Source: a phage. From it: a DNA stretch of 64,000 bases. Positions 1-64,000 of this stretch are shown here, one piece after another. Location: the sequence record OZ346164.1. One strand, written 5' to 3'. How positions within the stretch are numbered: position 1 is the first letter of the stretch; each line of letters opens with the position of its first letter. The notes below the pieces were generated by a model. That model was not told where the DNA came from and made no database searches. It saw only the letters and a program-made list of their open reading frames with translations. The translations under genes were made by a program, and so were the position numbers.

Positions 1-1224
1 CAGCAGAATATTCAATCTGATGGTGAAGCATTAAGAATCTACAGCAAGGCTCAGAATAATTCTTCTTACATTGTTGGTAAGAATACTGATAACACAAATA
101 AGTGGTTTATCGGTTGTGGTACTAATGGTTCTGGTACGGCATCATTCCATAACTACTTGACTGGTGCAAGAATTGATTTAGCTGACGAAATTCTTCTGTC
201 TAAATCTCTACAGATTACTGGACAGGTAAAACCTTCTGATTGGGGTAACTTGGATGCAAGGTACTTCACGCAGACAGCAGCTAACTCAAGATTCATGTTG
301 GCATCAAATACTGGTCAGTACACTGCTACAGACTGGAATGCTGTCCCTTGGGATGCTAAAACAGGGCTGTACAACATCATGAATGGTGGTGGTTCGCAGA
401 TGATTTTCCACATGTATCAAGCAGTTGGTTCATGTCGTTCTGCACAACTACGTTTTAACTACAAAAATGGTGGAATGTTTTACAGGTCGTCAAGGGATGG
501 TTTTGGTTTTGAAGCAGATTGGTCTAAGATTTATACAGAAGCACAGAAACCAACCCCTTCAGAGCTTGGTGCATACACTAAAGCTGAAACTGACCAGAAG
601 ATTGCACAGGCAGTAAGTGACTCTACAGACCTTAACAAAATCTATCCAGTGGGTATTGTGACGTGGTTTAACAGTAATGTTAACCCTAATACAGCACTGC
701 CTGGTCTAACTTGGACGTATCTGAACAATGGTGTTGGTAGAACTATCAGAATTGCAGCAGCAAACGGTTCAGATGTTGCTACAACTGGTGGTTCAGACTC
801 TGTGACGTTAGCTGTTGGGAACTTGCCTTCACACACTCACAGTTTTTCTGCGACTACCTCATCGTTTGACTACGGAACAAAAAACACTAACACGACTGGT
901 GCTCACACACACTCTGTAAGTGGCTCTACTTCATCTGCTGGTAACCACAACCATTCCATTTCGTGGATTGGTCAGAACTCTACACACTACTCTGGTGGTG
1001 GTGGTGGTAAAATCGGTACAGGTCCGGGTTACACTGATGCTGCTGGTGCGCACACCCACTCTGTAAGTGGTACTGCTGGTTCTGCTGGTAACCACGCTCA
1101 CAGTGTTGGTATTGGTGCTCACAGTCATACAGTTAGTGGTAACACTGGTGGTACAGGTTCTGGTTCCGCATTTAGTGTTACTAACCAGTTCTATAAGTTA
1201 ATGGCTTGGGTAAGAACTGCTTAA
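1..1224 (+). CDS. tail fiber protein, C-terminal part (5' end lies outside window)
   Basis: Reading frame open from nt 1; Gly/Ser/Thr-rich with repeated His boxes ([27 protein letters not shown]) as in T4-type distal tail fibers. Confidence 0.6.
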
Positions 1225-1303
1225 TCCCTTGTTGACTGATTGTTAAGATGGTGTTAATATTCTTTATGGGTATTCTCACCATCTTGGCTGATGAGGTGAT
1301 TAA

Positions 1304-1501
1304 ATGCCTACAATCCTAGCAATTCTTCTAAAAAATCTAGGTAGCTTCTTCTGGAAACTCATTTTATCCCTTCTAAGTGAATACATGATTGAGAAAGTGT
1401 TCTTTAAGCTTGCAAGATACCTTGCGAGTAAAACAGACACACCTATTGATGATGAGTTCGTAGATAACTTAGAAAAAGCTTTTAAGGGGGAGAATAAATG
1501 A
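1304..1501 (+). CDS. small hydrophobic protein
   Basis: 65 aa ORF with hydrophobic N-terminus, directly after tail fiber gene. Confidence 0.3.
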   Translation: MPTILAILLKNLGSFFWKLILSLLSEYMIEKVFFKLARYLASKTDTPIDDEFVDNLEKAFKGENK

Positions 1502-1869
1502 AGTGGCTAGAGGAAGCTTTTAAAAACAATATTGGTGCAATTGTTGTTGGTATTTTTAGTGTTATTGGGATGTATACCACTATGCAAGTTTCAAGTGGTA
1601 AGCAAGAAGTGTCTGTCACAACAAAGTTACAGCAGCTAGATAATTATTCCAAAAGTAACTATTCAGCTATTCGTGATTTACAGTCTGACATGAGACTGAT
1701 TCAGCTAGGGATGGAGAACCAGAAAGTTCAGTTAGAGAATGTTAAGGGTGAAAACGCAAAACTCACCAAAACTCTTGATAAATTCTCTGACAGTGTGAAC
1801 AATCTGGCTCAATCAGTATCAGCCCTCCAAGCTATTACTGAAAAGAACACAAAGAATACTGAAAAATAA
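1498..1869 (+). CDS. membrane-anchored coiled-coil protein
   Basis: One N-terminal TM segment then heptad-like helical region; followed by terminator. Confidence 0.35.
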   Translation: MKWLEEAFKNNIGAIVVGIFSVIGMYTTMQVSSGKQEVSVTTKLQQLDNYSKSNYSAIRDLQSDMRLIQLGMENQKVQLENVKGENAKLTKTLDKFSDSVNNLAQSVSALQAITEKNTKNTEK

Positions 1870-1876
1870 AGTTTAA

Positions 1877-1905
1877 GGCTCCTTTTTACGGGAGCCTTTT
1901 TTGTT
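1877..1905. terminator. bidirectional rho-independent terminator
   Basis: GGCTCC...GGAGCC hairpin followed by T-run, between convergent genes. Confidence 0.6.
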
Positions 1906-2805
1906 TTACTTACCTACTGACAAAGGTGCTTCAATCTTTCCTGCATGTTGGTAGTTGCTAATACCACCAATAAAATCACTTGCGGTAAGGTGTTTTAGGT
2001 CACTTAGTGTGTTAAGCTGCACACCAATCTCAAAAGTAGGTGCATGGAACTCTTTATTGTTCATCAGTTCATAAACCTGCTTCATATGGTTCTGATAAAT
2101 CTGAGTATCTCCAAAGACACCTATCAAGTATCGTGGAGTATACCCAGTCATCTTGCAAAGAACTTCCAGAATAAAGCCATAGGATGCAATGTTAAACGGA
2201 AGTCCTAAAAAGGTGTCTACAGAACGTTGATACCATTGTAAATCAACTTCACCCTCATTAGTAATGTAAATCTGAAACAGAACATGACAAGGTGCTAAAG
2301 CCATCGAGTTGGCTGCAATATCTGCTGCATTCCAAGCATTAACAAGCATGTAACGGTCTGTGATATCACCTTTCATCTTCGTTACTAAGGTCTCTAACTG
2401 GTCTACAACACAACCATTATGACCTTCAAAGTTTCTCCACTGAACCCCGTAGATTCTTCCACCTGCATCTTCTAACCAGTCTTGCTCAGAGGAATAGCTA
2501 GAGCTTAACCAGCGTTTAAAATCATCTGACCAGATAGTCCAACGTTCCCCATCATTTTCACCCCAAGTACGGTAACGGAGTTCACCAAGTTTATTCTCAC
2601 CGTTCAGGAACCATAAAGCTTCCCCAATAACTTGCCGTGTAAACACCTGTTTAGATGTTAAGAGTGGGAAACCAGTACGCATATCAAAACGAAATTTTGG
2701 TGGAGCAAAAGCAGAGATAACATCTCCAGTTCGTGTAGTACGCAGTTCACCAACTGATAAAACATGGTTCAGGATATTTTTGTAGCTTGTATCTGCTTGT
2801 GACAT
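1906..2805 (-). CDS. thyA: thymidylate synthase
   Basis: Active-site motif ALAPCHVLFQ and LGLPFNIASY conserved in ThyA family. Confidence 0.9.
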   Translation of the reverse strand: MSQADTSYKNILNHVLSVGELRTTRTGDVISAFAPPKFRFDMRTGFPLLTSKQVFTRQVIGEALWFLNGENKLGELRYRTWGENDGERWTIWSDDFKRWLSSSYSSEQDWLEDAGGRIYGVQWRNFEGHNGCVVDQLETLVTKMKGDITDRYMLVNAWNAADIAANSMALAPCHVLFQIYITNEGEVDLQWYQRSVDTFLGLPFNIASYGFILEVLCKMTGYTPRYLIGVFGDTQIYQNHMKQVYELMNNKEFHAPTFEIGVQLNTLSDLKHLTASDFIGGISNYQHAGKIEAPLSVGK

Positions 2806-2806
2806 A

Positions 2807-3352
2807 TTAAAAGTGCCCTTTTACTTGTGGAACATAAATTTCAAAGGTTGCTTTACCATCCTCTGATGGTTTTGACTGTACCTTTGTAAATACACGGTTA
2901 TCATACAGCTTCTCAAAGAAGTTTTCAAAAGGTAAATGCACAGTGGCCTCTTCAGTAACTTTATGGAAAACAGTATGGAACACCACACTAGCATATGGTA
3001 AAGCGTTGACAAGGATACCTGCACCACCAATTACAAAGATATCTTCATCAATAGAGCTATCAAGATACTTCAAAAATGCTCCAAATGACTCTTTACTGGC
3101 TTTAGCATACATTACATCATCTTTGCCAAAGTCTATGCCTAAGTATGGTACAGAATTTGTTAAGATGAGGTTTGCACGTTCTGGTAAAGGTTTACTACCC
3201 AGAGTCTTAAAAGTCTCATTACCCATGACTACTAAGTTATTTTTAGTGAGTCTCTTAAACTCTTGCATGTCCTGTTTATGTCGAGGCCACGGCATACCAG
3301 TCGGTGTACCAAATTCACCGTTTTCACCACTTGCAAATATTAGTTTAATCAT
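2807..3352 (-). CDS. folA: dihydrofolate reductase
   Basis: N-terminal MIKLIFA...GMPWP and VVMGNETFKTL motifs typical of DHFR; adjacent to thyA. Confidence 0.8.
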   Translation of the reverse strand: MIKLIFASGENGEFGTPTGMPWPRHKQDMQEFKRLTKNNLVVMGNETFKTLGSKPLPERANLILTNSVPYLGIDFGKDDVMYAKASKESFGAFLKYLDSSIDEDIFVIGGAGILVNALPYASVVFHTVFHKVTEEATVHLPFENFFEKLYDNRVFTKVQSKPSEDGKATFEIYVPQVKGHF

Positions 3353-3609
3353 TTTGTAAACCCTTTCTTAATGAACCAGTTGATGACACTCTTCACAAAT
3401 TTACTACGATGGTAGATAAAATGTGGAGAGGGTTGGTATGAACCATAAGCCCAGAAAGCGATAATTTCATTACACCCTGTGCATCGGGTACTTTCTTCAG
3501 CAATATGACCGTTGACTATTTCATTTACCTCACCTTGTAAGTCTGTACACCCACAATGTGGACAACGGATAGGTGTTCCATCAGACTCATAGCAGTGTTC
3601 AATTTTCAT
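3349..3609 (-). CDS. zinc-ribbon protein
   Basis: CPHCGC ... CTGCNE paired Cys motifs. Confidence 0.4.
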   Translation of the reverse strand: MKIEHCYESDGTPIRCPHCGCTDLQGEVNEIVNGHIAEESTRCTGCNEIIAFWAYGSYQPSPHFIYHRSKFVKSVINWFIKKGFTK

Positions 3610-4125
3610 CTATTTAACCTCAAAAACTGGCTCAAGAACCAATATAAAGTCTACACAGTCATCTTCTTCATCCAGAACACCATCAAAGTTCTTAGGAACG
3701 AAGTCGAAGAGGCTCATAACAAAACAGTCAGAAGTGACCCTGATAGTTCCTCCCATGTTCTCTACAGTTAACACTGTACGACTTTCTTTTACCTCCCTCA
3801 GAAGATTACCCACAAAGTCATCCAAGAAGTGCTTCATCAGTGACTTAAAACCTTTAGGGTAATCTGTACCAGAGTATGTTTCAATCTGGGGAACAAGCTT
3901 AACATTTATACTAGTCTTTGTTAAGAATGTATTAGAGAACATACTATCAGGTAACTTACAAACAGTCTTTCCAGTACCTTCATGTTCAATCTCAACAAAA
4001 CCAGCTTCATCGCCACATGTAACTATTTTAAAAGATGCTTCATTCTCATACTGTGAAGCCATAAACTTTTTAAGCATCACTTTAAGGAAGTCTGCATGAG
4101 CATCTTGTAAGAAGATATCAATCAT
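3610..4125 (-). CDS. hypothetical protein
   Basis: 171 aa ORF in minus-strand operon, no recognised motif. Confidence 0.4.
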   Translation of the reverse strand: MIDIFLQDAHADFLKVMLKKFMASQYENEASFKIVTCGDEAGFVEIEHEGTGKTVCKLPDSMFSNTFLTKTSINVKLVPQIETYSGTDYPKGFKSLMKHFLDDFVGNLLREVKESRTVLTVENMGGTIRVTSDCFVMSLFDFVPKNFDGVLDEEDDCVDFILVLEPVFEVK

Positions 4126-4138
4126 AGTTAATCACCTA

Positions 4139-4498
4139 TTATGGGAACAAGCACTTAATGTCATCGTTTTTGAAAACAAAACTTGTGTAGTTATGACCAT
4201 CAACATCCAGCCAAACAGCCTGAACATCTACACCATCAAGATTCTGGTAAAGTTCTTTGATGAAGTGGTCTTTCACAATCTGACTGCTAGTTGTTTCCAG
4301 CTTAATGTTCGAGATTGCTGAACCTACAGCCATATAGCCCATGACACGTTTCTTCTCAGTATGCTTAATCTTACCATCTTTGTAAGCCATAATGAGATTG
4401 GAAAGAATCTTTACACCATAATACTTTTCAAGGTGAGTAGGTACACCATAAAAGCCTAATGCGAAGTTTTCAGAGTGGATAATGTTTTCACGTTTCAT
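4139..4498 (-). CDS. hypothetical protein
   Basis: 119 aa ORF, tight spacing with neighbours. Confidence 0.4.
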   Translation of the reverse strand: MKRENIIHSENFALGFYGVPTHLEKYYGVKILSNLIMAYKDGKIKHTEKKRVMGYMAVGSAISNIKLETTSSQIVKDHFIKELYQNLDGVDVQAVWLDVDGHNYTSFVFKNDDIKCLFP

Positions 4499-4499
4499 A

Positions 4500-4829
4500 T
4501 TAATCTGCCAGCCTTAAATTAAAATTAACACCAAATTTTTCGCATACTTCCAACATATACTCAAGCGAGACATTACCAGTGAGGTGGACTATGTTGGATA
4601 CACGAGCTTGAGAGATACCACAAATTTTAGCAACTTGCTCTTGAGAAAGACCTCTGGATTTAATCTCTCTCTTAAAACGATGTGCAACGAAATCTCTCAT
4701 TTCGTCTACATCCATTGGACAAATATAACTCTCCATTTCAGCCTCTCTGTCAGCCTCCCAATCATCTTGTGGAGCATAAGGGTCAAAAACCTCATTCATC
4801 TTTCTTCTTCCGTTTGCGTGAAGTGTCAA
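4500..4829 (-). CDS. helix-turn-helix DNA-binding protein
   Basis: QEQVAKICGISQARVSNIV resembles XRE-type HTH. Confidence 0.5.
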   Translation of the reverse strand: MTLHANGRRKMNEVFDPYAPQDDWEADREAEMESYICPMDVDEMRDFVAHRFKREIKSRGLSQEQVAKICGISQARVSNIVHLTGNVSLEYMLEVCEKFGVNFNLRLAD

Positions 4830-5004
4830 TCAATGAATCTATGTTTGTAGCCCTAACCTTTTCACGTTCATCATTAAGATAATCGTCAAGAGCCTTTTCA
4901 ATCTGTGAATCATCTTGACAGATAACTGTAAAGACTGTAAAGCCATCTGTATCGTCAATTATCTTGCCATAACCACTTCTGGGATGTAACTTTTTAAGAG
5001 CCAT
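4792..5004 (-). CDS. hypothetical small protein
   Basis: 70 aa ORF overlapping upstream gene end; start uncertain. Confidence 0.25.
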   Translation of the reverse strand: MALKKLHPRSGYGKIIDDTDGFTVFTVICQDDSQIEKALDDYLNDEREKVRATNIDSLIDTSRKRKKKDE

Positions 5005-5005
5005 A

Positions 5006-5389
5006 TCAAATACCTGTGCAGCTTCTGTTTTCTAAGAAATACTCAACACCATACATAGCTTTTTGCATCAAATCCTCTTTAAACTGGATACGATGATTTA
5101 GCATAGCCTGTACATCAATATTATCAGGGTGCTTCTCTTTAATGTTTGCAGATTGCAAGAAATACTCTGCAAGAACACGATACTGATAGTCAGTTACTTT
5201 ATCAGTCATCTCTGTTAAAGACTCTTCAGAGATTGGTTTAAGTAACTCACCATTAGCCAGAGCAACACCTTTAACAATCTGACAAGTATCTTCTGGAACA
5301 CCTGATAAGTCCACATTTGGGAGTTCTGTTGCATTGACTGGTAAATTCATTGCCATAACCATTGCAGCAGCTAATAAAATCTTTTTCAT
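5006..5389 (-). CDS. secreted protein
   Basis: N-terminal signal peptide MKKILLAAAMVMAMNLPVNA. Confidence 0.45.
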   Translation of the reverse strand: MKKILLAAAMVMAMNLPVNATELPNVDLSGVPEDTCQIVKGVALANGELLKPISEESLTEMTDKVTDYQYRVLAEYFLQSANIKEKHPDNIDVQAMLNHRIQFKEDLMQKAMYGVEYFLENRSCTGI

Positions 5390-5822
5390 AATGACCTCAA
5401 AGTTATATTAAATTTTGTATTACATTGAGTATAAAAATAAGCTATAATACCTGACTTGTCAACAGATTTTATAGCTTATTTGGCAGATTTTTTATAAGGC
5501 TACTGCCATCCTTCCATACCAGACCACACCATGCCAAACCAGACTTCACATCACCTTACCGTGCAATACATTACTTAAAAACCCTCTTAAAAGGGTCTTA
5601 AGTGATGCTGGTGAGTACCCGTTGGTTTATGCTGCTCAGTATACTCACCAAATTTTCTATGTCAACAACTTTTTATATAAAAGTCCTGATAGCTATATGT
5701 GTTACAAAACAGAAGATTGTGAACAAGACACCCATTGCAAAGGATGTGTTCAAAAGCTTACTTGTGATGTAAGACAACACAAAGATAACTAATGCAAATA
5801 GTATGATTATGCTTAGCATAGT

Positions 5823-6926
5823 TTACTCATAATCCCTAATAACTAGCCCGACAGGGAACTGTAAAGAACCCTTACGAGTCATCTTCTGGAACTGAACCGT
5901 TAGAGGCTTCCCGATAAACTCTTCAGGATGCTCAGCAAGATACTGTTTCTTCTCATGAGTAGTCTTCCATGAGACATCTACAAAGACGTTAGGAAGAGTC
6001 TCTACAACGAACTTACCATGACCACGTTTATCAGTCTTTACACCAGTAACTTTAAACTCTTCAGTGTGCATCTTCTTGTGCTTAATCAAGAAGTATGAAC
6101 GGTGACCACACTCATAGAAAGATTCTTCAGAGATTGAACGGTACATTGCACCTTCAAACTTAGCTTCAACCCACTTATCATGAGCTTCATCAAATTCTTC
6201 CCAAGAATTTACACGACGAGACTTAACAGGAACAACTTTACAGCCATCTCTAAAGTCATTCAATGGTGAAGTCTCAATAATATCTCTACGCTCAGGCCAC
6301 GTCTTAGTGCTGTCACAGATATCGTACCAGTAAAACTTGAGTAAATGTCGGTCAGGATTGTCTTCATTTTTAATCATGGAGACAATATCTTCTAAGTCCC
6401 ACCCATGAGCATAAATCTCACCATCAAATTCATCAACATCTTTATGGAGCCTCAACATTGCCATAATGTCAGGTATTAGCTCAGTAGGAATTTTATAAAT
6501 AGTGTTCTCACGAGAATATGCTGTAAATACACTGCCAATACTCAAGTGTCTTGAAATTCTACAACGGACACCATCAAGTTTTGGTTGAGCATCAGCAGGG
6601 AACTTCAGATACTTTGCATGGCTAACCTTTGCAGCATCATGAGCAAGCTGTACACCTACCTTCTCAGTATTCTGTGCAGACTCTTTTGTGTAAGCATAAC
6701 CTTTGCGGTCTACTTGCTTTTTATACTTAGCAGCAACTTCAAAGAGAGCTTGCTGTTCAGCATTACGCTCATTCTTTTTACCGATGTTCTTAGGCTCTGC
6801 TGTGTACTCTTCAAACATCATCTTGCCATTTTCTTTACCATAGGTTGTAATAACTTTGTTACCTATAGCACCGCATGACCAGATGTTGAAGGAACCGTCT
6901 TTATTTTGTTTGTATAGTGTTGTCAT
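5823..6926 (-). CDS. ATP-dependent DNA ligase
   Basis: Adenylation motif I KLDGVRC and overall size of T7-type ligases. Confidence 0.8.
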   Translation of the reverse strand: MTTLYKQNKDGSFNIWSCGAIGNKVITTYGKENGKMMFEEYTAEPKNIGKKNERNAEQQALFEVAAKYKKQVDRKGYAYTKESAQNTEKVGVQLAHDAAKVSHAKYLKFPADAQPKLDGVRCRISRHLSIGSVFTAYSRENTIYKIPTELIPDIMAMLRLHKDVDEFDGEIYAHGWDLEDIVSMIKNEDNPDRHLLKFYWYDICDSTKTWPERRDIIETSPLNDFRDGCKVVPVKSRRVNSWEEFDEAHDKWVEAKFEGAMYRSISEESFYECGHRSYFLIKHKKMHTEEFKVTGVKTDKRGHGKFVVETLPNVFVDVSWKTTHEKKQYLAEHPEEFIGKPLTVQFQKMTRKGSLQFPVGLVIRDYE

Positions 6927-7228
6927 TTTCTCTTACCACCAATCTCTACGTCGATAACCTGAACATCACCAGCAACATCAAACTTATGAATGATGCTTTC
7001 CACAGTGTAAGTCCAACCATCAATGCGAACCAACTCACCTTCTCGTGGGACGATTGGATTACGTTGAGCTATGGTTGTAGTGGAGTGAACAACATCATAA
7101 CGATAGATATAGTTTACTAATACTTCCATCGTGAAAACCTCACTCAATAACCGTAGTATGTGATTGACCATTTTTGCCATAGCTATAAGATGTTGTTGTT
7201 TGAGAGTTTGGGCATCTGACAACAACAA
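6923..7228 (-). CDS. hypothetical protein (start uncertain)
   Basis: 101 aa ORF; 5' end overlaps lipoprotein gene so true start probably an internal Met. Confidence 0.3.
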   Translation of the reverse strand: MLLSDAQTLKQQHLIAMAKMVNHILRLLSEVFTMEVLVNYIYRYDVVHSTTTIAQRNPIVPREGELVRIDGWTYTVESIIHKFDVAGDVQVIDVEIGGKRK

Positions 7229-7397
7229 TATCTCTGCTTATAGCATCACCATTGAGTTTGTAGATTTTGCAGTCTTGCATCTCTGGAGGGAGGCTGTAAG
7301 AAGCATCTTTGTTTTCATAAGATGGGTTGCAGCCAGCCAGAAAAATTACTCCAAGTGCAACCATTGCTTTCACACAACTCTTAACCTTATTGTTCAC
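7140..7397 (-). CDS. lipoprotein
   Basis: Signal peptide with lipobox LAGC, small Cys-containing mature part. Confidence 0.5.
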   Translation of the reverse strand: MNNKVKSCVKAMVALGVIFLAGCNPSYENKDASYSLPPEMQDCKIYKLNGDAISRDIVVVRCPNSQTTTSYSYGKNGQSHTTVIE

Positions 7398-7529
7398 GAT
7401 AGTCTACCTCTCTGTATGTTTTTAAATAGTGAGTGATGAGTTCTGGTAATTCACTACGTTTAACGTTTGAACGAAGAAGTGTCCAGTCAAAACCCTTACC
7501 AACCCTTCCCCAGAGACTGTACATTTTCT

Positions 7530-7763
7530 TCATAGCAACTCCAGAATATCAATACGTTCGCCTTTGAGTACTCCAGTACGGTCTTTTGCAATCTTACCGT
7601 CAACGATAAGGATGTGTGTAGACCTTAAAGCGTCGTTGTTAAAGGTTTTTACGAACTTGCTAGGCATGACTACAATGGACATCTCCTGAATTAACTCTGG
7701 AGTGTAGCAGTTATCATGAAGTTGCTGAATAACGTCTGCAAGTGTCATTTTTGATGTCTCCAA
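7530..7763 (-). CDS. hypothetical protein
   Basis: 77 aa ORF. Confidence 0.3.
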   Translation of the reverse strand: METSKMTLADVIQQLHDNCYTPELIQEMSIVVMPSKFVKTFNNDALRSTHILIVDGKIAKDRTGVLKGERIDILELL

Positions 7764-7954
7764 TATTCAATATCTACAAGTTCTTGTGCAATGCTTTTCA
7801 GATTACCTTTCAAGAAAACCTTCTCAGAACCTGAAAGAGATGAATTGTCAATTAACCTGTTCATTCTCTCAAACAACTTCTGCTTACGATTTTTGATAGT
7901 CTCCTTTGAAGCACCTTTCATCATCGCTGCATGGGTTCTTCCACGATGGCTCAT
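7745..7954 (-). CDS. hypothetical basic protein
   Basis: 69 aa ORF, Lys/Arg-rich. Confidence 0.3.
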   Translation of the reverse strand: MSHRGRTHAAMMKGASKETIKNRKQKLFERMNRLIDNSSLSGSEKVFLKGNLKSIAQELVDIEYWRHQK

Positions 7955-8005
7955 AAGCCCTCCTATATAAGATATAGTATAAGGTACTCTTCCATGAGCA
8001 CCTTG

Positions 8006-8539
8006 TCAACTTAGTTTTGCAAACTCTCCGTGGAGTTTAATAGCAGCTTCACAGTAAGCTTTATGGGCTTCTTCAGGTGTGTCATGGTGACCTAAAAACA
8101 TCTTCTTACCTTTATAACTTATCTGTGCGACCCACTTACCAGACTTCTTCTTAAGACTTACACCCTTGTACCCAGATTTATTGGTGACCGGTTTACCTTT
8201 ATTCCAAGCACTTTGAAAATCATCTGCTTCCCTTAAGTTTACAATCCTGTTGTCAAGTGAGTCTCCGTTGATATGGTCAATGATACCTTTTGGCATCTTG
8301 CCATACACGTAAAGCCATGCGAGTCTGTGTGCTTTATGTGCTTTCTTGTCAAAATAGATACTAACCTGTTTATGACCACTTGAATCAGTCTGGATATTAC
8401 CTGCCACCTTTCCTGCATAATTACTGTTAAAAACACTAACAGCTCTTGATTTACCTTCTCTACGAAGCCAAGTAAAGACCCCTGTTTCGGGGTCATAGTG
8501 CAGCAGCTCCTTTAAACGTTTTTGTAAAATTAAATCCAT
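8006..8539 (-). CDS. HNH homing endonuclease with AP2 DNA-binding domain
   Basis: IDHINGDSLDNRIVNLR HNH_3-like motif and SGYKGVS...WVAQI AP2-like motif; paralog of 18378..18893 (shared YDPETGVFTW). Confidence 0.75.
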   Translation of the reverse strand: MDLILQKRLKELLHYDPETGVFTWLRREGKSRAVSVFNSNYAGKVAGNIQTDSSGHKQVSIYFDKKAHKAHRLAWLYVYGKMPKGIIDHINGDSLDNRIVNLREADDFQSAWNKGKPVTNKSGYKGVSLKKKSGKWVAQISYKGKKMFLGHHDTPEEAHKAYCEAAIKLHGEFAKLS

Positions 8540-8542
8540 TAA

Positions 8543-9097
8543 TCAATGTACCTCATACCAGCTCTTACCAACCTTTGCTGTACCAGTTACAAGTGTTTCT
8601 TTCCTCAAACCTAAGTTTTTTGAAGCTTGTCCATACATCCAGTCAGCAATTGCTTTCATATCATGTGTCATACCCTCTGGACATTCCCAACTATTTTCAT
8701 CGTGATATGCCAGAAGTAACCTTGCTCCGATAGCTGGTTTTCGAGCATTCAGTTTTGTCAGGCCATCTTCACAGGCTTTTCTTGCTGCTAGGTTGATGGC
8801 CTCATTCTGAATCTGTGCTTCCGAACTCATCAGGAGGTAGTTCAGTAGTTTATGTGGAGATTTGCACCATATCCATGCTCCAGCGACCCTGATATAACCA
8901 CCTTTAGCAATTGAAGAATTCTTCCCAAAAACCTCTTCCAGAGCCTTTTTAGACGCCTTAAAATCGGCTTCTAAGCTATCAAGTAACTTCTTAATCTTTG
9001 GCAGACGCATATAGTAAGTTTGTTTAGTCAATGCACCTTCTTCCGTAGATGATGCCTTGATAGTTTTTGCAAACTTCTCGTCTCCAGCCCCGAACAA
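8543..9097 (-). CDS. DNA polymerase (family A), exon 2
   Basis: Begins LFGAGDEKF (second half of motif B) and contains LLAYHDENSWE (motif C HDE). Confidence 0.7.
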   Translation of the reverse strand: MFGAGDEKFAKTIKASSTEEGALTKQTYYMRLPKIKKLLDSLEADFKASKKALEEVFGKNSSIAKGGYIRVAGAWIWCKSPHKLLNYLLMSSEAQIQNEAINLAARKACEDGLTKLNARKPAIGARLLLAYHDENSWECPEGMTHDMKAIADWMYGQASKNLGLRKETLVTGTAKVGKSWYEVH

Positions 9098-9326
9098 TAC
9101 ATCTGGTCAATACACTCGCAAGGTGTACCAGTTCTCTTATGAACTTCTCCGCATTTCTACGGAGTGTCGGACTATATCACGTAGCAGTGGTGCTACCGTT
9201 GCACTTGGGATGGTCATTAGCTTACCACCCTACTCTACTCAGTTCATACGTTAAGTATGCTTTTCGATAGTCTCTGAACGTTCCTCTTAAGAGGCTTCGC
9301 TGCTGATTACCATATCTTTACAGACT
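9098..9326 (-). other. group I-like intron in DNA polymerase gene
   Basis: Minus strand carries GTTCAGAGACTA (R-like) and GATATAGTCCG (S-like) core elements; splits motif B; no ORF. Confidence 0.6.
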
Positions 9327-11539
9327 TAGGCTTCCAGCAATTCACAACGTTTTACATGCGCCACTGACGCATAAATGCCATTTTTGGCTTTCTTACGACC
9401 TTTTGTAATCTCGTGGAGAAGTTCCTCATCCTGTGTCTCCCTACAACGAACAATGTCTTCTTCCTTGTTCAGACCAAAGTAAATACTATTCAGTGTATGT
9501 GCATCAGTACCTGTGTAGACTTCATAGAGGTCATTCTCAGCATCATAACGCAGATACTTGTCAGTTTCTGGGTTAAGATACTTGTCAAGATGCTTGCAGT
9601 AGTATCTACCATCATCTTGCTTAGTGAACTCAACTGACTCTTTACCCTCAGTTACCGCTTTAGTGAAGTCTTCATCACCCATAAAGTTACAAAGAAGAAC
9701 TAGCTGGGCTGAGTTTTGGTCTACAGAGACAACGTTAGTACCTTCTTCACAAATCCACACCTCCCTCATAGGTGCTCCATAGACAGCAGCACCAGACGGT
9801 ACGTTTACAATACCATATTGTGTCATACGTCCAGTTGAAGTACCAAACACCATTGCACCAGCACTAAGGCGACCATCAGGACGAATCTGGTTCAACCAAC
9901 CTTTTTCATCATCTTTTGAGTTCTCAATAGTTCTACGTCGGTGCATCAAAGTATAGTACTTAGCAATCTTCTGTCCAAGCTCACCTTCAATCGTATCATA
10001 AGATGATTCAGTAAGTTTTGGTGAAGTACGGATTAAGCAAGGCTCAAGCAAATCTGTGTATTTCTTCACAGACCAGTTATGCTCAATGTACTGGACACCT
10101 TCATGCTCAACATAGCTCAAACCACACCGCTCAACCATTTCCTGCCACTTAGGATGCTTTGTAATCATCTTTTTATTGTCTTTGAAACGACAAACTTTGA
10201 TAGGGCGACCATCTGAGTCTTTCTTGTAATTCCAGTCATCTGGAATCCAACCAACTGATTTCAAGTAGTCTTTAACAACTGCTACCTGAGTCATACGAGA
10301 AACTTCAAACTCAATTGGTGTATATGGTGCATCAATCAAACCTGTGTAGCGACTTGACTCAAGTTCAAAGTGGTTAACAACGTGGCTGTTATAGTACTTC
10401 ACAGTTTTGACTGTTTTTACTGGCTTCCAGTCTTTGCATTTCTTACCAATCTTTGCGTTCAACTCATTGCAAATTGCACGAGCATCCTTCATTGCTACAA
10501 AACCTTCCTTGTACTCTTCACCAGTTACAGAGTTGGTTGGTGTATAGCAATTCCTTTTTTCAATGTTAAAAATCTTTGTAGTTGGCTTACCAAATGGTTT
10601 GATTTCGTATGTCTGCATCTCACCATTACGTACCTGCTGACGATACTTTGTCTTAGGGTACTTGGTAATTCTTTTCAGTCCATCTGCATGACCAAATGTT
10701 TCAACATACTCATTCCAAGCTTTTGCAAACTCTTCTCCAGTGACTTTACCTTTGGTCTTAATAGTTGGAGGAAGATGTGGTTCAACCTCTGAAGCAAGCT
10801 CATTAGTCAACTTGTCAAGTTCCTTTACATGGAACTCCATAAGCTCTTTATCAGCTTTCCAACCATTAATAGCTTGTTGACTCATCCAGAAAGATGTTTC
10901 TTTAGCTCGCATGTAGGTTTCATAAGTGTCTATGCCACACTTCTTAAGCTTGAGATACTCATTATCAAGTGCCCGTTTAGTTTTGGCGTTAATACGGATA
11001 TCTTCTACAACACGAGTGAAGATTTCTGCATTCCACACACCCCAATGTTCAATCTCTGGTTTACGAACACCAACACGAGCACCCCATGCAGCCAAGCCAT
11101 GAGCACCTTTATAACCCTTTGGAGTTGGTCTATCCATCCACTGAACACGAGACTGGATAAGAGAATCCTGAAAGAAATTACTCCACGGCTTACACTTTGG
11201 ATTATCAAAGTTCCATAAATCCGGTGCAATGTGATTGAAAACCCACCAGTCATAACCTAGACCATTATGAATGCAAAGACGTTTTGCCTTTAACGCAAAC
11301 TCAACACCTTCACGTAAGCCACCCTTAATGTACTTGGTATACTTGTGACCGAGGATAGGCTCATCTGTAAAGACCCATACAGGCGGCTCTTTATCGTCAG
11401 ATTTATAGTCTGCGAAAGCCATTACGTGCACTTTAGTGAACTCAAGGAGTAAACCATCAGTTTCTGTATCACCAACTAAATGTAAGTTTTTAAAATCTAC
11501 GTTTTCCATTTTTACTCCCTCTAAAATCATTAACCTCAT
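9326..11539 (-). CDS. DNA polymerase (family A), exon 1 incl. 3'-5' exonuclease
   Basis: Exo I motif DTETDGL, motif A-like VSVDQNSAQLVLL, ends RKKAKNGIYA (first half of motif B); annotated stop probably lies in intron. Confidence 0.8.
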   Translation of the reverse strand: MRLMILEGVKMENVDFKNLHLVGDTETDGLLLEFTKVHVMAFADYKSDDKEPPVWVFTDEPILGHKYTKYIKGGLREGVEFALKAKRLCIHNGLGYDWWVFNHIAPDLWNFDNPKCKPWSNFFQDSLIQSRVQWMDRPTPKGYKGAHGLAAWGARVGVRKPEIEHWGVWNAEIFTRVVEDIRINAKTKRALDNEYLKLKKCGIDTYETYMRAKETSFWMSQQAINGWKADKELMEFHVKELDKLTNELASEVEPHLPPTIKTKGKVTGEEFAKAWNEYVETFGHADGLKRITKYPKTKYRQQVRNGEMQTYEIKPFGKPTTKIFNIEKRNCYTPTNSVTGEEYKEGFVAMKDARAICNELNAKIGKKCKDWKPVKTVKTVKYYNSHVVNHFELESSRYTGLIDAPYTPIEFEVSRMTQVAVVKDYLKSVGWIPDDWNYKKDSDGRPIKVCRFKDNKKMITKHPKWQEMVERCGLSYVEHEGVQYIEHNWSVKKYTDLLEPCLIRTSPKLTESSYDTIEGELGQKIAKYYTLMHRRRTIENSKDDEKGWLNQIRPDGRLSAGAMVFGTSTGRMTQYGIVNVPSGAAVYGAPMREVWICEEGTNVVSVDQNSAQLVLLCNFMGDEDFTKAVTEGKESVEFTKQDDGRYYCKHLDKYLNPETDKYLRYDAENDLYEVYTGTDAHTLNSIYFGLNKEEDIVRCRETQDEELLHEITKGRKKAKNGIYASVAHVKRCELLEA

Positions 11540-11569
11540 ACATTACTGCAAAAAATTATAAAAAGCAAG

Positions 11570-11598
11570 TTGACAATGCACTTGACAAGGTGTTAATC
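11570..11598 (+). promoter_or_regulatory. tandem TTGACA element (TTGACAATGCACTTGACAAGGTG)
   Basis: Two -35-like hexamers 6 bp apart; near-identical element at 56449. Confidence 0.4.
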
Positions 11599-11706
11599 TT
11601 TGCGAAGTGGGTTTTTACTTAAAAGGTTACTTAACAGTTTAACTATACAGATACTTTAAAACTCTTAAAAGATTATTTAATAGCTTTTAAAAAGCTTTAA
11701 AATATA

Positions 11707-11723
11707 ACGTATAGAATACGTTA
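11707..11723. promoter_or_regulatory. palindromic operator-like site
   Basis: Perfect 7-3-7 palindrome AACGTAT-AGA-ATACGTT in divergent intergenic region. Confidence 0.35.
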
Positions 11724-11766
11724 AGATAAAAGATTAAAACTTAATAGTTACTTAAAAGAGGCTTAC

Positions 11767-12189
11767 ATGCAGAAAATGTTTGTTCACCCAGACATAGCTG
11801 ACTTTGTTAGAGCTTTGCAGAAGTTGGAAGAACTTGACATTGCTGCTCAACGGGAATATGCTCACCATCACAGGAGAATGGTTGATATACAACATGAAAT
11901 AGAGTTGTCTGAAAACTATGAAGATGACTTAAAATGCTCTGTATTTGAGCATATGAAAGATGTTGCTACAGCTAGACGTAAAGCTAAAGACACAGTTGCT
12001 TTACTAGATTCTCTTAAAAAGAGGTTGCAAAGTGGTACAGACCTGTGTAATCTAGCGTCACTGATTAACGATGTTGAAACTTCTTGGGATAGGCACTATT
12101 ATCCACGTTCTGAAAAGACACTTGACTTTTCTTCATCAGAAAACTTAAAATGTTCTAGAAAGAAACTTAACCAACTGAGAGAGAAATAA
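11767..12189 (+). CDS. hypothetical protein
   Basis: 140 aa ORF, first gene after divergent promoter region. Confidence 0.4.
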   Translation: MQKMFVHPDIADFVRALQKLEELDIAAQREYAHHHRRMVDIQHEIELSENYEDDLKCSVFEHMKDVATARRKAKDTVALLDSLKKRLQSGTDLCNLASLINDVETSWDRHYYPRSEKTLDFSSSENLKCSRKKLNQLREK

Positions 12190-12190
12190 T

Positions 12191-12991
12191 ATGAATATCG
12201 ATGTAGAAAAGATGCTTGAAGAGAAAGGTATTGATGAAGCATTTTTAATCAATGCCGTAGAAAGCATGGCTATGATTCTTCGTGGCAACAACTACACAGA
12301 AAAGTTTATGCCTGCAAGCTATAACTTGCCTGAAGACAAGTCTGATAACGGTGCTTTTGCAGAACAGGTTAATATGATGTTGACAGACACTACACTTGCT
12401 CTGGCATCTATTGCGGTTGGTGTTGATGCACTTGCTGAGTTCATTTTTTATGAAATGCAAAAGAATGACTATATCAGGATGTCAGACGAAGATAAGGAAC
12501 TGTTGCTGACTAAGGACACTGATTTCATTATTGATACGCTTATCTCATCAACGAGTGCTGTTATGGCTGTTCTTGAGAAGCGTATGGAAGAGAAACTTTC
12601 ACGATATGAAAAACTTGATTGGGGCGTAGAAGAATTAAACCCACGAATCAAAGAGATTATCCAGCAAACTAAAGAGTCTTTGGAAGAAGCTGTTGAAAAT
12701 GACTCTGTAGCTGACATTGAACCACTTCAGGTGAAAGTTGCACTGATGATTCCAGCTATATCTACGATGATGAATATCGTTGCACTAATCCAACTGTCAC
12801 AGATGATGGGTGTGAGTATTGAGTTCATTGAGGAAATGACTGGTGGCGTTAGTATGCAAGCAATCAATGATGTTTTGGTGAACATTGGTGCTTCAATCAT
12901 TGAAGAGAAACTACGCATTAACTTCGGTGATGATTTTGTGAAGCAAATCTCAGCTATGGCTGAAAAAGAGTCTGCTGAGCAACTGCACTAA
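12191..12991 (+). CDS. hypothetical acidic protein
   Basis: 266 aa ORF, Glu/Asp-rich. Confidence 0.4.
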   Translation: MNIDVEKMLEEKGIDEAFLINAVESMAMILRGNNYTEKFMPASYNLPEDKSDNGAFAEQVNMMLTDTTLALASIAVGVDALAEFIFYEMQKNDYIRMSDEDKELLLTKDTDFIIDTLISSTSAVMAVLEKRMEEKLSRYEKLDWGVEELNPRIKEIIQQTKESLEEAVENDSVADIEPLQVKVALMIPAISTMMNIVALIQLSQMMGVSIEFIEEMTGGVSMQAINDVLVNIGASIIEEKLRINFGDDFVKQISAMAEKESAEQLH

Positions 12992-13052
12992 GTCTTTATA
13001 AATCTTACAAGCCTCCTTAGTTGGGGGCTTTTTAGTAATTAAGGGAGATAAA

Positions 13053-13796
13053 ATGAGTAATATTATCGCATTTACTGGAAAGGCACGTTCTGGAAAAGAC
13101 ACCTCATGTTCTATTGTGAAGAACATCTTAGAGGATGAGTATGGCTACAATGTTGCTGTAATGGCCTTTGCAGACAACCTTAAACTATCTGCATCAAAGA
13201 TATTTGACTTGACTTGGAATGACCTGTACGGTGAAACTAAAGAGACTCCGCAGGTATTTGACTTATCATATCATGAACTGATGTTTAAAGTTACGGAAGC
13301 TATGGAGTTCACCTTCAGGGATGAACGTTACCATATGGACTTCAAGCTTATGTCAGAGTTAACCGGACGATTAATCATGGAGCTTAAGAAGGTTGCTAAA
13401 CCGACTCTATTGACACGTCTGGGGTTTAGTAAAAAGTATAAATTCTCATCAAGACAAATTCAACAGATTTGGGGTACTGAAGTTGTCCGTAAAGTAATGG
13501 GCGACAAGTTCTGGTCTAAAGACCTTGAAAAAAGAATGGTTAGATTCCATGAAATGTGCTCACTTAGAAACCAATATGGTTTTGTCTTAATCAGTGATTT
13601 AAGATTTGACTCTGAAGCTGAATGGCTGAGTAGATTTGCACACCAAACTATTGAAGTAAAAAGAGACAATGTGGACAAAGTTTCATCACATGTTTCAGAA
13701 AATGGGATTTCTACAAAATATGAGCGTGACATTATTCATAATAATGGTACTCTTGCAGACCTTGAGAACAAGCTAAGAGCCATCATTAAAGTTTAA
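13053..13796 (+). CDS. deoxynucleoside monophosphate kinase
   Basis: N-terminal P-loop IAFTGKARSGKDT matches T4 gp1-type dNMP kinase start. Confidence 0.6.
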   Translation: MSNIIAFTGKARSGKDTSCSIVKNILEDEYGYNVAVMAFADNLKLSASKIFDLTWNDLYGETKETPQVFDLSYHELMFKVTEAMEFTFRDERYHMDFKLMSELTGRLIMELKKVAKPTLLTRLGFSKKYKFSSRQIQQIWGTEVVRKVMGDKFWSKDLEKRMVRFHEMCSLRNQYGFVLISDLRFDSEAEWLSRFAHQTIEVKRDNVDKVSSHVSENGISTKYERDIIHNNGTLADLENKLRAIIKV

Positions 13797-13804
13797 AAGA
13801 GAGA

Positions 13805-14005
13805 ATGAAGATGAGAGTAAAAGACAATTTTAAAGTTATTGACCACCGTTTAGTGGAACTCTCATCTCTTTCCAATGAGGTAATGATTGAACGTCTTAAG
13901 AGAGTTGAATCACGAAGGAAAGAGATTGCAGATGAAATTCATGAACTGGACAAGATTGAAAATGGATTGAAGGCAGAACTACAACGAAGAGGTGCTAATG
14001 TCTAA
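13805..14005 (+). CDS. hypothetical small protein
   Basis: 66 aa helical ORF. Confidence 0.3.
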   Translation: MKMRVKDNFKVIDHRLVELSSLSNEVMIERLKRVESRRKEIADEIHELDKIENGLKAELQRRGANV

Positions 14006-15983
14006 AGGTCGTAAATTGAAAGAGGCTGGTCAGTTTGTTGGTCATTGCGCATGTCCACGTTGTGGTTCATCAGATGCTGGTTCAATCTATCATCATGACG
14101 ATGATTCTTATTCAATGACTTGCTTTAGTTGTAACAAAGGTTTCCCAGAGTGGGATTTTGATAAAGGACAAATCGTGAGCACTTATTCTACTGGTTCAGA
14201 CAATAAAAACCGTACTTTCCGTGGAATGGATTTAGACGATGTAAAAGAAAACCTTGAAGCAATGGACTTAAAGGATAGGAAGATTCCTGCAAAAGTCCTT
14301 GAACGCTTAGGTATCAAGGTTGACATTGACAGTGACGGTGAAATTGATGCGCACTTCTATCCAACTTACAAACGTAATGAAGATGGTAAGCTAGAACATG
14401 TTGGCTACCGTGTTCGTCACCGTTACCCAGAAGACCATCCAAAAGAGCACCTACGTGGTAAGCTAAAAGACTTTTCTGGTGGTGTTGGAGACATTAAAGG
14501 TGAACTAGCAATGTTCGGTTCATGGATTGCTCCAGAAGGTGGTAACCGTCTATTCATCTGGGAAGGTGAGATGGAATGTGCGACAGCAATCTATATGACT
14601 TCTCTTGCGATTAAGGACAAGTCTCGTCGTAAGAATTACTGTCACGTATCTGTTCCATCAGGTGCAAACATTAAGTCTATCAAAGACAACTATCAGTACA
14701 TCACATCATTTGATGAGATTTACTTGTGCTTTGATAACGATGAAGCAGGTGCTAAAGCTACCAAAGAGGCTGCTGGTATCCTACCTATTGAGAAGGTTCG
14801 CTTATTCCAGTATCCAGAAGGCGTAAAAGACCTTAACGAGTGGTGGACAAAGTTCTATAAAGAGAAAGATACAGTTCTGGAAGGATTTAAGCAGCGTATC
14901 TACAATGCACCTCGTTACTGTCCTGCTGGTATCAAGAACTTTGCAGATGGTTTTGAGGCAATGAAGAATCGTGGTCAGATTCCATTGATTCCTTTCCCAG
15001 AATCTTTCGGAGATTTGAACAGGCTGACTTATGGTGGTTATGGTCTAGGTGAGATTACAACTATTGCAGCCCCATCTTCAGTAGGTAAGTCAGCTTACAC
15101 TCGTGAGATGATTTACTCAGCTTGGAAAGAAACTGATTATAATATCGGTGTAATTCCTGTAGAAGATACCTATGAAGAGTTGATGGAGATGCTCTGTGCA
15201 ATCCACTTAAGCAAGCAGATTTCTGAGATTCCTTATGATGAACGAGATTGGGATGAATTAAAGGGAGCACACGCCGAGCTTTCAAAAGGTCGTCGCATCA
15301 ATATCGTTGACCATCAAGGGGCAATTGACCAAGATAACCTGCTGGAGTTTGTTGACTATCTTGTTAATAGCTTAGACTGTAAGATTATCATTCTTGACCC
15401 TATTACGTTGGCTCTGTCACGTTCAGATACGGATGAAGAGGAAGTTTTATCTGAGCTATTGCGTCGTTGCAAACGCTACCAGTATGCACAGGTAAACGTC
15501 TGTCACGTTCGTAAGAGTGCAGGTGGTCAGAAAGCTAACTCTGAAGGTGGAGATATCTCTGAAGAGGACATTAAAGGTTCTGGTGCGTATTTCCAGATTT
15601 CCATGAACAACATTCTGTTAATGCGTAACAAGGTTGACCCAGACCCTGTTAAGAAAAACTTGACAAAAATTAAGTTAACTAAGTGTCGTCGTCATGGCAA
15701 GTCAACAGGTATTGCTGGTCATACTTGGTACAATCCAGACACAGGACGTCTTATCAAAGCTTCTGGATGTGGTGTTGACATTGATGGTGCAGCAGAAAAT
15801 ATTCGTCAACAGTTTGGTATTGGTGAAGCCGAAGACCATTATGACGACTCTTTGCCTCATTATGAGGATGAAGTGTTTGACCGTGAGACTGGTGAAGTCT
15901 ATACTGAAGAACAGCGTCAAAGCTCAACGATTCCACCTGTATTAAGTGAGGATGCAGATGACTGCCCGTTTGAAACTGAGTGA
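13992..15983 (+). CDS. DNA primase-helicase (T7 gp4-like)
   Basis: N-terminal Cys4 zinc motif CPRCG...CFSCN, central TOPRIM-like region, Walker A APSSVGKS. Confidence 0.85.
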   Translation: MLMSKGRKLKEAGQFVGHCACPRCGSSDAGSIYHHDDDSYSMTCFSCNKGFPEWDFDKGQIVSTYSTGSDNKNRTFRGMDLDDVKENLEAMDLKDRKIPAKVLERLGIKVDIDSDGEIDAHFYPTYKRNEDGKLEHVGYRVRHRYPEDHPKEHLRGKLKDFSGGVGDIKGELAMFGSWIAPEGGNRLFIWEGEMECATAIYMTSLAIKDKSRRKNYCHVSVPSGANIKSIKDNYQYITSFDEIYLCFDNDEAGAKATKEAAGILPIEKVRLFQYPEGVKDLNEWWTKFYKEKDTVLEGFKQRIYNAPRYCPAGIKNFADGFEAMKNRGQIPLIPFPESFGDLNRLTYGGYGLGEITTIAAPSSVGKSAYTREMIYSAWKETDYNIGVIPVEDTYEELMEMLCAIHLSKQISEIPYDERDWDELKGAHAELSKGRRINIVDHQGAIDQDNLLEFVDYLVNSLDCKIIILDPITLALSRSDTDEEEVLSELLRRCKRYQYAQVNVCHVRKSAGGQKANSEGGDISEEDIKGSGAYFQISMNNILLMRNKVDPDPVKKNLTKIKLTKCRRHGKSTGIAGHTWYNPDTGRLIKASGCGVDIDGAAENIRQQFGIGEAEDHYDDSLPHYEDEVFDRETGEVYTEEQRQSSTIPPVLSEDADDCPFETE

Positions 15984-16392
15984 TAGTTATAAAAGAGAGG
16001 GATTCATACCCTTCTTTCAAGAAAAAAGTTTAAATGAATTTCAGGAAGAGTGTTTGACAAAGATTGATAGGTTCTATAGAATGCTCTACATGAAATGTGA
16101 TGGAGGTGTTGAGGTAGAAGAAAAGTTCCATCATAGTATTATCACAGTCACTATTACTATACCTGAACATAATATTGGTTGGCTGTTTATAATGAAAGAA
16201 AATGTGTTTGAATATCAAGTATATCGGAGAATATCATGAAACACTCTAAAGCATTTGAAAAAGTTTTTGGGGATTCCTTAAAAGCCACTGCTGGAAAACC
16301 AGCAAAATACTATGAAGAGAAGCGTGTAAGAACTGGAAAAACTGCACGTAAAGCAGCTTCTAAAGATAAGCACAACTTCCAGTAATTAGTAT

Positions 16393-16421
16393 TTGACAAT
16401 AGAGTATCAACAAATTAGAAT
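16393..16421 (+). promoter_or_regulatory. sigma70-like promoter
   Basis: TTGACA, 17 bp spacer, TAGAAT. Confidence 0.5.
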
Positions 16422-16457
16422 TGGTACTCTTCATAAATTGAGATAGAGGTTTAAATA

Positions 16458-17315
16458 ATGTCTAAAGTTGTTAAAATGAAAGCTCCGGTAGAGAAGTACA
16501 ACGGTACTGAACGTCAAACTCTGCGTTACCTGCTGAAAGATGTCTGGTTTTATTACCTGAACACTTCACCACGTCCGGGAAAAGGTAAGTCTATTGATAA
16601 GAAATTCCCAGGAAAAGATTGTAACTACAGCGTATCAATTCTGGCAGAAGACGGTAACAAACTGTTTAAAGAGTTTACTAAGTCTAAGAAAAATCCAGAA
16701 GGCTGGGATAAAGTTACTACTGAAGCAGTTGATGCAGATGACTTCGAAGAGAAGTTTGGTTGTAAACCACCTTTTGAAGCAGACACTTACTACATCTTGA
16801 AAGTAAGTCGTGCAGCAGCTTATAAAGATGGTGCTGTATGGACAGCTAAACAGTCATTCCCTGTAATGCTGATTGAAGAAGTAAATGGTAAGCGTGTAGC
16901 TGTTAAGCAGCCGATGAAGAAAATCAAAGCTCAAGCATCTGATAAACATGAAGATGACAAGAACTATGATGTAATTCATCCAGATATTGCAGTTGGCAAC
17001 GGTTCTTTTGGTAGTGTGATTCTTTCTACTCACTTCTACACTTTTGAGAACAATGTTCTGACAAAACCTATTCAGGAACAGTTTATCATTGACACTCTTG
17101 TACCTTACACTGGTGGTAACGGTGCTAATGGTGAGCCTGAACTGGATGAAGATGAACTGGCTATGCTTGGTCTTGATGGTGTTGAAGATAACGGTGAAAT
17201 CACTGAAGAAGACGCAACAGACCATAAACCTTCGAATGCTTCTGATGATGGTGATGATGAAGATTTACCAGACCCAGATGACGAAGAAGATGAAGACTTC
17301 GATACAGAAGACTAA
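16458..17315 (+). CDS. single-stranded DNA-binding protein (putative)
   Basis: Position in replication module and strongly acidic C-terminal tail DDEEDEDFDTED as in T7 gp2.5-type SSB. Confidence 0.45.
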   Translation: MSKVVKMKAPVEKYNGTERQTLRYLLKDVWFYYLNTSPRPGKGKSIDKKFPGKDCNYSVSILAEDGNKLFKEFTKSKKNPEGWDKVTTEAVDADDFEEKFGCKPPFEADTYYILKVSRAAAYKDGAVWTAKQSFPVMLIEEVNGKRVAVKQPMKKIKAQASDKHEDDKNYDVIHPDIAVGNGSFGSVILSTHFYTFENNVLTKPIQEQFIIDTLVPYTGGNGANGEPELDEDELAMLGLDGVEDNGEITEEDATDHKPSNASDDGDDEDLPDPDDEEDEDFDTED

Positions 17316-17377
17316 TCTCTAAAAGTTACTTTAAAGCCCTGTACTTAGTATGGGGCTTTTTCATATGGAGAGCCATA

Positions 17378-18424
17378 ATGGAGAAGTACACATTAACAAA
17401 ACTTCCCGATTCAGTTACACATGTTTTTATTGACTCTGACAGTATTGCCTATAAAGGTGCTTGTGTAGTTGAGAAAGCAAAGTATAAATATGTCAATAAA
17501 CTCACAGCAGAAGAATCTGAACCATTTGATAATGCGAAAGATGCTGCAAGATGGTTAGCAGACCAGAGAATCCTTGTGGAAGAACTTGGCCTGACATTTG
17601 ATGAAGATGAATGGGAAAGACAGACTTGGAAAGAAGCTAAGAGTGAAAAAGAAGCTATCATGGCTACTCAACAGGTTCTTCAGGAATGGCTTAAGGTTGT
17701 TGGTAAAGAGAGAATTTGGGTAGGTTATCTAACAGAGAAAGGTGTGCATAAGCATAAAGACATTAAAGGTCTTGAGCACCAATATCAAGGTAACCGTAAA
17801 GATGCTGTCACACCAACACACTTAGTTGCTTGTCGTGAGTATCTTCTGTCAAGACCAGAGTTCAAACTAATTCTTGATGGATTTGAAGCCGATTCTATCG
17901 TTATTGCTAAAGCTGAAAAGATGGGTAAAAAGGCTGCCTTGATGAGTATTGATAAAGACCTTCGTCAAGCTGAAGGGACTTACTGCATTGATATGACCTA
18001 TGAAAAGTCACCTTTGATTTTCATTGCTGACAACAACGTAGGTGAAATTTGGGATTGCCCAATAAAATCGACACCAAAAGCTAAGAAGACAGTTGGGGTA
18101 GGTTTTAAATTTCTTTGTTACCAAGCTGTGGCTGGTGATAATGCTGATAATTATTTTGGTTTAAAGGGCGTTGGTAAGGCTACTGTAATGAAAGCACTTG
18201 AAGGTAAAACCACCTACAAAGAGTGTCTTGATGCAATTTATGAGCTTTATGCTAAGAAAGAGTCATACACTTATGTCTCGTGGGATGGTCAAACAATTAC
18301 CAGAACACCTTTAGAGTTAATGCAGCAACACTTTTTCTTAGCTTATCAGGAAAGAAACAAGAAAGACGATTTTACTTTTGATAAGTATGGGTGGACACCA
18401 AATGTTAACTCAACAAACTCTTAA
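17378..18424 (+). CDS. 5'-3' exonuclease / flap endonuclease
   Basis: N-terminal HVFIDSDSIAYKGA resembles FEN/T5 D15 nuclease catalytic region. Confidence 0.55.
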   Translation: MEKYTLTKLPDSVTHVFIDSDSIAYKGACVVEKAKYKYVNKLTAEESEPFDNAKDAARWLADQRILVEELGLTFDEDEWERQTWKEAKSEKEAIMATQQVLQEWLKVVGKERIWVGYLTEKGVHKHKDIKGLEHQYQGNRKDAVTPTHLVACREYLLSRPEFKLILDGFEADSIVIAKAEKMGKKAALMSIDKDLRQAEGTYCIDMTYEKSPLIFIADNNVGEIWDCPIKSTPKAKKTVGVGFKFLCYQAVAGDNADNYFGLKGVGKATVMKALEGKTTYKECLDAIYELYAKKESYTYVSWDGQTITRTPLELMQQHFFLAYQERNKKDDFTFDKYGWTPNVNSTNS

Positions 18425-18893
18425 AGAGTACCTACATTATGACCCCGAAACAGGGGTCTTTACTTGGATTAAGAAATCTGCTAGACACACAAAAATTGGC
18501 TCTGTTGCAGGTACAAACTTAAGAGGGTATACCAGAATTTATTTGTTTGGTAAGGGCTATTATGCACATACCCTAGCCGTTCTGTATATGGATGGATACC
18601 TACCTGAGTGTGTTGACCATAAAAATCATGTAACACTAGACAATCGCTGGGTAAATCTTAGGGCATGTACGTTATCAGAGAACCAATGTAATAGGTTGCT
18701 CAATAAGAACAATAAATCAGGTGTTAAAGGTGTGTACTACAAAAAACAGTATGGTAAGTGGTCTACACAGATAACTTTTAAGAAGAGGGTTTACTTCTTC
18801 GGCAACTATGACACTATTGATGAAGCAGCAGAGGTTGTAAATAGGGAACGTCAACGTTTACACAAAGAGTTTGCTAATAAAGGTGATGAATGA
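18378..18893 (+). CDS. HNH homing endonuclease with AP2 domain
   Basis: VDHKNHVTLDNRWVNLR and SGVKGVYY...KWSTQI motifs; overlaps 3' end of exonuclease gene. Confidence 0.75.
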   Translation: MISMGGHQMLTQQTLKEYLHYDPETGVFTWIKKSARHTKIGSVAGTNLRGYTRIYLFGKGYYAHTLAVLYMDGYLPECVDHKNHVTLDNRWVNLRACTLSENQCNRLLNKNNKSGVKGVYYKKQYGKWSTQITFKKRVYFFGNYDTIDEAAEVVNRERQRLHKEFANKGDE

Positions 18894-19390
18894 GAAAAAT
18901 AAAAGGTTTTGGCAATTGCCCTGAATATGGACATTGGGTTTCACTATGTGGTGAAGTTGACCCAGCAAAGCACTTTGGTTTTGTCTACCTAGTGTACTGC
19001 AAAAAGACTGGACAGTACTATTTGGGTAAAAAACAGCTTAACAGTGTGACCAAAAGAAAAGTTGCTGGGAAGACTCGGAAGAAGATAGTCACTAAGGAAA
19101 GTGATTGGATGACTTATGAGACTTCTTCTGAGTATATTAAAAAAGATATTGAAAGCTTTGGAAAAGAATTTTTTGACTTTTACATTATTCAGACCTACTA
19201 CACAAAAGGTGGCCTAGTCTATGGTGAAGCAAACCTTCAACATAAATTCGATGTAATGACAAAAAGGATTGACTCGAAGCTCAGACTCTTCTACAATGCC
19301 AATATTGCAGCAATTAAGTTTATTACTAAAGAAACTTATGAAGATGCTGAAAAAAGAATCCATAAGGTAATGAAAGCAAACTGTGCTTGA
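18890..19390 (+). CDS. GIY-YIG endonuclease-like protein
   Basis: GFVYLVYCKKTGQYYLGKK matches GIY...YIG motif spacing. Confidence 0.5.
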   Translation: MRKIKGFGNCPEYGHWVSLCGEVDPAKHFGFVYLVYCKKTGQYYLGKKQLNSVTKRKVAGKTRKKIVTKESDWMTYETSSEYIKKDIESFGKEFFDFYIIQTYYTKGGLVYGEANLQHKFDVMTKRIDSKLRLFYNANIAAIKFITKETYEDAEKRIHKVMKANCA

Positions 19391-19396
19391 TAACTA

Positions 19397-19642
19397 TTGA
19401 GAGAGAATAAAATGTTTAACAAAAGTAAAGCTGTGAGTCATGTAGCAAAGGTTGACAGCAAGATTGAAGAACTTGAGCGCATTCTTGCAAATGCCAGAGA
19501 GTCAATAATTAAAGAAGTTGAAGCTGTTGAATCTCAAATGCAACACCTAATGCTTAAACGTCAAGAGTTACGTGAGCATCTGGAATATATTGAAACACGA
19601 GAGCTAAAGGTTAACAGATTTTTAAGGAGTCCAAATGTTTAA
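19397..19642 (+). CDS. hypothetical small protein
   Basis: 81 aa ORF. Confidence 0.3.
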   Translation: MRENKMFNKSKAVSHVAKVDSKIEELERILANARESIIKEVEAVESQMQHLMLKRQELREHLEYIETRELKVNRFLRSPNV

Positions 19643-20390
19643 CTCAAGAGAAGCAGTAAAAAACTGGAATCTTCGTTGTGGAAACACTCAAAAGCAACCT
19701 TACAGTGATGAGTATTGGGAATCTTTAAAATCCCAGTCTCTGTGTATGCTTGAAGAAGCAAAAGAGCTTGTAAAAGCAATTGAAGAGAAAGACCCCATTG
19801 AGACACTGGATGCTCAGGCAGATTTGCAATATGTTCTTGATGGTCTGATTTATCTGTCACAACATGACCATAACGGTGCTATGAAAGCTGTTTGCCATAA
19901 TAATGACCTGAAATACACAGATAACTATGAAGAAGCTTTAAAACGTCTTGCAGATATTGAAAAGCGTACTGGTCAAGAGTGTATTATCAGAATGTCAGTA
20001 GTTGATGGTAAAGAGTGGTATGCAATTGTTCGTGCAGCAGATGGGAAGATTATGAAGCAATCAAATCTCCCTAAAGTACAGCTTGGTGAATACATTGTAG
20101 AACTTGAAAGCCAAGAACTTTTTGTGGTAGTATCTGAGACATGCGTTATCTGCAAAGGTATTGTATGTAGCTTAAAGGATTTGGGTGTAGATGGTTTTGT
20201 AGAAGTTAATCCAATTACCTCTAAAGCAGATAAAGATTTCTGTAAAGAGAATGGACTATGGATTGCAGATATTGTCTACTATGATGGTGAGCAGTTCCAT
20301 GTAACCTCATACCCGAAACTGAATTATGATGCTAATAACCTGAAGTGCTGGTTAAAAGGGGTTGGTTATAATGGATTCACAGAACATTAA
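19635..20390 (+). CDS. hypothetical protein
   Basis: 251 aa ORF. Confidence 0.4.
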   Translation: MFNSREAVKNWNLRCGNTQKQPYSDEYWESLKSQSLCMLEEAKELVKAIEEKDPIETLDAQADLQYVLDGLIYLSQHDHNGAMKAVCHNNDLKYTDNYEEALKRLADIEKRTGQECIIRMSVVDGKEWYAIVRAADGKIMKQSNLPKVQLGEYIVELESQELFVVVSETCVICKGIVCSLKDLGVDGFVEVNPITSKADKDFCKENGLWIADIVYYDGEQFHVTSYPKLNYDANNLKCWLKGVGYNGFTEH

Positions 20391-20694
20391 TAAAGAGGGT
20401 GTGGCTCAGAAGAGCCACTTCTCAAACTACAATATTTCTATGACGGTGTTTATGAATGACCCGTTACTAGAAAAATATGGTGAGACTCCAGATACACTTC
20501 TGGACAATGAACAAGTTTTAAAAGCAGTCCTGTACAAATATGGGATTGATATTGAGAAAGAGTATTCTTTTGAAATCTGCCAACACAGAAATACTTTTGG
20601 GAAAGTTGTAATGGCTCCACTCTTCATGGGTGTAGAAAGGACTGACTATGGTTGGTTATATCTAAAAAGAAACTTGGAGAAATACCGTGTCTAA
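20362..20694 (+). CDS. hypothetical protein
   Basis: 110 aa ORF. Confidence 0.3.
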   Translation: MVIMDSQNINKEGVAQKSHFSNYNISMTVFMNDPLLEKYGETPDTLLDNEQVLKAVLYKYGIDIEKEYSFEICQHRNTFGKVVMAPLFMGVERTDYGWLYLKRNLEKYRV

Positions 20695-21022
20695 AACAAA
20701 AAAGCTATCTTATGATGACATTATCTCAGGTGCTAAGTTAGGTGTTGACAGTATCGGACAAGATATCAAGCACGGAGACACAGTCATGTACTGTGATGAC
20801 CGAAGAGGAAGAAGTGCAATCTTGTTTGGAAGGATTGTTTGCAAGATGCGAGGTAATTACGTTGTTGCAGACATGGATGTGAACGTTACACAAAAACTTG
20901 AAACAATTATGGATGATAATACACCATCATGGTTCCTAAATTGTATGCACACCTCGTCAGTCACAAAAGTAAGTGATAAGTTTTACGATATGTGGCAGAA
21001 TGAGCAAATTTTCAAGATTTAA
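20687..21022 (+). CDS. hypothetical protein
   Basis: 111 aa ORF followed by terminator. Confidence 0.35.
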   Translation: MSKTKKLSYDDIISGAKLGVDSIGQDIKHGDTVMYCDDRRGRSAILFGRIVCKMRGNYVVADMDVNVTQKLETIMDDNTPSWFLNCMHTSSVTKVSDKFYDMWQNEQIFKI

Positions 21023-21025
21023 ACT

Positions 21026-21052
21026 ATGGAGCCTCTTCGGAGGCTCTTTTCA
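21026..21052 (+). terminator. rho-independent terminator
   Basis: GGAGCCTCTTCGGAGGCTC hairpin plus T-run. Confidence 0.6.
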
Positions 21053-21068
21053 TCTGTAGGATTCAAAA

Positions 21069-23303
21069 ATGATTAAGACAATTAAAAAATCAAACGGTAC
21101 AGTAGTAAGCTTTGACCCAGAAAGACTGAATAAGTGGGCATCATGGGCAGATAAACGTGGGATTATCTGGTCAGAAGTCACTATGGAAGCCATGAAACGT
21201 GTCTATGAGGGTTGCACTACAAAAGAGATGCACCAAGCCATGATTGATGTTTGTGTTGATAAACAAACTCAAGAGTACTCAGATATGGCTGGACGACTGC
21301 TTTTGGGTATTATCTACAAAGAAGCCTTTGGAGGCTTTACTAAGGTTCCTACGCTGGTTACCTTCGTTAAAAATATGGAGAGAGCAGGACTTTGGGAGAA
21401 GATGGACTATTCACAGGAAGAGCTTGAATATCTGCAAGGTTACATCGTACACTCAAAAGATATCTCTTACGGCTATGCAGTCTTGAAACAGTTCAGAGAC
21501 AAGTATGGTATCCGTGATATTAAAACTGGAAGACTTTTTGAGTCACCACAATTTATGTTTATGGGTATGGCTATGAAAGCCTTTGAGAAGCAACCAAAGC
21601 ACCGTAGACTGCAAGATGTTATCAAGCTGTACACTTACCTATCCGACCTGAAGATTAACGCTCCTACGCCTTATTTAAATGGTTTAAGAGCAACTAAATC
21701 AGGTTATGCGTCATGCTGTTTGATTAAGGCAAATGATACTGCTGAGTCTCTCGGTATTGCTGCAAAGGTTGCTTATGATATGACCACAAAGCAAGCTGGT
21801 ATTGGTATGCTGATGGAGACACGTACTATTGGTGATGGTATCCGTCAAAACACTATTGAGCACATGGGTAAACTACCTTATTACAAGCTTGTACGTTCAT
21901 CTGTAGAGGCAAACAAACAGAAGAGCCGTGGTGGTTCAGCTAATAACTTCTACACCGCTCTAGACCCGCAGATTGAAGACTTACTGCGTTTGAAGCACCC
22001 TACAACGGTTCCTTCTAAACGTATTAATGAGATGGACTACTCATTCGGCACAAACGATTATTTCTGGCAGTGTGTTCAGTATGATACAGATTGGTTGCTA
22101 TTCTCGTACAAAGATGCACCAAAACTCTATGACATGTTCTACACAGCATCTGCTGATGAGTTTGCTATGGCAGTTGGTCACGCAGTACACTCAGGAGTTA
22201 AGCACAGACGAGTTAAGGCTCGTGAAATTGCTAAGCTGTTTATTCAACAGCGTTATGCTACAGGACGTGTGTATCCATTCTTCACTAACAATGCAAACAC
22301 ACATACACCATTTAAAGAGCCTTTGAAGATGTCAAATCTTTGTATGGAAATTGTGTTGCCAGTGTATGGTTTTGAGAAAGAGACAGACCTTTACAGAGAC
22401 GATGCTGTGAAAGAGGATGGTGAGGTGGCTCTTTGCTTCCTAGCTAGTTTGGTTGCAGGGAGAATTTCAGAAGATGAATACGCTGACGTTGCTTATTATG
22501 CTCTTGCAATGGTTGACTCCGTTATTGACCTTATGGATTATCCGTATCCGTCGATGCGTAACCATGTTCAGAAGCGTCGTTCTGTTGGGATTGGCCTTAC
22601 AAATGTGGCTCATTACCTTGCGAAGAACTACGTGAACTACTCTTCACGAGCAGGTAAAACGAAACTTCATGAACTTGCAGAGATGCACTCTTACTATCTG
22701 CATGAAGCTTCTCTGAGACTTGCTAAAGAGCGTGGTGTTCCAGAGTACATGAAGTTCACTAAGTATCCTGAAGGCTGGGTTCCTCCAAAGACAGCTAACA
22801 AGAAGATTGATGAAAAGCATGATGCAAAACTACGATATGATTGGGATGACTTAGCACAACGTATCAAAGAAAATGGTGGAATCCGAAACTCTGTATTAGA
22901 AGCTTACATGCCTAATGAGAGTTCTTCACTAGCAACTAATACGACAAACGGCTTGTACCCAATTCGTGACTTTATTTTAACTAAAAAGTCTGCAACTGGT
23001 AACGTACTGTTTATTGTTCCAGATTATGAAGAGTTGAAGTATGTCTATGAAATTGCTTGGAATATTGACACCTTTGATATGATTGATTGTTATGCAATTG
23101 TTCAAAAGTTCACTGGTCAAGCTATCTCTTCAGACTTCTATGTTGACTATGCAAAGTCTAAGAAGGTATCATTGGCTCAAGCTCTGAAGTACATGATTTA
23201 TGCCAACTCGGTAGGTATGAAAACAATGTACTACCTTAACAGTCGCATTGGTGTAGGTAAATCTGCACTGCAAGATGCTTATTGCGAGGGTTGTGGTGTT
23301 TAG
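21069..23303 (+). CDS. nrdA: ribonucleotide reductase class Ia alpha subunit
   Basis: 744 aa, N-terminal ATP-cone-like region, C-terminal CEGC redox tail. Confidence 0.85.
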   Translation: MIKTIKKSNGTVVSFDPERLNKWASWADKRGIIWSEVTMEAMKRVYEGCTTKEMHQAMIDVCVDKQTQEYSDMAGRLLLGIIYKEAFGGFTKVPTLVTFVKNMERAGLWEKMDYSQEELEYLQGYIVHSKDISYGYAVLKQFRDKYGIRDIKTGRLFESPQFMFMGMAMKAFEKQPKHRRLQDVIKLYTYLSDLKINAPTPYLNGLRATKSGYASCCLIKANDTAESLGIAAKVAYDMTTKQAGIGMLMETRTIGDGIRQNTIEHMGKLPYYKLVRSSVEANKQKSRGGSANNFYTALDPQIEDLLRLKHPTTVPSKRINEMDYSFGTNDYFWQCVQYDTDWLLFSYKDAPKLYDMFYTASADEFAMAVGHAVHSGVKHRRVKAREIAKLFIQQRYATGRVYPFFTNNANTHTPFKEPLKMSNLCMEIVLPVYGFEKETDLYRDDAVKEDGEVALCFLASLVAGRISEDEYADVAYYALAMVDSVIDLMDYPYPSMRNHVQKRRSVGIGLTNVAHYLAKNYVNYSSRAGKTKLHELAEMHSYYLHEASLRLAKERGVPEYMKFTKYPEGWVPPKTANKKIDEKHDAKLRYDWDDLAQRIKENGGIRNSVLEAYMPNESSSLATNTTNGLYPIRDFILTKKSATGNVLFIVPDYEELKYVYEIAWNIDTFDMIDCYAIVQKFTGQAISSDFYVDYAKSKKVSLAQALKYMIYANSVGMKTMYYLNSRIGVGKSALQDAYCEGCGV

Positions 23304-23358
23304 TTTTAACAACTATGAGGGTCGTAAAAGACCCTCTAAAAATAACTTTGGAGAGACC

Positions 23359-23616
23359 ATGAAAGATTTAATAGAAAAACATGAGCGACCTATATACTTG
23401 CTCCACAAGCCTCGGAAAACGATGTACTATGTGAGTAGCACAGACATGATGATAAAACAAAATGATGACTCATGGGTTGCTGGTATCTCTTACATCTCTA
23501 CAGCAGATGGTAAAATCTATGCAAGACCTTATGAGATGTTTAACAAAGAAAATTGGGAAGTTTTAGACAGAAAACAAGCCTTAGAAATGATAAAGAAAGG
23601 AGAAATCACACTATGA
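23359..23616 (+). CDS. hypothetical small protein
   Basis: Internal Met with GGAGA upstream; lies between nrdA and nrdB. Confidence 0.3.
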   Translation: MKDLIEKHERPIYLLHKPRKTMYYVSSTDMMIKQNDDSWVAGISYISTADGKIYARPYEMFNKENWEVLDRKQALEMIKKGEITL

Positions 23617-24686
23617 TTAACCAGCACCCAATCTTTTTAGGTGGTGAGAGAAAAACTTTTGACTCACTTAATAAACACTACCCAAAAATCTTTGAGCTTT
23701 ATAAGCAACAAAAAGCACAAGACTGGTCAGAAGATGAGTTCCCTTTTGAACAATCACGTCTTGATTTTGAGAGTGTCCCAGCATCAATGTCAGGTGTAAT
23801 GCTTGAGATTCTTAAGTGGCAGTGGGAAGCAGATACCCAAGTTGCTAAGAGCTTGGCATTTGCCTTTGCACCATTTATCTCTGATGACATCTATGCAACT
23901 GCAATTATGAAGCAGTCTGAGATTGAAAACCTACATGCTCTTACTTACTCAGAGATTGTAAGGCAATGTATTAAAAACCCTGAAACAATCTTAGATGAGA
24001 TTAACCAGAATGTTGCTGTGCAAGACCGATTAAAAACTGTGAATCGTGTTCTTGAAGAATTACTGGATGAAGGTATAAACTATCGTCTGAATTATGTTCG
24101 TGATTCACTTCTGGACAAAGACCCTTTACACTTCCATAAAGTGATTCTGAAAGGGCTGTTTGCAGTGACTGCACTTGAAGGTATATCTTTTATGGCATCA
24201 TTTGCATGTACTTTTGCACTTGATGCTCAAGATAAATTTCAGGGTATTGCTCAAGCTGTCCAGAAAATTATGCTTGATGAAATCCTTCACACTAAAATTG
24301 ATATTGAAGTTTTAAAAGAAACTTTAAGAGATGATGAGTGGCAGAAAGCTTTTCAACAGATTCTTCCAGAGATTAAAGTAATCTTAGATGAAGTAGTTGA
24401 AAGTGAAGAGAAATGGTCGTATTATATCTTCTCCGAAGGACGTGCTGTAGTTGGCTTAAATACAAAGCTTCTTCATGAGTGGGTTTACTATAATGCTGCC
24501 CCACTGTATGATATGTTTGGCATTCCCAGAGATTTTGTAGCTCCTAAAGAACCACCTTTGAAGTACATGATTAAGAAGATGGAAATTGATAAAGAGCAGA
24601 ATGCTAATCAGGAGCAACAGAACGGTGCGTACCTATTGAATACTGTTGTAGATGATTTGAATAGTGGATTTTTAGAGGTTCCTTAA
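23613..24686 (+). CDS. nrdB: ribonucleotide reductase class Ia beta subunit
   Basis: Size and position after nrdA; start chosen at Met preceded by AAGGAG. Confidence 0.8.
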   Translation: MINQHPIFLGGERKTFDSLNKHYPKIFELYKQQKAQDWSEDEFPFEQSRLDFESVPASMSGVMLEILKWQWEADTQVAKSLAFAFAPFISDDIYATAIMKQSEIENLHALTYSEIVRQCIKNPETILDEINQNVAVQDRLKTVNRVLEELLDEGINYRLNYVRDSLLDKDPLHFHKVILKGLFAVTALEGISFMASFACTFALDAQDKFQGIAQAVQKIMLDEILHTKIDIEVLKETLRDDEWQKAFQQILPEIKVILDEVVESEEKWSYYIFSEGRAVVGLNTKLLHEWVYYNAAPLYDMFGIPRDFVAPKEPPLKYMIKKMEIDKEQNANQEQQNGAYLLNTVVDDLNSGFLEVP

Positions 24687-24928
24687 TGACTTATGTAATT
24701 TACTCCAAAACTGGATGCCCTCAGTGTGAGACTGCAAAGAATTTTGCAAAAGCTCGTGGTATTGACCATGTTGTGAGAATGTTAGGGCAGGATTATGAAC
24801 TGTCAGACCTGATGGATATTGCACAGATGCCAGTCCGTCAGATGCCATTCATCATGAAAACCGATGGACAAAACCTAAAACCTGTTGGGACGCTACAGAA
24901 TTTTATGGCAGAGGTGAATAATGCTTAA
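24686..24928 (+). CDS. glutaredoxin-like protein
   Basis: 80 aa with CPQC redox motif, adjacent to nrd genes. Confidence 0.6.
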   Translation: MTYVIYSKTGCPQCETAKNFAKARGIDHVVRMLGQDYELSDLMDIAQMPVRQMPFIMKTDGQNLKPVGTLQNFMAEVNNA

Positions 24929-25127
24929 ACGCATTTGGGAAGGTTTGGTTGTTGATGCACCAGCTATTGTGATTGGTATGCTTATTGTTAACCTATTTAC
25001 TGACTTTGAACAAGGTTCATTGTTTGGAGCCATGTTACTATGGGTTATCTTCGAAATATTAGAGATACAGCTAGGCATCACTGAAAAACTAAGAGAAATC
25101 TTTGCGAAGTTTTCTAAAAAGATTTAA
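24921..25127 (+). CDS. small membrane protein
   Basis: 68 aa, two hydrophobic segments. Confidence 0.3.
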   Translation: MLKRIWEGLVVDAPAIVIGMLIVNLFTDFEQGSLFGAMLLWVIFEILEIQLGITEKLREIFAKFSKKI

Positions 25128-25131
25128 AATG

Positions 25132-25158
25132 AAAGGGTCTCTTCGGAGACCTTTTTAG
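25132..25158 (+). terminator. rho-independent terminator
   Basis: AGGGTCTCTTCGGAGACCT hairpin plus T-run. Confidence 0.6.
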
Positions 25159-25175
25159 CATGTAAAGGGGCAATA

Positions 25176-26375
25176 ATGAACAAAGTACAGATTATTAAAA
25201 AGAATGGCTCACTTGAAGAACCTGATATCAAAAAAGTTTTAGCAGCAGTCACAAAGTCAGCTAACAGAGTTGGTTATAAAGAGCTTCCACCAGATGTTAC
25301 TCAAGCTCTTGAGTCAGCATTTATGAGGATTCTGGTAAAGTCCACTAAGCAGAATAATTTGCTAATTTCGGTAAATGATATTCACAGTATTGTTGAGGGT
25401 GCTTTGGCAGAAGTCAATCACGAGATTTATGAGTCTTACTCAACATATAGAAATTACCGTAAAGAGGTTGCTCAAAATTGGGATGAACTCTACCAGAAGA
25501 CCAAAGATACACTCTTCTTAGGCGACCGAGAAAACGCTAATTTTGACAGCAGTTTAATTTCTACAAAAGGCTCAATTATTCGTGGTTACCTGACTAAAGA
25601 AATCTTTAAACAGTACCATTTAACACCAGAGGAACTTGAAGCCATTGAAAAAGGATTTATCTATATCCATGATTTAAGAGACCTAATTTTTGGTGGTATC
25701 AACTGTTGCCTGTTTGACATTGGTAAAGTCCTGAAAGGTGGCTTTGAAATGTCTGGCATTGAATATTGTGAACCGAAGTCTGTGCTGTCAGCCTTACAGG
25801 TTATTGGTGATGTAGTTCTTTCAGCAACTGCACAGCAATTTGGTGGCTTTACTTTAGCAGAGATTGATAAGGTACTTGTACCGTATGCTAAGAAGTCTCT
25901 ACGTTACCATGCTGAAAAAGCAACAGCTTATGGTATTCCTAAAGAACATTACCACAACTATGTCATGGAGCAGCTACAGATTGAATTAACTCAAGGTTTT
26001 CAGTCTCTTGAAATGAAGCTCAATACTGTGCCTTGTAGCCGTGGTGATTTTGCATTCACAACTTTGACATTCGGGTTACTTGACTCAGATATGTCTAATG
26101 AAGATAACCGACTGCAATACATGATTGCGAGCACTCTCCTAGATGTTCGTATGAATGGACAAGGTAAGAGCAAGAAACCTGTTGTATTCCCTAAACTGGT
26201 TTATATTTATGACCAGAAGAGACACAATGAGAATATCTGTCAAGGCCACCTGTACAGTAAAGCTATTGAGTGTTGCTCTAAAGCTATGTATCCAGATTTC
26301 TTAAGTGTATCTGGACATGGTGCTGTAGCAGAGGCTTTTGAGCGTTCTGGCAAGGTAATTTCCCCGATGGGTTAA
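25176..26375 (+). CDS. nrdD: anaerobic ribonucleotide reductase, exon 1
   Basis: ATP-cone N-terminus; reading frame interrupted, resumes at 26678. Confidence 0.75.
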   Translation: MNKVQIIKKNGSLEEPDIKKVLAAVTKSANRVGYKELPPDVTQALESAFMRILVKSTKQNNLLISVNDIHSIVEGALAEVNHEIYESYSTYRNYRKEVAQNWDELYQKTKDTLFLGDRENANFDSSLISTKGSIIRGYLTKEIFKQYHLTPEELEAIEKGFIYIHDLRDLIFGGINCCLFDIGKVLKGGFEMSGIEYCEPKSVLSALQVIGDVVLSATAQQFGGFTLAEIDKVLVPYAKKSLRYHAEKATAYGIPKEHYHNYVMEQLQIELTQGFQSLEMKLNTVPCSRGDFAFTTLTFGLLDSDMSNEDNRLQYMIASTLLDVRMNGQGKSKKPVVFPKLVYIYDQKRHNENICQGHLYSKAIECCSKAMYPDFLSVSGHGAVAEAFERSGKVISPMG

Positions 26376-26677
26376 CAAGCTCTATAGCTCATCTAAAACG
26401 TGCCTAAACAGGGAAACTCTACAGATGTAGACAATCCTGTGCTAAATGATGTACGATGTAAGAAACTATACAACATAGGAGTCTTACATGCCAAATAACT
26501 TCGAATATGAGTTTGAATACATCTAAATGCCGAACGACTAACCGTGATGAATGTAGCGGTGTAGGGTCAAGCGACTCGAAATGGTACGCTACTTAGAAAT
26601 AAGTAGAAGATATAGTCTGGACTTACTGGCGACAGTAAGCAGCTTGAATAAAGCGGGGTAAGCTTAGCGAACTTACT
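26376..26677 (+). other. group I-like intron in nrdD
   Basis: About 300 nt without ORF, contains CAGGGAA/ATCCTGT (P4-like) and GACTAACC/AGATATAGTCT (P7 R/S-like) elements. Confidence 0.6.
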
Positions 26678-27636
26678 TGAACAACAAGTGTAGAGCATTT
26701 TTATCACCATACCATAACGAACATGGTGAAGAGTTTTATGTAGGTCGTGCTAACATTGGTGCTGTATCTTTGAACTTACCAATGATTTATCAGTACACCA
26801 AAGAGAATGGCTTAGATTTCTGGAAAGAGCTTGATAAGTACCTAGAAATGATTCGCAGCTTCCACAAGAAACGTTACGAAATGATTGCTAATATGCCAGC
26901 AAGTTCTAACCCTCTTGCATTCACACAGGGTGGTCTGTACAAAGGGAATAAGAAACCTACTGACAAGGTTGGCTGGGATATCGTGAAGTCCTTCACAGCT
27001 TCTTTTGGGGTTACTGCGCTTGATGAGCTATCTGTTCTTGCTGAAGGTAAACGACTCCATGAAGTTGGAAGCTGTAGTTTTGCATATGATGTTCTGGCAT
27101 ACATTAACATGAAAACTGAAGAGTTTAAGAACGAAGATGGCTTCTTGTATGCGGTATATGGCACTCCAGCAGAATCACTTTGTGGAACTCAGTTAAAACA
27201 GTTCAGAGATATGTTTGGCGTTATTAAAGGTGTCTCTGACAAGGAATACTTTACAAACAGTTTCCATATGAATGTTGCAGCAGACATCTCACCATTTGAG
27301 AAGCAGGACTTAGAAGAGCCATTCTTCCATATCTGTAGAGGTGGTAGAATCCAGTATGTAAGGGTAGCTAACCCAGAAAACTTAACAGCACTTAAAAGTT
27401 GTATTACAAGAGGGATGTTGAAAGGTTTCTATCAGGGGCTTAACTTTGACTTAGCAATCTGTGAACATTGTGGTAACAGACCAAAGGCTGATGTTGAAGA
27501 ATGTGAGGTTTGCCATTCACATGATATCTCTGTGATTAACAGGGTGTGCGGGTACTTGTCATTCACAAAAATTAAAGGTCAGTCTCGAATGAATGACGCT
27601 AAGATGGCAGAAATTAAGGATAGGGTTTCTATGTAA
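26678..27636 (+). CDS. nrdD: anaerobic ribonucleotide reductase, exon 2
   Basis: C-terminal glycyl-radical motif RVCGYLSF and Cys4 zinc site CEHCG...CEVCH. Confidence 0.8.
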
Positions 27637-27647
27637 AACTTGACAAG

Positions 27648-28034
27648 GTGGTGTGGGTCTTGATAGGCTTACATCACCTTTTTATTTGGAGTTACATTAT
27701 GGACTTGTGGCTTTATGTAGCAGTTTGTGGGATTGTATGTCTGATAATCTTATTTATTCTTGGAATAATGCGATTTAGAGACATCATACAGTCAGATTTT
27801 TTGCCTGAGTTTACCATGATAGTTGGAGTTATTACACTTTGTGTCTTGGCTGTGTTCTATTCATACAAAACTGTGATATGGATGGAGGCAAACAATTGTG
27901 TAAAAACTCATCAGCATCGTGAGGTTACTCATTCTGTGAGTGTACTTAGTGGTAGCACCACTATACTTGTCCCACAAACTTCTGTAGAGTATCTTTACAC
28001 ATGTGATAATGGTAAAACTATATGGTGGAATTAA
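27648..28034 (+). CDS. membrane protein
   Basis: 128 aa, several TM segments. Confidence 0.35.
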   Translation: MVWVLIGLHHLFIWSYIMDLWLYVAVCGIVCLIILFILGIMRFRDIIQSDFLPEFTMIVGVITLCVLAVFYSYKTVIWMEANNCVKTHQHREVTHSVSVLSGSTTILVPQTSVEYLYTCDNGKTIWWN

Positions 28035-28237
28035 CAATGACAACACTCTTAAAAGTATTGATACCCATACTACATATAGCAGTCTTCTTTTTTGGTGTTA
28101 GTGTTATGGTATGGGGATTTTCAGACCCACAATGGAGTTTCTCATATCATGGTCAGATGGATTTATGGTCATGCTTCAAACCATTTTTAGGGTTAGCTAT
28201 AGCATTCAGTGCATTACCAACTAAGGTGAAATTATGA
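28022..28237 (+). CDS. small membrane protein
   Basis: 71 aa, two TM segments. Confidence 0.3.
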   Translation: MVELTMTTLLKVLIPILHIAVFFFGVSVMVWGFSDPQWSFSYHGQMDLWSCFKPFLGLAIAFSALPTKVKL

Positions 28238-28629
28238 TTAAGTTGAACCAAAAACAGTTAGAGTGGCTTAAAGATTACGCCTCAGAGTGTGGCTCTTGCG
28301 AAAAGAATCACGTAAAATACTCAACATTCCATACAACCTTCACATTGTATATTGGCGACAACGTTCTAAGTGATTCCGTAGAAGATGGTGTACCGTTGCC
28401 TAATGAATTGCTTGACAAATTAGCTGTAGTCACTGGAACTTGGTCTGAAGAAGACGGTCATGAATTATCTGACAATGTTGTCTTCTACAGTCTTGAAAAT
28501 ATTATGAATCCAGAGTACATTATGCTAATGACTTGTGCACAAGATTGTGTGCCATTGCAAAACTTCATTAAAGAGCACTGTGAAGAATTTATTACTAAAC
28601 AGGTTCCCTGTCAGGTAGTGTTTGAATGA
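28234..28629 (+). CDS. hypothetical protein
   Basis: 131 aa ORF. Confidence 0.35.
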   Translation: MIKLNQKQLEWLKDYASECGSCEKNHVKYSTFHTTFTLYIGDNVLSDSVEDGVPLPNELLDKLAVVTGTWSEEDGHELSDNVVFYSLENIMNPEYIMLMTCAQDCVPLQNFIKEHCEEFITKQVPCQVVFE

Positions 28630-28688
28630 GTAAAACAATTCGAAGAAAAGGTTTAAAGAGCGATTAAATAAATTGGTGAGGTAACTAG

Positions 28689-29174
28689 ATGAATTACATG
28701 GAGATTAGACCATTCGATACATCTAATGGTGAAGGGGTTCGTGTAAGCCTCTTCGTAGCTGGTTGTAAGCATCACTGTGAAGGCTGCTTTAACAGGGAGT
28801 CTTGGAAGTTTAATGCTGGTAAAGTATTTACTTATGCAAACTTCTACGGCATCATTAAGTTAATGGATGATGATGCTGTCAGTGGGCTGTCAATACTTGG
28901 TGGAGAACCTCTGGATGATAGAAATATTCAAGAGGTTACCAACATATGCAAACGTATTAAAACCGTTTACCCAGAAAAATCTATCTGGCTCTGGACAGGT
29001 TTTCAGTTACACGAAAAAATTCACCTAGATGTGATGAAATATGTTGACGTGGTGATTGATGGTAAGTATGATTCATCTAAACCAACAGTTAAACCATATC
29101 GTGGTTCTGATAACCAAAACCTCTGGAGAAAAGAGTATGGATGGCAAGGCGATTGTCAATGGCGAGCAGAGTGA
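28689..29174 (+). CDS. nrdG: anaerobic ribonucleotide reductase activating protein
   Basis: Radical-SAM-like Cys cluster CKHHCEGC near N-terminus; follows nrdD. Confidence 0.7.
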   Translation: MNYMEIRPFDTSNGEGVRVSLFVAGCKHHCEGCFNRESWKFNAGKVFTYANFYGIIKLMDDDAVSGLSILGGEPLDDRNIQEVTNICKRIKTVYPEKSIWLWTGFQLHEKIHLDVMKYVDVVIDGKYDSSKPTVKPYRGSDNQNLWRKEYGWQGDCQWRAE

Positions 29175-29412
29175 TTATTCTGGCAAATGGACTTACGACA
29201 TCAACAAGTTAGATGCTTGGATGATTTATACGAGAGAAAAATTTGGTGCAAGTTCATTATGTGCTCTTGCAACGATGGTGAAGAACGTTACCTTTGACAT
29301 TCATGACTCAGATAAGTTTGGAGACTTCTACAGGATTCAAAACATCAGAGAAGGCATGACTCCAATTGGTATCACTGAAGAAGAACTTCATAAGTTCTGT
29401 ATTAAACTTTAA
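29137..29412 (+). CDS. hypothetical protein
   Basis: Start moved to internal Met with GGAG upstream to avoid nrdG overlap. Confidence 0.3.
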   Translation: MDGKAIVNGEQSDYSGKWTYDINKLDAWMIYTREKFGASSLCALATMVKNVTFDIHDSDKFGDFYRIQNIREGMTPIGITEEELHKFCIKL

Positions 29413-29693
29413 TGAGAGAGACTAAAATGGGAATTTTAGGTAATATGAAAGCTGGCTTCTTGAAGGCACTGGCAAAAGCAGCAGCAATCATTTCTATGAC
29501 TGGAAAGCAGGTTGGTGTAGATGCTTCAGCAGTTGCACAAGTTCTTACAAGCCAAATTGAACAGCAACCTTACATCTACGTAGGCCGTGGCAAAGGTGGT
29601 AAAAAACAAGCACATCGACCAACTGGTGCAGCAGCAATTAAACGTGCAGCTAAAAAAGCTCGTAACCGTAAACGTAATAAGAAGGCTAAATAA
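29412..29693 (+). CDS. hypothetical basic protein
   Basis: 93 aa, highly basic C-terminus. Confidence 0.35.
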   Translation: MRETKMGILGNMKAGFLKALAKAAAIISMTGKQVGVDASAVAQVLTSQIEQQPYIYVGRGKGGKKQAHRPTGAAAIKRAAKKARNRKRNKKAK

Positions 29694-29695
29694 TC

Positions 29696-30016
29696 ATGAG
29701 CAAAGTTTATAACACTCGCAAATTACAGATTTTCGTACTGTGCCAGTTTATGGCTAAAGAATACAACTTCTACTATTGCGGCACAGGTTTTATTAGCGAC
29801 GATGATGGTTCATACCTACCATTCAAAGAAGCTGTAAAACTCTTTAATGAAGAGAAAAGCTCTAAGAAAGATATTGAAAAGGTTAAGCTAACTTACAGTA
29901 AGAAAGATAAGAAGATTATCTGCCTAGATAACTTTGTAAAAGTTACTGGAGAAGCAAAAGAGTTTATGGATGAGAGTGAGATTTCATTCACAAGCATCTT
30001 GAAAGTAGCTCAGTAA
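29696..30016 (+). CDS. hypothetical protein
   Basis: 106 aa ORF followed by terminator. Confidence 0.35.
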   Translation: MSKVYNTRKLQIFVLCQFMAKEYNFYYCGTGFISDDDGSYLPFKEAVKLFNEEKSSKKDIEKVKLTYSKKDKKIICLDNFVKVTGEAKEFMDESEISFTSILKVAQ

Positions 30017-30027
30017 ACAGATACTAT

Positions 30028-30057
30028 AAGGGAACTGTAAAGGTTCCCTTTTTATTT
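30028..30057 (+). terminator. rho-independent terminator
   Basis: GGGAAC...GTTCCC hairpin plus T-run. Confidence 0.6.
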
Positions 30058-30180
30058 TGGAGATGATATGTATCTGTCAAACCTAAAACGTTCTGCTGCA
30101 ATGTCAGTGTTAAGACTTAGCTTTGAGGAACGTCAAGAGTTCATTGACTCCACCAATACGACCCCTCAAACTCCAATCAC

Positions 30181-30453
30181 ATGATTCTCTGGAATCGTGA
30201 AAGTACTCGTGAAAGAGTACTATTCCGTTATTACCCACACTACACTATAGATAACCTGTATGAATGTTTTGTTGTGAAGAACACCATTGCAGTGCTCAAT
30301 AAGCTTTGTAGATACACAGGTAGTCAATCCTTCACATTAGGCCACCACAAACCTGTTACAAAAGGTGGTGAACATCACTGTGCAAACTGGTTTATTCAGA
30401 CTAAAGCTGATAACCAGAAGCAAGGAGATAACCTTTTAAGTGCCCTAAGATGA
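30181..30453 (+). CDS. small HNH endonuclease
   Basis: GHHKPVTKGGEHHCANW...NQKQ matches HH..GG..N..N HNH pattern. Confidence 0.5.
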   Translation: MILWNRESTRERVLFRYYPHYTIDNLYECFVVKNTIAVLNKLCRYTGSQSFTLGHHKPVTKGGEHHCANWFIQTKADNQKQGDNLLSALR

Positions 30454-30573
30454 CCTATGAAGAGCAAGAGAGATATATCAAAAATAATATGCCAGATGTG
30501 CTTGACAACAACTATACAGATTTGGCAATATCTCTCCTGTTGAAGTTCGAGACAGTTTATAGGGCAACTTATA

Positions 30574-30852
30574 ATGGCTAAAGAAAAGTGGGAGATTTTA
30601 CCATTAGTCAGTGAAGGAGGTAATGGTTGTGAAATGTACATGATACGTGGTCATGTTCCAGAGCCAATTGCACTTGAGATGGTAAACAACTTTACAGATG
30701 GTTCTTACAAAGACTTAGGCGAACCAACTGTCAAGCAACAATGGGTTAAACCTGTACCAGACAGCACAGGTAACTGTAGTGTACTTTATCACGTTGTAGA
30801 CCCTGCAAAATGCAAATCTGCAATGGCAGTAACAAACGTAACTTTTGATTGA
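30574..30852 (+). CDS. hypothetical protein
   Basis: 92 aa ORF. Confidence 0.3.
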   Translation: MAKEKWEILPLVSEGGNGCEMYMIRGHVPEPIALEMVNNFTDGSYKDLGEPTVKQQWVKPVPDSTGNCSVLYHVVDPAKCKSAMAVTNVTFD

Positions 30853-31745
30853 GAGAGAAAACTATGAAAACTGTTATTGAAGCCGTCATCACCGCTCAAG
30901 AGAAATTCTTCCACACAGAAAAATTTAATATCATTCAATTCCCATCTGGAGAAATTGGTGGAAACTTCTCTGAAGATTTTGTTAAGTTTACTGAGCGTAA
31001 TGCCGGTAAGATTGATAATGTTATAATTACTGTACAGGGATATGACAAAGATACACTGTTTGCATTAGCTTTGGCTAAGGATGCCGTTGACAGTCTTGTT
31101 CCCCAGAAATCAGCGATGAAAACCGTTGTTTTCGGGTTCTTACCAAATGCTCGATATGACCGCCACATGTTCAAAGGTGATGCAGCAGCACTGAAAGTCT
31201 TTGCCAACCTAGTTAATGCAATGGGTTTTGATGCAGTATGTGCTCTTGACCCTCATAGTAATGTTGCAGAAAACTTATTTAAGTGCTTTCAAAGCATGAA
31301 GCAAAAAGATGTGGCAGTACACTTTGCAAGTGACCCACGCATTGATTTCTTGGTAGCCCCAGATGCAGGTGCAGCTAAGAAGACTGAAGATACCGCTAAA
31401 GAGGTGGATAAACCGTATATCACAATGTCTAAGGTGCGCAATCTTAAGACTGGAGAAATCACTGGTATGCGAATCCTAGACGATGTTGATTTGACCGATA
31501 AAACTGTCATGATTCTTGATGATATCTGTGATGGTGGTCGAACCTTCGTAGAGGCAGCTAAACACCTACGTGAAGCAGGTGCAAAACGTGTGGAACTCTA
31601 TGTAACTCATGGTATTTTCTCTAAAGGTGTTGAAAACTTACTTGACAACGGTATTGACCATATCTACACTACAAACACCTTAGGTGAAGCTAAAGACCGT
31701 GGCTTAACACATTACGCCCAAGTTACTGTAGCAACCATTGATTGA
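30849..31745 (+). CDS. ribose-phosphate pyrophosphokinase-like protein (candidate ADP-ribose pyrophosphate synthetase)
   Basis: PRTase motif ILDDICDGGRT and ALDPHS region typical of Prs family. Confidence 0.7.
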   Translation: MREKTMKTVIEAVITAQEKFFHTEKFNIIQFPSGEIGGNFSEDFVKFTERNAGKIDNVIITVQGYDKDTLFALALAKDAVDSLVPQKSAMKTVVFGFLPNARYDRHMFKGDAAALKVFANLVNAMGFDAVCALDPHSNVAENLFKCFQSMKQKDVAVHFASDPRIDFLVAPDAGAAKKTEDTAKEVDKPYITMSKVRNLKTGEITGMRILDDVDLTDKTVMILDDICDGGRTFVEAAKHLREAGAKRVELYVTHGIFSKGVENLLDNGIDHIYTTNTLGEAKDRGLTHYAQVTVATID

Positions 31746-31792
31746 AACTTTATATGGGCTTGAAAGCCCCACTTTGAGAGAGAGATTAAAAG

Positions 31793-33574
31793 ATGACTAA
31801 ATCACTTTACGCAGTACCAGCAGGTCTTAATGCAGATGCTTACAAGGCATCACATATATATCAGTATCCAGATGCTACGCAATATCTTATGTTGAACCTG
31901 ACACCACGTAGTGATAAATGGTTTAACAGCCCTTTGGCAATTGACGGTGTAGTGGCTTTTGGTATTCAACGTTTCGTTAAAGATTACTTGATAGACCACT
32001 GGAACGCCACTTTCTTTGAACGTGATAAAAAAGAAGCCATTGATGAAATCTTAGAAGTCATGAATGGTGTTCTGGGTAAAGATGCTATCGGTCGAGAGCA
32101 CTGGGAAGCACTTCACGACTTAGGTTATCTACCAGTTGAAGTATACGCTGTAGAAGAAGGTACAGTTGTCCCTATGCGCGTCCCAATGATTGTCTTCCAG
32201 AACACTGTTTCAGGCTTCCATTGGGTAGCGGGGTATCTGGAAGATGCTTTCTCTGCTGAGATTTGGAAGGCTTGTACCATTGCAACTATTGCATTGCACT
32301 ACAAACGTATCTGTAAGAAGTGGGCTGACCTTACTTGTGACAACGACTTGCATTTGCCTTATCAGTGCCATGACTTTGCTATGCGTGGTATGTCCGGCTT
32401 TACTGATGACGCATTTAACGCTGTAGGCCACTTAACCAGCTTTAAAGGAACTGATAGCTTCCCTGCTGTGTATACGGCTAAACGAATCTATGGACAGTCC
32501 TACCCAATCTCTGATATTGGTAGCTCTGTACCAGCCACTGAGCACTCTGTAATGTGTGCAAACATTGCTTGGGAAGGTGGTAATGAGTTGATTGAAGAAG
32601 AAAGACGCTTTAAAGGTGAGTTACAAACCTTCCGTCGTTTCTTAACAGAAACTTACCCAACTGGTATTGCAAGTGTTGTTTCAGACACTTATAACTTCTG
32701 GAGAACTGTGTCAGAAATTTTACCAGCACTTCGTAAAGAAATTATGGAACGTGATGGCAAACTGGTAATTCGTCCTGACTCTGGAGACCCTGTACATATT
32801 GTCACAGGTTATAAAGCAATCCACTTAGAATGTGCTAAAAAGGCTTATTACGAGCACCTAAGCAAGCTGGAAGCCAGTGACACAATGTTGAATGCTGTTC
32901 TGAACATGAAGCTTGAAAATATCAACTATGGTATTGCTGGATGGCTACTGTCAGAAGGCTACGAAATGGTTGTTGACAGAGAAGACTTTGAAGTTGCTGA
33001 TACAGTGATGTTGAAAAATGCTTATATGGTTGGTTCTGCAAACGTTGTAACACGTCCTGTAGCTGAGATTGATGGAGCTATTAAGACACTGTACAACATC
33101 TTCGGAGGGACTATTAACTCTAAAGGGTTTAAGGTACTGGATGAGCACATCGGCCTTATCTATGGTGACTCTATCACGCTGGAACGTGCAAACGAAATCC
33201 TGAAGCGTCTGTATGAAATGGGTTTTGCAAGCTCTAACGTAGTGTTTGGTGTAGGCTCTTACACTTACCAGTACATGACTCGTGACACCTTTGCATTTGC
33301 TGTCAAAGCAACTCTTGCAAGCATTGGTGGTAAAGAGATTATGCTTGCAAAAGACCCTAAAACAGATAGTGGTGTTAAGAAATCTGCCTTTGGTGGTGTA
33401 GCACCTATGTGGGATGGTGATAAGCTGAAAGCTGTAGATGGCTATGGATTCCAGAGTTTTGCAGATGTACTTGACCACCAAGCTTGTGCTTTACGTTTAG
33501 TCTTTAGCGACTCTGAGCAGTTCGGTTATACAACTCTTGGAGATATTCGAAATAATATTGACAAGCAGCTTTAA
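31793..33574 (+). CDS. nicotinamide phosphoribosyltransferase-like protein
   Basis: N-terminal NADAYKASHIYQYP resembles NAMPT/NadV signature. Confidence 0.7.
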   Translation: MTKSLYAVPAGLNADAYKASHIYQYPDATQYLMLNLTPRSDKWFNSPLAIDGVVAFGIQRFVKDYLIDHWNATFFERDKKEAIDEILEVMNGVLGKDAIGREHWEALHDLGYLPVEVYAVEEGTVVPMRVPMIVFQNTVSGFHWVAGYLEDAFSAEIWKACTIATIALHYKRICKKWADLTCDNDLHLPYQCHDFAMRGMSGFTDDAFNAVGHLTSFKGTDSFPAVYTAKRIYGQSYPISDIGSSVPATEHSVMCANIAWEGGNELIEEERRFKGELQTFRRFLTETYPTGIASVVSDTYNFWRTVSEILPALRKEIMERDGKLVIRPDSGDPVHIVTGYKAIHLECAKKAYYEHLSKLEASDTMLNAVLNMKLENINYGIAGWLLSEGYEMVVDREDFEVADTVMLKNAYMVGSANVVTRPVAEIDGAIKTLYNIFGGTINSKGFKVLDEHIGLIYGDSITLERANEILKRLYEMGFASSNVVFGVGSYTYQYMTRDTFAFAVKATLASIGGKEIMLAKDPKTDSGVKKSAFGGVAPMWDGDKLKAVDGYGFQSFADVLDHQACALRLVFSDSEQFGYTTLGDIRNNIDKQL

Positions 33575-33587
33575 AAGTATATGATAA

Positions 33588-33612
33588 GAGGCTCCTACGG
33601 GAGCCTTTTTAA
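33588..33612 (+). terminator. rho-independent terminator
   Basis: GGCTCCTACGGGAGCC hairpin plus T-run. Confidence 0.6.
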
Positions 33613-33627
33613 TTTCTGGAGAAGACT

Positions 33628-33963
33628 ATGAAAATCAAAGAAATGAACATCAACATTGTCTTAGAAGAACGTTGGGAGAACATCAAGAAGCCTGAAGATG
33701 GTAAAAAGTTCCTTAACAAAATTTTAGTAGCAGCTAAAGAAGAACTGACTGGCAAGATTGCAGCAGCAATCACAATAAAAATCTGTGTAAAAGGTCTTCC
33801 ACAACATCACCAATTTGCACTTGACGAGTTTAAAGAAAGCTTCTACAATCCAAACAAACAGATGCTTGAAAGTAACTTTGCAGTGTCTACAAGTATCGTC
33901 CATGACAGAAGCTTTATCCTTTACAAGAATATGAGAGGTGAGTCATGCAAGCATATTGGATAG
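33628..33963 (+). CDS. hypothetical protein
   Basis: 111 aa ORF. Confidence 0.35.
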   Translation: MKIKEMNINIVLEERWENIKKPEDGKKFLNKILVAAKEELTGKIAAAITIKICVKGLPQHHQFALDEFKESFYNPNKQMLESNFAVSTSIVHDRSFILYKNMRGESCKHIG

Positions 33964-34121
33964 AAATTTTACTGTCACTTGGTAGTGTAGCAGTATTTGT
34001 TTACCTTCTTTGCAAGTACTATGCAGAGCACAAGAAGTGTGATTACTGCAACGGGGAAGGGTACACAAGAGCAGGCTGTTGCCCTATGTGTGGTGGTTCT
34101 GGTAAAATGTTTAATAAGTAA
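33945..34121 (+). CDS. small membrane-anchored zinc-finger protein (not in ORF track)
   Basis: 58 aa: hydrophobic N-terminus then two CxxCxGxG repeats (CDYCNGEG, CPMCGGSG). Confidence 0.3.
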   Translation: MQAYWIEILLSLGSVAVFVYLLCKYYAEHKKCDYCNGEGYTRAGCCPMCGGSGKMFNK

Positions 34122-34149
34122 TTTAACAGTAAACTAAGAGGAAAGTATT

Positions 34150-36516
34150 ATGCGCATGGTAAATGACCACGCAGAAGTGATTAAGAGTTCAACTTCTTTA
34201 GAGACGTCTCAAGCACAGATTACAATGACACCTGAGATGTTCAGCCTTTTGAGTTCTGGTGTATACACCTTTAAAGAAAGGGCAGTGATTCGCGAACTGT
34301 CATGTAACGCAGTAGATGCTCAGAAAGAAGCTGGAAAAGAGAACATCCCATTCCATGTGCATTTACCTACTCGTTTTGAGCCTTACTTCGAAGTTCGTGA
34401 TTTTGGAACTGGATTGACTCATGATAAAGTTATGAGTTTGTACCTAAACTATGGAGCTTCTACGAAGAATGACTCTAATGACTACATTGGTGCAATGGGT
34501 ATCGGCTCAAAGTCACCATTTGCAATTGCTCAGTCATTCACAGTATCTAGCTATGTTGACGGTGTTGTTAATAAATACTCTGTTTATCTTGAGAATGGTA
34601 TCCCTCAAGTAACTAAGCTGACAACTAACCCAACAAAAGAACCTAATGGTTTGGCTGTACGTGTGGCAGTTGCTGACCACCGTATCTCAAAGTTCTTTGA
34701 AGAAGCTGGAAATGTGTACTCATACTTCACTGTAAAACCAGAAAGTAATATTGAGTACGACGATGTATTAGCAGATATGAACGTCATTGCCCGTGAAGAA
34801 GGTGTTTATGATGCCATGATTCATAAGCAAAGCTGGCGTTCTAGTGGTAACAGGACAGAGTTTAATGTGGTGATGGGTAATATTGCCTATCCAGTGAACA
34901 TGGAAGCATTACTTGGTGATGATTTCTTCAAAGTCTTGCCAGAGTTTTTCCGTAGGAGCGTAGACCTTGTAAACATCTACATGCCTATTGGTTCAGTTGC
35001 TATAGCAGCTTCTCGTGAAGCATTGCAGATGAATGATACGACAAAAAATGTTATCATCGAGGCTACCAAAAAGATAACTGAAGCAATTACAAAGGATGTT
35101 ATCAAGAAAGTTAATAGTCAACCTACACTTATGGATGCTGCACAGGCTTATGCTGAGTTACGTTTGAACTCACGAGAGATGTTTAATGCTGTGTGTCCAA
35201 AGCTAGAGTGGGGAGGCGTTAAGCTTGATTCTCTGGAAGAAGAATTACTAAACATTCGTCGTGGAATTATCTACGCAGAAGACGGCTCAGTCATTTATGA
35301 ACGTGACGGCAAAGGTAATATTAAGGTTGATAGGAATGGGAACAATATCCCTAAAGTAGATTATCTTTATGACCCAGTTGCTTATGTCAAGTTCAACTCT
35401 TTAGAGAGTAAGATTCGTGCAACATCACTTTCCTACACTCAAGAGGCAAGTATGTTCAATATCTTTGGCGCAATGCGTAAAAGCCAAATTGAACAGTTTT
35501 TGTTTGTTATAAATGACCGTCGAAATAAAAACGGTACTGAGAAGACTGTAGGACGCAACCAAATCTTGCGTGGTGCATGTCGAGACTATGCCAGTGAATC
35601 AAGTCTGTTTCACAGATACAATGGTATTGTCTTTGTATTCTCTACAGAGAAAGAGCTAGACGACTTAATCAATCTGCACAAACTTGATAAAAGCTTGTTA
35701 AAGATTGTGAAGATGTCTGATAAGGAACATCATTATCAGCGTAAAGAAGCTGTAAGAGGCGTTGTAAAACTTTGGAAAGCTGTTCCAGCAGAAGGTGTAG
35801 CTTCCTATAAAGAGGTTTCAGAGGACTTTGATACAATTGAAGAACCTCAGCTTTACATTAAGGCAGTCGGTGACACAGTTGATGGTGAATGTTTTTGCTC
35901 ATCTCCAGAAGATGTAGCTAAGTCAGTTGCTAATGTTACAGGTAAGACAGTCTATGTTTTCCGAAAAGCAAATTGGAAAAAGATACCAGAAGACTGGATT
36001 GAAGTAGATGAGAAACTCTTGAACGACAGCTTAACTGATGTTCATTGGATTAATCATAACAGGTATATGACACGTATCTATATGAATGGTGTCCTCGACC
36101 TTACAAGCAGTTGGATTATTGCCAGAAACTTTACGTTCAATAACAGGAAGATTTCTCGTGGCTATTGTTATTCACGGGATACAAACAAAACTATCTTCTT
36201 AGAAGGTAATGAAGATGCTGTAGAGGCAATGTTTGGTAAAATCCAATACGTTGCTGCGCCTTTTGCATACACTTACACTATTAGTGTGTTGCAAGATTTA
36301 AAAAGCTGTCTTGATAATGATACAAAGCTGTACAAGAAAATTAAGAAAGCTGGTGACCGTATGGTCATCAAGGTGACAAACTACCTTTCAAAAAGAAAAC
36401 AAGAAAACTTCTTGCTTTCTCATTTAGATTGGAATAAAGTGTCACCCATCGAAGTGAGTAAGTTCTTAGGCTTTGATGTGAAGTGTGTTCCAGAAGGGAC
36501 TACAATTTACGATTAA
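34150..36516 (+). CDS. rIIA: rIIA-like protein
   Basis: 788 aa; N-terminal ATPase-like region (NAVDA, DFGTGL, GIGSK motifs); followed by rIIB-sized gene. Confidence 0.7.
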   Translation: MRMVNDHAEVIKSSTSLETSQAQITMTPEMFSLLSSGVYTFKERAVIRELSCNAVDAQKEAGKENIPFHVHLPTRFEPYFEVRDFGTGLTHDKVMSLYLNYGASTKNDSNDYIGAMGIGSKSPFAIAQSFTVSSYVDGVVNKYSVYLENGIPQVTKLTTNPTKEPNGLAVRVAVADHRISKFFEEAGNVYSYFTVKPESNIEYDDVLADMNVIAREEGVYDAMIHKQSWRSSGNRTEFNVVMGNIAYPVNMEALLGDDFFKVLPEFFRRSVDLVNIYMPIGSVAIAASREALQMNDTTKNVIIEATKKITEAITKDVIKKVNSQPTLMDAAQAYAELRLNSREMFNAVCPKLEWGGVKLDSLEEELLNIRRGIIYAEDGSVIYERDGKGNIKVDRNGNNIPKVDYLYDPVAYVKFNSLESKIRATSLSYTQEASMFNIFGAMRKSQIEQFLFVINDRRNKNGTEKTVGRNQILRGACRDYASESSLFHRYNGIVFVFSTEKELDDLINLHKLDKSLLKIVKMSDKEHHYQRKEAVRGVVKLWKAVPAEGVASYKEVSEDFDTIEEPQLYIKAVGDTVDGECFCSSPEDVAKSVANVTGKTVYVFRKANWKKIPEDWIEVDEKLLNDSLTDVHWINHNRYMTRIYMNGVLDLTSSWIIARNFTFNNRKISRGYCYSRDTNKTIFLEGNEDAVEAMFGKIQYVAAPFAYTYTISVLQDLKSCLDNDTKLYKKIKKAGDRMVIKVTNYLSKRKQENFLLSHLDWNKVSPIEVSKFLGFDVKCVPEGTTIYD

Positions 36517-36521
36517 AGTGT

Positions 36522-36551
36522 TTGACAAGGGGCTTCAAAGCCCCTTAGAAT
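36522..36551 (+). promoter_or_regulatory. sigma70-like promoter with hairpin in spacer
   Basis: TTGACA, 18 bp spacer forming AGGGGCTTCAAAGCCCCT hairpin, TAGAAT. Confidence 0.45.
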
Positions 36552-36595
36552 AGCCTTACAAAATGATTTATTAACTAACAAGAGAGAGTAATAAG

Positions 36596-37705
36596 ATGAC
36601 TACTAAAACTAAAGCACAGATTGACGCAGAAATTTACGAACTGGTTAAAGAAGGTAAGCTGACTAAAACAGCTATTGCACAGAAGTTCAATACTTCAACC
36701 CGTTCAGTTGGTCGTGCTGTAGAGCGTCATGAAGCAACCTTAAAAGGTAAGAAGAAGGTGACTTCTACACCAGCTAAGAAGACCCTAAAGCAAGTTGCTA
36801 AGTCAGTTAAAAAGAAAGCTGGCAAACCAGTTGAAAAGGCCGTTAAAGATGCTGTACAGAAAGCCCCAGTAAATAAACTGCATGAAGCTATGCAGAAAGA
36901 TGACAAGATTGAGTACATGATTACTGGTGACTCTGTAATTATGACTTACGGTTCAGAATCTGAAATTGTTGAGTCTACTCATCCGAACTATCAAGAAATT
37001 GTAGTCCATGTTGTGAAAGGTGAGTTCAAGAAAGCATTTGAACTAATGAACATTCGTAAGTCTATCGAAAACTTCACTCAGGGTGCTATCACAATCAAAG
37101 GCGATAAGCTCTTCTACGGTGCTGTTGAGATGCGTTCTACTCTGGTTGACCGTATTCTTCACATGATGAAGACTGGAGATAAGGGTTTTGAACGCCTTGT
37201 GATGTTCTTCGAAAAACTGATGGAAAACCCATCTAAAGATTCTGTAGAACAACTTTGGGGATTCGTATCTCACCTTGATGTTGAAATTGATGAAGAAGGC
37301 TACATCATTGGTTGGAAGAAAGTCTCTACTCATGAAGGCAAGCTGGTTGACTCCCACACCTACAGAGTACCTAATGATTTGGGTAACATTGTAGAAATGC
37401 CACGTTGGATGGTTGATAATAACCGTAACGTGACTTGCTCTCAGGGTCTTCACGTTGGTGCTTGGGATTATGTTCGTTGCTTCTCAGGTGATACAATCCT
37501 GAAGGTTCGTGTCCATCCACGAGATGTTGTATCTGTTCCAACTGATTACAACGATATGAAGATGCGTTCGTCTCGTTATGAAGTTGCAGCAATCGTTGAT
37601 AATCAACGTAAAGTGCTGAAAGAATGGGATGGCAAGACTGAAGCTTTGCATGTCATCGTTGGCACTGCTGGTGAACTAATCTCCCAACGTAAACGTGAAA
37701 TCTAA
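36596..37705 (+). CDS. rIIB: rIIB-like protein
   Basis: 369 aa immediately downstream of rIIA-like gene; assignment by synteny. Confidence 0.55.
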   Translation: MTTKTKAQIDAEIYELVKEGKLTKTAIAQKFNTSTRSVGRAVERHEATLKGKKKVTSTPAKKTLKQVAKSVKKKAGKPVEKAVKDAVQKAPVNKLHEAMQKDDKIEYMITGDSVIMTYGSESEIVESTHPNYQEIVVHVVKGEFKKAFELMNIRKSIENFTQGAITIKGDKLFYGAVEMRSTLVDRILHMMKTGDKGFERLVMFFEKLMENPSKDSVEQLWGFVSHLDVEIDEEGYIIGWKKVSTHEGKLVDSHTYRVPNDLGNIVEMPRWMVDNNRNVTCSQGLHVGAWDYVRCFSGDTILKVRVHPRDVVSVPTDYNDMKMRSSRYEVAAIVDNQRKVLKEWDGKTEALHVIVGTAGELISQRKREI

Positions 37706-37719
37706 TAAGTAATTTCTTA

Positions 37720-37748
37720 AAAGGCTGCTTCGGCGGCCTTTTTTATTT
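37720..37748 (+). terminator. rho-independent terminator
   Basis: GC-rich hairpin AAGGCTGCTTCGGCGGCCTT plus T-run. Confidence 0.55.
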
Positions 37749-37805
37749 GTATTTTGTGCAGAGTGCTGTATAATTGTTGTCACGATAAACTAAACAGGAG
37801 AACCA

Positions 37806-38354
37806 ATGAAGAAATTGATTCTAGGTTTGTGCTTAATGTTTACAGCACACTTATCTTATGCAGTTGACTGCCCAGAGCTATCAATTAGCCAAAAAGTAAA
37901 CATGTTAAAAGCTTACCAGTATGGTGAGAATAACATGGGTAAAGGTTGGGGTATCACTCTAGCTGCTATAGCCTTACAAGAGTCAGAGTTAGGTCTGAAG
38001 GTAGAGAATAAAAAGACACATGACTATGGTATTTTCCAGAATCACTTGAAGACTGTTGTAAAGCGTAACAAAATCAGTCCTAATGTGGCTAAAAAGAAAC
38101 TCTTAAAAGATTTTGATTATGCTGCGAAGGAAACGCACAAAGAACTTGAGTTTTGGACAAAGGTGCATGGTCAGCCAAAGTCAAAGAAGGCTTTACAAAA
38201 AGTTTTAGCATCTTATAATGCTGGGTATTCGTACAGAATCCCTAAAGCTAAGAAATATTCTCAAGATGTCTATAACAATATGAAAGTAATTGCTCAATGT
38301 GAATTTGCAACAAACATTTCTAAGGTAAACCATGAAAAAATTAAGAAAGTCTGA
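37806..38354 (+). CDS. secreted protein, possible lytic transglycosylase
   Basis: Signal peptide; LQESELG...DYGIFQ resembles SLT catalytic region. Confidence 0.35.
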   Translation: MKKLILGLCLMFTAHLSYAVDCPELSISQKVNMLKAYQYGENNMGKGWGITLAAIALQESELGLKVENKKTHDYGIFQNHLKTVVKRNKISPNVAKKKLLKDFDYAAKETHKELEFWTKVHGQPKSKKALQKVLASYNAGYSYRIPKAKKYSQDVYNNMKVIAQCEFATNISKVNHEKIKKV

Positions 38355-39027
38355 TGAAGTACTGTGTCATGCTTATGACTTACATCCTCATGAGTTGGGT
38401 CTTGATTCCTGTGTATGGACTCCAGAACAGTGTAGAGACTTTGAAGACACCGCAAGAGAAGTTGTATGTTCACTTGAAGAGTTCCACACATCAGAACCAA
38501 TTGTGAACGTTGTGGACAAAGAGACTGGGCAATCCATAGGTGTAAAACGTGATAGCTTAGTCATAGTCAACAAAGACCTTGTAGAGAAAGGTAATCTTAT
38601 CTTAGCAGATATTGATGGAGTTCTTACAAATTTTAATCACGAAGATTGTTCAACGGAATTGACTGATGGTTCATTTTCACAGTACACTAATCTTCTTGAT
38701 TCTGTAAGAGCAAAACCAACGTATGTTTTCAATATCATTGATGCAATTGCTAATCATGCTGCCGTTGGACTCTTGACAGCGAGAGGCGAATCTCAGAGAA
38801 TACCCACTGAGATGTTTTTAAGGCATAACACAGAGCATAACTACATGCTTTTTATGCGTGGTTTTGGTACTAACTCTATAAGTGCAGAAAGTTTGAAAGT
38901 GAGGATGATTCAGTCTTGCATTCTGCCTTACTTTAATATAGTATGTTTTATAGAAGATACAGAGAAGAATGTGCAGAAGGTGAACAGAATCCTTCCACAC
39001 ATCAAAACCATGTTAGTTAAACATTGA
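38332..39027 (+). CDS. hypothetical protein
   Basis: 231 aa ORF. Confidence 0.35.
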   Translation: MKKLRKSDEVLCHAYDLHPHELGLDSCVWTPEQCRDFEDTAREVVCSLEEFHTSEPIVNVVDKETGQSIGVKRDSLVIVNKDLVEKGNLILADIDGVLTNFNHEDCSTELTDGSFSQYTNLLDSVRAKPTYVFNIIDAIANHAAVGLLTARGESQRIPTEMFLRHNTEHNYMLFMRGFGTNSISAESLKVRMIQSCILPYFNIVCFIEDTEKNVQKVNRILPHIKTMLVKH

Positions 39028-39037
39028 GAGAAAACTT

Positions 39038-39502
39038 ATGAACAATATCATTACGGTAGCACTGGACGTTACGGCAAACAAATCTGAAGTAGTTCGTAAC
39101 ATTATCAAGAGCAACTTTGAGGGTAAAATCTTCCGTGCTGTCAATGTAAAAGCAGACGGCAACATCCGAGAGTATCGTGCTCTTTTGAATGTTAAGAAAC
39201 ACGTAAAAGGTTCTGGTTCAACGACAGCACACAAAGAAAACCTGATGACCATCTATGATATGGGGATGGCTTCAGAATTAGGTGCTGAAGGTATCGTTAA
39301 AGAAGGTGCTCCGTATCGCTCTTTCAATCTGGAAACTGCTCTCATGCTTTCCTTTACAAGTGGTTCTAAAACAACTACTTATCTCTTTACTGATGCTGCA
39401 ACGGTATCTGCTATCAAGGATAGCACTGTCAAAGCTGGGGTAGCTGCTGCTGCAAAAGCTTCTTCGATGGCTGCAAATGTCCTTGCTAAAGTCCTCGGTT
39501 AA
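39038..39502 (+). CDS. hypothetical protein
   Basis: 154 aa ORF followed by terminator. Confidence 0.4.
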   Translation: MNNIITVALDVTANKSEVVRNIIKSNFEGKIFRAVNVKADGNIREYRALLNVKKHVKGSGSTTAHKENLMTIYDMGMASELGAEGIVKEGAPYRSFNLETALMLSFTSGSKTTTYLFTDAATVSAIKDSTVKAGVAAAAKASSMAANVLAKVLG

Positions 39503-39513
39503 GGTTAAGATAC

Positions 39514-39537
39514 AGGCTCCTTCGGGAGCCTTTTTCA
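39514..39537 (+). terminator. rho-independent terminator
   Basis: GGCTCCTTCGGGAGCC hairpin plus T-run. Confidence 0.6.
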
Positions 39538-39554
39538 TTTCAGGAGATTGTTAA

Positions 39555-39902
39555 ATGACATTTAAAGAGTTCTGTCAAGCTACTTTCATAATTGTTTTCT
39601 TAGTTGGGGCAGGTGTCTGGGGAGGATACTCTTACAGAGACTACCAAGTTGCTGAAGCTGAGTTAAGCAATGAGAAACTAATAAGTGTTGCTAAAGATGC
39701 TTATCAGGAAGGTTTAGCCACACTCAGCACCAATTACAAAAATGATTTGAAAGATGTGCTTGCTAAGAATAAGCATACAAAAGAGGTACTAACATATGAA
39801 AAAACTAAGCCAGAGTTTTATAATGTTTGTGTTACTGATAATTATGTCAGGGTGTTCAACCAACAAAGTGAACAGTACATTCAAAAACTCCCAAGTAAGT
39901 GA
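39555..39902 (+). CDS. inner-membrane spanin (Rz-like)
   Basis: N-terminal TM anchor then helical periplasmic domain; lipoprotein gene overlaps its 3' end in another frame. Confidence 0.5.
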   Translation: MTFKEFCQATFIIVFLVGAGVWGGYSYRDYQVAEAELSNEKLISVAKDAYQEGLATLSTNYKNDLKDVLAKNKHTKEVLTYEKTKPEFYNVCVTDNYVRVFNQQSEQYIQKLPSK

Positions 39903-40065
39903 GAGTGACAAGTACACTCAAGATGAGTCAAGATTCACTGTCAAAGGTAATACCGGTAGTGATGTGGCAGCAGCCCTTGAGTTTTACCGTGATGGATTCT
40001 ACCAGTGTACAATCAAAGCTAATAACCTTATTGATATGATTTTATTAGGAAACAAACAGCAATGA
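39796..40065 (+). CDS. outer-membrane lipoprotein spanin (Rz1-like)
   Basis: Lipobox IMSGC signal; ORF starts inside preceding gene in a different frame. Confidence 0.5.
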   Translation: MKKLSQSFIMFVLLIIMSGCSTNKVNSTFKNSQVSESDKYTQDESRFTVKGNTGSDVAAALEFYRDGFYQCTIKANNLIDMILLGNKQQ

Positions 40066-40331
40066 CAGAGAATGAAGATACTTTTTACGTAGAAGGTTAC
40101 TTACTGTTACCACGACCAAAAGAAACTTATATGCGGGTTGATTTCTCACCAACCATTATGGATAACGTGATGTGTCATATCTTTATGCAAGGTGTCACAG
40201 CACAGCTTAAGCACGTTGATAAAGAGTGCAAAATAAAGGTTGACACTCATCCAGAAATCAAAGAGAATCACTACACATGGTTCTTACCAGACTCTAAAGA
40301 AATCTTAGCAGTTCTTAAAACGAGGAAGTAA
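40062..40331 (+). CDS. hypothetical protein
   Basis: 89 aa ORF. Confidence 0.3.
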   Translation: MTENEDTFYVEGYLLLPRPKETYMRVDFSPTIMDNVMCHIFMQGVTAQLKHVDKECKIKVDTHPEIKENHYTWFLPDSKEILAVLKTRK

Positions 40332-40333
40332 CT

Positions 40334-40660
40334 ATGCAGATTAATGGAAGAGATTTTGTAGCCGTTTACTACGAGAAAGATAAAGAGGTTGGTGTAGCAC
40401 AAGTAACTTACGGCAATGGTAAGTGGCTATATGGAACAATCGCAGTAGTAGGAACAAGAAGTGATACAAAAACTTTTAAAGATTGTGTTGACCTTCTTGA
40501 AGAATCCATCCACAATCATTGGTGTCTGATATGGATGACTGACAATGAAGTGATGGAACGTTTCAAAAAGATTGATATCAACATAGACAGCATTGAGCAT
40601 GTTGACTTGTATGAACTGACTGAGAAGGTAAATTATGAAAGTAATTCTAGCCAGAGATAA
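40334..40660 (+). CDS. hypothetical protein
   Basis: 108 aa ORF. Confidence 0.3.
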   Translation: MQINGRDFVAVYYEKDKEVGVAQVTYGNGKWLYGTIAVVGTRSDTKTFKDCVDLLEESIHNHWCLIWMTDNEVMERFKKIDINIDSIEHVDLYELTEKVNYESNSSQR

Positions 40661-40862
40661 AAAGACACGGAAAATTATCCGGTCAGCAGTATTTATTGGA
40701 AGAAATGAAGTGATTCCTTTTACAGCAAATGATGTGATAGTCTACAGGAAAAAATTAGCATTCAGTTATTGCTTACGTGGCTTTATCTCCCAGCCATTAG
40801 AAGATTTTAAAAATCGTTGTGGTAAAGGCATCATCATTCAAGAGGCAATTATTCATGGCTGA
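40635..40862 (+). CDS. hypothetical protein
   Basis: 75 aa ORF. Confidence 0.3.
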   Translation: MKVILARDKKTRKIIRSAVFIGRNEVIPFTANDVIVYRKKLAFSYCLRGFISQPLEDFKNRCGKGIIIQEAIIHG

Positions 40863-41055
40863 CTTCTGTAAAGATTGTTCTATCGAAATGTTCGGACGTG
40901 ATACAGGTGACTTAAAAGGTCTTATCACTGAAGATGACTTTAAAGCTGGTTATGCAATGCCAGTAATCTGTGAAGGTTGTGGGTGCATCTGGGTAGACCA
41001 CGAAGGGCAGCGTGTAAAACCTTCAGAAGATAAAGAATCTTGGGAGAGATGTTAA
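40819..41055 (+). CDS. Cys-rich small protein
   Basis: CKDC ... CEGCGC motifs. Confidence 0.3.
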   Translation: MVKASSFKRQLFMADFCKDCSIEMFGRDTGDLKGLITEDDFKAGYAMPVICEGCGCIWVDHEGQRVKPSEDKESWERC

Positions 41056-41841
41056 ATGGGTATTGTAAAAATCATCAATGGCGATATCTTTGCCGCATTT
41101 GATAAAGGTAAGTTTGACATTATTGGTCACGGTTGCAACTGTATGAATTTAATGGGTGCAGGTATCGCTGACAAGATTTCTAAACTTTACCCAAAAGCAT
41201 ATGAGACAGATACAGAAGTCTATCTATATGCAGGTGGCATAGGTCACAAACCCTGTGAAAATTTACTGGGTAATTTCTCTGTAGCACGTTTAAAACAAGG
41301 TCGTATAGCTAACCTTTACACTCAGCTTAAGACTGGTAAAGATGCCCGATACAGTGCTTTAGAGTCATCTTTGAAGCAACTTAACAGATACTGTGAAGTT
41401 AATCAGTTGAAGAAAGTTGGTTTACCTATGATTGGTGCAGGTATCGGTGGACTTGACCCTCAAGCCGTCACAGTTATCATCAATCAGGTGATGAAGAGCG
41501 TAGATGTTTATCTATATGTCTATGAAGGAGAGATGTACCATAAGTTACTCTCAGGTTGGAAGAACTACTGTGAACCAGAATACTTTGCAGGTGTAGCAGT
41601 GTTCACAGATAACGCAGTTACCCTCTTCAGACGAAGAAAAGGTAAGATACATCAAAGTAACCCTCCGGTTGAAAAGATGTCTCTAAGTAACGCTCTAGTT
41701 ACCCACCTGTCAAAGAGCAATCACAGAATTGCTGTAACATTTGGTAGTGATGCAGAAGCTTATATCTATGCAAGAACTGATGAGGATATTGAGGCAATCT
41801 TCTCTTCACCAGAAGTTACCTTCTTAGACGCAAAGAACTAA
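41056..41841 (+). CDS. macro-domain-like protein
   Basis: N-terminal INGDIF...GHGCNCMNLMGAGIA resembles macro (ADP-ribose binding) fold signature. Confidence 0.4.
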   Translation: MGIVKIINGDIFAAFDKGKFDIIGHGCNCMNLMGAGIADKISKLYPKAYETDTEVYLYAGGIGHKPCENLLGNFSVARLKQGRIANLYTQLKTGKDARYSALESSLKQLNRYCEVNQLKKVGLPMIGAGIGGLDPQAVTVIINQVMKSVDVYLYVYEGEMYHKLLSGWKNYCEPEYFAGVAVFTDNAVTLFRRRKGKIHQSNPPVEKMSLSNALVTHLSKSNHRIAVTFGSDAEAYIYARTDEDIEAIFSSPEVTFLDAKN

Positions 41842-41910
41842 GAAACTCTGTAGGATATTCACAATAGACTAAGCCTTTCTTATCTGGTAAATTTTTCAGG
41901 TAAGGAGGGC

Positions 41911-42093
41911 TTTTTCATTTCAGATTTGTGCAGGTAGAGTTCTGTAGAGAAATCTATAGAGAAAATTTTGAACTCCAAAGAGAAAATTCATTCTCAAACT
42001 GTGCAGGTAATCTCCAAAGAGCTTTTTCATTTTCAAAACGTGCAGACCCCGCTCAGGTCGGGCAAGAAAAATCATTTTAGAATTGTGCAGGTA
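41911..42093 (+). repeat. four direct repeats TTTTCATTTT-N-TGTGCAGGTA
   Basis: Copies at about 41911, 41983, 42022 and 42066, each ending in (T)GTGCAG(GTA). Confidence 0.6.
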
Positions 42094-42107
42094 GGTTTTT
42101 ATAGACA

Positions 42108-42150
42108 GCCAGCCCAACCCCTCTCCCCCTCTTACTCCCCCTCTCCCCAA
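42108..42150. repeat. C-rich tract (G-rich on minus strand)
   Basis: CCAGCCCAACCCCTCTCCCCCTCTTACTCCCCCTCTCCCC; five or more G-runs on complement. Confidence 0.6.
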
Positions 42151-42269
42151 AAGTCAAGAGAAAAATTTGTAGCGGATTGAAAAATAATTCTTGATTTGCG
42201 TTCTGTTTTGTGGTAGTCGTGCGCACCCGTTTCATTACAGTTTTGCCAAAAATATTTTTAAAATTTTTA

Positions 42270-42364
42270 TTGACTCTTTGAACGTGGTTATCTAATATTT
42301 GCATCAACGGAGAGGGAATAACCTTCCCCACTAAATAACTAACCTTAAACTAGGAGACTCTAAA
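42270..42364 (+). promoter_or_regulatory. type-A cassette: promoter + hairpin leader + RBS
   Basis: TTGACT-17-TAATAT then GAGAGGGAATAACCTTCCCC hairpin, ACTAAAT, TAAACTAGGAGA, ATG. Confidence 0.55.
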
Positions 42365-42745
42365 ATGGCATATCGTGCACCTAAATTCATCAATAAAGAC
42401 AACTTTCGCAACGCACTGGAGAAGGCACTTGATGAGAATTTCAAAGGTAACGTTATCGTTGTTCACTCGTTCAATTTCAAGTATGATATCAACGGGAACA
42501 AAATCAACCACTACACTGCAACCATGCTAGATGGTACACTATCAAGTGAAAAAGCCGTACTGAATGCACTAGCAGGACGCGGAAAAGTATTAGTAAGATG
42601 TGATAAGAGACGTTATCAAGGCGGCGCATATGGTTACGACGATGCTATTTATCATCTTGAAAATATGGGCTATCAAGTAGAAAAAGCTGGGGTATCACAA
42701 ATCATCGGTAGTGATGGCTACGTGACAATCTTCAAAATTAAATAA
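42365..42745 (+). CDS. small early-type protein
   Basis: 126 aa, behind type-A cassette. Confidence 0.5.
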   Translation: MAYRAPKFINKDNFRNALEKALDENFKGNVIVVHSFNFKYDINGNKINHYTATMLDGTLSSEKAVLNALAGRGKVLVRCDKRRYQGGAYGYDDAIYHLENMGYQVEKAGVSQIIGSDGYVTIFKIK

Positions 42746-42833
42746 AAAGTACTTTACAAGGGGCTTATAGTTCGATAAAGTAAGCCCCAGATAAAGAGCT
42801 TTACCACTAAATCCTAAATTGGAGAACTTAAAA
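42746..42833 (+). repeat. type-B cassette: GC hairpin + conserved leader + RBS
   Basis: AAAGTACTTTACAAGGGGCTTATAGTTCGATAAAGTAAGCCCCAGATAAAGAGCTTTACCACTAAATCC...GGAGA. Confidence 0.55.
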
Positions 42834-43124
42834 ATGGCTACTATCAAAAACGTTGTAATTCCTGCAAAAACTCGTGATGACGCTCGCATTATGGCTAAAA
42901 AGTTAGGCGGGAAAGTGGTTGACAACGGAAAACAATCTGCTGTAAGATGGGGCGTGAAGACTGATAGACAGTTGAAGTTAAAAAATTCACCAATAAACCT
43001 TTTTACATGTGTAAACACTATCGGGAAGACAAATGTATACACGAAAAAGGCATATATTAGACGCGTAGCCTTAACATCCCCCATTCGTACAATGAGAGGT
43101 TATGCAAAACTGAAAATTAACTGA
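42834..43124 (+). CDS. small early-type protein
   Basis: Start placed at conserved ATG after cassette RBS rather than track start 42819. Confidence 0.5.
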   Translation: MATIKNVVIPAKTRDDARIMAKKLGGKVVDNGKQSAVRWGVKTDRQLKLKNSPINLFTCVNTIGKTNVYTKKAYIRRVALTSPIRTMRGYAKLKIN

Positions 43125-43212
43125 TAAAGTACTTTACAGGGGGCTTAAAAGTTGGTATCTTAAGCCCCAGATAAAGAGCTTTACCACTAAATCCTAAACT
43201 GGAGATTCAAAA
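43125..43212 (+). repeat. type-B cassette
   Basis: Near-identical copy of 42746..42833. Confidence 0.55.
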
Positions 43213-43725
43213 ATGAAAACTGTAGACGCTACCTTTGAAGTTGTAAAAGAAAAATTCACCATTATCTATGAAGCGGTAAATTGCTACGAAGCAAGCCATA
43301 ACCTTGATAATTGGAAGTTTACAGATGACCATCAAGGCGGCGTGACTGTTAAAAATCCTAACTATCAGCATAATGCATTTAAATATGCAATCCCTTTGCA
43401 TTACAGCCTTAAACAGCTTTCAAGTGACTATGCAAAACAAGGCCGGGAAAATCCATCGAAAGAGGCTTACACCAGCTTACAGAAAGAACTAGAAAGAGAT
43501 TTAGAGGCTTCAGAATACAACCTTGCCGCGAAAGTTGTGGATGCAAACGGTAACACGGTTTTAGAAAGTTTTTATCTTGGTTATGCTTTCGATTGGTGCT
43601 ATCGTGACGGCGATGATTTAGAGGATAGACTAAAAGAAGAGGTGAACAATTCAGACGCAGAAACTGAAGTATTAGAACGTTTGGAATCGTTGAAAGACTC
43701 AGTGATGAATATCTTTAAGAACTAA
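43213..43725 (+). CDS. small early-type protein
   Basis: 170 aa behind type-B cassette. Confidence 0.5.
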   Translation: MKTVDATFEVVKEKFTIIYEAVNCYEASHNLDNWKFTDDHQGGVTVKNPNYQHNAFKYAIPLHYSLKQLSSDYAKQGRENPSKEAYTSLQKELERDLEASEYNLAAKVVDANGNTVLESFYLGYAFDWCYRDGDDLEDRLKEEVNNSDAETEVLERLESLKDSVMNIFKN

Positions 43726-43817
43726 ATAGCTTTCTTTACACGGGGTTATCAAGCTGGTAGGATAGCCCCAGATAAAGAGATTTATCAAATAAAGCCCTTA
43801 AACTAGGAGATTCTAAA
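43726..43817 (+). repeat. type-B cassette (variant)
   Basis: GGGGTTATCAAGCTGGTAGGATAGCCCC hairpin then conserved leader. Confidence 0.5.
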
Positions 43818-44114
43818 ATGAAATTATCAAATCAAGTGCGTGAAAATCTGAGCAAATTACTCAACAAAATTGATTTCATTGAAACATCAAGGAATAGTCA
43901 TGATGTTATGGAATGGTTACACGGCAAAATAAAAGGCCGTCGTGTAGTGATTTGCTTATGGAATAGTTGCAGGGAATATAAAAAACCTGTATTGCAAGTT
44001 AATATTTATGATGATACTTTTAAAAGTCCTGTAAAGTCTAAAAGCGATTTATTAGAATCCTATGAGATAACTGTAAATGGCAAAGTATCACGTAAAGAGG
44101 AAACACCATGTTAA
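43818..44114 (+). CDS. small early-type protein
   Basis: 98 aa. Confidence 0.45.
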   Translation: MKLSNQVRENLSKLLNKIDFIETSRNSHDVMEWLHGKIKGRRVVICLWNSCREYKKPVLQVNIYDDTFKSPVKSKSDLLESYEITVNGKVSRKEETPC

Positions 44115-44440
44115 TGACTGGTATCACTGCAATCATTGCCATTTTCGCGCTATATAAGGCATATAAAGCCTATAATCTAGCAAATAAGGCAATCACACAG
44201 CAGGTCAGCAATAACCTTGTAGAGAGCTTTCTAGGGCGTCTCAGTGATGAGCAAATAAAGCGGCTAGAGATGAGCTTCAGATACAAAGCGAAAACCTATC
44301 AGATAAGTGACATCTTCAAAGATGATTTTCAGTTAATCGATGATTATAATTCACTAATAAATGCTTTAAATATCAGTGACTTAAAAGACTACTACGCTGT
44401 AATTGTTCAAGAATTGAGCAAACGAAAACAAAACTGTTGA
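44108..44440 (+). CDS. small membrane protein
   Basis: 110 aa, N-terminal TM helix; overlaps previous gene end. Confidence 0.4.
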   Translation: MLMTGITAIIAIFALYKAYKAYNLANKAITQQVSNNLVESFLGRLSDEQIKRLEMSFRYKAKTYQISDIFKDDFQLIDDYNSLINALNISDLKDYYAVIVQELSKRKQNC

Positions 44441-44530
44441 CACTGGTTTTTAGATAGATTAAATTACACATCAACGGGGAGGGAATGACCTTCCCCACTA
44501 AATAAAGTCCTTAAACTAGGAGATTCTAAA
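44436..44530 (+). promoter_or_regulatory. type-A cassette
   Basis: TTGACA-17-TAAATT then GGGGAGGGAATGACCTTCCCC hairpin leader and AGGAG. Confidence 0.55.
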
Positions 44531-44803
44531 ATGTATACTACTAACAACGGTCGCACTTTAAATGTCACACTACGTCACTATGTAGATGGTGTCATGCACT
44601 TTGAAGACTTACAAGCTGAGCAACATATCTTAGATTGGCAAGTAGCAGGACTCCAAAAAACTGCTACGGGATACGGTAAAAAGATTCCAACCAGTTGGAA
44701 AGTACACTACGAAGGACGTTTGCGCAGAATTTATCAGGATGTGCAAAGCAATAGCGCATCGAGTTACATTATAGTAAAAGGCAAAAAACTGCATTTAATG
44801 TAA
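44531..44803 (+). CDS. small early-type protein
   Basis: 90 aa. Confidence 0.45.
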   Translation: MYTTNNGRTLNVTLRHYVDGVMHFEDLQAEQHILDWQVAGLQKTATGYGKKIPTSWKVHYEGRLRRIYQDVQSNSASSYIIVKGKKLHLM

Positions 44804-44889
44804 AGTACTTTACATGGGGCTTGGAAGTTGATATCTTAAGCCCCAGATAAAGAGCTTTACCACTCAATCCTAAATTGGAGAACTTAAAA
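44804..44889 (+). repeat. type-B cassette
   Basis: GGGGCTTGGAAGTTGATATCTTAAGCCCC hairpin then conserved leader. Confidence 0.55.
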
Positions 44890-45294
44890 ATGGCTATTAA
44901 TAACCGTGAATTATCAATGTTAAAAGCACGTTTGACCGTTAATCGAATCAACATTATGACATCATCAGCGCCTGATGAGACATTGCACAACATTATCGGA
45001 AAGATTCAAAGCGTTATTTTAGACGTTGAAAACGTAAAAAGTTCATTGGCTGACGTTGCAGCAGGTATCACGCTAGACGGTGCGCAATATGAAATGTCCG
45101 ACATGTTAGGCAAATCAAAGGTAATGAATAAAGAGCTTGATTTAAAGATGTTCCGATTTGCTGTTAAAGTATGGCTATCCGTCGAGTATGACGCTAATTT
45201 TGCAATCGCTGATTTCTTTGCCACTTGGTTACAACGTAATTTGACAAATCACGATTTTCGTGATGTCTGTGATGCAATTTATGCAGAACTCTAA
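44890..45294 (+). CDS. small early-type protein
   Basis: Start at conserved ATG (MAINNREL) rather than track start 44875. Confidence 0.5.
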   Translation: MAINNRELSMLKARLTVNRINIMTSSAPDETLHNIIGKIQSVILDVENVKSSLADVAAGITLDGAQYEMSDMLGKSKVMNKELDLKMFRFAVKVWLSVEYDANFAIADFFATWLQRNLTNHDFRDVCDAIYAEL

Positions 45295-45303
45295 AAAATT
45301 TTG

Positions 45304-45395
45304 TTGACACTGGTTTTTAGATAGATTAAATTACACATCAACGGGGAGGGAATGACCTTCCCCACTAAATAAAGTCCTAAACTGGAGATTCTAAA
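45304..45395 (+). promoter_or_regulatory. type-A cassette
   Basis: Identical to 44436..44530 over about 85 nt. Confidence 0.55.
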
Positions 45396-45599
45396 ATGGC
45401 TATTATTAACGGTTTAACCATTGAAACTACACACATCAAAGATATCAAAGTTGGCGATATAGTCCTTTCCCACGGCGTAGAAAAAACTGTCACTGCAAAG
45501 GATATCAAAGAGGATTCTTTCATGGGTAGGACTCTTTTCGGTGATTCTTATTGCTTAGGTTACCTTGCAGTTTTAAAAGTTGTCAAAAATAACAAATAA
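45396..45599 (+). CDS. small early-type protein
   Basis: 67 aa. Confidence 0.45.
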   Translation: MAIINGLTIETTHIKDIKVGDIVLSHGVEKTVTAKDIKEDSFMGRTLFGDSYCLGYLAVLKVVKNNK

Positions 45600-45683
45600 A
45601 GTACTTTACATGGGGCTTATAGTTCGATAAAGTAAGCCCCAGATAAAGAGCTTTACACAATCCTTAAACTAGGAGATTAAAAA
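45600..45683 (+). repeat. type-B cassette
   Basis: GGGGCTTATAGTTCGATAAAGTAAGCCCC hairpin. Confidence 0.55.
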
Positions 45684-45932
45684 ATGATGAATTATTTCAA
45701 TATCCCTGATACCTGCCGACTGTTGACACGAGAAGAAAACTTGGGTAAACCTTTTCTTTACCACATGCCAGATAACACACCAAAAACTTATAGTTACAAT
45801 GTCAACCGTTTTACCGCATACGCTGCAAAGAACGGTTATAAGTTGGTCACTCAAAAAGTAATGCTGGTTACAATCGCTGACGAGGTTCCTACGGTTGCAG
45901 TTAAACTAATTTTCTCAAAGAAAGTTAAATAA
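45684..45932 (+). CDS. small early-type protein
   Basis: 82 aa. Confidence 0.45.
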   Translation: MMNYFNIPDTCRLLTREENLGKPFLYHMPDNTPKTYSYNVNRFTAYAAKNGYKLVTQKVMLVTIADEVPTVAVKLIFSKKVK

Positions 45933-46016
45933 AGTACTTTACAAGGGGCTTATAGTTCGATAAAGTAAGCCCCAGATAAAGAGCTTTACACAATCCTTAA
46001 ACTAGGAGATTCAAAA
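45933..46016 (+). repeat. type-B cassette
   Basis: Identical hairpin and leader to 45600..45683. Confidence 0.55.
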
Positions 46017-46559
46017 ATGAAATGCTATCACGGAACTACTCAAGAAAATTTCCTCAACCTGATTAATAACGGTGATAAACCATCAGGCGCATGGAATTGT
46101 TCGGATATGGACGGCAATTTTTACGTGTATCCAGAAAATAAAATCTATGGCGACGATGAGGAAGAAATAGCATCAGAGGGCATTCAGCAAGCTCTAGGCA
46201 ATGCCACTATCACCGCAGCTTTTCAGATGAAGACTCAAAATATTGTTATCTTAGAACTCGATATTCCAGAGGATGAGCTAAATGATGATTATTCTTGTGA
46301 TAATATGTCGAGTGTAGCAAGTTTTACAGAGTACTTTGATGTAAATTGGATTAAAAAGGTCTATACAACAGAGTTTAACGCTATGTATTCACCTTTTTGT
46401 CTTCCTTCATTGGATAACCCAAATTTAAACTATCTTGATGAGCCTCTGGAGCTTCTTGCTAAAAGTGTCCAACAGTCGGACAGTATTCAGGTTTTTTGTG
46501 ACATCATGGACACACTAACGGGAAACATCGCAGAAGAGGATTTAAAGAGCTTTTTCTAA
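46017..46559 (+). CDS. small early-type protein
   Basis: 180 aa acidic protein. Confidence 0.45.
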   Translation: MKCYHGTTQENFLNLINNGDKPSGAWNCSDMDGNFYVYPENKIYGDDEEEIASEGIQQALGNATITAAFQMKTQNIVILELDIPEDELNDDYSCDNMSSVASFTEYFDVNWIKKVYTTEFNAMYSPFCLPSLDNPNLNYLDEPLELLAKSVQQSDSIQVFCDIMDTLTGNIAEEDLKSFF

Positions 46560-46591
46560 AAACCTATGCAATCGCCTTATAAACACTGATT

Positions 46592-46612
46592 AGCCCCTCA
46601 CAGGGGCTTTTA
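46592..46612 (+). terminator. terminator-like hairpin
   Basis: AGCCCCTCACAGGGGCT followed by TTT. Confidence 0.4.
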
Positions 46613-46625
46613 AGAGGCTTAAATC

Positions 46626-46859
46626 ATGCTTACAACCGTTTATCTTATCCTTTCTATTTGTAATGGTCATTCATGTGATTTTAAAGGGCTTGATGAGTTT
46701 ACAGGAAGTAAAGAAAATGCTGTTCAGGTCTGTCAGATAGCAAGGCAAGACTACCCCGCCAGTGATGACATACAATGTTACTTTAAGACAGAAGATGAAG
46801 ATGGTATCTATTTCGATAGTGTAGACGGTCAATATGAAATAATTATAGAAAAAGACTAG
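46626..46859 (+). CDS. small Cys-containing protein
   Basis: 77 aa. Confidence 0.4.
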   Translation: MLTTVYLILSICNGHSCDFKGLDEFTGSKENAVQVCQIARQDYPASDDIQCYFKTEDEDGIYFDSVDGQYEIIIEKD

Positions 46860-46948
46860 ACAAGCCTGATAAAAATCTGTAAATTACTAATCAACGGGGA
46901 GGGAATGACCTTCCCCACTAAACAAAATCCTAAACTGGAGATTCAAAA
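46857..46948 (+). promoter_or_regulatory. type-A cassette
   Basis: TAGACA-17-TAAATT then GGGGAGGGAATGACCTTCCCC hairpin leader. Confidence 0.5.
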
Positions 46949-47290
46949 ATGGCTTATGTAACCGTAATTACCGATAAAGCTGGCGCATCTTGGTCAACTC
47001 AGGTTAGTGATAAGATGTCGCCTATGCAGTGCCTAAAATACTTTGAACAGTGGAACAAAGGCGAGGACACAAGCCCCTTTCACGTAATGCAGATTATTCA
47101 TGTAGACAATGAAGGGAAGAAAACAACCCTGAATAGTGAGTACTACGCAAGCCGTTTTGAAACGAGAAGTAAAGCAATGAAGCTCTTACGTGAGGCCGGA
47201 TATGGTCACATTGCCGCGATAATCTGGGATGACCTTCTAAAAAGTCAACGTATCAGCTATGTAAAGCCTGAAAAAATATTCATCAGTTAA
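46949..47290 (+). CDS. small early-type protein
   Basis: 113 aa. Confidence 0.45.
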   Translation: MAYVTVITDKAGASWSTQVSDKMSPMQCLKYFEQWNKGEDTSPFHVMQIIHVDNEGKKTTLNSEYYASRFETRSKAMKLLREAGYGHIAAIIWDDLLKSQRISYVKPEKIFIS

Positions 47291-47419
47291 TCAATAACTT
47301 ACAAAAAACTTTTAAAAAAGTGTTGACAATACCCCTTGACATTGGTAACTTTGTTCGAGGGGGTTTATCTAAAAGGGATTCACTTAAAAGATTCTTTATA
47401 GATAAGCTTAAAAAATTGC

Positions 47420-47509
47420 TTGCAATCAGCTATCAAAACAAGTAAATTACTAATCAACGGGAGGGATGACCTCCCCACTAAATAAAATCCTTAAACTAGG
47501 AGAGTCAAA
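47420..47509 (+). promoter_or_regulatory. type-A cassette
   Basis: TTGCAA-17-TAAATT then GGGAGGGATGACCTCCCC hairpin leader. Confidence 0.5.
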
Positions 47510-48040
47510 ATGAACAAGTTTAAAGCTATCAACTTCATTCGTTCAAATGCTGTAATGTCAAAACCTGTAAAAGACACATACGAATTTCGCTGCAATGGGG
47601 TACACTTTGCAACCATCACTAAGTCAGAAAACGGGGCTTATTACGTACATCGTCGTAATGTTGCAACCGTTGTAGTCTCTCACTTTATGCAAGCTGTAGC
47701 GGAGTTATTACCGTTATTCTTAGAGATTTATCTAGGTGAGTGTAAAAACGTTCGTAACCACGTTAAAAACCTTTTAAACGGTTATAAAATGGCTTATGAA
47801 CGTTCTATCAAGTCCTTGAACAAGTTCTATAAAGCCCCTGTAAATACTGTTTCAATGGCTTACAGTGTAAGCGGTGAGTTGGTTAGCCTCTTCGAAGTAG
47901 AAGAAATTGAACTATATGACTCACGTCCTAGCGGTTACTCTAAGACACTGGGAGAAGGATTATCTTTCAATATCAAGAACTTAGAAAAAACTTTAAAAGA
48001 TATTGAAAAAGATATTGACGAAACAATAAAAAGTCTGTAA
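47510..48040 (+). CDS. small early-type protein
   Basis: 176 aa. Confidence 0.45.
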   Translation: MNKFKAINFIRSNAVMSKPVKDTYEFRCNGVHFATITKSENGAYYVHRRNVATVVVSHFMQAVAELLPLFLEIYLGECKNVRNHVKNLLNGYKMAYERSIKSLNKFYKAPVNTVSMAYSVSGELVSLFEVEEIELYDSRPSGYSKTLGEGLSFNIKNLEKTLKDIEKDIDETIKSL

Positions 48041-48108
48041 ATTACTAATCAACGGGGAGGGAATGACCTTCCCCACTAAATAAAACCCTTAAACTAGGAG
48101 ATTCAAAA
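48014..48108 (+). promoter_or_regulatory. type-A cassette
   Basis: TTGACG-17-TAAATT (inside end of previous gene) then hairpin leader. Confidence 0.5.
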
Positions 48109-48357
48109 ATGGCAACTATCCGCGCTACTGTTAACGAGTTCGGTTTTTCCTCTCTGGATGTTAAATTTGACATTGTAGGCACTGATAACGCCTTTGAAAT
48201 GGTGAAAGGTCTTATCAGTCAGACCATCAAAGGCTATAATCCTTCTAATGAGTTCTGGGAGGAAACAAAACAGGAAGTTCTTAAAGAGGGTTATTCTTTT
48301 CACTATTGGGGTGAAAAAATTGTCTCCCTGTACTACGACAAAGAAGGCACTAACTAA
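48109..48357 (+). CDS. small early-type protein
   Basis: 82 aa, last gene of array. Confidence 0.45.
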   Translation: MATIRATVNEFGFSSLDVKFDIVGTDNAFEMVKGLISQTIKGYNPSNEFWEETKQEVLKEGYSFHYWGEKIVSLYYDKEGTN

Positions 48358-48395
48358 TCCACGCAGCGGGGCTAAATAGCCCCAGATACCTTTAC

Positions 48396-48423
48396 AGCCC
48401 CTTTCCCATAGGGGCTTTTTTAC
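48396..48423 (+). terminator. rho-independent terminator
   Basis: AGCCCCTTTCCCATAGGGGCT hairpin plus T-run; ends small-gene array. Confidence 0.6.
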
Positions 48424-48425
48424 GT

Positions 48426-49398
48426 CTATCCAATCCTCATACAACCCCTTTCCCTTTCCTTTCCAGAATCTTATCAGACCTTAAAAAGCAATAACTTTAC
48501 AGCCTTTTACTAAGTCAATTAATTGGCCTTATTAATAAGCCCTTAAACATAAGCCAATAACCCCAGAAAGGGGGCAACCCATTTAAACGCCATATAAAGC
48601 CCTATAACGGCCTTTTTAACCTAACTTAAGGGATTGCATTACCTCACCCTTAAAAGCCCTTTATAAAGCTTCACAGAGCCTTAAAAGAATCTTATAAGGG
48701 TGTGTTAAGACTTTTGAAGATTTGTTAAGAGCTTGAGAGAGTTGTTAAGAAATTGTTAAGGATATTTTAAAATTTTGCAAAGTACTTGTAAGGGAGCTGT
48801 TAAGGGCTACCAAGCAGATATACATCTTCTACAGATATTTTTCAGTTCCTTCAAAGACCCTAAAAAATGACTTGATAGTCCTATTTTATAAAAATTTTAA
48901 GATTCTGAATAATTACCTAGACAGTCTTTTAAAAATACAGGTAATAACAGGCTTATAAGATACCTTGTTAGTACCGTGTTAGACCTTGTGAGATAAGGTC
49001 TGTAAAGATATTCCTGTTAAGTTTGTTAAAACAGTCTATATAGAGGCTTAGTAATACCTAGTGAACACCTATAGAGGGTATCATAGCTAACCTAGAGATT
49101 AAGAGGTGTATAGGAGCTTCTAAGAGGGTATAGAGAGATGGTTAAGGTGATTGTATAGGTTGTTAAGAAGGCTTGTTAGAGGGCTTGTTAGAAGGGTTAT
49201 ACAGAGGGCTATTAAGACCACTAGATAGTTACTAAGATACTATATAGTACTATATAACTATATAGAGAGTAAGATTAAGAGGGTTGTTAAGAAGGATAGA
49301 TATTTTGTTCACATATGCTGGTGACCCAGAGGTTGGGACAACCGATGGAATTTTATAAAAATTAAAAAGCCCCCAATTAAGGAGGCTCTTAAGATATT
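48426..49398. repeat. about 1 kb non-coding region with dense short direct repeats
   Basis: No ORF of 60 aa or more on either strand; many copies of CCTTAAAAG-like, TGTTAAGA-like and TATAGAG-like units. Confidence 0.7.
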
Positions 49399-50004
49399 TT
49401 AAATCAGACTTTCTAAAACTGTTTTTAGTGATGACTTGGTTGTCTGATAAAAATGAGTGAATCCGTTGTTGTTATCGAATATCTGCATCATAACAGCATC
49501 TCCCTTGATTGGGTACACTCGGATATCATAGTGAAACCCATTAAAGACAGCAGAACCATTACAGAATACACTAAAATCACTTGCTGAGATATACTCTTCA
49601 TGACCTGTGATTTTTATACAGACACCTTTACTCGGTCTCTTAGGGTTGATATCTTCCATAATAGACATACTCTGTCCACCAAGAGATACCATAGTGACCA
49701 CTTTACGGTTCTTCTGTCTGAAGTACATTTTAACCTTCTGCAAGGTGTCTTCATAGAACGGATAAGACTTCTCTACAAAGATTCCTTCAAGTGGCTCTTT
49801 ACCGTTTACAATACCTCTGGTATGGCGTACTGAGAAGATAAGTTGCTCTAGCAGGTCAAGGCTTTCTTCGGATAGTGCTTCCCGAATATCGCTCCAGTCA
49901 AGTACTAGGTAGTTACCTTCAACTTCTTTTAAGTTATCTTTTTCCATAGCTATCACACCATTATCGTAAAACTTGGTAGGCTGGTACTGCAAACTTGTTG
50001 CCAT
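49399..50004 (-). CDS. hypothetical protein
   Basis: 201 aa ORF. Confidence 0.4.
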   Translation of the reverse strand: MATSLQYQPTKFYDNGVIAMEKDNLKEVEGNYLVLDWSDIREALSEESLDLLEQLIFSVRHTRGIVNGKEPLEGIFVEKSYPFYEDTLQKVKMYFRQKNRKVVTMVSLGGQSMSIMEDINPKRPSKGVCIKITGHEEYISASDFSVFCNGSAVFNGFHYDIRVYPIKGDAVMMQIFDNNNGFTHFYQTTKSSLKTVLESLI

Positions 50005-50425
50005 TGTTCTTAATAAGGTCTTCTTCTGTTACTAAGAATGTAATCCCACATAAGTGCGTATAGTGGCTATCATACTCAAATATTTTAAGTAAGTATTTAC
50101 CATCATGATAAACAGATTCTACTACACCTTTTGCAACAATCTTTCCAGTCTTGAAATCTTTAAGAGGGTATGTATTACCGACTCTAGGGACTGTTTTCAT
50201 CTCAGGCTCTTTTAGCTTATCACCAGCTTCTACATCACCTAGCAAGTGAGAACTTTCAAAAGCTACATATTGCATATAAGCCTCTGAGCATTCCCAGATA
50301 AAACAATGTACAAGAGCCTTAGCAGCATGTCTTGAACAATTCAACTTATCACAAATCTCTTTGTACATTTCATCTTTAGTTGAGTTGTCAAGCATTGCTT
50401 TTTGAACGACTTCTTTAATTTTCAT
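49961..50425 (-). CDS. hypothetical protein
   Basis: 154 aa ORF. Confidence 0.4.
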   Translation of the reverse strand: MKIKEVVQKAMLDNSTKDEMYKEICDKLNCSRHAAKALVHCFIWECSEAYMQYVAFESSHLLGDVEAGDKLKEPEMKTVPRVGNTYPLKDFKTGKIVAKGVVESVYHDGKYLLKIFEYDSHYTHLCGITFLVTEEDLIKNNGNKFAVPAYQVLR

Positions 50426-50477
50426 TTCGCTACCTTCTAAGTTTCTACAAAGGGGCTATCAAGTAACCCCTAAGTTA

Positions 50478-50702
50478 TTACTCAGACTTTTCAGTCTTCT
50501 TGTCGGATTTCTTACTAGTCTTCTTCTCAGCTTTCTGTTCAGGCTCCTTCTCAGAAGTTGCCTTAATAACCATATCAAGAAGCTCTGATAAGTCACTCTT
50601 CAGCAAAGTAACAGGCTGCTCGTTGTAGAAGTTTTTGTCAAGATAAACTTTGAACTCTTCTATAGAAGGAAATCCAAAAATTGGTACAGGTGTCTTAATC
50701 AT
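50478..50702 (-). CDS. hypothetical small protein
   Basis: 74 aa, Lys-rich C-terminus. Confidence 0.3.
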   Translation of the reverse strand: MIKTPVPIFGFPSIEEFKVYLDKNFYNEQPVTLLKSDLSELLDMVIKATSEKEPEQKAEKKTSKKSDKKTEKSE

Positions 50703-50778
50703 TGTTTAGTCTCTCCATAGGCATCTTTTAAGATTGCCTTGTTAATCATTTCAGCGATTGCAAAACGAACACATACAG

Positions 50779-51312
50779 CTATAATTGTAGGTTGCATTCT
50801 TTACTTACCTCTTCAAGTTTAACTTCAGAGTCCTTAAGTCGTTTCTTATGAACTCTGAATCTTAGTAGTGAGATTATGATACCAGCTAAAGGAACAGCAT
50901 ACAAGTACCAAACATCATATACCTTTGCAGTAATCTGTGTAATAGTCAAGTCTTGAGCTATGTAGCTGATTGCTGATACGGCTAGTAATGTTGCTAAGAA
51001 GAAAACCAGTATCATGGCAATATTCAGACAACCTCTGGCATGGTATTCATGCTTAATGCACTTATTCTTCTCTTCAACAACACTGTTGTAGTCATTTGTA
51101 AAGTCTCTGTAGAAAGCTTTCAAGTATTCTTGAGTGTAGCCTTCAAAGCAACCTGTACCGTACCAGTAATCACCACCAAAATGTGCTATGATACCGGTAT
51201 CTCCATTTGGTTTTGTTACTCTTAGGGAGACATGATGACCAGTCTTCTGGTAATCTATTTTGTATCTTTCTTCGTAAATCATTTCCCAACCCCTCTCAAT
51301 CGTTTGTTCCAT
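50779..51312 (-). CDS. membrane protein
   Basis: 177 aa with two C-terminal TM segments. Confidence 0.4.
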   Translation of the reverse strand: MEQTIERGWEMIYEERYKIDYQKTGHHVSLRVTKPNGDTGIIAHFGGDYWYGTGCFEGYTQEYLKAFYRDFTNDYNSVVEEKNKCIKHEYHARGCLNIAMILVFFLATLLAVSAISYIAQDLTITQITAKVYDVWYLYAVPLAGIIISLLRFRVHKKRLKDSEVKLEEVSKECNLQL

Positions 51313-51497
51313 TCAAGGTCAACAAATCTTTGCAGAACTTTCCCTCTAGGTGTTACGCCTTTTAAATCTGCATCATAGCAATGGTAAAAATCGCCTTCAG
51401 CGTACTTACCATAGCATTTTCTGATATTCTGGCTTCTGCGATACTGTTCTAACAGGGAAAGTTTGTAGTAATCTTCAACTGTAGTTAACTTTTTCAT
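51279..51497 (-). CDS. hypothetical small protein
   Basis: 72 aa. Confidence 0.3.
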   Translation of the reverse strand: MKKLTTVEDYYKLSLLEQYRRSQNIRKCYGKYAEGDFYHCYDADLKGVTPRGKVLQRFVDLEWNKRLRGVGK

Positions 51498-51580
51498 TCT
51501 TTTACCATGTCTCTTCTCTAGAAACTAAAAAGGGAACTACCTCTCGATAGCTCCCATCATAATCAGTTTTGTATACTCGG

Positions 51581-52162
51581 TCAAGAGTATTTTTTAGGCA
51601 GTAATGCACTGCGCTTGTTACTCTCTTCACTCAATAGTGCAATGAAATCATCACTTTTACCTTTCCACGGGCTGAATGAAGGGATGTGTTCACGGATAGC
51701 ATCAATCACTGTTTTAAGTGCTGTGTTCTTCATCCACCAATCAGAATCTGCTGATGCTACCACGTAGTATCCACCATCATCAGTTAAAATTGGCTCTGAA
51801 ATACATGGTGAAATCAAAGTGGTGATGATTGAACCATTGTTCATGTAATATGTGCGCTTAATAACCTTTTCAAGAAGCTTGTGAAGGTCACCAAACAGTG
51901 TTACAAGTTCTTTGTGGTCGATGTCTTTTTCTAGGCTTGCTCGGTACTTCAATAGTGCAGCATCAACCTCTCTGTCATTAAACTTGAAGTACTGGACTTC
52001 ATCAACAAGGCAGACACTAATGTTATTAACATTCATAGTCAACTTGCAAACTTTTGCAGGGGAATTGATACTCGGTTGAAAAAGTGCAACACACCCTTCA
52101 ATGTTTCCAAAATGTTGGACTAATGTTACTTGTGGAATGATATCCTGTTGCTCTTCGGACAT
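51581..52162 (-). CDS. hypothetical protein
   Basis: 193 aa ORF. Confidence 0.4.
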   Translation of the reverse strand: MSEEQQDIIPQVTLVQHFGNIEGCVALFQPSINSPAKVCKLTMNVNNISVCLVDEVQYFKFNDREVDAALLKYRASLEKDIDHKELVTLFGDLHKLLEKVIKRTYYMNNGSIITTLISPCISEPILTDDGGYYVVASADSDWWMKNTALKTVIDAIREHIPSFSPWKGKSDDFIALLSEESNKRSALLPKKYS

Positions 52163-52506
52163 TACAGTTTCCTCATTAAATACTTTTTAAGTTGTGTGTT
52201 AGGTTTCTCAAAAACTTCTATAGAAGATATCTTGACAGCTTCACCACGCATACCTGTATGTTTGAATATGTAATACTCTAACATCCCTATGTACTTTGCT
52301 GGTAAGTCATATTTGACATACACCGTCACAGAATCTTCAAACTCAACAACCTTTGTACCATCTTTGTAGTTGAACTCTTTAGGATGGTTGTAGTTGTCTA
52401 TATCGTACATTAAAAAGAGTCTTTTACGTTGTAAGTCAAGCTTATTTGTTAAAGACTCTTTGATATCTGAGAAGTTTTTGTACACTGTGACATGGAGCTT
52501 ACTCAT
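52162..52506 (-). CDS. hypothetical protein
   Basis: 114 aa ORF. Confidence 0.35.
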   Translation of the reverse strand: MSKLHVTVYKNFSDIKESLTNKLDLQRKRLFLMYDIDNYNHPKEFNYKDGTKVVEFEDSVTVYVKYDLPAKYIGMLEYYIFKHTGMRGEAVKISSIEVFEKPNTQLKKYLMRKL

Positions 52507-52792
52507 CGTTAAACTCTCTGACGAAGAAATAGTTGACTTTATTATTACCTACCATAAGGTCAAAGCAGGTATTTTCAAAAGGCTTGTTGTAGGCATCGTA
52601 TGCAGTGTACGTATCAGCTACTTGTTTAGTGTTGAGCTTTTTACTTGATGGGTTTAAGAGGCCACCATACAGCTTCTTGATAGCCTCTTCTACAACAGAC
52701 CAGATGATTTCGTCAGTAATTTCTTCGTACAGGTCAAGTTCACGCTCTAGTGAGAAGTCACAAATAGGGAAAACAACCTGTACTTTACTCAT
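52499..52792 (-). CDS. hypothetical protein
   Basis: 97 aa ORF. Confidence 0.35.
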   Translation of the reverse strand: MSKVQVVFPICDFSLERELDLYEEITDEIIWSVVEEAIKKLYGGLLNPSSKKLNTKQVADTYTAYDAYNKPFENTCFDLMVGNNKVNYFFVREFNDE

Positions 52793-53181
52793 TAACGAAT
52801 AACCTGTGAGACTTGAATTGCTTCAGTTACAGACAAATCACCAACTTTCTCTTCTTTGATAAAAGTGAAGGTGAGTTCAACAGGCTCTTGCTCTTCTTGC
52901 TCAACTGGAATACCGTTAAGCTCATCACGGATTGATTGAGTTGTCCAATCTTCCCCACCATCTGGATAATGGATTGCATAAAGTGGGAACTCCATGTCAT
53001 ACCAACCAAATACAGGGCAGCCATCTGCATCATCTCGCATCCTACGTAGTGTGCTACCTGAGCCTGTAAAACGAAGGCTGATATTACCATTACACTCAAA
53101 AATTACTGCATCAGCAAGACCAGCGTCTTCACGGCCATCATGGCCAAAAGTGTCAACTTTTACTTGAATCTCTTTATTCAT
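52792..53181 (-). CDS. hypothetical protein
   Basis: 129 aa ORF. Confidence 0.35.
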   Translation of the reverse strand: MNKEIQVKVDTFGHDGREDAGLADAVIFECNGNISLRFTGSGSTLRRMRDDADGCPVFGWYDMEFPLYAIHYPDGGEDWTTQSIRDELNGIPVEQEEQEPVELTFTFIKEEKVGDLSVTEAIQVSQVIR

Positions 53182-53572
53182 AGAAACCTCTCTCTGCTTG
53201 TTCGATTTTTGCTCTTAAAGCTTCGCAATGTTGTAAATGATAGTTAGCTTCTTGTTCATGTGTTGCTAACTGCCTTTCCAGAACAGTTTTATAATAACTT
53301 GCAAGTTGCTCTTTTGTCAATGGGTGCTCTGAAATAATATCAAGTCCACTTTCACCGAGAGGGTTGAATTGTCCATGTTCGTTGACATTGTAAGTCTCAA
53401 ACTTGAACAGGCCATTGTTCACAGACTCAATAGGTGACAGTTCAACAAGCTCTACAGTAAACCGTGTATATACCTTGTCACCTCTTGAAACCACATTGTT
53501 CCCGACAATGCGTACAAGCGAGCCATTACGAGTGTACTTAAAAGTCCCAAAGTCACTAGCCCAAAGTTTCAT
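53174..53572 (-). CDS. hypothetical protein
   Basis: 132 aa ORF. Confidence 0.35.
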   Translation of the reverse strand: MKLWASDFGTFKYTRNGSLVRIVGNNVVSRGDKVYTRFTVELVELSPIESVNNGLFKFETYNVNEHGQFNPLGESGLDIISEHPLTKEQLASYYKTVLERQLATHEQEANYHLQHCEALRAKIEQAERGFYE

Positions 53573-53587
53573 AGTTTTCTCCTTAGA

Positions 53588-53613
53588 AAATAAAAAAGGC
53601 TCCCGAAGGAGCC
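53588..53613 (-). terminator. rho-independent terminator (minus strand)
   Basis: GGCTCCTTCGGGAGCC hairpin followed by T-run on minus strand, after lysozyme gene. Confidence 0.55.
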
Positions 53614-53623
53614 TATGAAGATA

Positions 53624-54088
53624 TTACTTTGGGTATACACTGTCAAGATAAATGTCAGCTTCCATTCTACGTCTGTTTTTCAGTCCGTTTGAAGTGACCT
53701 TCTTACCTTTGACTGTAACCTTGTTCCACCACTGCATAGCTTCTGCACAACCCACCTTATTACCAGCATTGTGGCGCTTGATAAATGTGGAATCCTGCAT
53801 AGCTGTGATACCAATGTTGTATGTTTCACTTACAAGTGCGTCAAACTCATTCTGAGAAGTTGGAACATTGACGGCTTTGTTCACTGCTGCAACAAACTTT
53901 TCAACATCTGCGAGAAGATACTGTTCAGCTTGTTCAGCGGTAATCTTCATACCCATCTTAACAGGTTTTCCGTCAATACGGATTGTCCCATACCCGATTG
54001 TTGGGATTCCGGCAGAATCTTCGTAAGCCTCTAACTTCAGACCTTCAAAGAACTTAATAGCTTCTAAACCTTTTCTTGAGAGTTGCAT
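53624..54088 (-). CDS. endolysin, T4-type lysozyme
   Basis: EGLKLEAYEDSAGIPTIGYG carries Glu/Asp/Thr catalytic arrangement of T4 lysozyme family. Confidence 0.8.
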   Translation of the reverse strand: MQLSRKGLEAIKFFEGLKLEAYEDSAGIPTIGYGTIRIDGKPVKMGMKITAEQAEQYLLADVEKFVAAVNKAVNVPTSQNEFDALVSETYNIGITAMQDSTFIKRHNAGNKVGCAEAMQWWNKVTVKGKKVTSNGLKNRRRMEADIYLDSVYPK

Positions 54089-54972
54089 TATGCCTCCCCT
54101 GCTGGATTAACTGTAACTGTTGCTGCATTAGATGTTACAGAGCCACCTGCGCCAGTAACTACACAGGTGTAGCTTCCTGAATCAGCAGCGGTTGCTCCTT
54201 CTTTGGTGTAGGTTGCAGTAGTTGCATCGAGGATGTCTTCCTCATCTTTCTTCCACTGATAACCTGTTGCACCTGTTGCCACAACATTCAACGTTAAGGT
54301 CTCACCTTCATTGATTTCTTGATTGGTTGGCTGTTGAGTGATGACAGGAAGTGCATTCACAGTCACTGTTGCTGCATCTGAGGTAACACTTGTTCCACCC
54401 TCTCCAGATACAACACAAGTGTATGAACCAGCATCAGAAGGTGCTACTGACTGTTTTGTGTAAGTTGCAGAATTGGCACTAGGGATGTCCTCACCATCCT
54501 TCTTCCACTGATATCCAGTGGCGTTAGTTGCTAGAATGCTTAGAGTAAGTGTGCCACCCTCATTGACTGTTTGACCTGTCGGTTGCTGAGTAATTGCTGG
54601 TGGCTTAATAGCATCCTTCAACTTAGCATTCAACATTGAGAACGGCTTAACTCTTGCCAACCATTCACAGTAAATTGTGTCAACATCTTTACCATTGATG
54701 ATTGCATACTGCAAATCCATGAAGAAATCAGCAGTTCTCATCTGTGCACCAACACTGTAAAGCAATTCATCACTAAATGGAACTTTGTAGTCTGGTTTGT
54801 AGTCAAACTTCTCAACTTCTGCAATATCAGCTTCAGGCCAATATGAACTATAGGTAAGTGGTAAAATAGCCTCTTGATATGTTCTAAAATCATACCTCTT
54901 ACCAGCCTTTACATTTGCAATGAAACCCTTCACAAACTCTTTGAAGTCTGGGTAAGTCTTTGCTTTAATCAT
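54088..54972 (-). CDS. protein with two tandem Ig-like domains
   Basis: Two repeats of ITQQPT..EG.TLTL...ATGYQWKKD...SGSYTCVV..G; N-terminal domain paralogous to next gene. Confidence 0.5.
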   Translation of the reverse strand: MIKAKTYPDFKEFVKGFIANVKAGKRYDFRTYQEAILPLTYSSYWPEADIAEVEKFDYKPDYKVPFSDELLYSVGAQMRTADFFMDLQYAIINGKDVDTIYCEWLARVKPFSMLNAKLKDAIKPPAITQQPTGQTVNEGGTLTLSILATNATGYQWKKDGEDIPSANSATYTKQSVAPSDAGSYTCVVSGEGGTSVTSDAATVTVNALPVITQQPTNQEINEGETLTLNVVATGATGYQWKKDEEDILDATTATYTKEGATAADSGSYTCVVTGAGGSVTSNAATVTVNPAGEA

Positions 54973-55340
54973 TTCTTTTTAGCCTCTAAATGTGCGTTTA
55001 GTCTAAAATAACCTTTGTGATGCGGAGATACATCACCAACAACAATACCTTTAACCTTATAGCCTTTACCAATTACATACTGGATATCCATAAGGAATCT
55101 TCCAAGTCCAACAATATGGAACATTGGATATAATAGGTTCTCAGAATCTGGAATATTGATTTCAGGTTTGTAGGTGCATTGTTCGATTGTTGGTGTAATA
55201 TCTTCTTCAGGCCATTTGCTGAGTCTCCATGTCAAAGGTGTTGGGATAACATCATTAAGGTTGTACCTTTCACCATTTTGCACGGAATTGATATAGGATT
55301 GTAGGAAGCAATAAAAGTCTTTTGCACTCTTAGCTTTCAT
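54969..55340 (-). CDS. hypothetical protein (paralog of N-terminus of 54088..54972)
   Basis: Shared pattern KAK..Y.F...Y...V..G.RY...WPE.DI...YKP...LY...F.MD.QY.I..GK. Confidence 0.4.
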   Translation of the reverse strand: MKAKSAKDFYCFLQSYINSVQNGERYNLNDVIPTPLTWRLSKWPEEDITPTIEQCTYKPEINIPDSENLLYPMFHIVGLGRFLMDIQYVIGKGYKVKGIVVGDVSPHHKGYFRLNAHLEAKKK

Positions 55341-55387
55341 TAAATATCCTTATAAATAGTTAAAGGGGCATCAGCCCCTATTCACAC

Positions 55388-55978
55388 TTAAGCTTTGGTC
55401 TTAAGTAGGTTCTTAAGTTTTTTAAGATTCATACTCTCATCAAACTTAAAACCAAATCCATTGACATAATCAATGAACTCGGATTTCTTACTAAGTGACA
55501 ATGCGTAACTCATATCAAAGTTCTTACTTGTTTCTGCGTCTGGACTAGAGTTCACATCAAATGAAATTTCTGTAGGCTCTTGCTTACTTTTTCTCATATT
55601 ATCAACCAACAAACATGTATAGTTTGCTGGATAGAAGTTTACACTACCATCAACGTAGCTGTACTTATTATTATGGATAAGGTTGGAAAATACCTTAAGG
55701 AATGTTTCTGAGTCGTGGCAAACAAGTTTGAATTGGCTGCTCTCTCCAAGCGCAACTAATGAGTACGGACTTTCACTATCAAAGTCATAATTTAGATTCG
55801 ATGCCGTCACTGTTACACGCATCAAGTTATTAGCAATAGTCTTCTGTTTAAAAGAATTTTGAACATAGTGAAGACCTCTATCACACTGATTGACTAGCTC
55901 TTTAAGCAGGTCATTTGCATATGGTGAATTAATTGATACAGAGCCATCACTATTGTAATTAAAACTTACTGTTAACAT
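55388..55978 (-). CDS. hypothetical protein
   Basis: 196 aa ORF. Confidence 0.4.
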   Translation of the reverse strand: MLTVSFNYNSDGSVSINSPYANDLLKELVNQCDRGLHYVQNSFKQKTIANNLMRVTVTASNLNYDFDSESPYSLVALGESSQFKLVCHDSETFLKVFSNLIHNNKYSYVDGSVNFYPANYTCLLVDNMRKSKQEPTEISFDVNSSPDAETSKNFDMSYALSLSKKSEFIDYVNGFGFKFDESMNLKKLKNLLKTKA

Positions 55979-56205
55979 TTTTCAGTTCTCCTGCGATTTA
56001 TAATTTTGCTGCAATAGAGAAACGAAGTAAACTCACTGGAAGAAACTACTAAGTGTTGTTCACTAGATTGAGCCATTGCCCTGAAATACATTCCAGTCAA
56101 AGCATCATAGTGACTATTCTTTCCAATTGAGGTTATATAGCCATGACTCTTTGCAGTTTGATATAAATCTATAATATCTGCGATTTCTAATTGGGAACTA
56201 CACAT
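55972..56205 (-). CDS. hypothetical small protein
   Basis: 77 aa. Confidence 0.3.
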   Translation of the reverse strand: MCSSQLEIADIIDLYQTAKSHGYITSIGKNSHYDALTGMYFRAMAQSSEQHLVVSSSEFTSFLYCSKIINRRRTEKC

Positions 56206-56369
56206 AGATAATCCTCTTGTCTTCTGTAATTTTGAAAGAACAGGTACAGACCAATTTCAGAGGATGAATAGTAGAGTAACTCTACCCTTTTTGATTCCTT
56301 ACAGTGATTGGTATTTTTACCTTTCTTCGGGTTGTTTGATTTTCTCATTAAGTCTCCTTTGTAGAACAA
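56187..56369 (-). CDS. hypothetical small basic protein
   Basis: 60 aa, first gene of minus-strand operon. Confidence 0.25.
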   Translation of the reverse strand: MFYKGDLMRKSNNPKKGKNTNHCKESKRVELLYYSSSEIGLYLFFQNYRRQEDYLCVVPN

Positions 56370-56448
56370 GGCAGACCTACAGCTTTAAGTAAGATGGTAC
56401 AGTAATCCATACAACAAGTCAAGAACTATTGCAAGTTAAAAAAGTTGT

Positions 56449-56477
56449 TGACAAAGTACTTGACAAGGTGTAGGCTT
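56449..56477 (+). promoter_or_regulatory. tandem TTGACA element (TTGACAAAGTACTTGACAAGGTG)
   Basis: Near-identical to element at 11570; divergent intergenic region. Confidence 0.4.
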
Positions 56478-56597
56478 ATAAATACTTAGAAGATAACTTA
56501 AAAGGTTCCTCTAAAAAGGCTATTTAAACAGATATCTTTCTGGATATCTATCTTTTATCTTAAAAGCCTTTTAAGAGGTCTTATAAGAGGCATACCA

Positions 56598-56969
56598 ATG
56601 AAAAACAGAACAAACAAAGGCCAGTTTAAAAAAGGCCAGTCTGGAAACCCATCTGGAAGACCAAAAGGCTCTCGTAACAAAAGTTCACTCGTAAAAGCTC
56701 AACTGACCATTGATAATTCTGCTGAGTTCGCTGCAAAGCTGTTTGAGGCGATTGTTACAAGGGACGCGGCTAAGCTTGCAGAGTTCGGGTTAAACACAGA
56801 TGACGTAACCATCAAGAGTATGATTGAGGTCGGTAAAACTATCTTTACTCACTCAGCAGGTGAGATGAAAGCACTTGCAGCAGACACTAAGAAGACTCCT
56901 GATAATGGTGGTCAACAACAGACAGATAACAAACCAACGTTCTCTGCTGTAGCGACTCTCAAAAAATAA
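56598..56969 (+). CDS. hypothetical protein with basic N-terminus
   Basis: 123 aa; KGQSGNPSGRPKGSRNK motif. Confidence 0.4.
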   Translation: MKNRTNKGQFKKGQSGNPSGRPKGSRNKSSLVKAQLTIDNSAEFAAKLFEAIVTRDAAKLAEFGLNTDDVTIKSMIEVGKTIFTHSAGEMKALAADTKKTPDNGGQQQTDNKPTFSAVATLKK

Positions 56970-57050
56970 TCTTAAAAGATGTTGACAGACTCTACAAAGT
57001 TGCTCTAAAGTCTGTCACATCAAACAACAAATGAGAGAAGAGAGTAAAAT

Positions 57051-58466
57051 ATGAGCGAGTTATTTAAACATGCGCACCTTCATGCAGGTCGAACTGAAAA
57101 TGGTGCTGTAAACCATACTTCATCAATGTCTGCTCTGGTAGACTTCTACAAAGCCGCTGGCTCAAGCCGTAGCAATGTAGAAGTCTTACCAGACCTGTTC
57201 TACAAAGCTTTGCGTGAGGATGTTGATGTTGCAGTTCGTATTTTACTGCATATGCGAGATGTACGAGAGGGTATGGGTGAGCGTAAAGCCTTCCGAACTG
57301 TTTTACTTCAAGCAATTGAAGATAAGGTTTTAGAACCTACACAGGTTCTTCGCATTATGGATAAGATTGCAGAACTTGGTCGTTTTGATGACTTCAAAAT
57401 CTTCGTAGGTACTCGTTTTGAGACAGATGCCTTCAAACATTTAGAAGCAGCATTACTAGACCCTGCAACAGCAGGTTTGGCAGCTAAGTGGTTACCACGA
57501 GTCAAACCACGTCATAAGCAGTTTGTAAAACGTTTCTGCAAGTTTGCCAACTTGAGTGAGAAAGAGTACCGCACACTGTTGTCTGCACTATCTGATACAG
57601 TTGAGCAAAAAATCTCTGCTAATGAGTTTGGTAAGATTGACTACAGTAAGATTCCTTCACTTGCTGCTGCACGTTACCAAAAACTGTTTAACCGTAAAGA
57701 TGGAGAGCGTTACAAAGCTTACATCGAGTCCTTATCAAAAGGTGAGACTAAGATTAACGCTGGTGCTGTTTACCCATACGATGTGATTAAATCTGTCAAG
57801 TATGGTAATGCAGATGTTGCTAATGAGCAGTGGAAAGCACTACCAAACTGGATGGCAGAAGGTGAAAACATCTTGTGTATGTCTGATGTATCAAGTTCAA
57901 TGTCTTGGGTGAATTTTGGCTCCATTACTGCTCTGGATATTGGTGTATCACTTGCCTTGTATGTAGCAGAACGCAATACAGGTTGCTTTAAGAATGAGTT
58001 AATGGTTTATTCAACAAACCCTCACTTCATCGAACTGAGTGGTGATTTACGAAACCGTCATCGTCAGGTGATGCGACACGTTGAATATGGCTCAACTAAC
58101 TTACAAGCAGCTTTTGACCGCATTCTTGAAACAGGTAAAAGAAACAACTTGACTCAGAAAGATATGCCAAGTAAGCTTATCATCTTCTCCGATATGGAGT
58201 TCAATCAGGTTGATGGAGCTAACGGTCGTACAAACTTTGAAGCAATTCAGAGTAAGTACAAAAAAGCTGGATATGAGATGCCACAACTGGTATTCTGGTA
58301 CTTAGCAAACCGTAATGGTACTTGCGAAGTATCTGTTAAGGATAACGGTGTAGCAATGTTATCAGGGTTCTCTCCAGCCACTTTAAAAGCTCTGCTTGGT
58401 GGTGAGAAGTTTGACCCAATCAGTGTAATGCTCAAAGCAGTAATGATTGACCGTTATATCTGGTAA
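57051..58466 (+). CDS. von Willebrand factor A domain protein
   Basis: MIDAS-like DVSSSMS motif in C-terminal half; 471 aa. Confidence 0.5.
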   Translation: MSELFKHAHLHAGRTENGAVNHTSSMSALVDFYKAAGSSRSNVEVLPDLFYKALREDVDVAVRILLHMRDVREGMGERKAFRTVLLQAIEDKVLEPTQVLRIMDKIAELGRFDDFKIFVGTRFETDAFKHLEAALLDPATAGLAAKWLPRVKPRHKQFVKRFCKFANLSEKEYRTLLSALSDTVEQKISANEFGKIDYSKIPSLAAARYQKLFNRKDGERYKAYIESLSKGETKINAGAVYPYDVIKSVKYGNADVANEQWKALPNWMAEGENILCMSDVSSSMSWVNFGSITALDIGVSLALYVAERNTGCFKNELMVYSTNPHFIELSGDLRNRHRQVMRHVEYGSTNLQAAFDRILETGKRNNLTQKDMPSKLIIFSDMEFNQVDGANGRTNFEAIQSKYKKAGYEMPQLVFWYLANRNGTCEVSVKDNGVAMLSGFSPATLKALLGGEKFDPISVMLKAVMIDRYIW

Positions 58467-58484
58467 AAAGTTTTAAAAAGGGTA

Positions 58485-58513
58485 TTGACAATGTGTTTAA
58501 TACCCTTTAATAT
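58485..58513 (+). promoter_or_regulatory. sigma70-like promoter upstream of tRNA cluster
   Basis: TTGACA-17-TAATAT, flanked by AAGGGTATT/AATACCCTT inverted repeat. Confidence 0.5.
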
Positions 58514-58630
58514 GTTCTACATAGTAGCGAAATGAGAGCTTTTCTAAGATACTGAAAAATATTTTAAAAAAGTTCTTGACAATCACTAAAAAATAATGTT
58601 AAAGTGGTTACATAGAGTTTGAAAAGTTTA

Positions 58631-58708
58631 TCTCTGTTTAGCTCAGCTTGGTAGAGCGTTCCGTTTGGGGCGGTAAGGCCGGAGGTTCAAGTCCTCCAAC
58701 AGAGACCA
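58631..58708 (+). tRNA. tRNA-Pro (anticodon UGG)
   Basis: 7 bp acceptor, D stem GCTC/GAGC, loop TTTGGGG, T arm GGAGG-TTCAAGT-CCTCC. Confidence 0.75.
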
Positions 58709-58715
58709 AATTAAT

Positions 58716-58793
58716 GTTCCAGTAGACAAAATGGTATAGTCACCACTCTTTCAAAGTGGATATCTGAGGGTTCAAATCCCTTCTGGAACGCCA
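58716..58793 (+). tRNA. tRNA-Glu (anticodon UUC)
   Basis: Acceptor GTTCCAG/CTGGAAC, anticodon stem CCACT/AGTGG, loop CTTTCAA, encoded CCA. Confidence 0.75.
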
Positions 58794-58883
58794 GTTTTGA
58801 CAGAAGACCAATTACAGCAAACTTAATCTACTCATCTGAAAGTTAATCGGACAAAGAAGATATTTGGTCTGGTCATTAAGAAT

Positions 58884-58960
58884 TGCGGGTATAGAGAAAG
58901 GGCGTCTCACATGTCTCATTAGCATGGTATCGGCAGGTTCGACTCCTGCACCCGCCTCCA
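58884..58960 (+). tRNA. tRNA with anticodon CAU (Met or Ile2), 1-72 mismatch
   Basis: Loop CTCATTA, T arm GCAGG-TTCGACT-CCTGC, acceptor pairs 2-7 only. Confidence 0.6.
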
Positions 58961-59042
58961 AATTTACAGAAGACCGTTTACAGCAATATTTATTAAATTT
59001 TTAGCGGAAAAATTGAAAGATACGGTCTGGTAATACTAAATA

Positions 59043-59120
59043 TGGTTAGGAAGCACATAAGGTATGTGCGGTCGCCTGTTAAGCGAATGGCACAGGGTTC
59101 GAATCCCTGACTAACCGCAA
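59043..59120 (+). tRNA. tRNA-Asn (anticodon GUU)
   Basis: D stem GCAC/GTGC, loop CTGTTAA, T arm CAGGG-TTCGAAT-CCCTG. Confidence 0.7.
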
Positions 59121-59128
59121 AATTAAAT

Positions 59129-59216
59129 GTGTCGTTATCCCGTAGATGGTAGCGGTGGGGACTGTAAATCCCTTGTCATTGAGACTCGGTAGGTTCGACT
59201 CCTACACGGCACACCA
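59129..59216 (+). tRNA. tRNA-Tyr (anticodon GUA), long variable arm
   Basis: Acceptor GTGTCGT/ACGGCAC, loop CTGTAAA, about 15 nt variable arm, encoded CCA. Confidence 0.75.
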
Positions 59217-59221
59217 ATAAA

Positions 59222-59298
59222 GGCTATGTAGTTTAACTGGAGAAAATACTCCCCTGTCACGGGAGATGATGTGAGTTCAAGTCTCATCGTAGCCGCCA
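59222..59298 (+). tRNA. tRNA-Asp (anticodon GUC)
   Basis: Acceptor GGCTATG/CGTAGCC, stem CTCCC/GGGAG, loop CTGTCAC, encoded CCA. Confidence 0.75.
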
Positions 59299-59499
59299 AT
59301 TTTGAGAGGGCTATTTAGCCCCTCCCTTAAAGAGTTCTTACGAGTATTCTTTAAAGGAGCAGAAGACCAAATACAGCAAGAATGTATGATATTTTCAAGC
59401 CAATTCAATTTTGAAAAATTTAAAACTTGGTCTGGCTCAACAAATTTACAGAAGACCGTTTACAGCAAAACTTAAACAATCTATTTCTCGGTAAAGAAA

Positions 59500-59540
59500 A
59501 GGCGAAGGTTCGATTCCTTCACTCGGCAGAGGTCGAGTTG
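59500..59540 (+). ncRNA. tRNA-like T-arm plus acceptor minihelix (not a full tRNA)
   Basis: GAAGG-TTCGATT-CCTTC T-arm-like hairpin directly followed by ACTCGGC-AGAG-GTCGAGT hairpin and D-loop-like GTTGGTGTAATGGTAG. Confidence 0.4.
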
Positions 59541-59730
59541 GTGTAATGGTAGCACTTAAGATGATAAACAACGGTCTGGTAATTATCTTTGCAGTAGCTT
59601 ATGTGGCTAATTATGTCGTCCCATGAGTGCCGATGAATTTCCTTAGCATGATTCTAGATTAGCTTAATAGGAAATGACTCTACAGACCCTTTAGCAAGGT
59701 CTGCGTAGGTTACTGCAAAGATGATTTAAT

Positions 59731-59806
59731 GGAAGTGTAGCAGAATGGTGATGCGGCAGACTTTTAATCTGACAGGCGATGGGTTCGAATCCCTCCACTT
59801 CTACCA
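59731..59806 (+). tRNA. tRNA-Lys (anticodon UUU)
   Basis: Acceptor GGAAGTG/CACTTCT, loop CTTTTAA, TTCGAAT T-loop, encoded CCA. Confidence 0.65.
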
Positions 59807-59811
59807 AAAAT

Positions 59812-59888
59812 GGTTCAGTCGCAGATAAGGTAATGCAAGGGTTTCATAAGCCCTATGAATGTGGGTTCGATTCCCATCTGAACCTCCA
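59812..59888 (+). tRNA. tRNA-Met (anticodon CAU)
   Basis: Acceptor GGTTCAG/CTGAACC, stem AGGGT/GCCCT, loop TTCATAA, encoded CCA. Confidence 0.7.
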
Positions 59889-59890
59889 AT

Positions 59891-59966
59891 GCTGTGAAAG
59901 CACATATGGATGTGCATTCGGCTGATAACCGAAAGGCAGAAGGTTCGAATCCTTCTCACAGTACCA
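59891..59966 (+). tRNA. tRNA-Ile (anticodon GAU)
   Basis: Stem TTCGG/CCGAA, loop CTGATAA, T arm GAAGG-TTCGAAT-CCTTC, encoded CCA. Confidence 0.75.
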
Positions 59967-59982
59967 ATTTCAATAAAGTTGT

Positions 59983-60010
59983 TGACATTAAGATGTGACT
60001 ACTTTATAGT
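59983..60010 (+). promoter_or_regulatory. sigma70-like internal promoter in tRNA cluster
   Basis: TTGACA, 16-17 bp spacer, TATAGT. Confidence 0.5.
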
Positions 60011-60214
60011 AACCTTAGTTTTCGTTGCGTAGCGTCTATTTTGCAAATTTAAAATAAATGCAAACGACAATGTTTTTCTGGCAGTAGCTTGATAGGCTAA
60101 ACACCAGTGAGGTCTTCCAATCCCTCATCAAAGAATTTGGCGTACTCGCCCACGGTATGATTAATAAGGTGGGCATCTTTAAGGGCTTTCTAATAGAGTC
60201 TTTAAAGATAATTA

Positions 60215-60296
60215 CGGGGCGTATCTCAGCGGTCTTCTAAACCGCCGTTAACCGAGTAAGTGGAGTATGCGGGTTCGAGTCCTGCCGCCTCGACCA
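60215..60296 (+). tRNA. atypical tRNA-like gene, possible anticodon UCU (Arg)
   Basis: Good T arm and acceptor (CGGGGCG/CGCCTCG, CCA encoded) and GCGGT-CTTCTAA-ACCGC anticodon-like hairpin, but D-arm spacing non-canonical. Confidence 0.35.
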
Positions 60297-60439
60297 ATTT
60301 AGTTAGCAGATTACTTAGACGACCTAAGCGGGTCTTCCTGTAGGGAGGTGGTCTGTATCTCATGTTTTCCAGAACATGTAAATAATCTGAGAAGGGGCTT
60401 TACAGTGTTGAGATAATACGGTAAGCTTCGAATTATAGT

Positions 60440-60522
60440 ATGGGACGATGTTAAGACTCTAAGGCATGAGCAACGGCCTCCAAAACCGTTTCAAAGGGGT
60501 TCAACTCCTCCGTCCCATGCCA
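60440..60522 (+). tRNA. tRNA-Trp (anticodon CCA), enlarged D region
   Basis: Acceptor ATGGGAC/GTCCCAT, loop CTCCAAA, TTCAACT T-loop, CCA encoded; about 7 extra nt in D region. Confidence 0.5.
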
Positions 60523-60535
60523 AAGTCTTATTAGG

Positions 60536-60623
60536 GGTAGGTAGCGGCTAATGGCAGCCAAACAGTCTTGAAAACTGTTGCCACTGTAGAGATACGGTGA
60601 GGGTTCGACTCCTTTACTTACCG
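60536..60623 (+). tRNA. tRNA-Ser (anticodon UGA), long variable arm
   Basis: Acceptor GGTAGGT/ACTTACC, stem ACAGT/ACTGT, loop CTTGAAA, about 20 nt variable arm. Confidence 0.7.
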
Positions 60624-60881
60624 CCTAATAAGATTTTAAAGCCAAGCTTCATTCGGATGTCGCTTTGGTATCCCTCGTGTATTGTCGTACACACTGATAA
60701 AACACCTAGTAGGTGTCACGGAGAAGAGATAATATCAAGCTCTCCAAAGGTTCTAGTCACCGGATTAAACAAGACTATGCAAAGACCTTTTTAGGTCTTT
60801 TTAGAGGGCTTCTAAGGTTATTACAGCTTGTTGTGGAACCTTGTTGCTTAGGTTCTTAGAAGTTCTCTAAAAAGATTTAAT

Positions 60882-60958
60882 GCACCTATAGCCCAACTGG
60901 TAGAGGCAGCAGACTTAGAATCTGCTCAGTGTGAGTTCGAATCTCTCTAGGTGTACCA
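60882..60958 (+). tRNA. tRNA with Leu anticodon UAG but short variable arm
   Basis: Stem GCAGA/TCTGC, loop CTTAGAA, discriminator A, CCA encoded; only 5 nt variable loop. Confidence 0.55.
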
Positions 60959-60965
60959 AATTAAT

Positions 60966-61041
60966 GCAGGTGTAGCAAAATGGTTATGCGGCTGACCCTT
61001 AATCAGTAAGACGATGGGTTCAATTCCCTCCACCTGTACCA
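60966..61041 (+). tRNA. tRNA-Lys (anticodon CUU), tentative
   Basis: Acceptor GCAGGTG/CACCTGT, loop CCCTTAA (C at position 33), CCA encoded. Confidence 0.5.
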
Positions 61042-61047
61042 AACAAT

Positions 61048-61123
61048 GGGGTCATAGTTTATATGGTTAAAATTCGAGTTTTGCAAACTTGGGAACTGAG
61101 TTCAATTCTCAGTGACTCCACCA
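61048..61123 (+). tRNA. tRNA-Ala (anticodon UGC)
   Basis: Acceptor GGGGTCA/TGACTCC, loop TTTGCAA, T arm CTGAG-TTCAATT-CTCAG, CCA encoded. Confidence 0.7.
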
Positions 61124-61129
61124 ATTAGT

Positions 61130-61204
61130 GCATCCATAGTTTAAACGGGAAAATTACAGTCTTCCAAACTGAGGTTGAGGGTTCGATTCCCTCTGGATGC
61201 TCCA
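61130..61204 (+). tRNA. tRNA-Gly (anticodon UCC)
   Basis: Perfect acceptor GCATCCA/TGGATGC, loop CTTCCAA, T arm GAGGG-TTCGATT-CCCTC. Confidence 0.8.
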
Positions 61205-61211
61205 AATTAAT

Positions 61212-61287
61212 GCTCCTATCGTATAATTGGTTATTACGGTTGCCTTGTAAGCAACTTATCAGGGTTCGAGTCCTTGTGGGAGCACCA
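61212..61287 (+). tRNA. tRNA-Thr (anticodon UGU)
   Basis: Stem GTTGC/GCAAC, loop CTTGTAA, TTCGAGT T-loop, CCA encoded. Confidence 0.8.
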
Positions 61288-61290
61288 ATT

Positions 61291-61380
61291 CAGAGGTCAA
61301 GTGAAAGACCGCTTTGAGTCAACTGAAGACCGTAACAAATTCCACGAAGTTGAGTTAGCGGCACAACTTCAGACCTCTTT
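61291..61380 (+). ncRNA. long structured hairpin element between tRNAs
   Basis: CAGAGGTC ... GACCTCTT closing stem around about 75 nt containing GAAGACCG motifs; no T-loop. Confidence 0.35.
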
Positions 61381-61383
61381 CAT

Positions 61384-61458
61384 ACTCGCTTAGTTTATAT
61401 GGTAAAACATCACCCTTACAAGATGAAGAAAAAGGTTCAAGTCCTTTAGTGAGTACCA
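61384..61458 (+). tRNA. tRNA-Val (anticodon UAC)
   Basis: D stem GTTT/AAAC, loop CTTACAA, T arm AAAGG-TTCAAGT-CCTTT, CCA encoded. Confidence 0.7.
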
Positions 61459-61459
61459 T

Positions 61460-61537
61460 GTTCCAGTATCCCAATTGGCAGAGGATGCAAGCTCAAACCT
61501 TGTATTAGTGACGGTTCGAATCCGTCTTGGAACACCA
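61460..61537 (+). tRNA. tRNA with Leu anticodon CAA but short variable arm
   Basis: Stem GCAAG/CTTGT, loop CTCAAAC, T arm GACGG-TTCGAAT-CCGTC, discriminator A, CCA encoded. Confidence 0.55.
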
Positions 61538-61542
61538 ATTTT

Positions 61543-61618
61543 GCAGGATTAGTTCAAATGGATAGAGCAACAGTCTACGAAGCTGCTAATAGGGGTTCGA
61601 ATCCCTTATCCTGCGCCA
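61543..61618 (+). tRNA. tRNA-Arg (anticodon ACG)
   Basis: Perfect acceptor GCAGGAT/ATCCTGC, D stem GTTC/GAGC, loop CTACGAA, CCA encoded. Confidence 0.8.
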
Positions 61619-61637
61619 ATTTAAAGAGGCTATTTAG

Positions 61638-62195
61638 ATGAGATATTTGAAGTATGCTTCATGGATTTTCTTAGCTTTGTTAGAGCCATTTGCAGCAATC
61701 TTAGCAGTTATCTTAGCACCTTTTGTAGTTCCATTCTACAGTGAGAAGAAAGGGCACTTACCTTTCGGGTTCAGATGGATGGAGACATATGACAACCCAA
61801 TTGATGGTGATGAAGGTCACGTTAAAAGATGGGCTAATATTAGATGGATTGGTAAACTAGGTGTCTACATGCAAAGAGTCGGATGGCTCTGGAGAAACAA
61901 AGCTTATAACTTCTCTTACCATGTATTAGGAAGAGATGTAAGAGATGTTACTAAGTGGAAAGGTAATATCAACGTAAGTTCTGACCCCGAAGATAATCAG
62001 ACAGGTTATCTCCTAATGTGGAACAGTAATGCTTGGGGATTATTCGCTTTTATCCCATCAATTAAAATCTTTGGTAAACAATTTTACTGGAGAATTTATA
62101 TTGGATGGAAACTAAAAAGTGTTGTCCCAGAAGAAAGAGCATTCTCAAGGGAAAGAGTTATGTTGGCATTCTTTATTCATCCACTGAGAAAGTAA
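61638..62195 (+). CDS. membrane protein encoded inside tRNA cluster
   Basis: 185 aa, hydrophobic N-terminus, Trp-rich. Confidence 0.45.
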   Translation: MRYLKYASWIFLALLEPFAAILAVILAPFVVPFYSEKKGHLPFGFRWMETYDNPIDGDEGHVKRWANIRWIGKLGVYMQRVGWLWRNKAYNFSYHVLGRDVRDVTKWKGNINVSSDPEDNQTGYLLMWNSNAWGLFAFIPSIKIFGKQFYWRIYIGWKLKSVVPEERAFSRERVMLAFFIHPLRK

Positions 62196-62203
62196 AGATT
62201 TAA

Positions 62204-62279
62204 AGGGGATTAGTTTACAAGGTTAAAACCTCGGTCTTTGAAATCGAAGAAGTTGGTTCAATTCCAACATCCCCCGCCA
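62204..62279 (+). tRNA. tRNA-Gln (anticodon UUG)
   Basis: D stem GTTT/AAAC, stem TCGGT/ATCGA, loop CTTTGAA, T arm GTTGG-TTCAATT-CCAAC. Confidence 0.7.
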
Positions 62280-62281
62280 AT

Positions 62282-62360
62282 GCTCCATTACTCCAATTGG
62301 CAGAGAGGCCAGACTTAAAATCTGTGTTATGTATCGGTTCGAATCCGATATGGAGTACCA
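62282..62360 (+). tRNA. tRNA with Leu anticodon UAA but short variable arm
   Basis: Loop CTTAAAA, T arm ATCGG-TTCGAAT-CCGAT, discriminator A, CCA encoded. Confidence 0.5.
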
Positions 62361-62365
62361 AATTT

Positions 62366-62441
62366 AGCGGTATAGCATAACTGGCAATGCAGCAGCCTCT
62401 GAAGCTGTCCTATTAAGGTTCAAATCCTTATGCCGCTGCCA
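62366..62441 (+). tRNA. tRNA-Gln (anticodon CUG)
   Basis: D stem GCAT/ATGC, stem GCAGC/GCTGT, loop CTCTGAA, T arm TAAGG-TTCAAAT-CCTTA. Confidence 0.65.
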
Positions 62442-62472
62442 CTTCTAAGGATTCTTGCGAGAGTCCTTAAAT

Positions 62473-62548
62473 GTGGCCTTATCATAAACGGTAATGACCC
62501 ATGCTGTGAACATGGTCTATACGGGTTCAAATCCCGTAGGTCACCCCA
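62473..62548 (+). tRNA. tRNA-His (anticodon GUG)
   Basis: D stem TCAT/ATGA, stem CCATG/CATGG, loop CTGTGAA, T arm ACGGG-TTCAAAT-CCCGT. Confidence 0.8.
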
Positions 62549-62553
62549 ATTTA

Positions 62554-62630
62554 TAGTCCAAGTAGCTTATATGGTTAAAGCGCGTGTCTGAAAAACATGA
62601 GAAGAGAGTTCAAATCCCACTGGACTACCA
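62554..62630 (+). tRNA. tRNA-Phe (anticodon GAA)
   Basis: Acceptor TAGTCCA/TGGACTA, stem CGTGT/ACATG, loop CTGAAAA; T stem weak. Confidence 0.6.
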
Positions 62631-62646
62631 ATTTCAAAGGTGCTTA

Positions 62647-63381
62647 ATGAAAGAGATGACAGAACAAGGTAAGGAGATTTTTAATCTCTTAAAAACTGGT
62701 AAAGGGTTCTCTAACCCGCTTATTACTGGTGCAGCAGTTCTCGGTGGAACCGTAGCTGCCTCTACATCACTTGTAAGCTCTATTAGTTCTGTAACAGACC
62801 CTACAATGAAGGAGAAGCTTGTTGCTGCTGGACTTACAACAGTCCTTCTAAACAGCTTTACAACAAGCCTGACAAGCACTACAGCAACCACTAAGACCCT
62901 AACAGACTATGGTCAAAAGTCTATTGATGAGTTTTCATCACGTATGCAGGTAGCAAAGGGATACTCCAATGTTATGGGTGCAGCAGGAGAACAAGTTGGT
63001 TGTACACCATTCAGTGGTATTATGGGTGTTGCTACAGAATATGGTCAAAAAGCTATTGATACGATTAACAGTACACTAGAGAGTGTTAATGGTGTGTTAA
63101 GTGACTTACAAGATGCTATTGATAAGGGTCTTGATACTGTTTCTGATTTAGCTAATCAGGCTGTTAGTAAGATTAATGAAGGTATTTCAAAGATTACAGC
63201 TTATGCAGATGAAGTTGTGCAGATGATTGAAGAAGAAGCTGCCCTTATTGCAGAGTACCTTAAAACGAATATCAATGGGTTCTTAGCAGGTATCTTACCA
63301 GACTGGTTTGATGATGCTTGTAAAACTGGTGTAATCGACACTATTGCAACACCAGAAATGAAGAACGCATTGCAGAAATAA
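62647..63381 (+). CDS. hypothetical protein encoded inside tRNA cluster
   Basis: Start moved to Met after tRNA-Phe (track start 62584 overlaps the tRNA); Ser/Thr/Ala-rich helical protein. Confidence 0.45.
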   Translation: MKEMTEQGKEIFNLLKTGKGFSNPLITGAAVLGGTVAASTSLVSSISSVTDPTMKEKLVAAGLTTVLLNSFTTSLTSTTATTKTLTDYGQKSIDEFSSRMQVAKGYSNVMGAAGEQVGCTPFSGIMGVATEYGQKAIDTINSTLESVNGVLSDLQDAIDKGLDTVSDLANQAVSKINEGISKITAYADEVVQMIEEEAALIAEYLKTNINGFLAGILPDWFDDACKTGVIDTIATPEMKNALQK

Positions 63382-63382
63382 T

Positions 63383-63475
63383 GGAAGATTAACCCTAAAA
63401 GGTAAGGGAGCAGTTTGCTAAACTGCCAGTAGCTGAGAAATCGGTGTACCAGTTCAAGTCTGGTATCTTCCTCCA
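63383..63475 (+). tRNA. tRNA-Ser (anticodon GCU), long variable arm
   Basis: Perfect acceptor GGAAGAT/ATCTTCC, stem GCAGT/ACTGC, loop TTGCTAA, long extra arm. Confidence 0.75.
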
Positions 63476-63480
63476 ATTTT

Positions 63481-63555
63481 GAATCCGTGACAGAAATGGA
63501 TATGTGCCTGTCTGCAAAACAGGTTTATAAGGGTTCAAGTCCCTTCGGATTCTCC
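63481..63555 (+). tRNA. tRNA-Cys (anticodon GCA)
   Basis: Perfect acceptor GAATCCG/CGGATTC, stem CCTGT/ACAGG, loop CTGCAAA, CCA encoded. Confidence 0.8.
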
Positions 63556-63593
63556 AAGTTATTTTACTCTCTCTCAATTAAAATAATAATAAT

Positions 63594-63658
63594 GCCCTGC
63601 TATAAGTATTCTTCCTTTCGCTACCGAAGAGTATTTTTAGACAGGGCTTTTTTACAGA
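63594..63658 (+). terminator. rho-independent terminator closing tRNA cluster
   Basis: Long GCCCTG...CAGGGC hairpin followed by TTTTTT. Confidence 0.55.
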
Positions 63659-63778
63659 GTTATACTTTATAAGAAGGCTTATACAGTATGTCTCTGACGT
63701 ACATTGTGGTTTCTCCTTGACGGTCTCTGTGCCGTCTTTTTTAAGGAGAAACATGGTTAATTATTTGGAGAAAACATA

Positions 63779-63979
63779 ATGAGTGAGACCGTTTATAAAG
63801 AACTTTATGAAGCTAACAAAAAGCTAGAATTTATGCAGAACACTATCATGGCAATTGCAGATAGATTATCTGTAGCAACAGGTATTGATATCAAAGAAGC
63901 CTCTATGGATGCACTTCTTGATGCTGTTGATGCAAAGTTCGAAGTTAAGAAAGAAGAGACTGCTACAGACTCTGAATAA
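63779..63979 (+). CDS. hypothetical small acidic protein
   Basis: 66 aa ORF with AGGAGA-like RBS region upstream. Confidence 0.35.
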   Translation: MSETVYKELYEANKKLEFMQNTIMAIADRLSVATGIDIKEASMDALLDAVDAKFEVKKEETATDSE

Positions 63980-64000
63980 TTCTATTTGCGGAGGTGCTTA

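Follow-up and report, generated by a model that had tools for sequence, protein, structure and literature searches.

The nrdD gene of this phage, a Felixounavirus (Felix O1-like myophage), is very probably interrupted between Gly399 and Cys400 by a phage group I intron of subgroup IA2 that entered by homing and later had its endonuclease gene deleted; we place the probability of this reading at about 0.9. The putative intron is a 316-nt element at 26373..26688 of the window (the whole 64,000-nt stretch of DNA that was analyzed) and, like all nrdD features described here, lies on the plus strand. Its assignment draws on a match to the Rfam model RF00028, on intronless alleles of the same gene, and on P1 and P10 pairings with the exons.

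In the ORF list, nrdD occupies two reading frames, 25176..26375 and 26677..27636, with a spacing of 301 nt, in agreement with the gap of about 300 nt reported in an earlier reading made from the letters of the window (the sequence-only reading). The uninterrupted Felix O1 allele sets the end of exon 1 (25176..26372; 399 codons); exon 2 spans 26689..27636 (315 codons plus stop). These exon limits, 26372 and 26689, give the intron a length of 316 nt. Exon 1 encodes the ATP-cone and the N-terminal half of the NrdD barrel, matches the ATP-cone profile and positions 1–250 of Pfam NRDD, and ends in CCG AUG GGU (Pro-Met-Gly399). Exon 2 begins with the UGU codon of Cys400 and matches NRDD positions 264–560 and Gly_radical. 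The joined protein of 714 residues aligns without a gap over the junction with the solved NrdD structures 9d3x and 1h78 and is 97.5% identical to the uninterrupted NrdD of Felix O1. Cys400 aligns with Cys290 of T4 NrdD, and the radical glycine, Gly687, aligns with T4 Gly580; we take these T4 residues to be the catalytic cysteine on the finger loop and the glycyl-radical glycine, respectively. The motif RVCGYLSF does lie in exon 2, as had been claimed, at 27541–27564, and the same exon carries the zinc-ribbon cysteines (27460 and 27502; CEHC and CEVC at residues 657 and 671). With its NRDD domain, finger-loop cysteine, zinc-ribbon cysteines, and glycyl-radical motif, the host gene has the features of a class III ribonucleotide reductase, NrdD. 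Compared with Felix O1, 93 codons differ synonymously and 18 non-synonymously, and this synonymous excess, together with the gapless alignment to solved structures, indicates that nrdD is a live gene. Most public Felixounavirus records give nrdD as two separate "ribonucleotide reductase" CDSs or as a pseudogene-like feature, whereas the nrdD CDS of MH586731 is annotated as joined; the public two-CDS annotation should be read as one spliced NrdD of 714 residues.

The covariance model scan proposed in the sequence-only reading returns a match to RF00028 of 54.6 bits, which exceeds the gathering cutoff of 50 by 4.6 bits only (E-values of 4e-11 over the whole 64,000-nt window and 5e-13 over an 801-nt stretch). 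The Rfam alignment puts P1/P2 at 26258–26300, within exon 1, and was dropped as a guide to the splice sites; these are instead set by the Felix O1 allele, which has no intron, and by P1/P10 pairing. The intronless nrdD genes of Felix O1, wV8, ASO1B, and Citrobacter HP1 all join precisely at 26372/26689. A three-way MAFFT alignment of nrdD alleles proved misleading; because it misplaced exon 2 of Felix O1, the junction was read straight from the sequences. The intron so delimited opens with UAA, an in-frame stop immediately 3′ of the splice junction, and its last base is G26688 (omega-G).

At the 5′ splice site, the exon strand of P1, AUGGGU (26367..26372), pairs at 6 of 6 positions with 26387–26392 (GCUCAU), with a U·G wobble (U26372·G26387) at the site itself; this helix is also present in the unconstrained MFE fold. 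GCUCAU is the 3′ part of a contiguous internal guide sequence, GCUCUAUA followed by GCUCAU (26379..26392), that serves both P10 and P1. The 5′ part of the guide (26379–26386) is the P10 strand and pairs at 8 of 8 positions with the start of exon 2 (26689–26696, UGUAGAGC). The U·G pair in P1, the terminal G, and a P10 to the 3′ exon are the end rules of group I introns.

Between these ends lies a complete core. Pairing, the MFE fold, and covariation all identify the 5′ strand of P3 (26399–26404), P4 (26408–26413 with 26435–26440), and the P5 hairpin (26418–26422 with 26427–26431), and pairing and the MFE fold identify P6 (GC at 26441–26442 with GC at 26529–26530) and P6a (26448–26453 with 26518–26523). 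The P6 region (26441..26530) contains a UAAAU/UAAAU internal loop in common with the T4 nrdD intron and a loop that holds the remnant of an endonuclease gene. The 3′ half of the core (26536..26617) runs from one strand of P7 to the other (26536–26540 with 26613–26617), with J8/7 preceding the 3′ strand; P7 is recognized by pairing and is invariant among the homologues compared. Within this half, pairing and covariation identify P7.1 (26541–26544 with 26557–26560), P7.2 (26564–26577), the 3′ strand of P3 (26583–26588), and P8 with its GAAA loop (26589–26606). The remainder (26622..26688) consists of the P9 hairpin with a GCGA loop (26622–26639; pairing and MFE fold), a peripheral 3′ hairpin (26641–26664), and a tail, UAGCGAACUUACUUGAACAACAAG, that reaches 26688, ends in omega-G, and resembles the tails of the td and nrdD introns of T4. 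When folded without constraints, the MFE structure (z = −3.71) contains P1, P3–P6a, P7.1, P7.2, P8, and P9. Both pairings singled out in the sequence-only reading are real: CAGGGAA with ATCCTGT is P4, and GACTAACC with AGATATAGTCT contains P7. The lack of P2, the presence of P7.1 and P7.2, and homology to T4 introns point to subgroup IA2.

Covariation was counted over seven homologues, in an alignment assembled from trimmed cores and with a structure partly derived from the same sequences. In the core helices, 99.2% of cells pair, and 16 of 37 pairs have changed on both sides; none of 500 shuffles was as good, and slid controls pair at 33–40%. Changes on both sides affect 5 of 6 pairs in P3, 2 of 6 in P4, and 1 of 3 in P5, and P7.1, P7.2, and P8 each carry compensatory changes. 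P7 and P6 are invariant among the seven homologues and are therefore neither supported nor contradicted by covariation. The group I core helices, including the P3/P7 pseudoknot, are all present in the nrdD intron, with P7 and P6 uninformative in this count. The MAFFT core alignment is partly unusable, with the loops of the P5, P7.2, and P8 hairpins out of register; the count used only outer base pairs adjacent to conserved anchors, and full helices were tabulated by hand. Four distant introns (navn intron 1, F95 intron 1, T4 nrdB, and the RNA polymerase intron of a Pseudomonas jumbo phage) were omitted because fixed cut points missed their P3.

The fold, together with the established behavior of the T4 introns, suggests how splicing would proceed. 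The P3–P9 core would form in the pre-mRNA, and P1 would bring the guide GCUCAU together with the AUGGGU that ends exon 1, leaving the U·G pair at the splice site. A free guanosine bound in P7 would then attack 3′ of U26372. With the start of exon 2 held by the guide GCUCUAUA in P10, G26688 would take the place of the guanosine in its binding site, and ligation would yield the predicted junction CCGAUGGGU/UGUAGAGC, read as Pro-Met-Gly-Cys-Arg-Ala in the 714-residue NrdD. On unspliced RNA, translation would halt at the intron-initial UAA and give a 399-residue fragment with neither the active-site cysteine nor the glycyl-radical domain. The sequence-only reading had likewise held that this is a group I intron and that splicing is needed for an active enzyme, a view that the covariance match, the intronless allele, the P1/P10 pairings, and covariation all favor. 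That the intron would be catalytic we infer from its structure. A splicing experiment on this nrdD intron, in any phage, was not found in the literature searched.

The same reading had described the gap as having no ORF. In substance this holds, as the gap contains only ORFs of fewer than 50 residues, but one of them is what is left of an endonuclease gene. Alignment with phage Mushroom identifies a remnant of an HNH homing-endonuclease gene at 26456..26526. An 8-bp hairpin (26456–26463 with 26482–26489) surrounds its ribosome-binding site, GGAG (26478–26481), and start codon, and a 12-codon stub ORF follows at 26488–26526 (MPNNFEYEFEYI and stop). Relative to Mushroom, an in-frame deletion of 426 nt, with its junction at about 26493/26494, has removed codons 3–144 of a 154-residue HNH ORF; the stub retains, in frame, ATG CCA and the final 10 codons plus stop, along with the ribosome-binding site and hairpin. 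The intact ORF of the relatives matches Pfam HNH_3 and is located in the loop of P6. Because the endonuclease gene is reduced to this stub, the nrdD intron of the window encodes no homing endonuclease and probably cannot move by itself.

The distribution of the intron suggests past mobility, within the genus and also outside it, where the Vequintaviruses HMD-6 and navn and Vibrio phage F95 carry it with a homologous HNH gene at the corresponding xMG/CRx site. It is present in 94 of about 230 Felixounavirus-type records and absent in about 130; for the 60 intron records listed in full, the counts are at least 37 with the HNH gene and at least 23 without it. Intron copies are 98.4–99.7% identical among the matches listed, and their exon backgrounds differ by 4–6%. 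The initial 54 nt of exon 2 (26689..26742) form a haplotype common to the four intron-derived alleles compared (window, Mushroom, EC6, and ST11); the exceptions are a single base at position +34 and, in ST11, the loss of 9 nt. Compared one by one with four alleles that have no intron (Felix O1, wV8, ASO1B, and Citrobacter HP1), the haplotype shows 11–15 differences. On the exon 1 (5′) side, the same comparison revealed no intron-linked haplotype. The nrdD site has both the presence/absence polymorphism and the linked exon marker of a mobile intron. From this allele comparison, homing driven by an endonuclease would have brought the intron into Felixounavirus nrdD, along with about 54 nt of foreign exon sequence from its 3′ side. 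The HNH endonuclease encoded in the loop of P6, whose activity and target are putative, would have been the driver. The 426-nt in-frame deletion would later have removed the endonuclease from the window phage and its ORF-less relatives, leaving a predicted-spliceable intron that could spread only via general recombination or the endonuclease of a coinfecting relative. The exon 2 haplotype could also reflect endonuclease-site immunity or simple linkage instead of co-conversion.

Three other explanations of the interrupted gene were considered. The insert could be dead and NrdD assembled from two polypeptides without splicing. Functional unspliced split ribonucleotide reductase genes are documented, the precedent being Aeromonas phage Aeh1, in which the mobE endonuclease gene divides nrdA, a case cited in PMC3653736 and PMC7344957; the two nrdD CDSs annotated in most GenBank records would also fit. 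Exon 2, however, has neither an ATG nor a Shine-Dalgarno sequence, and the sole upstream in-frame start is a TTG at 26677, within the intron tail. The break comes immediately before the catalytic cysteine and cuts one NRDD domain in two, between positions 250 and 264 of the profile. The insert has a full group I core, above the Rfam cutoff in score and kept by compensatory changes, and is 98–99.7% conserved although the exons drift. Assembly from two polypeptides is thus very improbable. An artefact of sequencing or assembly, with an nrdD frame that is truly continuous, was raised in the sequence-only reading as a possible refutation and has no data in its favor; the identical 316-nt insert occurs in dozens of independently sequenced phages, the 742-nt version, whose HNH gene is intact, occurs in dozens more, and the insert shows full ribozyme architecture. 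A continuous frame on resequencing is refuted by these recurrences, and we consider an artefact scarcely credible.

It is also possible that the intron is decaying, such that the P6 deletion impairs splicing and nrdD is effectively a pseudogene in the window phage. The endonuclease gene is already gone there, and nrdD is dispensable for aerobic laboratory growth. The ST11 allele (GGGT-TAA-TTTTTATC) has lost the intron together with the Cys-Arg-Ala codons and keeps an in-frame TAA; if this is no assembly error, a broken nrdD is tolerated. Against such decay, the deletion is confined to the loop and spares P6, P6a, and every core helix, which fold unaided. Splicing of the T4 td intron is unaffected when its loop ORF is taken out. 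The 316-nt form is found in at least 23 records with diverged exon backgrounds and intact exons, and the 93 synonymous versus 18 non-synonymous exon differences also oppose loss of function. We regard impaired splicing as very unlikely, and favor an nrdD interrupted by an intron that would still be removed from the RNA.

The sequence-only reading had counted this as the second intron of the window and proposed an active population of introns and endonucleases. The other ("first") intron is real, matching RF00028 with 61.7 bits at 9147..9429 on the minus strand. Enumeration of the splice sites of the DNA-polymerase intron was too ambiguous, as frame and U/G rules left 147 solutions; the junction was settled via P1 pairing, a motif B reading, and a search for intronless alleles. 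The proposed population is borne out to the extent that the genus is polymorphic for the nrdD and DNA-polymerase introns, but the nrdD intron of the window has lost its HNH gene. General knowledge of group I introns is unchanged by the nrdD intron, which is an ordinary feature; the interruption was already remarked on in the genome announcement of Felixounavirus Meda (PMC6486253). The Felixounavirus nrdD site does show three stages of the homing-endonuclease cycle: empty, occupied by an intron with endonuclease, and occupied by an intron without it. Felixounaviruses grow readily and serve in typing and biocontrol, and this site, with same-site introns in unrelated phages, makes a handy natural system for intron spread and decay.

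The closest counterparts are in the Felixounaviruses Mushroom, Si3, Alf5, and Meda, whose nrdD intron occupies the identical site and is followed by the same exon 2 haplotype. Outside the ORF, the Mushroom-type intron is about 99% identical to that of the window, but it is 742 nt long with an intact 154-residue HNH_3 gene, compared with 316 nt in the window. For phage SPJ41, "two introns" were counted by Rfam. The Vequintaviruses HMD-6 and navn and Vibrio phage F95 have an nrdD intron at the same site (SMG/CRS, YMG/CRS) with the guide GCUCAU and, as in the Felix-type relatives, a homologous HNH gene in P6. Their cores are only 75–79% identical, with many compensatory changes; their HNH frame extends into the J6/7–P7 core, and they have additional introns elsewhere in nrdD.

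The T4 nrdD (sunY) intron with I-TevII shares the host gene and the IA2 ribozyme family (no P2; P7.1 and P7.2 present), with a core 77% identical to that of the window intron; their 3′ tails also resemble each other. The introns of T4 nrdD, HMD-6, and F95 use the very same P1 guide, GCUCAU, and the 5′ exon hexamers are nearly identical, AUGAGU in T4 nrdD versus AUGGGU in the window phage. The T4 nrdD junction had four ORF-scan candidates and was settled as AYE/YEV via the sequence of PDB 1h78. The comparison of junctions called for in the sequence-only reading gives different positions: the T4 intron splits codon 180 (AYE/Y/EVN), and the window intron lies about 119 codons downstream, although the ribozymes are homologous. 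The T4 nrdD endonuclease, I-TevII, is a GIY-YIG enzyme encoded toward the 3′ end, in the P9 region; that of the Felix-type intron is an HNH enzyme encoded in P6, and the window copy encodes neither. With a different position and a different endonuclease type, the window intron was rejected as an orthologue of the T4 nrdD intron at the same homing site. The GCUCAU ribozyme type occupies two nrdD sites (T4 codon 180 and the catalytic Cys codon in the Felixounavirus, Vequintavirus, and Vibrio phages) with unrelated endonucleases. We tentatively suggest that it could have moved by ectopic transposition via P1 complementarity (reverse splicing), with independent endonuclease capture and with the 316-nt form as a "loss" stage, a scenario that is possible but more doubtful than not. 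The T4 td (I-TevI) and nrdB (I-TevIII) introns reside in other host genes. Both have the same IA2 core, which in td is 73% identical to that of the window intron, and td differs in having a P2 helix. Like the Felix-type intron, both the td and nrdB introns carry the endonuclease ORF in the P6 loop, and the HNH gene of the nrdB intron is internally deleted in T4, paralleling the deletion in the window intron.

The anaerobic ribonucleotide reductase gene nrdD lies in the window as two open reading frames on the plus strand, 25176..26375 (399 aa) and 26677..27636 (319 aa, counted from a TTG start), between which an ORF scan finds only ORFs shorter than 50 aa. This split, the ORF-less gap and the motif RVCGYLSF in exon 2, now located at 27541-27564, had been described correctly in the sequence-only reading. 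Pfam, the Felix O1 protein and structure alignment show that the two frames are halves of a single gene. The first matches the ATP-cone and, in the NRDD profile, positions 1-250; the second matches positions 264-560 of NRDD together with Gly_radical. When 25176-26372 is joined to 26689-27636, the product is a 714-aa NrdD with 97.5% identity to the uninterrupted NrdD of Felix O1, and its alignment with the solved NrdD structures 9d3x and 1h78 runs straight across the junction (...ISPMG/CRAFLSPY...) without a gap. Codon differences from Felix O1 (93 synonymous and 18 non-synonymous) show the window gene to be under purifying selection. The neighbors, with nrdB, a glutaredoxin and a small ORF upstream and nrdG downstream at 28689-29174, are compatible with Felixounavirus, the genus of Felix O1-like myophages that infect Salmonella and E. 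coli, to which nearly all of the 320 phage records matching the nrdD region in a DNA search belong (top matches 97% identical).

Judged from its sequence, the insert between the halves is a group I intron, and its ends can be placed to the exact base. A covariance scan of both the whole window and an 801-nt stretch gives an Rfam RF00028 match at 26258..26639 that exceeds the cutoff (54.6 versus 50 bits); the 3' two-thirds of this alignment (P3 to P9) are sound, and its 5' part is wrongly placed in exon 1. A junction query made of the spliced exon ends (200 + 200 nt) is found as a single unbroken 400-nt piece in Felix O1, wV8 and many others. Felix O1 reads CCGATGGGT/TGCAGAGC at the junction, and the window reads CCGATGGGT, 316 nt of insert and then TGTAGAGC. 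Because the Felix O1 allele is uninterrupted where the window has this insert, the intron ends are placed at 26373-26688, which makes U the final base of exon 1 and G the final base of the intron. The guide GCUCUAUA/GCUCAU, contiguous at 26379-26392, pairs 6/6 with AUGGGU at the end of exon 1 (P1, with U26372·G26387 at the splice site) and 8/8 with the bases that open exon 2, UGUAGAGC (P10). Unconstrained, the MFE fold of 26361-26700 yields P1, P3, P4, P5, P6, P6a, P7.1, P7.2, P8 and P9 at -94.5 kcal/mol, compared with -74.6 ± 5.4 kcal/mol for shuffles (z = -3.7). The two helix pairings quoted in the earlier reading are P4 and P7.

Homologues were gathered by distant DNA search, and the set comprises the same-site nrdD introns of Vequintavirus HMD-6 and Vibrio phage F95, the T4 nrdD, JK45 nrdD and T4 td introns, and the terminase intron of Aeromonas phage 4L372XY. 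With loop ORFs trimmed, all helices can be placed in the same order with standard pairs in 7/7 sequences, apart from two exceptions: F95 has an A·G in P7.1, and 4L372XY has a one-base bulge in P9. Changes on both sides relative to the window occur in P3, P4, P5, P7.1, P7.2, P8 and P9; P7 and P6 are invariant across the set and therefore uninformative for covariation. In our own MAFFT alignment of these cores, for which the structure was partly derived from the same seven sequences, 99.2% of cells are paired, 16 of the 37 pairs are changed on both sides, and none of 500 shuffles equals any measure. Sliding the 3' partners by 1-3 columns as a control leaves 33-40% of cells paired. The proposed group I intron in nrdD is thus borne out by RF00028, intronless alleles, P1 and P10, fold and covariation, and it adds another member to the IA2 introns of phages, a well-known family.

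The conserved fold, the guide pairings and the exact boundaries are direct observations, as is the fact that the exons, once joined, have their coding capacity intact. By established group I intron chemistry, guanosine would attack after U26372, P1 and P10 would align the exons, a second reaction would occur at G26688, and the exons would be ligated. The intron begins with UAA in frame with exon 1, so ribosomes would stop at the splice site and not enter the core, and unspliced RNA would give a 399-aa fragment lacking both the catalytic Cys and the radical domain. A split nrdD that needs no splicing to work, on the model of Aeh1 nrdA, is unlikely given that exon 2 has neither an ATG nor a Shine-Dalgarno sequence, that the break falls at the catalytic Cys within a single domain, and that what separates the halves is a conserved ribozyme. 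A reading in which nrdD is dispensable and holds a decaying intron that does not splice is disfavored, as the core and the exons are intact and the 316-nt form recurs on several backgrounds. That the nrdD frame is really continuous and the break an assembly artifact, a possibility raised in the sequence-only reading, is excluded by dozens of independent records with the insert.

The group I intron that we favor has a longer counterpart in many relatives, including Mushroom, Si3, Alf5 and Meda, where it measures 742 nt and holds a 154-aa ORF within P6 (Pfam HNH_3, E = 1e-10). The window intron is this form minus 426 nt. Its deletion region reads ATGCCA/AATAAC...TAA, with a 2-nt AA microhomology at the junction, and it retains the GGAG ribosome-binding site, an 8-bp hairpin around this site and the start codon, and, in frame, the first two HNH codons and the last ten plus stop (the stub MPNNFEYEFEYI, ending in the stop, at 26488-26526 on the plus strand). 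Because both ends of the HNH gene are present, and a never-invaded intron would have neither, the ORF-less form is derived by deletion. P6 and P6a still close around the remnant in the MFE fold. The T4 td intron splices normally after ORF deletions, and because these leave splicing intact, we expect the ORF-less window intron to splice; it would now be immobile unless a co-infecting relative provides the HNH enzyme.

The junction query matches ~230 records, 94 of which carry the intron at ≥95% identity and ~130 an uninterrupted nrdD, these counts being estimates from search summaries that include duplicate RefSeq/GenBank entries. Among the 60 matches listed in full, at least 37 records have the HNH gene and at least 23 the identical 316-nt ORF-less form, and all intron copies are 98.4-99.7% identical. 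The intron is far more uniform across phages than nrdD itself: the ORF-less introns of EC6 and the window are 99.4% identical and the exons 94.3%, the same distance as that of the exons of intronless Felix O1 (94.4%). Over the first 54 nt of exon 2, the sequence is linked to the intron: four intron-derived alleles (window, Mushroom, EC6 and ST11) have a common haplotype, varying only by a single base at +34 and by 9 nt that ST11 lacks, and intronless Felix O1, wV8, ASO1B and Citrobacter HP1 show 11-15 differences each from this haplotype. On the exon 1 side, the final 100 nt of the compared alleles show no such linkage. Such a one-sided tract would be the expected trace of co-conversion during homing; alternatively, it could hold the endonuclease recognition site, with immunity changes in intron-bearing alleles, and the data fit both readings. 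The nrdD of ST11 (MF370225; ~240-260 of that sequence, L018) reads GGGT-TAA-TTTTTATC: nearly the whole intron and 9 nt at the exon 2 start (Cys-Arg-Ala) are missing, the first three intron bases are left as an in-frame stop, and the flanks have the intron-linked haplotype. Either the intron was really deleted here, imprecisely and with loss of nrdD function, or the sequence is misassembled. Sequence of Felixounavirus nrdD or DNA polymerase, 89-99% identical, also occurs in MG065664/MG065668 ("Campylobacter phage A132/A126") and in GU169904 ("Staphylococcus phage SA1"), which are named for unrelated hosts and are probably mislabeled or contaminated records.

The other group I intron in the window is also real (RF00028, 61.7 bits). 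It interrupts the family A DNA polymerase gene within motif B (...AKNGIYA/LLFGAGDEKF...) on the minus strand, where we set its boundaries at 9100-9366 (267 nt, ORF-less; P1 AUGCGU/GCGCAU); exons 9367-11539 and 8543-9099 join to a 909-aa polymerase. The spliced polymerase junction is a single unbroken piece in Felix O1, HY02 and CRP22 and has a 267-268-nt gap in other Felixounaviruses, so the genus is polymorphic for this intron as well. Directly downstream of exon 2, a 177-aa ORF (8006-8539, minus strand) looks by eye like a free-standing HNH/AP2-like homing endonuclease (...HRLAWLYVYG...IDHINGD...). At the window end, 24 tRNA matches (RF00005; 2/24 barely above threshold) cluster at 58632-63553 on the plus strand, in agreement with published counts of 18-23 tRNAs in Felixounaviruses.

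The Felix O1 paper describes its phage as intron-free (PMC3185647), which is correct for Felix O1. The Meda announcement describes an HNH endonuclease interrupting the anaerobic reductase large subunit and another intron, lacking an HNH gene, in the DNA polymerase gene (PMC6486253), and the SPJ41 paper counts "two introns" with the non-coding RNAs of that phage (PMC9951933). In MH586731, nrdD is annotated as a joined CDS, and most other records give two separate proteins or a misc_feature. Our literature search turned up neither a splicing experiment on the nrdD intron nor an account of its structure or evolution. Already noticed in a relative, the intron is not surprising; its use lies in annotation and in the neat illustration that it gives of the homing cycle.

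The same nrdD site is occupied in Vequintaviruses HMD-6 and navn (SMG/CRS) and in Vibrio phage F95 (YMG/CRS), with the same guide as in the window and a homologous HNH gene in P6; all three have additional introns elsewhere in nrdD. The gene is in at least three pieces in F95 (724-1884 and 2390-3220 of L004) and navn (383-692 and 946-1697 of L011), each with another group I-like intron farther upstream of the Cys-codon intron, in navn after ...LTSVNG, by our count ~10 codons downstream of the T4 nrdD site. F95 nrdD is also annotated as split, gap-free, at 3803/3804. Close relatives of the window core lie in the terminase large-subunit gene of 4L372XY (Aeromonas; L012 ~1420-1802) and the jumbo-phage RNA polymerase beta-subunit gene of HUST_1 (Pseudomonas; L013 ~1344-1682), in records without intron annotation.

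The window ribozyme is a clear relative of the T4 nrdD (sunY) intron, with 77% core identity, about as close as to other family members (73-79%). The two have an identical P1 guide, GCUCAU, both lack P2, both have a UAAAU/UAAAU internal loop in P6, and the 3' tail UAGCGAACU..UGAACA resembles that of T4. The insertion sites, whose comparison the sequence-only reading had suggested, differ: the T4 intron interrupts codon 180 (AYE/Y/EVN; located by ORF scanning and confirmed with the protein sequence of PDB 1h78), equivalent to window residue ~280 in the protein alignment, whereas the window intron lies between Gly399 and Cys400. Window Cys400 and Gly687 align with T4 Cys290 and Gly580; by structural work on T4 NrdD, Cys290 is the finger-loop cysteine that carries the thiyl radical, and Gly580 is the radical glycine. 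The window intron thus sits at the most conserved catalytic codon, a typical position for phage introns. The endonucleases differ as well: that of T4 nrdD is I-TevII, a GIY-YIG enzyme whose gene begins past P9, at intron position 236, whereas the Felix-type nrdD intron has its HNH gene in loop P6.

Follow-up and report, generated by a model that had tools for sequence, protein, structure and literature searches.

The window, that is, the whole 64,000-nucleotide stretch of phage sequence record OZ346164.1 analysed here, belongs to the genus Felixounavirus, and its closest relative is Escherichia phage momo (99.3% nucleotide identity). Two adjacent open reading frames on the + strand, first a Prs-like and then a NAMPT-like gene, are found in the window as an earlier note on this DNA had described, with a 47 nt spacer between them and a hairpin terminator at the end; at the megablast level the region is matched by 259 phage records. 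We assign the first gene as adps (30864..31745, encoding a Prs-family ADP-ribose pyrophosphokinase of 293 aa) and the second as namat (31793..33574, encoding a NAMPT-like nicotinamide ADP-ribose transferase of 593 aa). The spacer (31746..31792, + strand) contains a small hairpin and a Shine-Dalgarno-like element, GAGAGAGAGA, and the terminator-like hairpin (33586..33609, + strand), a 10-bp stem followed by a T-run, lies 12 nt past the namat stop. Directly 5' of adps on the same strand is a gene of 92 aa (30574..30852; PHROG 4726; counterparts bas63_0078 and momo_90), which probably shares the transcription unit with adps and namat, and a hairpin at 30028-30050, comparable to the one after namat, marks the upstream boundary of the unit. 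The flanks are the same as in phage Bas63, with NrdD/NrdG upstream and rIIA/rIIB downstream. In some relatives the spacer between the two genes is an insertion site for an HNH homing endonuclease, as in phage LinBro, where an HNH gene is found there, and in ekra, TH10 and ECML-1 the region is matched in two pieces.

The first protein carries the ILDDICDGGRT signature reported in the earlier note, and its assignment to the Prs family stands (Pfam Pribosyltran 7e-12, Pribosyl_synth 2e-10), while the reported length of 298 aa does not. That length counts from the TTG at 30849, where the maximal open reading frame begins and which overlaps with the stop of the preceding gene. Translation almost certainly begins instead with the ATG at 30864. 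This ATG is preceded by the Shine-Dalgarno-like element GAGAGAGA, the same element that precedes namat, and it agrees with the annotation of Bas63 and momo and with the published Adps tables. Among the NCBIfam models, Adps passes only the broad subfamily model TIGR01251 and stays below every Prs equivalog cut-off, the best score being 114 bits where 296 are required. The catalytic lysine, Lys190 (31431..31433, + strand), corresponds to K192 of Gary Adps, K162 of SpbetaL1 Adps and K197 of Bacillus subtilis Prs; this equivalence rests on the residue mutated in published Adps studies, and the column is invariant in an alignment with Vibrio phage Adps proteins. Adps is identical to Bas63 gp79 at 290 of 293 positions (99%), and a dN/dS of 0.03 against Bas63 indicates strong purifying selection.

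Similar to Adps, the second protein is nearly identical to its Bas63 counterpart, gp80 (581/593 positions, 98%), and is under strong purifying selection (dN/dS 0.07). It matches the Pfam families NAPRTase (6e-35) and NAMPT_N (9e-6), and the NAMPT/NadV signature claimed for it, NADAYKASHIYQYP, lies at aa 13. The closest solved structures are the crystals of Namat from Bacillus phage SpbetaL1 (9w5w/9w5x), both by sequence (5e-129) and by predicted fold (target-normalised TM 0.95), and the model fits these Namat structures better than NadV or NAMPT. The adenine clamp whose helix motif sets Namat apart from Nampt (PMC12774641) is represented in both of its parts. In the selectivity-clamp loop, TPRSDKWFNSPL (31901..31936, + strand), Lys42-Trp43 occupy the adenine-stacking positions, and the pattern TPR-S-D-K-W is the same as in Bas63; the published rule requires position 3 to be Arg, Lys or Tyr, with residue 4 doing the stacking where Lys or Tyr stands there, Bas63 being an example. 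The selectivity-clamp helix carries the motif GSYTYQYMTRD (33254..33286, + strand; aa 488-498), with Met at the third phi position, where Asn or Val is commoner. The catalytic His251 (32543..32545, + strand) corresponds to H243 of Gary Namat and Arg327 (32771-32773, + strand) to R306 of SpbetaL1 Namat, equivalences that rest on residues mutated in published Namat work. H251 and R327, together with D15, Y17, F195, R198 and D221, are invariant among 32 homologues and match the published list of the Nampt-like core, which besides the catalytic His and the counterpart of Arg306 names the Phe/Tyr and Asp residues that stack on nicotinamide.

Namat of the window also contains an insertion of ~88 aa (aa 340-427; 32810..33073, + strand), seen as a gap in PDB alignments and missing from SpbetaL1 Namat, NadV and NAMPT. 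It is predicted to form a compact alpha/beta sub-domain, with an AlphaFold pLDDT of 94-97 across its length and a dN/dS of 0.08. A search with the insertion alone against 1.8 billion representative proteins matched one fragment and nothing outside Namat-like proteins; on this evidence the insertion is no recognisable mobile domain. The insertion counts against a simple transfer of properties to the Felixounavirus enzyme from the enzyme of known structure and biochemistry, which lacks it. A Rosetta-stone fusion of Adps and Namat was suggested by PHROG 12872, whose N-terminal half matches Adps and whose C-terminal half matches Namat. We rejected the 843-aa protein P0095 as such a fusion: it is Namat-like, with ~350 aa inserted at the site of the insertion in the window.

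These features agree with NARP1, the NAD+ reconstitution pathway formed by Adps and Namat, which was published for the genus Felixounavirus in 2024 and has been structurally characterised since. NARP1 was discovered in Bas63 (JohannRWettstein), in the operon of genes 79-80 (Osterman et al., bioRxiv 10.1101/2024.02.11.579819). Deletion of these genes makes Bas63 sensitive to SIR2-HerA, with a drop in NAD+; ADPR-pyrophosphate (ADPR-PP; m/z 720.010) is seen only when wild-type Bas63 meets the defence system; and Bas63 overcomes SIR2-HerA even in a pncC nadR double-deletion host (bioRxiv 10.1101/2024.02.11.579819). A second laboratory found by PhageMaP that deletion of g79 or g80 causes a plating defect of 1e4-1e6 on Sir2-HerA cells and that complementation restores plating. 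The original supplement lists momo and FelixO1 as carriers of Adps and Namat (bioRxiv 10.1101/2024.02.11.579819). Both enzymatic steps have been demonstrated in vitro with the more distant homologues from SpbetaL1, Gary, DyoEdafos and Paenibacillus foliorum; Bas63 Adps "did not purify well" (bioRxiv 10.1101/2024.02.11.579819).

We conclude with high confidence that the two genes form a Felixounavirus NARP1 operon serving counter-defence, the reading that the earlier note had proposed. The two genes are syntenic orthologues of Bas63 79-80, and every published sequence determinant of Adps and Namat is kept in the window proteins. A NARP1 operon is recognised by the presence of a Namat homologue close to adps, and here the two genes lie on one strand, 47 nt apart, with a shared Shine-Dalgarno-like element. 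Namat is a neighbour of 97% of Adps-clade genes, so the pairing is not due to chance. In the proposed pathway, a host abortive-infection system of the SIR2, TIR or SEFIR type would split NAD+ into ADP-ribose and nicotinamide, Adps would use ATP to pyrophosphorylate ADP-ribose to ADPR-PP, and Namat would exchange the pyrophosphate of ADPR-PP for nicotinamide, giving NAD+ directly and bypassing the NMN-dependent salvage enzymes of the host. By analogy with the characterised systems, we infer the same activity for the Adps and Namat of this phage. Judged by sequence, the pair is no new discovery, as the genes are near-identical copies of the founding NARP1 genes.

Between the window and Bas63 the gene order, the Namat insertion and the clamp residues are shared, and the functional residues do not differ. 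The differences lie around the operon: Bas63 has an extra gene of 114 aa (0081) after namat, and its upstream gene 77 is intact, whereas the counterpart in the window is frameshifted. The SpbetaL1 system, with its published biochemistry and Namat crystals (NAR 2026, PMC12774641), is likewise a two-gene operon and shares the catalytic core, the clamp-helix motif and the fold (TM 0.95, normalised to the crystal chain). However, identity is only ~38%, and SpbetaL1 Namat is ~490 aa long, lacking the 88-aa insertion and a shorter insertion past the catalytic His. It has Arg40 in the clamp loop, in contrast to the Lys-Trp of the window, and GSFTYQYNTRD as its helix motif.

The earlier note had kept open a plain salvage role, in which a true PRPP synthetase and a NadV/NAMPT would make NMN for conversion to NAD+ by host NadR or PncC, giving a boost to replication independent of any defence. 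All matching GenBank records annotate the pair as salvage enzymes, as do the family names in Pfam, PHROGs and NCBIfam, and Namat clears the cut-off of the equivalog NF006629. In vitro, Namat can still make NMN from PRPP, roughly half as fast as human NAMPT (PMC12774641), so some ordinary salvage flux is possible. Nevertheless, we consider salvage as the role of the pair very improbable. For the Bas63 orthologues, 98-99% identical to the window proteins, the caveat is largely answered, because rescue needs neither pncC nor nadR and the infection-specific product is ADPR-PP, appearing with the defence system, rather than excess NMN. SpbetaL1 Adps yields nothing from the Prs substrate but converts ADPR (bioRxiv 10.1101/2024.02.11.579819), the window Adps fails the Prs equivalogs, and the adenine-clamp motif that defines Namat is present in the window protein. 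Canonical Prs and NadV/NAMPT as they occur in NARP2 of Vibrio phage KVP40 share the superfamilies and the phosphoribosyl-transfer chemistry, but use ribose-5-phosphate and PRPP, whereas NARP1 uses ADPR and ADPR-PP. The window pair has no Nmnat partner, and the annotation of the syntenic Bas63 genome contains no NMN adenylyltransferase, the partner enzyme in NARP2.

The macro-domain gene to which the earlier note had also drawn attention is present at 41056..41841 (+ strand; Pfam Macro 1e-7). It encodes 261 aa, with an Adpp/Poa1p-like macro domain (aa 1-167) followed by a beta-rich C-terminal domain, and shares 98% identity with bas63_0095, which carries the annotation "putative phosphatase". 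Its model (pLDDT 90) has DarG, TARG1 and Poa1p as nearest folds. Adpp dephosphorylates ADPR-1''-phosphate in NARP1-AP (bioRxiv 10.64898/2026.01.28.702374), an extended form of the pathway described from Vibrio phages Gary and Pontus with the order Adps-Adpp-Namat, and all three of these protein families occur in the window. Comparison with the Adpps embedded in NARP1 loci places the window protein in the same family (hhalign 99.9%, E 1e-36), which lends some support to the suggestion of the earlier note that it could process ADP-ribose derivatives; the Gary/Pontus macro domain is homologous over its full length, at 27-35% identity, and the window protein has an extra C-terminal domain of ~95 aa. 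His25 (41128-41130, + strand) and Asn28 (41137-41139, + strand) correspond to H24 and N27 of Gary Adpp, the residues whose mutation kills Adpp function, and both are invariant. Gary and Pontus carry the macro gene between adps and namat, whereas in the window it lies 7.5 kb (~17 genes) downstream of the pair in a separate transcription unit, beyond the distance of two genes from NARP1 that defines NARP1-AP linkage. The published NARP1-AP screen covered two genes either way of NARP1, which left Felixounaviruses unscored for Adpp; its table contains no enterobacterial phages, and the published phage panel for aRES contains no Felixounavirus. The gene is a candidate for an unlinked ADPR-1''-phosphate phosphatase, which goes beyond the literature.

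This suggests, tentatively and with less than even probability, that Felixounaviruses and the wider Ounavirinae, including Erwinia phage M7, run a dispersed NARP1-AP in which the macro gene 7.5-9.6 kb downstream of adps-namat would be an unlinked Adpp. The macro protein would then turn ADPR-1''-phosphate, the product of NAD+ phosphorolysis by aRES/RES-type systems, into ADPR for NARP1. A function unrelated to NARP1 is somewhat favoured: the protein could remove ADP-ribose from DNA, RNA or protein as DarG and TARG1 do, for example against DarT-type toxins, or clear ADPR-1''-phosphate formed in RNA repair or by a Tpt1-like reaction. The macro family extends far beyond NARP1 (~2,850 records against ~1,300 for Adps, and 999 against 178 in Escherichia phages, as record counts alone) and is also found in T4-like phages that lack NARP1, where the T4 homologue Tk.4 must act in the absence of the pathway. 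Literature searches for NARP1 in Felixounavirus and for Tk.4 with a macro domain found nothing. Identity to yeast Poa1p, DarG and TARG1 is 22-25%, and the window protein differs from them by its extra C-terminal domain. Several features argue against a function unrelated to NARP1: at the position of the catalytic Lys of TARG1 (K84) and DarG the protein has Gln90, invariant in the macro family and in all Adpps; the score against the DarG equivalog is 47.5 bits, below the cut-off of 250; and both function-critical residues of Adpp are kept. We also considered a remark in the PhageMaP study that Bas63 gp107 is Tpt1-like; the homologue in the window (46017-46559) has no Pfam match, to Tpt1 or otherwise, and this likeness was therefore dropped as evidence.

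Public annotations and curated HMM libraries still describe these proteins as "ribose-phosphate pyrophosphokinase" and "nicotinamide/nicotinate phosphoribosyltransferase"; as pipelines keep these salvage names, a reader of the sequence who named a counter-defence pair outdid them. In phage therapy and biocontrol, Felixounaviruses are often candidates, and from NARP1 they are predicted to plate on hosts that deplete NAD+ by SIR2, TIR or SEFIR systems. The unlinked Adpp-like macro gene bears on whether accessory modules of NARP1 need operon linkage. If NARP1-AP is indeed dispersed in these phages, they would resist aRES defence, which is found in E. coli, Klebsiella and Enterobacter, and the reported 15% of NARP1 phages with Adpp would be an underestimate.

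Sequence comparison identifies the Prs-like and NAMPT-like genes of the window (adps and namat) as orthologues of the founding example of NAD+ reconstitution pathway 1 (NARP1), discovered as genes 79-80 of phage Bas63 (bioRxiv 10.1101/2024.02.11.579819). The Prs-like protein is identical to Bas63 gp79 at 290 of 293 positions and the NAMPT-like protein to gp80 at 581 of 593, and this orthology, together with conserved residues, supports the assignment to NARP1 proposed in the earlier note. The system is already known and is not a new discovery: momo and FelixO1 are named in the original supplementary tables as carriers of Adps and of "Adps-associated" Namat (bioRxiv 10.1101/2024.02.11.579819). 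Relative to Bas63, adps has a dN/dS of 0.03 and namat one of 0.07.

At the megablast level the region matches 259 phage records, nearly all from Felixounavirus, the FelixO1-like myoviruses of Escherichia, Salmonella, Shigella and Citrobacter, with Escherichia phage momo as the top match (99.3%). The window is collinear with Bas63 (JohannRWettstein) over 22-86 kb of that genome, where the gene order is thymidylate synthase, DHFR, ligase, DNA polymerase, primase/helicase, NrdAB and NrdDG, then adps and namat, rIIA/rIIB, polynucleotide kinase, spanins, the macro-domain gene, endolysin and a tRNA cluster. In the window this cluster has 25 genes on the plus strand (58632-63556), as is typical of Felixounavirus. 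Bas63 gene 77, reported by PhageMaP to counter retron Ec67, has a broken homologue in the window (30068-30570), where two single-base deletions compared with the Bas63 sequence leave only a 90-aa internal ORF (30181-30453); the momo copy is intact (160 aa), and the break is either a pseudogene or a homopolymer-run sequencing error. In Bas63 a further gene coding for 114 aa, bas63_0081 (11778-12122 of its locus, L001), lies between namat and a conserved 111-aa gene; it has no counterpart in momo or in the window (33575-33627 compared). In phage LinBro an HNH homing-endonuclease gene is annotated between adps and namat (1506-1997 of its locus, L008), at the place of the 47-nt window spacer 31746-31792, and two-piece matches suggest that ekra, TH10 and ECML-1 probably carry an HNH gene in the same spacer.

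An ORF scan of the window found both genes on the plus strand where the earlier note had placed them, and the peptide signatures it quoted occur in both proteins. The Prs-like ORF (30849-31745 at its maximum; Pfam Pribosyltran 7e-12, Pribosyl_synth 2e-10) is real, but its product, previously given as 298 aa, is corrected to 293 aa because the annotation of relatives and the literature use the ATG at 30864. The preceding gene's stop codon shares bases with the TTG at 30849, and a Shine-Dalgarno-like element, GAGAGAGA, precedes both ATG 30864 and the second gene (31793-33574, 593 aa; NAPRTase 6e-35, NAMPT_N 9e-6). The unit is bounded upstream by one terminator-like hairpin (30028-30050); a second, at 33586-33609, with a 10-bp stem followed by a T-run, lies 12 nt after the second gene. 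A near-consensus sigma-70-like promoter at 33558-33585 (TTGACA-16-TATGAT, 11/12 positions matched) overlaps the final codons of namat directly 5' of this hairpin, an odd arrangement.

Public annotations and HMM libraries all call the pair Prs and NAMPT/NAPRTase, and Namat has a PRPP-dependent activity in vitro about half that of human NAMPT (PMC12774641), as would suit a main role in ordinary nucleotide salvage. We nevertheless consider such a role very improbable, since it is disfavoured by genetic and metabolomic work on the Bas63 proteins, which are nearly identical: Bas63 without genes 79-80 is sensitive to SIR2-HerA and NAD+ collapses, ADPR-pyrophosphate (ADPR-PP; m/z 720.010) is seen only with wild-type phage in defence-bearing cells, and Bas63 escape persists in a pncC nadR double-deletion host, which rules out an NMN route (bioRxiv 10.1101/2024.02.11.579819). 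The presence of an adenine clamp in the window Namat also speaks against salvage, as does the syntenic Bas63 genome, where no Nmnat partner is annotated. In the independent PhageMaP knockout screen, deletion of g79 or g80 lowered Bas63 plating on Sir2-HerA cells by 1e4-1e6, a loss that complementation reversed. The reactions themselves were established in vitro with SpbetaL1 homologues, because the Bas63 protein purified poorly: Adps converts ADPR and ATP to ADPR-PP, and Namat converts ADPR-PP and nicotinamide to NAD+ (bioRxiv 10.1101/2024.02.11.579819). Both steps were later reproduced with enzymes of Vibrio phage Gary, mycobacteriophage DyoEdafos and Paenibacillus foliorum.

K190 of the window Adps is the catalytic lysine, equivalent to SpbetaL1 K162 and Gary K192. 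When checked against canonical Prs profiles, as the earlier note had suggested, Adps fails every Prs equivalog model (best 114 bits, cut-off 296), in agreement with the published view of Adps as a separate clade within the Prs family; it clears the broad TIGR01251 subfamily cut-off alone (139 bits versus 113). In Namat, D15, Y17, F195, R198, D221, H251, R327, D329 and G488-S489 are invariant in an alignment of 32 homologues, and these positions are nicotinamide/NMN contacts in the SpbetaL1 crystal structures (PMC12774641). The adenine-clamp motif is GSYTYQYMTRD, and the variable clamp loop, TPRSDKW, has the Lys followed by a stacking residue for which Bas63 served as illustration in the structural paper (PMC12774641). 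The best fold match of the Namat AlphaFold model (pLDDT 92.8) is to the SpbetaL1 Namat crystals 9w5x/9w5w (target-normalised TM 0.95, 38% identity), ahead of NadV (34% identity) and mammalian NAMPT (24%). The 547 positions of PHROG 12872 match Adps aa 45-232 in the first half and Namat aa 243-587 in the second, which hints at a putative fused Adps-Namat protein in some phages.

Namats of the Felixounavirus type exceed the characterised enzymes by about 100 aa. They have a short insertion behind the catalytic His and a lineage-specific one of 88 aa (aa 340-427, 32810-33073, plus strand) after the RPDSGDP strand, absent from the crystallised SpbetaL1 enzyme. The 88-aa insertion is predicted to form a well-folded alpha/beta sub-domain (pLDDT 94-97) and is under purifying selection (omega 0.08). 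Phage Namats with as little as about 45% identity still have it, and it is missing from the 496-aa enterobacterial chromosomal homologues. A protein database search with the insertion detected no relatives outside Namat-like proteins, and the literature does not discuss it, the structural paper included (PMC12774641). The chromosomal homologues (about 496 aa, 46-48% identical) come from Klebsiella, Cronobacter, Kosakonia, Citrobacter and Phytobacter, where they lie on contigs of several megabases, and probably represent the "bacterial NARP1" type of that paper (PMC12774641). In P0095, a metagenomic homologue of 843 aa, the site of the 88-aa insertion is occupied by about 350 inserted aa, which may be an intein or homing element.

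The macro domain reported earlier in gene 41056-41841 was recovered (Pfam Macro 1e-7). A 2026 preprint describes aRES, which cleaves NAD+ phosphorolytically into nicotinamide and ADPR-1''-phosphate, unusable by Adps, and Adpp, a Poa1p-like macro-domain phosphatase of some NARP1 operons (NARP1-AP) that regenerates ADPR; its scan covered two genes on each side of NARP1, its table has phages of Vibrio, Pseudomonas, Acinetobacter and Pseudoalteromonas and none of enterobacteria, and the phages used for challenge (lambda, SECphi phages, T2, T4, T5, T7) include no Felixounavirus (bioRxiv 10.64898/2026.01.28.702374). With bas63_0095, which is annotated "putative phosphatase", the macro protein of the window shares 98% identity. 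Over the N-terminal 165 aa it shows 27-35% identity to twelve diverse Adpps, inside the spread of the Adpps themselves, and profile-profile comparison gives 99.9% probability (E 1e-36, 149 columns). H25 and N28 correspond to Adpp H24 and N27, both invariant in the family, and H24A and N27A mutations abolish Adpp function (bioRxiv 10.64898/2026.01.28.702374). The TARG1/DarG catalytic Lys aligns with a Gln invariant in the window protein and in Adpps, and the window protein fails the DarG equivalog model. Erwinia phage M7, a distant Ounavirinae member, keeps the layout adps-namat, rIIA-rIIB, macro.

Several points weigh against a link dedicated to NARP1: outside the subfamily, the macro protein's closest relatives are T4 Tk.4-type proteins, which occur in phages that lack NARP1; phage records with the macro family are about twice as numerous as those with Adps; fold searches do not separate Poa1p, DarG and TARG1; the macro gene and adps-namat lie in different transcription units; and the macro domain is fused to a beta-rich C-terminal domain (aa 168-261, 41557-41838). 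This domain is confined to Ounavirinae-type proteins of about 250-264 aa; Pfam has no match for it, and it gave no structural match of its own. Because of these points we hold the candidate unlinked Adpp, that is, a dispersed NARP1-AP, to be a tentative reading, somewhat less probable than its alternative, and not a finding. The remaining interest of the locus lies in this macro-gene lead and in the uncharacterised Namat insertion.

What the first reader, a model, noticed from the sequence alone, without database searches (positions are those of the whole stretch)
41056..41841. Macro-domain-like protein as possible ADP-ribose-processing counter-defence factor
The N-terminus (INGDIF...GHGCNCMNLMGAGIA) resembles the ligand-binding signature of macro domains, which hydrolyse ADP-ribose derivatives. 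In a phage carrying a NAD+ reconstitution-like pair this could remove ADP-ribosyl modifications or signalling nucleotides made by host defences. The assignment rests on a short motif only.
Basis: inference. Interest (0 to 1): 0.4.

Follow-up and report, generated by a model that had tools for sequence, protein, structure and literature searches.

The report
Phage macrodomain enzyme, likely anti-DarT
This FelixO1-like phage gene encodes a genuine macrodomain (ADP-ribose-removing) enzyme related to the T4 protein recently shown to protect phage from the DarTG2 DNA-ADP-ribosylating defence, and it is fused to a small, fast-evolving extra domain found only in this phage lineage.

Summary
The ORF is real (41056-41841, + strand, 261 aa) and its N-terminal 157 residues are a true macrodomain. 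Evidence: Pfam Macro above threshold; AlphaFold model pLDDT 90; TM 0.86 to TARG1, 0.81 to DarG, 0.77 to Poa1p.

The window is a Felixounavirus. The macrodomain aligns end to end with T4 Tk.4 (34% identity, E=3e-24). A 2025 preprint named Tk.4 AdfM because deleting it sensitises T4 to DarTG2. DarG is the only PADLOC and NCBIfam hit.

Asn28 is conserved (= DarG N22). The catalytic Lys of DarG/TARG1 is Gln90 here, as in T4 Tk.4 and in SCO6735, a characterised thymidine-ADP-ribose DNA hydrolase whose Gln85 is essential.

Most likely function: early-expressed removal of DarT2-type ADP-ribose from phage DNA. This is inferred, not shown.

New points:
- Residues 158-261 form an orphan beta-rich domain with no Pfam, PDB or viral-structure relative. 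It occurs only fused to this macrodomain in Ounavirinae-like phages. It is under purifying selection but evolves about three times faster than the macrodomain.
- Felixounaviruses carry two alleles of this gene only 42% identical, swapped precisely at the gene boundaries.

The proposed link to the NAD+ salvage genes is thematic only. Verdict: a modest variant of a known kind.

The parts
41056..41841 (+). Complete CDS, 261 aa (stop TAA at 41839-41841): macrodomain plus orphan C-terminal domain. PHROG 335; 'allele A' of the Felixounavirus macro gene.
   Evidence: ORF; PHROG 335, E=5e-113; 100% identical to Felixounavirus LF82P3; 257 phage records cover at least 80% of it.
41056..41526 (+). Macrodomain, residues 1-157 (ALC1/TARG1/DarG class, Tk.4/AdfM type). 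Key codons: His25 41128-41130, Asn28 41137-41139, Gln90 41323-41325. Phosphate-binding loops are MGAGIA (res 33-38) and PMIGAGIGG (res 124-132).
41527..41838 (+). Linker helix (res 158-167, packed on the macrodomain in the full-length model) and orphan beta-rich C-terminal domain (res ~175-255: six short strands plus one helix).
   Evidence: models; no Pfam; no structural neighbour; found only fused to this macrodomain; homologous across clades; dN/dS 0.20-0.27.
41042..41048 (+). Shine-Dalgarno-like GGGAGAG, 7 nt upstream of the ATG. The upstream ORF's stop (TAA 41053-41055) abuts the ATG, which suggests translational coupling.
   Evidence: Read directly from the sequence.
41871..41912 (+). 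Intrinsic-terminator-like hairpin (17-pair stem, then a T-rich tail) 30 nt after the stop codon. It would end the transcription unit that runs from rIIA/rIIB.
   Evidence: Partly conserved in the allele-B phage finno. The number of such sites in the region is not above chance, so this is a consensus match only.

Best explanation
The gene encodes an early-expressed phage ADP-ribosyl-glycohydrolase of the Tk.4/AdfM type. Its macrodomain binds the ADP-ribose moiety through the two Gly-rich loops. Using the Asn28/Gln90 (plus His25) active site, it removes ADP-ribose that a host DarT2-type toxin attaches to thymidines of single-stranded phage DNA, which restores replication and transcription. The chemistry would follow the SCO6735 model: Gln positions the substrate, an activated water performs the hydrolysis, and no Lys Schiff base forms. 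The lineage-specific C-terminal domain is an accessory, non-catalytic module for binding or targeting. Shown here: the ORF, the macro fold, the class, the full-length homology to T4 Tk.4, the residue equivalences, the domain architecture and its evolution. Inferred: the substrate (thymidine-ADP-ribose DNA), the defence system countered (DarTG2) and the role of the C-domain.
For: (1) Fold and class. Pfam Macro scores above its gathering threshold. The model has pLDDT 90. The best structural matches are TARG1, DarG and Poa1p. The profile against the PDB gives the same set plus SCO6735. (2) Homology to a genetically validated anti-DarTG2 factor. T4 Tk.4 aligns over residues 2-152 of its 155 at 34% identity, E=3e-24, and shares the HGCNC, NLYTQ and IGAGIG motifs. 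A tk.4 knockout sensitises T4 to DarTG2, and tk.4 was the single significant hit of a transposon screen. (3) DarG is the only hit in PADLOC (E=4e-13) and the only hit in NCBIfam (E=1.5e-12). Profile-profile comparison with DarG2-type macrodomains gives 99% probability, E=2e-18. (4) Active site. Asn28 aligns with DarG N22 and PhiKZ AdfM N23; the N23A mutant cannot de-ADP-ribosylate T-ADPr DNA (PMC13309987). Gln90 aligns with DarG K80 and TARG1 K84. Gln at this position is essential in SCO6735, which cleaves DarT-made thymidine-ADPr but not guanosine-ADPr and rescues E. coli from DarT. His25, Asn28, Gln90 and the Gly loops are invariant across 31 homologues. (5) Strong purifying selection on the macrodomain, dN/dS 0.06. 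(6) Position among early genes on the rIIA/rIIB strand, conserved in synteny across divergent Ounavirinae-like phages. (7) Allelic replacement confined to this gene, as is common for anti-defence loci.
Against: There is no experimental data for this protein or for any Felixounavirus. The T4 evidence is genetic only, from a preprint, and no biochemistry exists for any Tk.4-type (Gln) phage macrodomain. The biochemically characterised phage AdfM (PhiKZ gp104) is the Lys type, a different subgroup. At 34% identity, macrodomain substrate specificity can differ: TARG1, DarG and SCO6735 also act on uracil-ADPr RNA, and TARG1 and SCO6735 also act on proteins. The HxCNC motif is shared with yeast Poa1p, an ADP-ribose-1''-phosphate phosphatase. 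I could not obtain a printed alignment to SCO6735, so its residue equivalences are transitive, through DarG/TARG1 and the H-x-x-N spacing. The C-domain shows no similarity to the DarT-binding domain of DarG.
Confidence: 0.6

Rival explanations
1. It reverses a different defence-related ADP-ribosylation, for example base-linked ADP-ribose on RNA (uracil-ADPr or another mRNA/tRNA modification made by a host ART toxin) or ADP-ribosylated phage or host proteins, rather than thymidine-ADPr on DNA.
For: TARG1, DarG and the Gln-type SCO6735 all hydrolyse uracil-ADPr on RNA, and SCO6735 and TARG1 also act on protein substrates. ADP-ribosylating anti-phage systems other than DarTG exist, such as CmdTAC.
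Against: The only functional data for a Tk.4-type phage macrodomain point to DarTG2. CmdT adenine modification has been described as irreversible. SCO6735 is inactive on 2'-OH RNA-ADPr, 5'-phosphate-ADPr and guanosine-ADPr.
Confidence: 0.15
2. It is a metabolic 'phosphatase/deacetylase', the legacy annotation: a Poa1p-like ADP-ribose-1''-phosphate phosphatase or O-acetyl-ADP-ribose deacetylase that cleans up NAD-derived metabolites, possibly feeding the phage's NAD+ salvage genes.
For: PHROG 335 and many GenBank records call it 'phosphatase' or 'O-acetyl-ADP-ribose deacetylase'. The T4 record notes an 'A1pp phosphatase motif'. The HxCNC motif and fold are shared with Poa1p, including the His that was mutated in 6LFS. 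A HAD/PNK-like gene lies 2 kb upstream, and PRS-like plus NAMPT genes lie 7.5 kb upstream.
Against: These names are inherited from motif-level annotation, not from experiments. In pairwise alignment the Poa1p match is confined to the N-terminal motif. By my own registration of Poa1p's H-S-C-N-C-N-G-S motif, which rests on a Poa1p sequence recalled from memory, the position of Ser30 (mutated in 6LFT) is a variable Leu32 here. Profile searches rank TARG1 and DarG above Poa1p. No Tpt1/KptA-type source of Appr>p is evident. T4 tk.4 gives a defence-specific phenotype. There is no operon link to the NAD genes.
Confidence: 0.08
3. It binds (as a sponge) or degrades ADP-ribose-derived immune signals such as Thoeris gcADPR or His-ADPR.
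For: Macrodomains can bind His-ADPR, as in the ThsA macrodomain of type II Thoeris. Phages are known to use signal sponges (established knowledge: Tad1/Tad2).
Against: The nearest relatives are all hydrolases of the TARG1/DarG/SCO6735 class, not ThsA-type sensors. The invariant catalytic-type residues Asn28 and Gln90 and the low dN/dS argue for an enzyme acting on a conserved chemical linkage. No genetic data link Tk.4 to Thoeris.
Confidence: 0.07
4. It is a non-enzymatic ADP-ribose reader that regulates phage processes, with the C-domain as the effector.
For: The canonical catalytic Lys/Asp dyad of TARG1 is absent: Gln90 and Gly131 occupy those positions. An extra domain of unknown function is present.
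Against: SCO6735 shows that the Gln type is highly active. Asn28, required for catalysis in DarG, PhiKZ AdfM and SCO6735, is invariant. I did not search the window systematically for phage ADP-ribosyltransferases.
Confidence: 0.05

Closest known systems
T4 Tk.4 = AdfM (anti-DarT factor macrodomain; bioRxiv 10.1101/2025.11.20.689424)
   Same: Phage-encoded. Full-length alignment of the macrodomain (34% identity, E=3e-24). Same invariant HGCNC / NLYTQ / IGAGIG motifs, including Gln at the DarG-Lys position. DarG is the sole PADLOC and NCBIfam hit for both.
   Different: T4 Tk.4 is a bare 155-aa macrodomain. The window protein carries an additional ~100-aa orphan C-terminal domain and sits in a different genomic context (downstream of rIIB rather than between tk and vs).
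Streptomyces coelicolor SCO6735 (PDB 5E3B; PMC9411070)
   Same: ALC1/TARG1/DarG-class macrodomain with Gln replacing the catalytic Lys, plus the His-x-x-Asn motif and Gly-rich phosphate-binding loop. Family profile hit at E=4e-15. SCO6735 is a proven thymidine-ADPr DNA hydrolase that neutralises DarT.
   Different: SCO6735 is a cellular, single-domain protein with its own 'mobile loop' and electropositive groove. Homology is distant: single-sequence E=0.49. The residue equivalence here is transitive.
DarG antitoxin macrodomain (T. aquaticus 5M31/5M3E, M. tuberculosis 5M3I)
   Same: Same fold (TM 0.79-0.81). Profile-profile probability 99%. Asn22 equivalent conserved. Two-domain layout with an N-terminal macrodomain.
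   Different: DarG's catalytic Lys80 is Gln90 here. DarG's C-terminal DarT-binding domain is not detectably related to the C-domain here. There is no adjacent darT gene. The NCBIfam DarG score of 47.5 bits is far below the 250-bit cutoff.
PhiKZ gp104 AdfM (chimallivirus DarG2-like macrodomain; PMC13309987)
   Same: A phage macrodomain that counters DarTG2. Its essential Asn23 aligns with Asn28.
   Different: PhiKZ AdfM is the Lys type (FPTK78), close to DarG (E=1e-24 to 5M3I). It is single-domain and imported into the phage nucleus. It belongs to a different subgroup from the Tk.4 type.
Human TARG1/OARD1 (4J5R/4J5S)
   Same: Best structural and profile match (TM 0.86; E=4e-17). TARG1 also reverses thymidine-ADPr.
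   Different: The TARG1 catalytic dyad Lys84/Asp125 corresponds to Gln90/Gly131 here.
Yeast Poa1p (6LFQ-6LFU), ADP-ribose-1''-phosphate phosphatase
   Same: Shares the HxCNC...GxGIA N-terminal motif and the fold (TM 0.77). It is the source of the legacy 'Poa1p-like/phosphatase' annotation.
   Different: It ranks lower than TARG1/DarG in profile searches. By my own registration from a recalled Poa1p sequence, the region around Gln90 differs (Poa1p has LFTS). No evidence links the phage protein to Appr-1''-p metabolism.

Membership tests
Macrodomain superfamily (Pfam PF01661) | Sequence match to the family HMM above the curated threshold | tested here: met
   E=1e-7, 32.4 bits against a gathering score of 22, residues 25-141 covering model positions 2-117 of 118.
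Macrodomain superfamily (Pfam PF01661) | Three-layer alpha/beta/alpha macro fold | tested here: met
   AF2 model pLDDT 90. Foldseek TM (target-normalised) 0.86 to TARG1, 0.81 to DarG, 0.77 to Poa1p; 242 PDB hits at E<=1e-3, with macrodomains filling all 50 listed rows.
Macrodomain superfamily (Pfam PF01661) | Gly-rich ADP-ribose/phosphate-binding loops | tested here: met
   MGAGIA (33-38) and PMIGAGIGG (124-132) align with the corresponding loops of DarG and TARG1 and are invariant or nearly invariant in the family.
Macrodomain superfamily (Pfam PF01661) | Binds ADP-ribose | not testable with these tools
   Needs ITC/DSF or a co-crystal structure.
ALC1-like class, TARG1/DarG (Lys-type) hydrolases | Catalytic lysine (TARG1 K84 / DarG K80) | tested here: not met
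   HMMER and hhalign place Gln90 at this position. Gln is invariant in the Tk.4-type family. TARG1 Asp125 corresponds to Gly131.
ALC1-like class, Gln-type (SCO6735/BT1257-like) | Gln at the Lys position, together with the conserved Asn and His-x-x-Asn motif | tested here: met
   His25-Gly-Cys-Asn28 and Gln90 are present. SCO6735 has His24, Asn27 and Gln85. BT1257 (VANMIGQ) is the top hit of the NLYTQ sub-profile. Equivalence to SCO6735 itself is transitive.
Phage AdfM, T4 Tk.4 type | Full-length sequence homology to T4 Tk.4 | tested here: met
   34% identity, E=3e-24, T4 residues 2-152 of 155 against window residues 3-157.
Phage AdfM, T4 Tk.4 type | Protects the phage from DarTG2 | not testable with these tools
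   Requires a gene deletion or complementation and plaque assays on DarTG2-expressing hosts.
Phage AdfM, T4 Tk.4 type | Stand-alone single macrodomain architecture | tested here: not met
   There is an extra 104-residue C-terminal region with its own fold. About 2,500 of the ~2,800 matching phage records match only the macro part.
DarG antitoxin (NCBIfam NF048014 / PADLOC DarG) | Score above the equivalog cutoff | tested here: not met
   47.5 bits against a cutoff of 250. Only model positions 4-150 of 338 are matched. PADLOC matches positions 18-145 of 329.
DarG antitoxin (NCBIfam NF048014 / PADLOC DarG) | C-terminal DarT-binding (ssDNA-mimic) domain | tested here: not met
DarG antitoxin (NCBIfam NF048014 / PADLOC DarG) | Adjacent darT toxin gene | tested here: not met
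   The flanking ORFs (40819-41055 upstream, 42365-42745 downstream) have no Pfam match. The gene sits in a phage early region.
Poa1p-type ADP-ribose-1''-phosphate phosphatase | Poa1p active-site residues (His23, Ser30 as probed in 6LFS/6LFT) | tested here: inconclusive
   The His equivalent (His25) is invariant. The Ser30 position is a variable Leu32 by motif registration, which uses my recollection of the Poa1p sequence. The pairwise HMMER match is limited to residues 17-56.

The most novel reading that the evidence does not exclude
The orphan C-terminal domain is a second, non-catalytic anti-toxin module, for example a direct binder or inhibitor of DarT2-type toxins or a device that targets the enzyme to ssDNA or the replisome. 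The Ounavirinae protein would then have independently re-created the two-pronged logic of DarG: a macrodomain that erases the mark plus a domain that neutralises the writer. On this reading, the two 42%-identical alleles that are swapped precisely at this gene in otherwise ~95%-identical Felixounaviruses would be specificity variants matched to different host toxin variants.
Probability: 0.15. Interest if true: 0.6.

Novelty: new variant of a known kind. Interest (0 to 1): 0.35.

Why it matters
Felixounaviruses are widely used therapeutic, biocontrol and typing phages for Salmonella and E. coli, so knowing which host defences they can neutralise helps predict host range. If the protein is an AdfM, anti-DarTG2 macrodomains extend from T4-like and nucleus-forming phages to a third major myovirus lineage. 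About 5% of sequenced phage genomes (2,794 of 50,697 records) encode a Tk.4-type macrodomain. The protein would also be a natural test case for the Gln-type, lysine-independent mechanism of thymidine de-ADP-ribosylation, so far studied only in SCO6735. The fused orphan domain and the sharply bounded allelic dimorphism give concrete handles for asking how specificity evolves in phage erasers of ADP-ribosylation. None of this is surprising in kind: macrodomain proteins in these phages are already annotated as such.

Tried and rejected
C-terminal domain identity:
- Pfam on 16 family members gave nothing meaningful.
- Foldseek against BFVD returned only the same family, phage SUSP2.
- An exhaustive HMM search of 1.84 billion representatives gave 11 hits. 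The real ones are the same macro fusion or fragments of it. The rest are PQQ beta-propeller blades or compositional noise, so I rejected a beta-propeller relationship.
- The afdb50 fold library was unavailable.
- The idea that the C-domain resembles DarG's DarT-binding domain found no support.
- A conserved basic DNA-binding patch (RRRKGK in allele A) is rejected as a family feature, because it is absent from allele B and other clades and net charge is not conserved.

Residue equivalences:
- MAFFT placed PhiKZ K78 two columns away from Gln90. HMMER and hhalign resolve it as Thr89-Gln90 = Thr-Lys.
- An attempt to have the SCO6735 alignment printed, using an NLYTQ sub-profile, failed because SCO6735 ranked 8th.

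Selection: gene-wide positive selection is rejected, since dN/dS is below 0.3 in both domains.

Other searches:
- Rfam on 39000-46500 found nothing.
- Literature searches for Felixounavirus with DarTG or 'macro domain' found nothing usable. One AdfM/DarTG2 search was mostly noise.
- I found no operonic or positional link to the NAD+ salvage genes, and no NMN adenylyltransferase among the ORFs I scanned. The window was not scanned exhaustively.

Full report
OBSERVATION. The window contains an ATG-initiated ORF at 41056-41841 on the + strand encoding 261 aa. No other ORF of at least 40 aa on either strand lies inside it. A GGGAGAG Shine-Dalgarno sequence (41042-41048) precedes the ATG. The stop codon of the upstream 66-aa ORF abuts the ATG (TAA-ATG), which suggests translational coupling. 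A terminator-like hairpin follows the gene at 41871-41912.

WHERE IT COMES FROM. The region is 93-95% identical at the DNA level to about 200 Felixounavirus genomes (FelixO1-like myoviruses of Salmonella and E. coli). The protein is 100% identical to that of Felixounavirus LF82P3. GenBank records variously call it 'phosphatase', 'putative phosphatase', 'macro domain protein', 'O-acetyl-ADP-ribose deacetylase' or 'hypothetical protein'. It belongs to PHROG 335, 'phosphatase' (E=5e-113). The gene lies about 3.3 kb downstream of rIIA/rIIB on the same strand, at the end of a run of small genes.

IT IS A MACRODOMAIN. Pfam Macro (PF01661) matches residues 25-141 above the gathering threshold. A profile built from 31 homologues hits solved macrodomains: TARG1 4e-17, M. 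tuberculosis DarG 5e-16, Poa1p 2e-15, SCO6735 4e-15, BT1257 about 3e-14, T. aquaticus DarG 1e-13. The AlphaFold2 model is confident (pLDDT 90, pTM 0.88). Its N-terminal 157 residues superpose on TARG1 (TM 0.86), DarG (0.79-0.81) and Poa1p (0.77).

WHICH KIND OF MACRODOMAIN. T4 Tk.4 (155 aa) aligns over essentially its whole length with residues 3-157 (34% identity, E=3e-24). It shares the motifs HGCNC, NLYTQ and IGAGIG. A tblastn search finds this type of macrodomain in 2,794 of 50,697 phage records. Against PADLOC and NCBIfam, DarG is the only hit for the window protein and for T4 Tk.4, and the only significant hit for the second Felixounavirus allele. All scores are far below the DarG equivalog cutoff, and only the macro half of the DarG models is matched. 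Profile-profile comparison of the Tk.4-type family with DarG2-type macrodomains (T. aquaticus and M. tuberculosis DarG, PhiKZ gp104) gives 99% probability, E=2e-18.

That alignment fixes two equivalences. Asn28 corresponds to DarG N22 and PhiKZ N23. Gln90 corresponds to DarG K80, TARG1 K84 and PhiKZ K78. TARG1 Asp125 corresponds to Gly131. A MAFFT alignment had shifted the Lys by two columns, but HMMER and hhalign agree on Thr89-Gln90 = Thr-Lys. His25, Asn28, Gln90 and the glycine loops are invariant in the family, including T4 Tk.4.

WHAT THE LITERATURE ADDS.
- T4 tk.4 was the single significant hit in a transposon screen on DarTG2-expressing E. coli. A clean deletion sensitised T4 to DarTG2, and the gene was named adfM. 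Enzymatic removal of ADP-ribose from DNA was proposed but not shown (bioRxiv 10.1101/2025.11.20.689424).
- Independently, PhiKZ gp104, also named AdfM, removes DarT2-made ADP-ribose from DNA in vitro. The N23A mutant is inactive, and mutant phages become DarTG2-sensitive (PMC13309987). That protein is the Lys type and much closer to DarG.
- The absence of the catalytic Lys does not argue against hydrolase activity. SCO6735 has Gln85 at this position together with His24 and Asn27. It cleaves thymidine-linked but not guanosine-linked ADP-ribose, Q85A/E mutants are dead, and it rescues E. coli from DarT. A water-mediated mechanism has been proposed for it (PMC9411070).
- BT1257, the top hit of an NLYTQ sub-profile, also carries Gln.
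- TARG1, DarG and SCO6735 also reverse uracil-ADPr on RNA. SCO6735 is inactive on 2'-OH- and phosphate-linked ADP-ribose.

MOST LIKELY FUNCTION. Taken together, the protein is best explained as a Tk.4/AdfM-type ADP-ribosylglycohydrolase that removes DarT2-type thymidine ADP-ribosylation from phage DNA. The fold, class, homology and residue equivalences are shown here. The substrate and the defence system countered are inferred. I put this at about 0.6. The rivals are another ADP-ribosylated substrate (RNA or protein), the legacy Appr-1''-p phosphatase/OAADPr deacetylase idea, a signal sponge, and a non-enzymatic reader. Each is set out with its refuting experiment in the structured fields.

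An exhaustive profile search of 1.84 billion representative proteins found it only fused to this macrodomain, or as fragments of that fusion. The remaining weak hits are beta-propeller blades or noise. Clade-specific profiles of the domain recognise each other (hhalign 96%, E=2e-9), so the fusion is old. Contigs only 33-45% identical keep it in the same rIIB-downstream synteny.

The domain has no conserved polar or charged residues. Only N170, P174, F177, G179 and Y236 are at least 80% conserved, and pI varies from 4.8 to 9.5. It is therefore unlikely to be a second enzyme, and it is not a conserved acidic ssDNA mimic like the DarG C-domain. It is under purifying selection but evolves about three times faster than the macrodomain: dN/dS is 0.20 against 0.06 within the window's clade, and 0.27 against 0.10 in a sister clade. 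Identity matrices show the same pattern.

ALLELIC DIMORPHISM. In contig L005 and in 13 database phages (finno, BPS17L1, Si3, ECML-1, phiWec172/174/177 and others), all neighbouring proteins are 90-100% identical to the window's, and the gene immediately upstream is 100% identical. The macro-fusion protein, however, is only 41.5% identical: 53% in the macrodomain and 25% in the C-domain. Nucleotide identity is about 95-98% up to the first ~15 nt of the ORF. BLAST similarity fades out by ~41198, and none is detectable through the rest of the gene. Similarity resumes weakly at the terminator and fully at about 42336. No intermediates exist in the phage database. Allele B is about equally distant from every other clade. 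Both alleles retain His25, Asn28, Gln90 and the glycine loops. Cassette-like replacement of this kind is typical of loci engaged with host defences, but it is circumstantial evidence.

THE NAD+ ARGUMENT. The 'NAD+ reconstitution-like pair' is a PRPP-synthetase-like gene (30849-31745) and a NAMPT (31793-33574). They lie 7.5 kb upstream, separated from the macro gene by rIIA, rIIB, a lysin-like gene, a HAD/PNK-like gene and spanins. I found no NMN adenylyltransferase among the ORFs scanned. T4 tk.4 has no such neighbours. The connection is thematic, since both concern NAD+-consuming defences, rather than genomic.

NOVELTY AND VERDICT. A macrodomain in FelixO1-like phages is already annotated, and the anti-DarTG2 role of the T4 homologue was reported in 2025. 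The core finding is therefore a further member of a known kind. As far as my searches show, the following have not been described: the conserved fusion to an orphan, faster-evolving domain; the explicit assignment of the Tk.4 type to the Gln (SCO6735-like) mechanistic subgroup; and the sharply bounded allelic dimorphism. I rate it a new variant of a known kind with modest interest (0.35). The most novel reading not excluded is that the C-domain is a toxin-binding or DNA-targeting module that re-creates DarG's two-pronged design, with the alleles as specificity variants (probability about 0.15).

Noticed in passing
window 26258-26639 (+), between ORFs 25176-26375 and 26677-27636: A group I intron (Rfam RF00028, 54.6 bits, above the gathering score) interrupts the anaerobic ribonucleotide reductase gene nrdD. 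Its N- and C-terminal halves appear as two separate ORFs (Pfam NRDD positions 1-250 and 264-560).
   Followed up: partly
window 9147-9429 (-), between ORFs 8543-9097 (-) and 9326-11539 (-): A second group I intron (RF00028, 61.7 bits) on the minus strand overlaps the 3' end of a 737-aa ORF. I did not identify the host gene.
   Followed up: no
window 42259-42347, 44426-44514, 45293-45381, 46846-46934, 48004-48092 (+): Five copies of an ~89-nt intergenic element. Each has a sigma70-like promoter (TTGACA, 17 nt, TAAATT) followed by a conserved hairpin (CAACGGGGAGGGAATGACCTTCCCCAC) without a T-run, placed just upstream of small early ORFs. The first copy is the promoter region of the gene after the macro gene. 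A second 107-nt repeat family lies at 42737, 43117, 44793, 45589 and 45922. These could be early promoters sharing a 5'-UTR regulatory stem-loop.
   Followed up: partly
window 41913-42336: The non-coding stretch after the macro gene is an indel hot spot among Felixounaviruses. Phage CL1 has an extra 207-bp ORF here, finno has a ~775-bp gap without annotated genes, and many megablast matches are split into 2-4 pieces with longer spans. No Rfam family matches it.
   Followed up: partly
window 40855-41055 (+): The 66-aa ORF immediately upstream (MADFCKDCS...CEGCGC) has two CxxC pairs, suggesting a zinc ribbon, and no Pfam hit. It appears translationally coupled to the macro gene. It is 100% identical in the allele-B contig L005, so the allelic swap starts exactly after it.
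   Followed up: partly
window 30849-31745 and 31793-33574 (+): A PRPP-synthetase-like gene (Pribosyltran/Pribosyl_synth) lies next to a 593-aa NAMPT (NAPRTase plus NAMPT_N). No NMN adenylyltransferase was found among the ORFs I scanned, so whether it forms a complete NAD+ salvage pathway in this window is open.
   Followed up: partly
window 58632-63556 (+): A cluster of 25 tRNA genes found by ARAGORN. Rfam adds a weak tRNA-like hit at 60215-60293. It is preceded by a 471-aa DUF2828/DUF7788 protein at 57051-58466.
   Followed up: no
window 38332-39027 (+): A 231-aa protein with no Pfam hit here. Its orthologues are annotated 'polynucleotide kinase' in phage finno and carry weak HAD_PNKP hits in distant contigs. 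It is part of the conserved rIIB-to-macro synteny block.
   Followed up: no
protein P0026 (339 aa, metagenomic homologue): One Tk.4-type macrodomain homologue carries a different, longer C-terminal extension and a precomputed PF20274 hit alongside Macro. This macrodomain has therefore been fused to other partners elsewhere.
   Followed up: no
LR699048 (VpaE1_ev035) versus KM657822 (VpaE1): Phage VpaE1 carries allele A of the macro gene (41.9% to P0009). The derivative record VpaE1_ev035 carries allele B (95.7%). This suggests the cassette can be exchanged by recombination between co-cultured Felixounaviruses.
   Followed up: no
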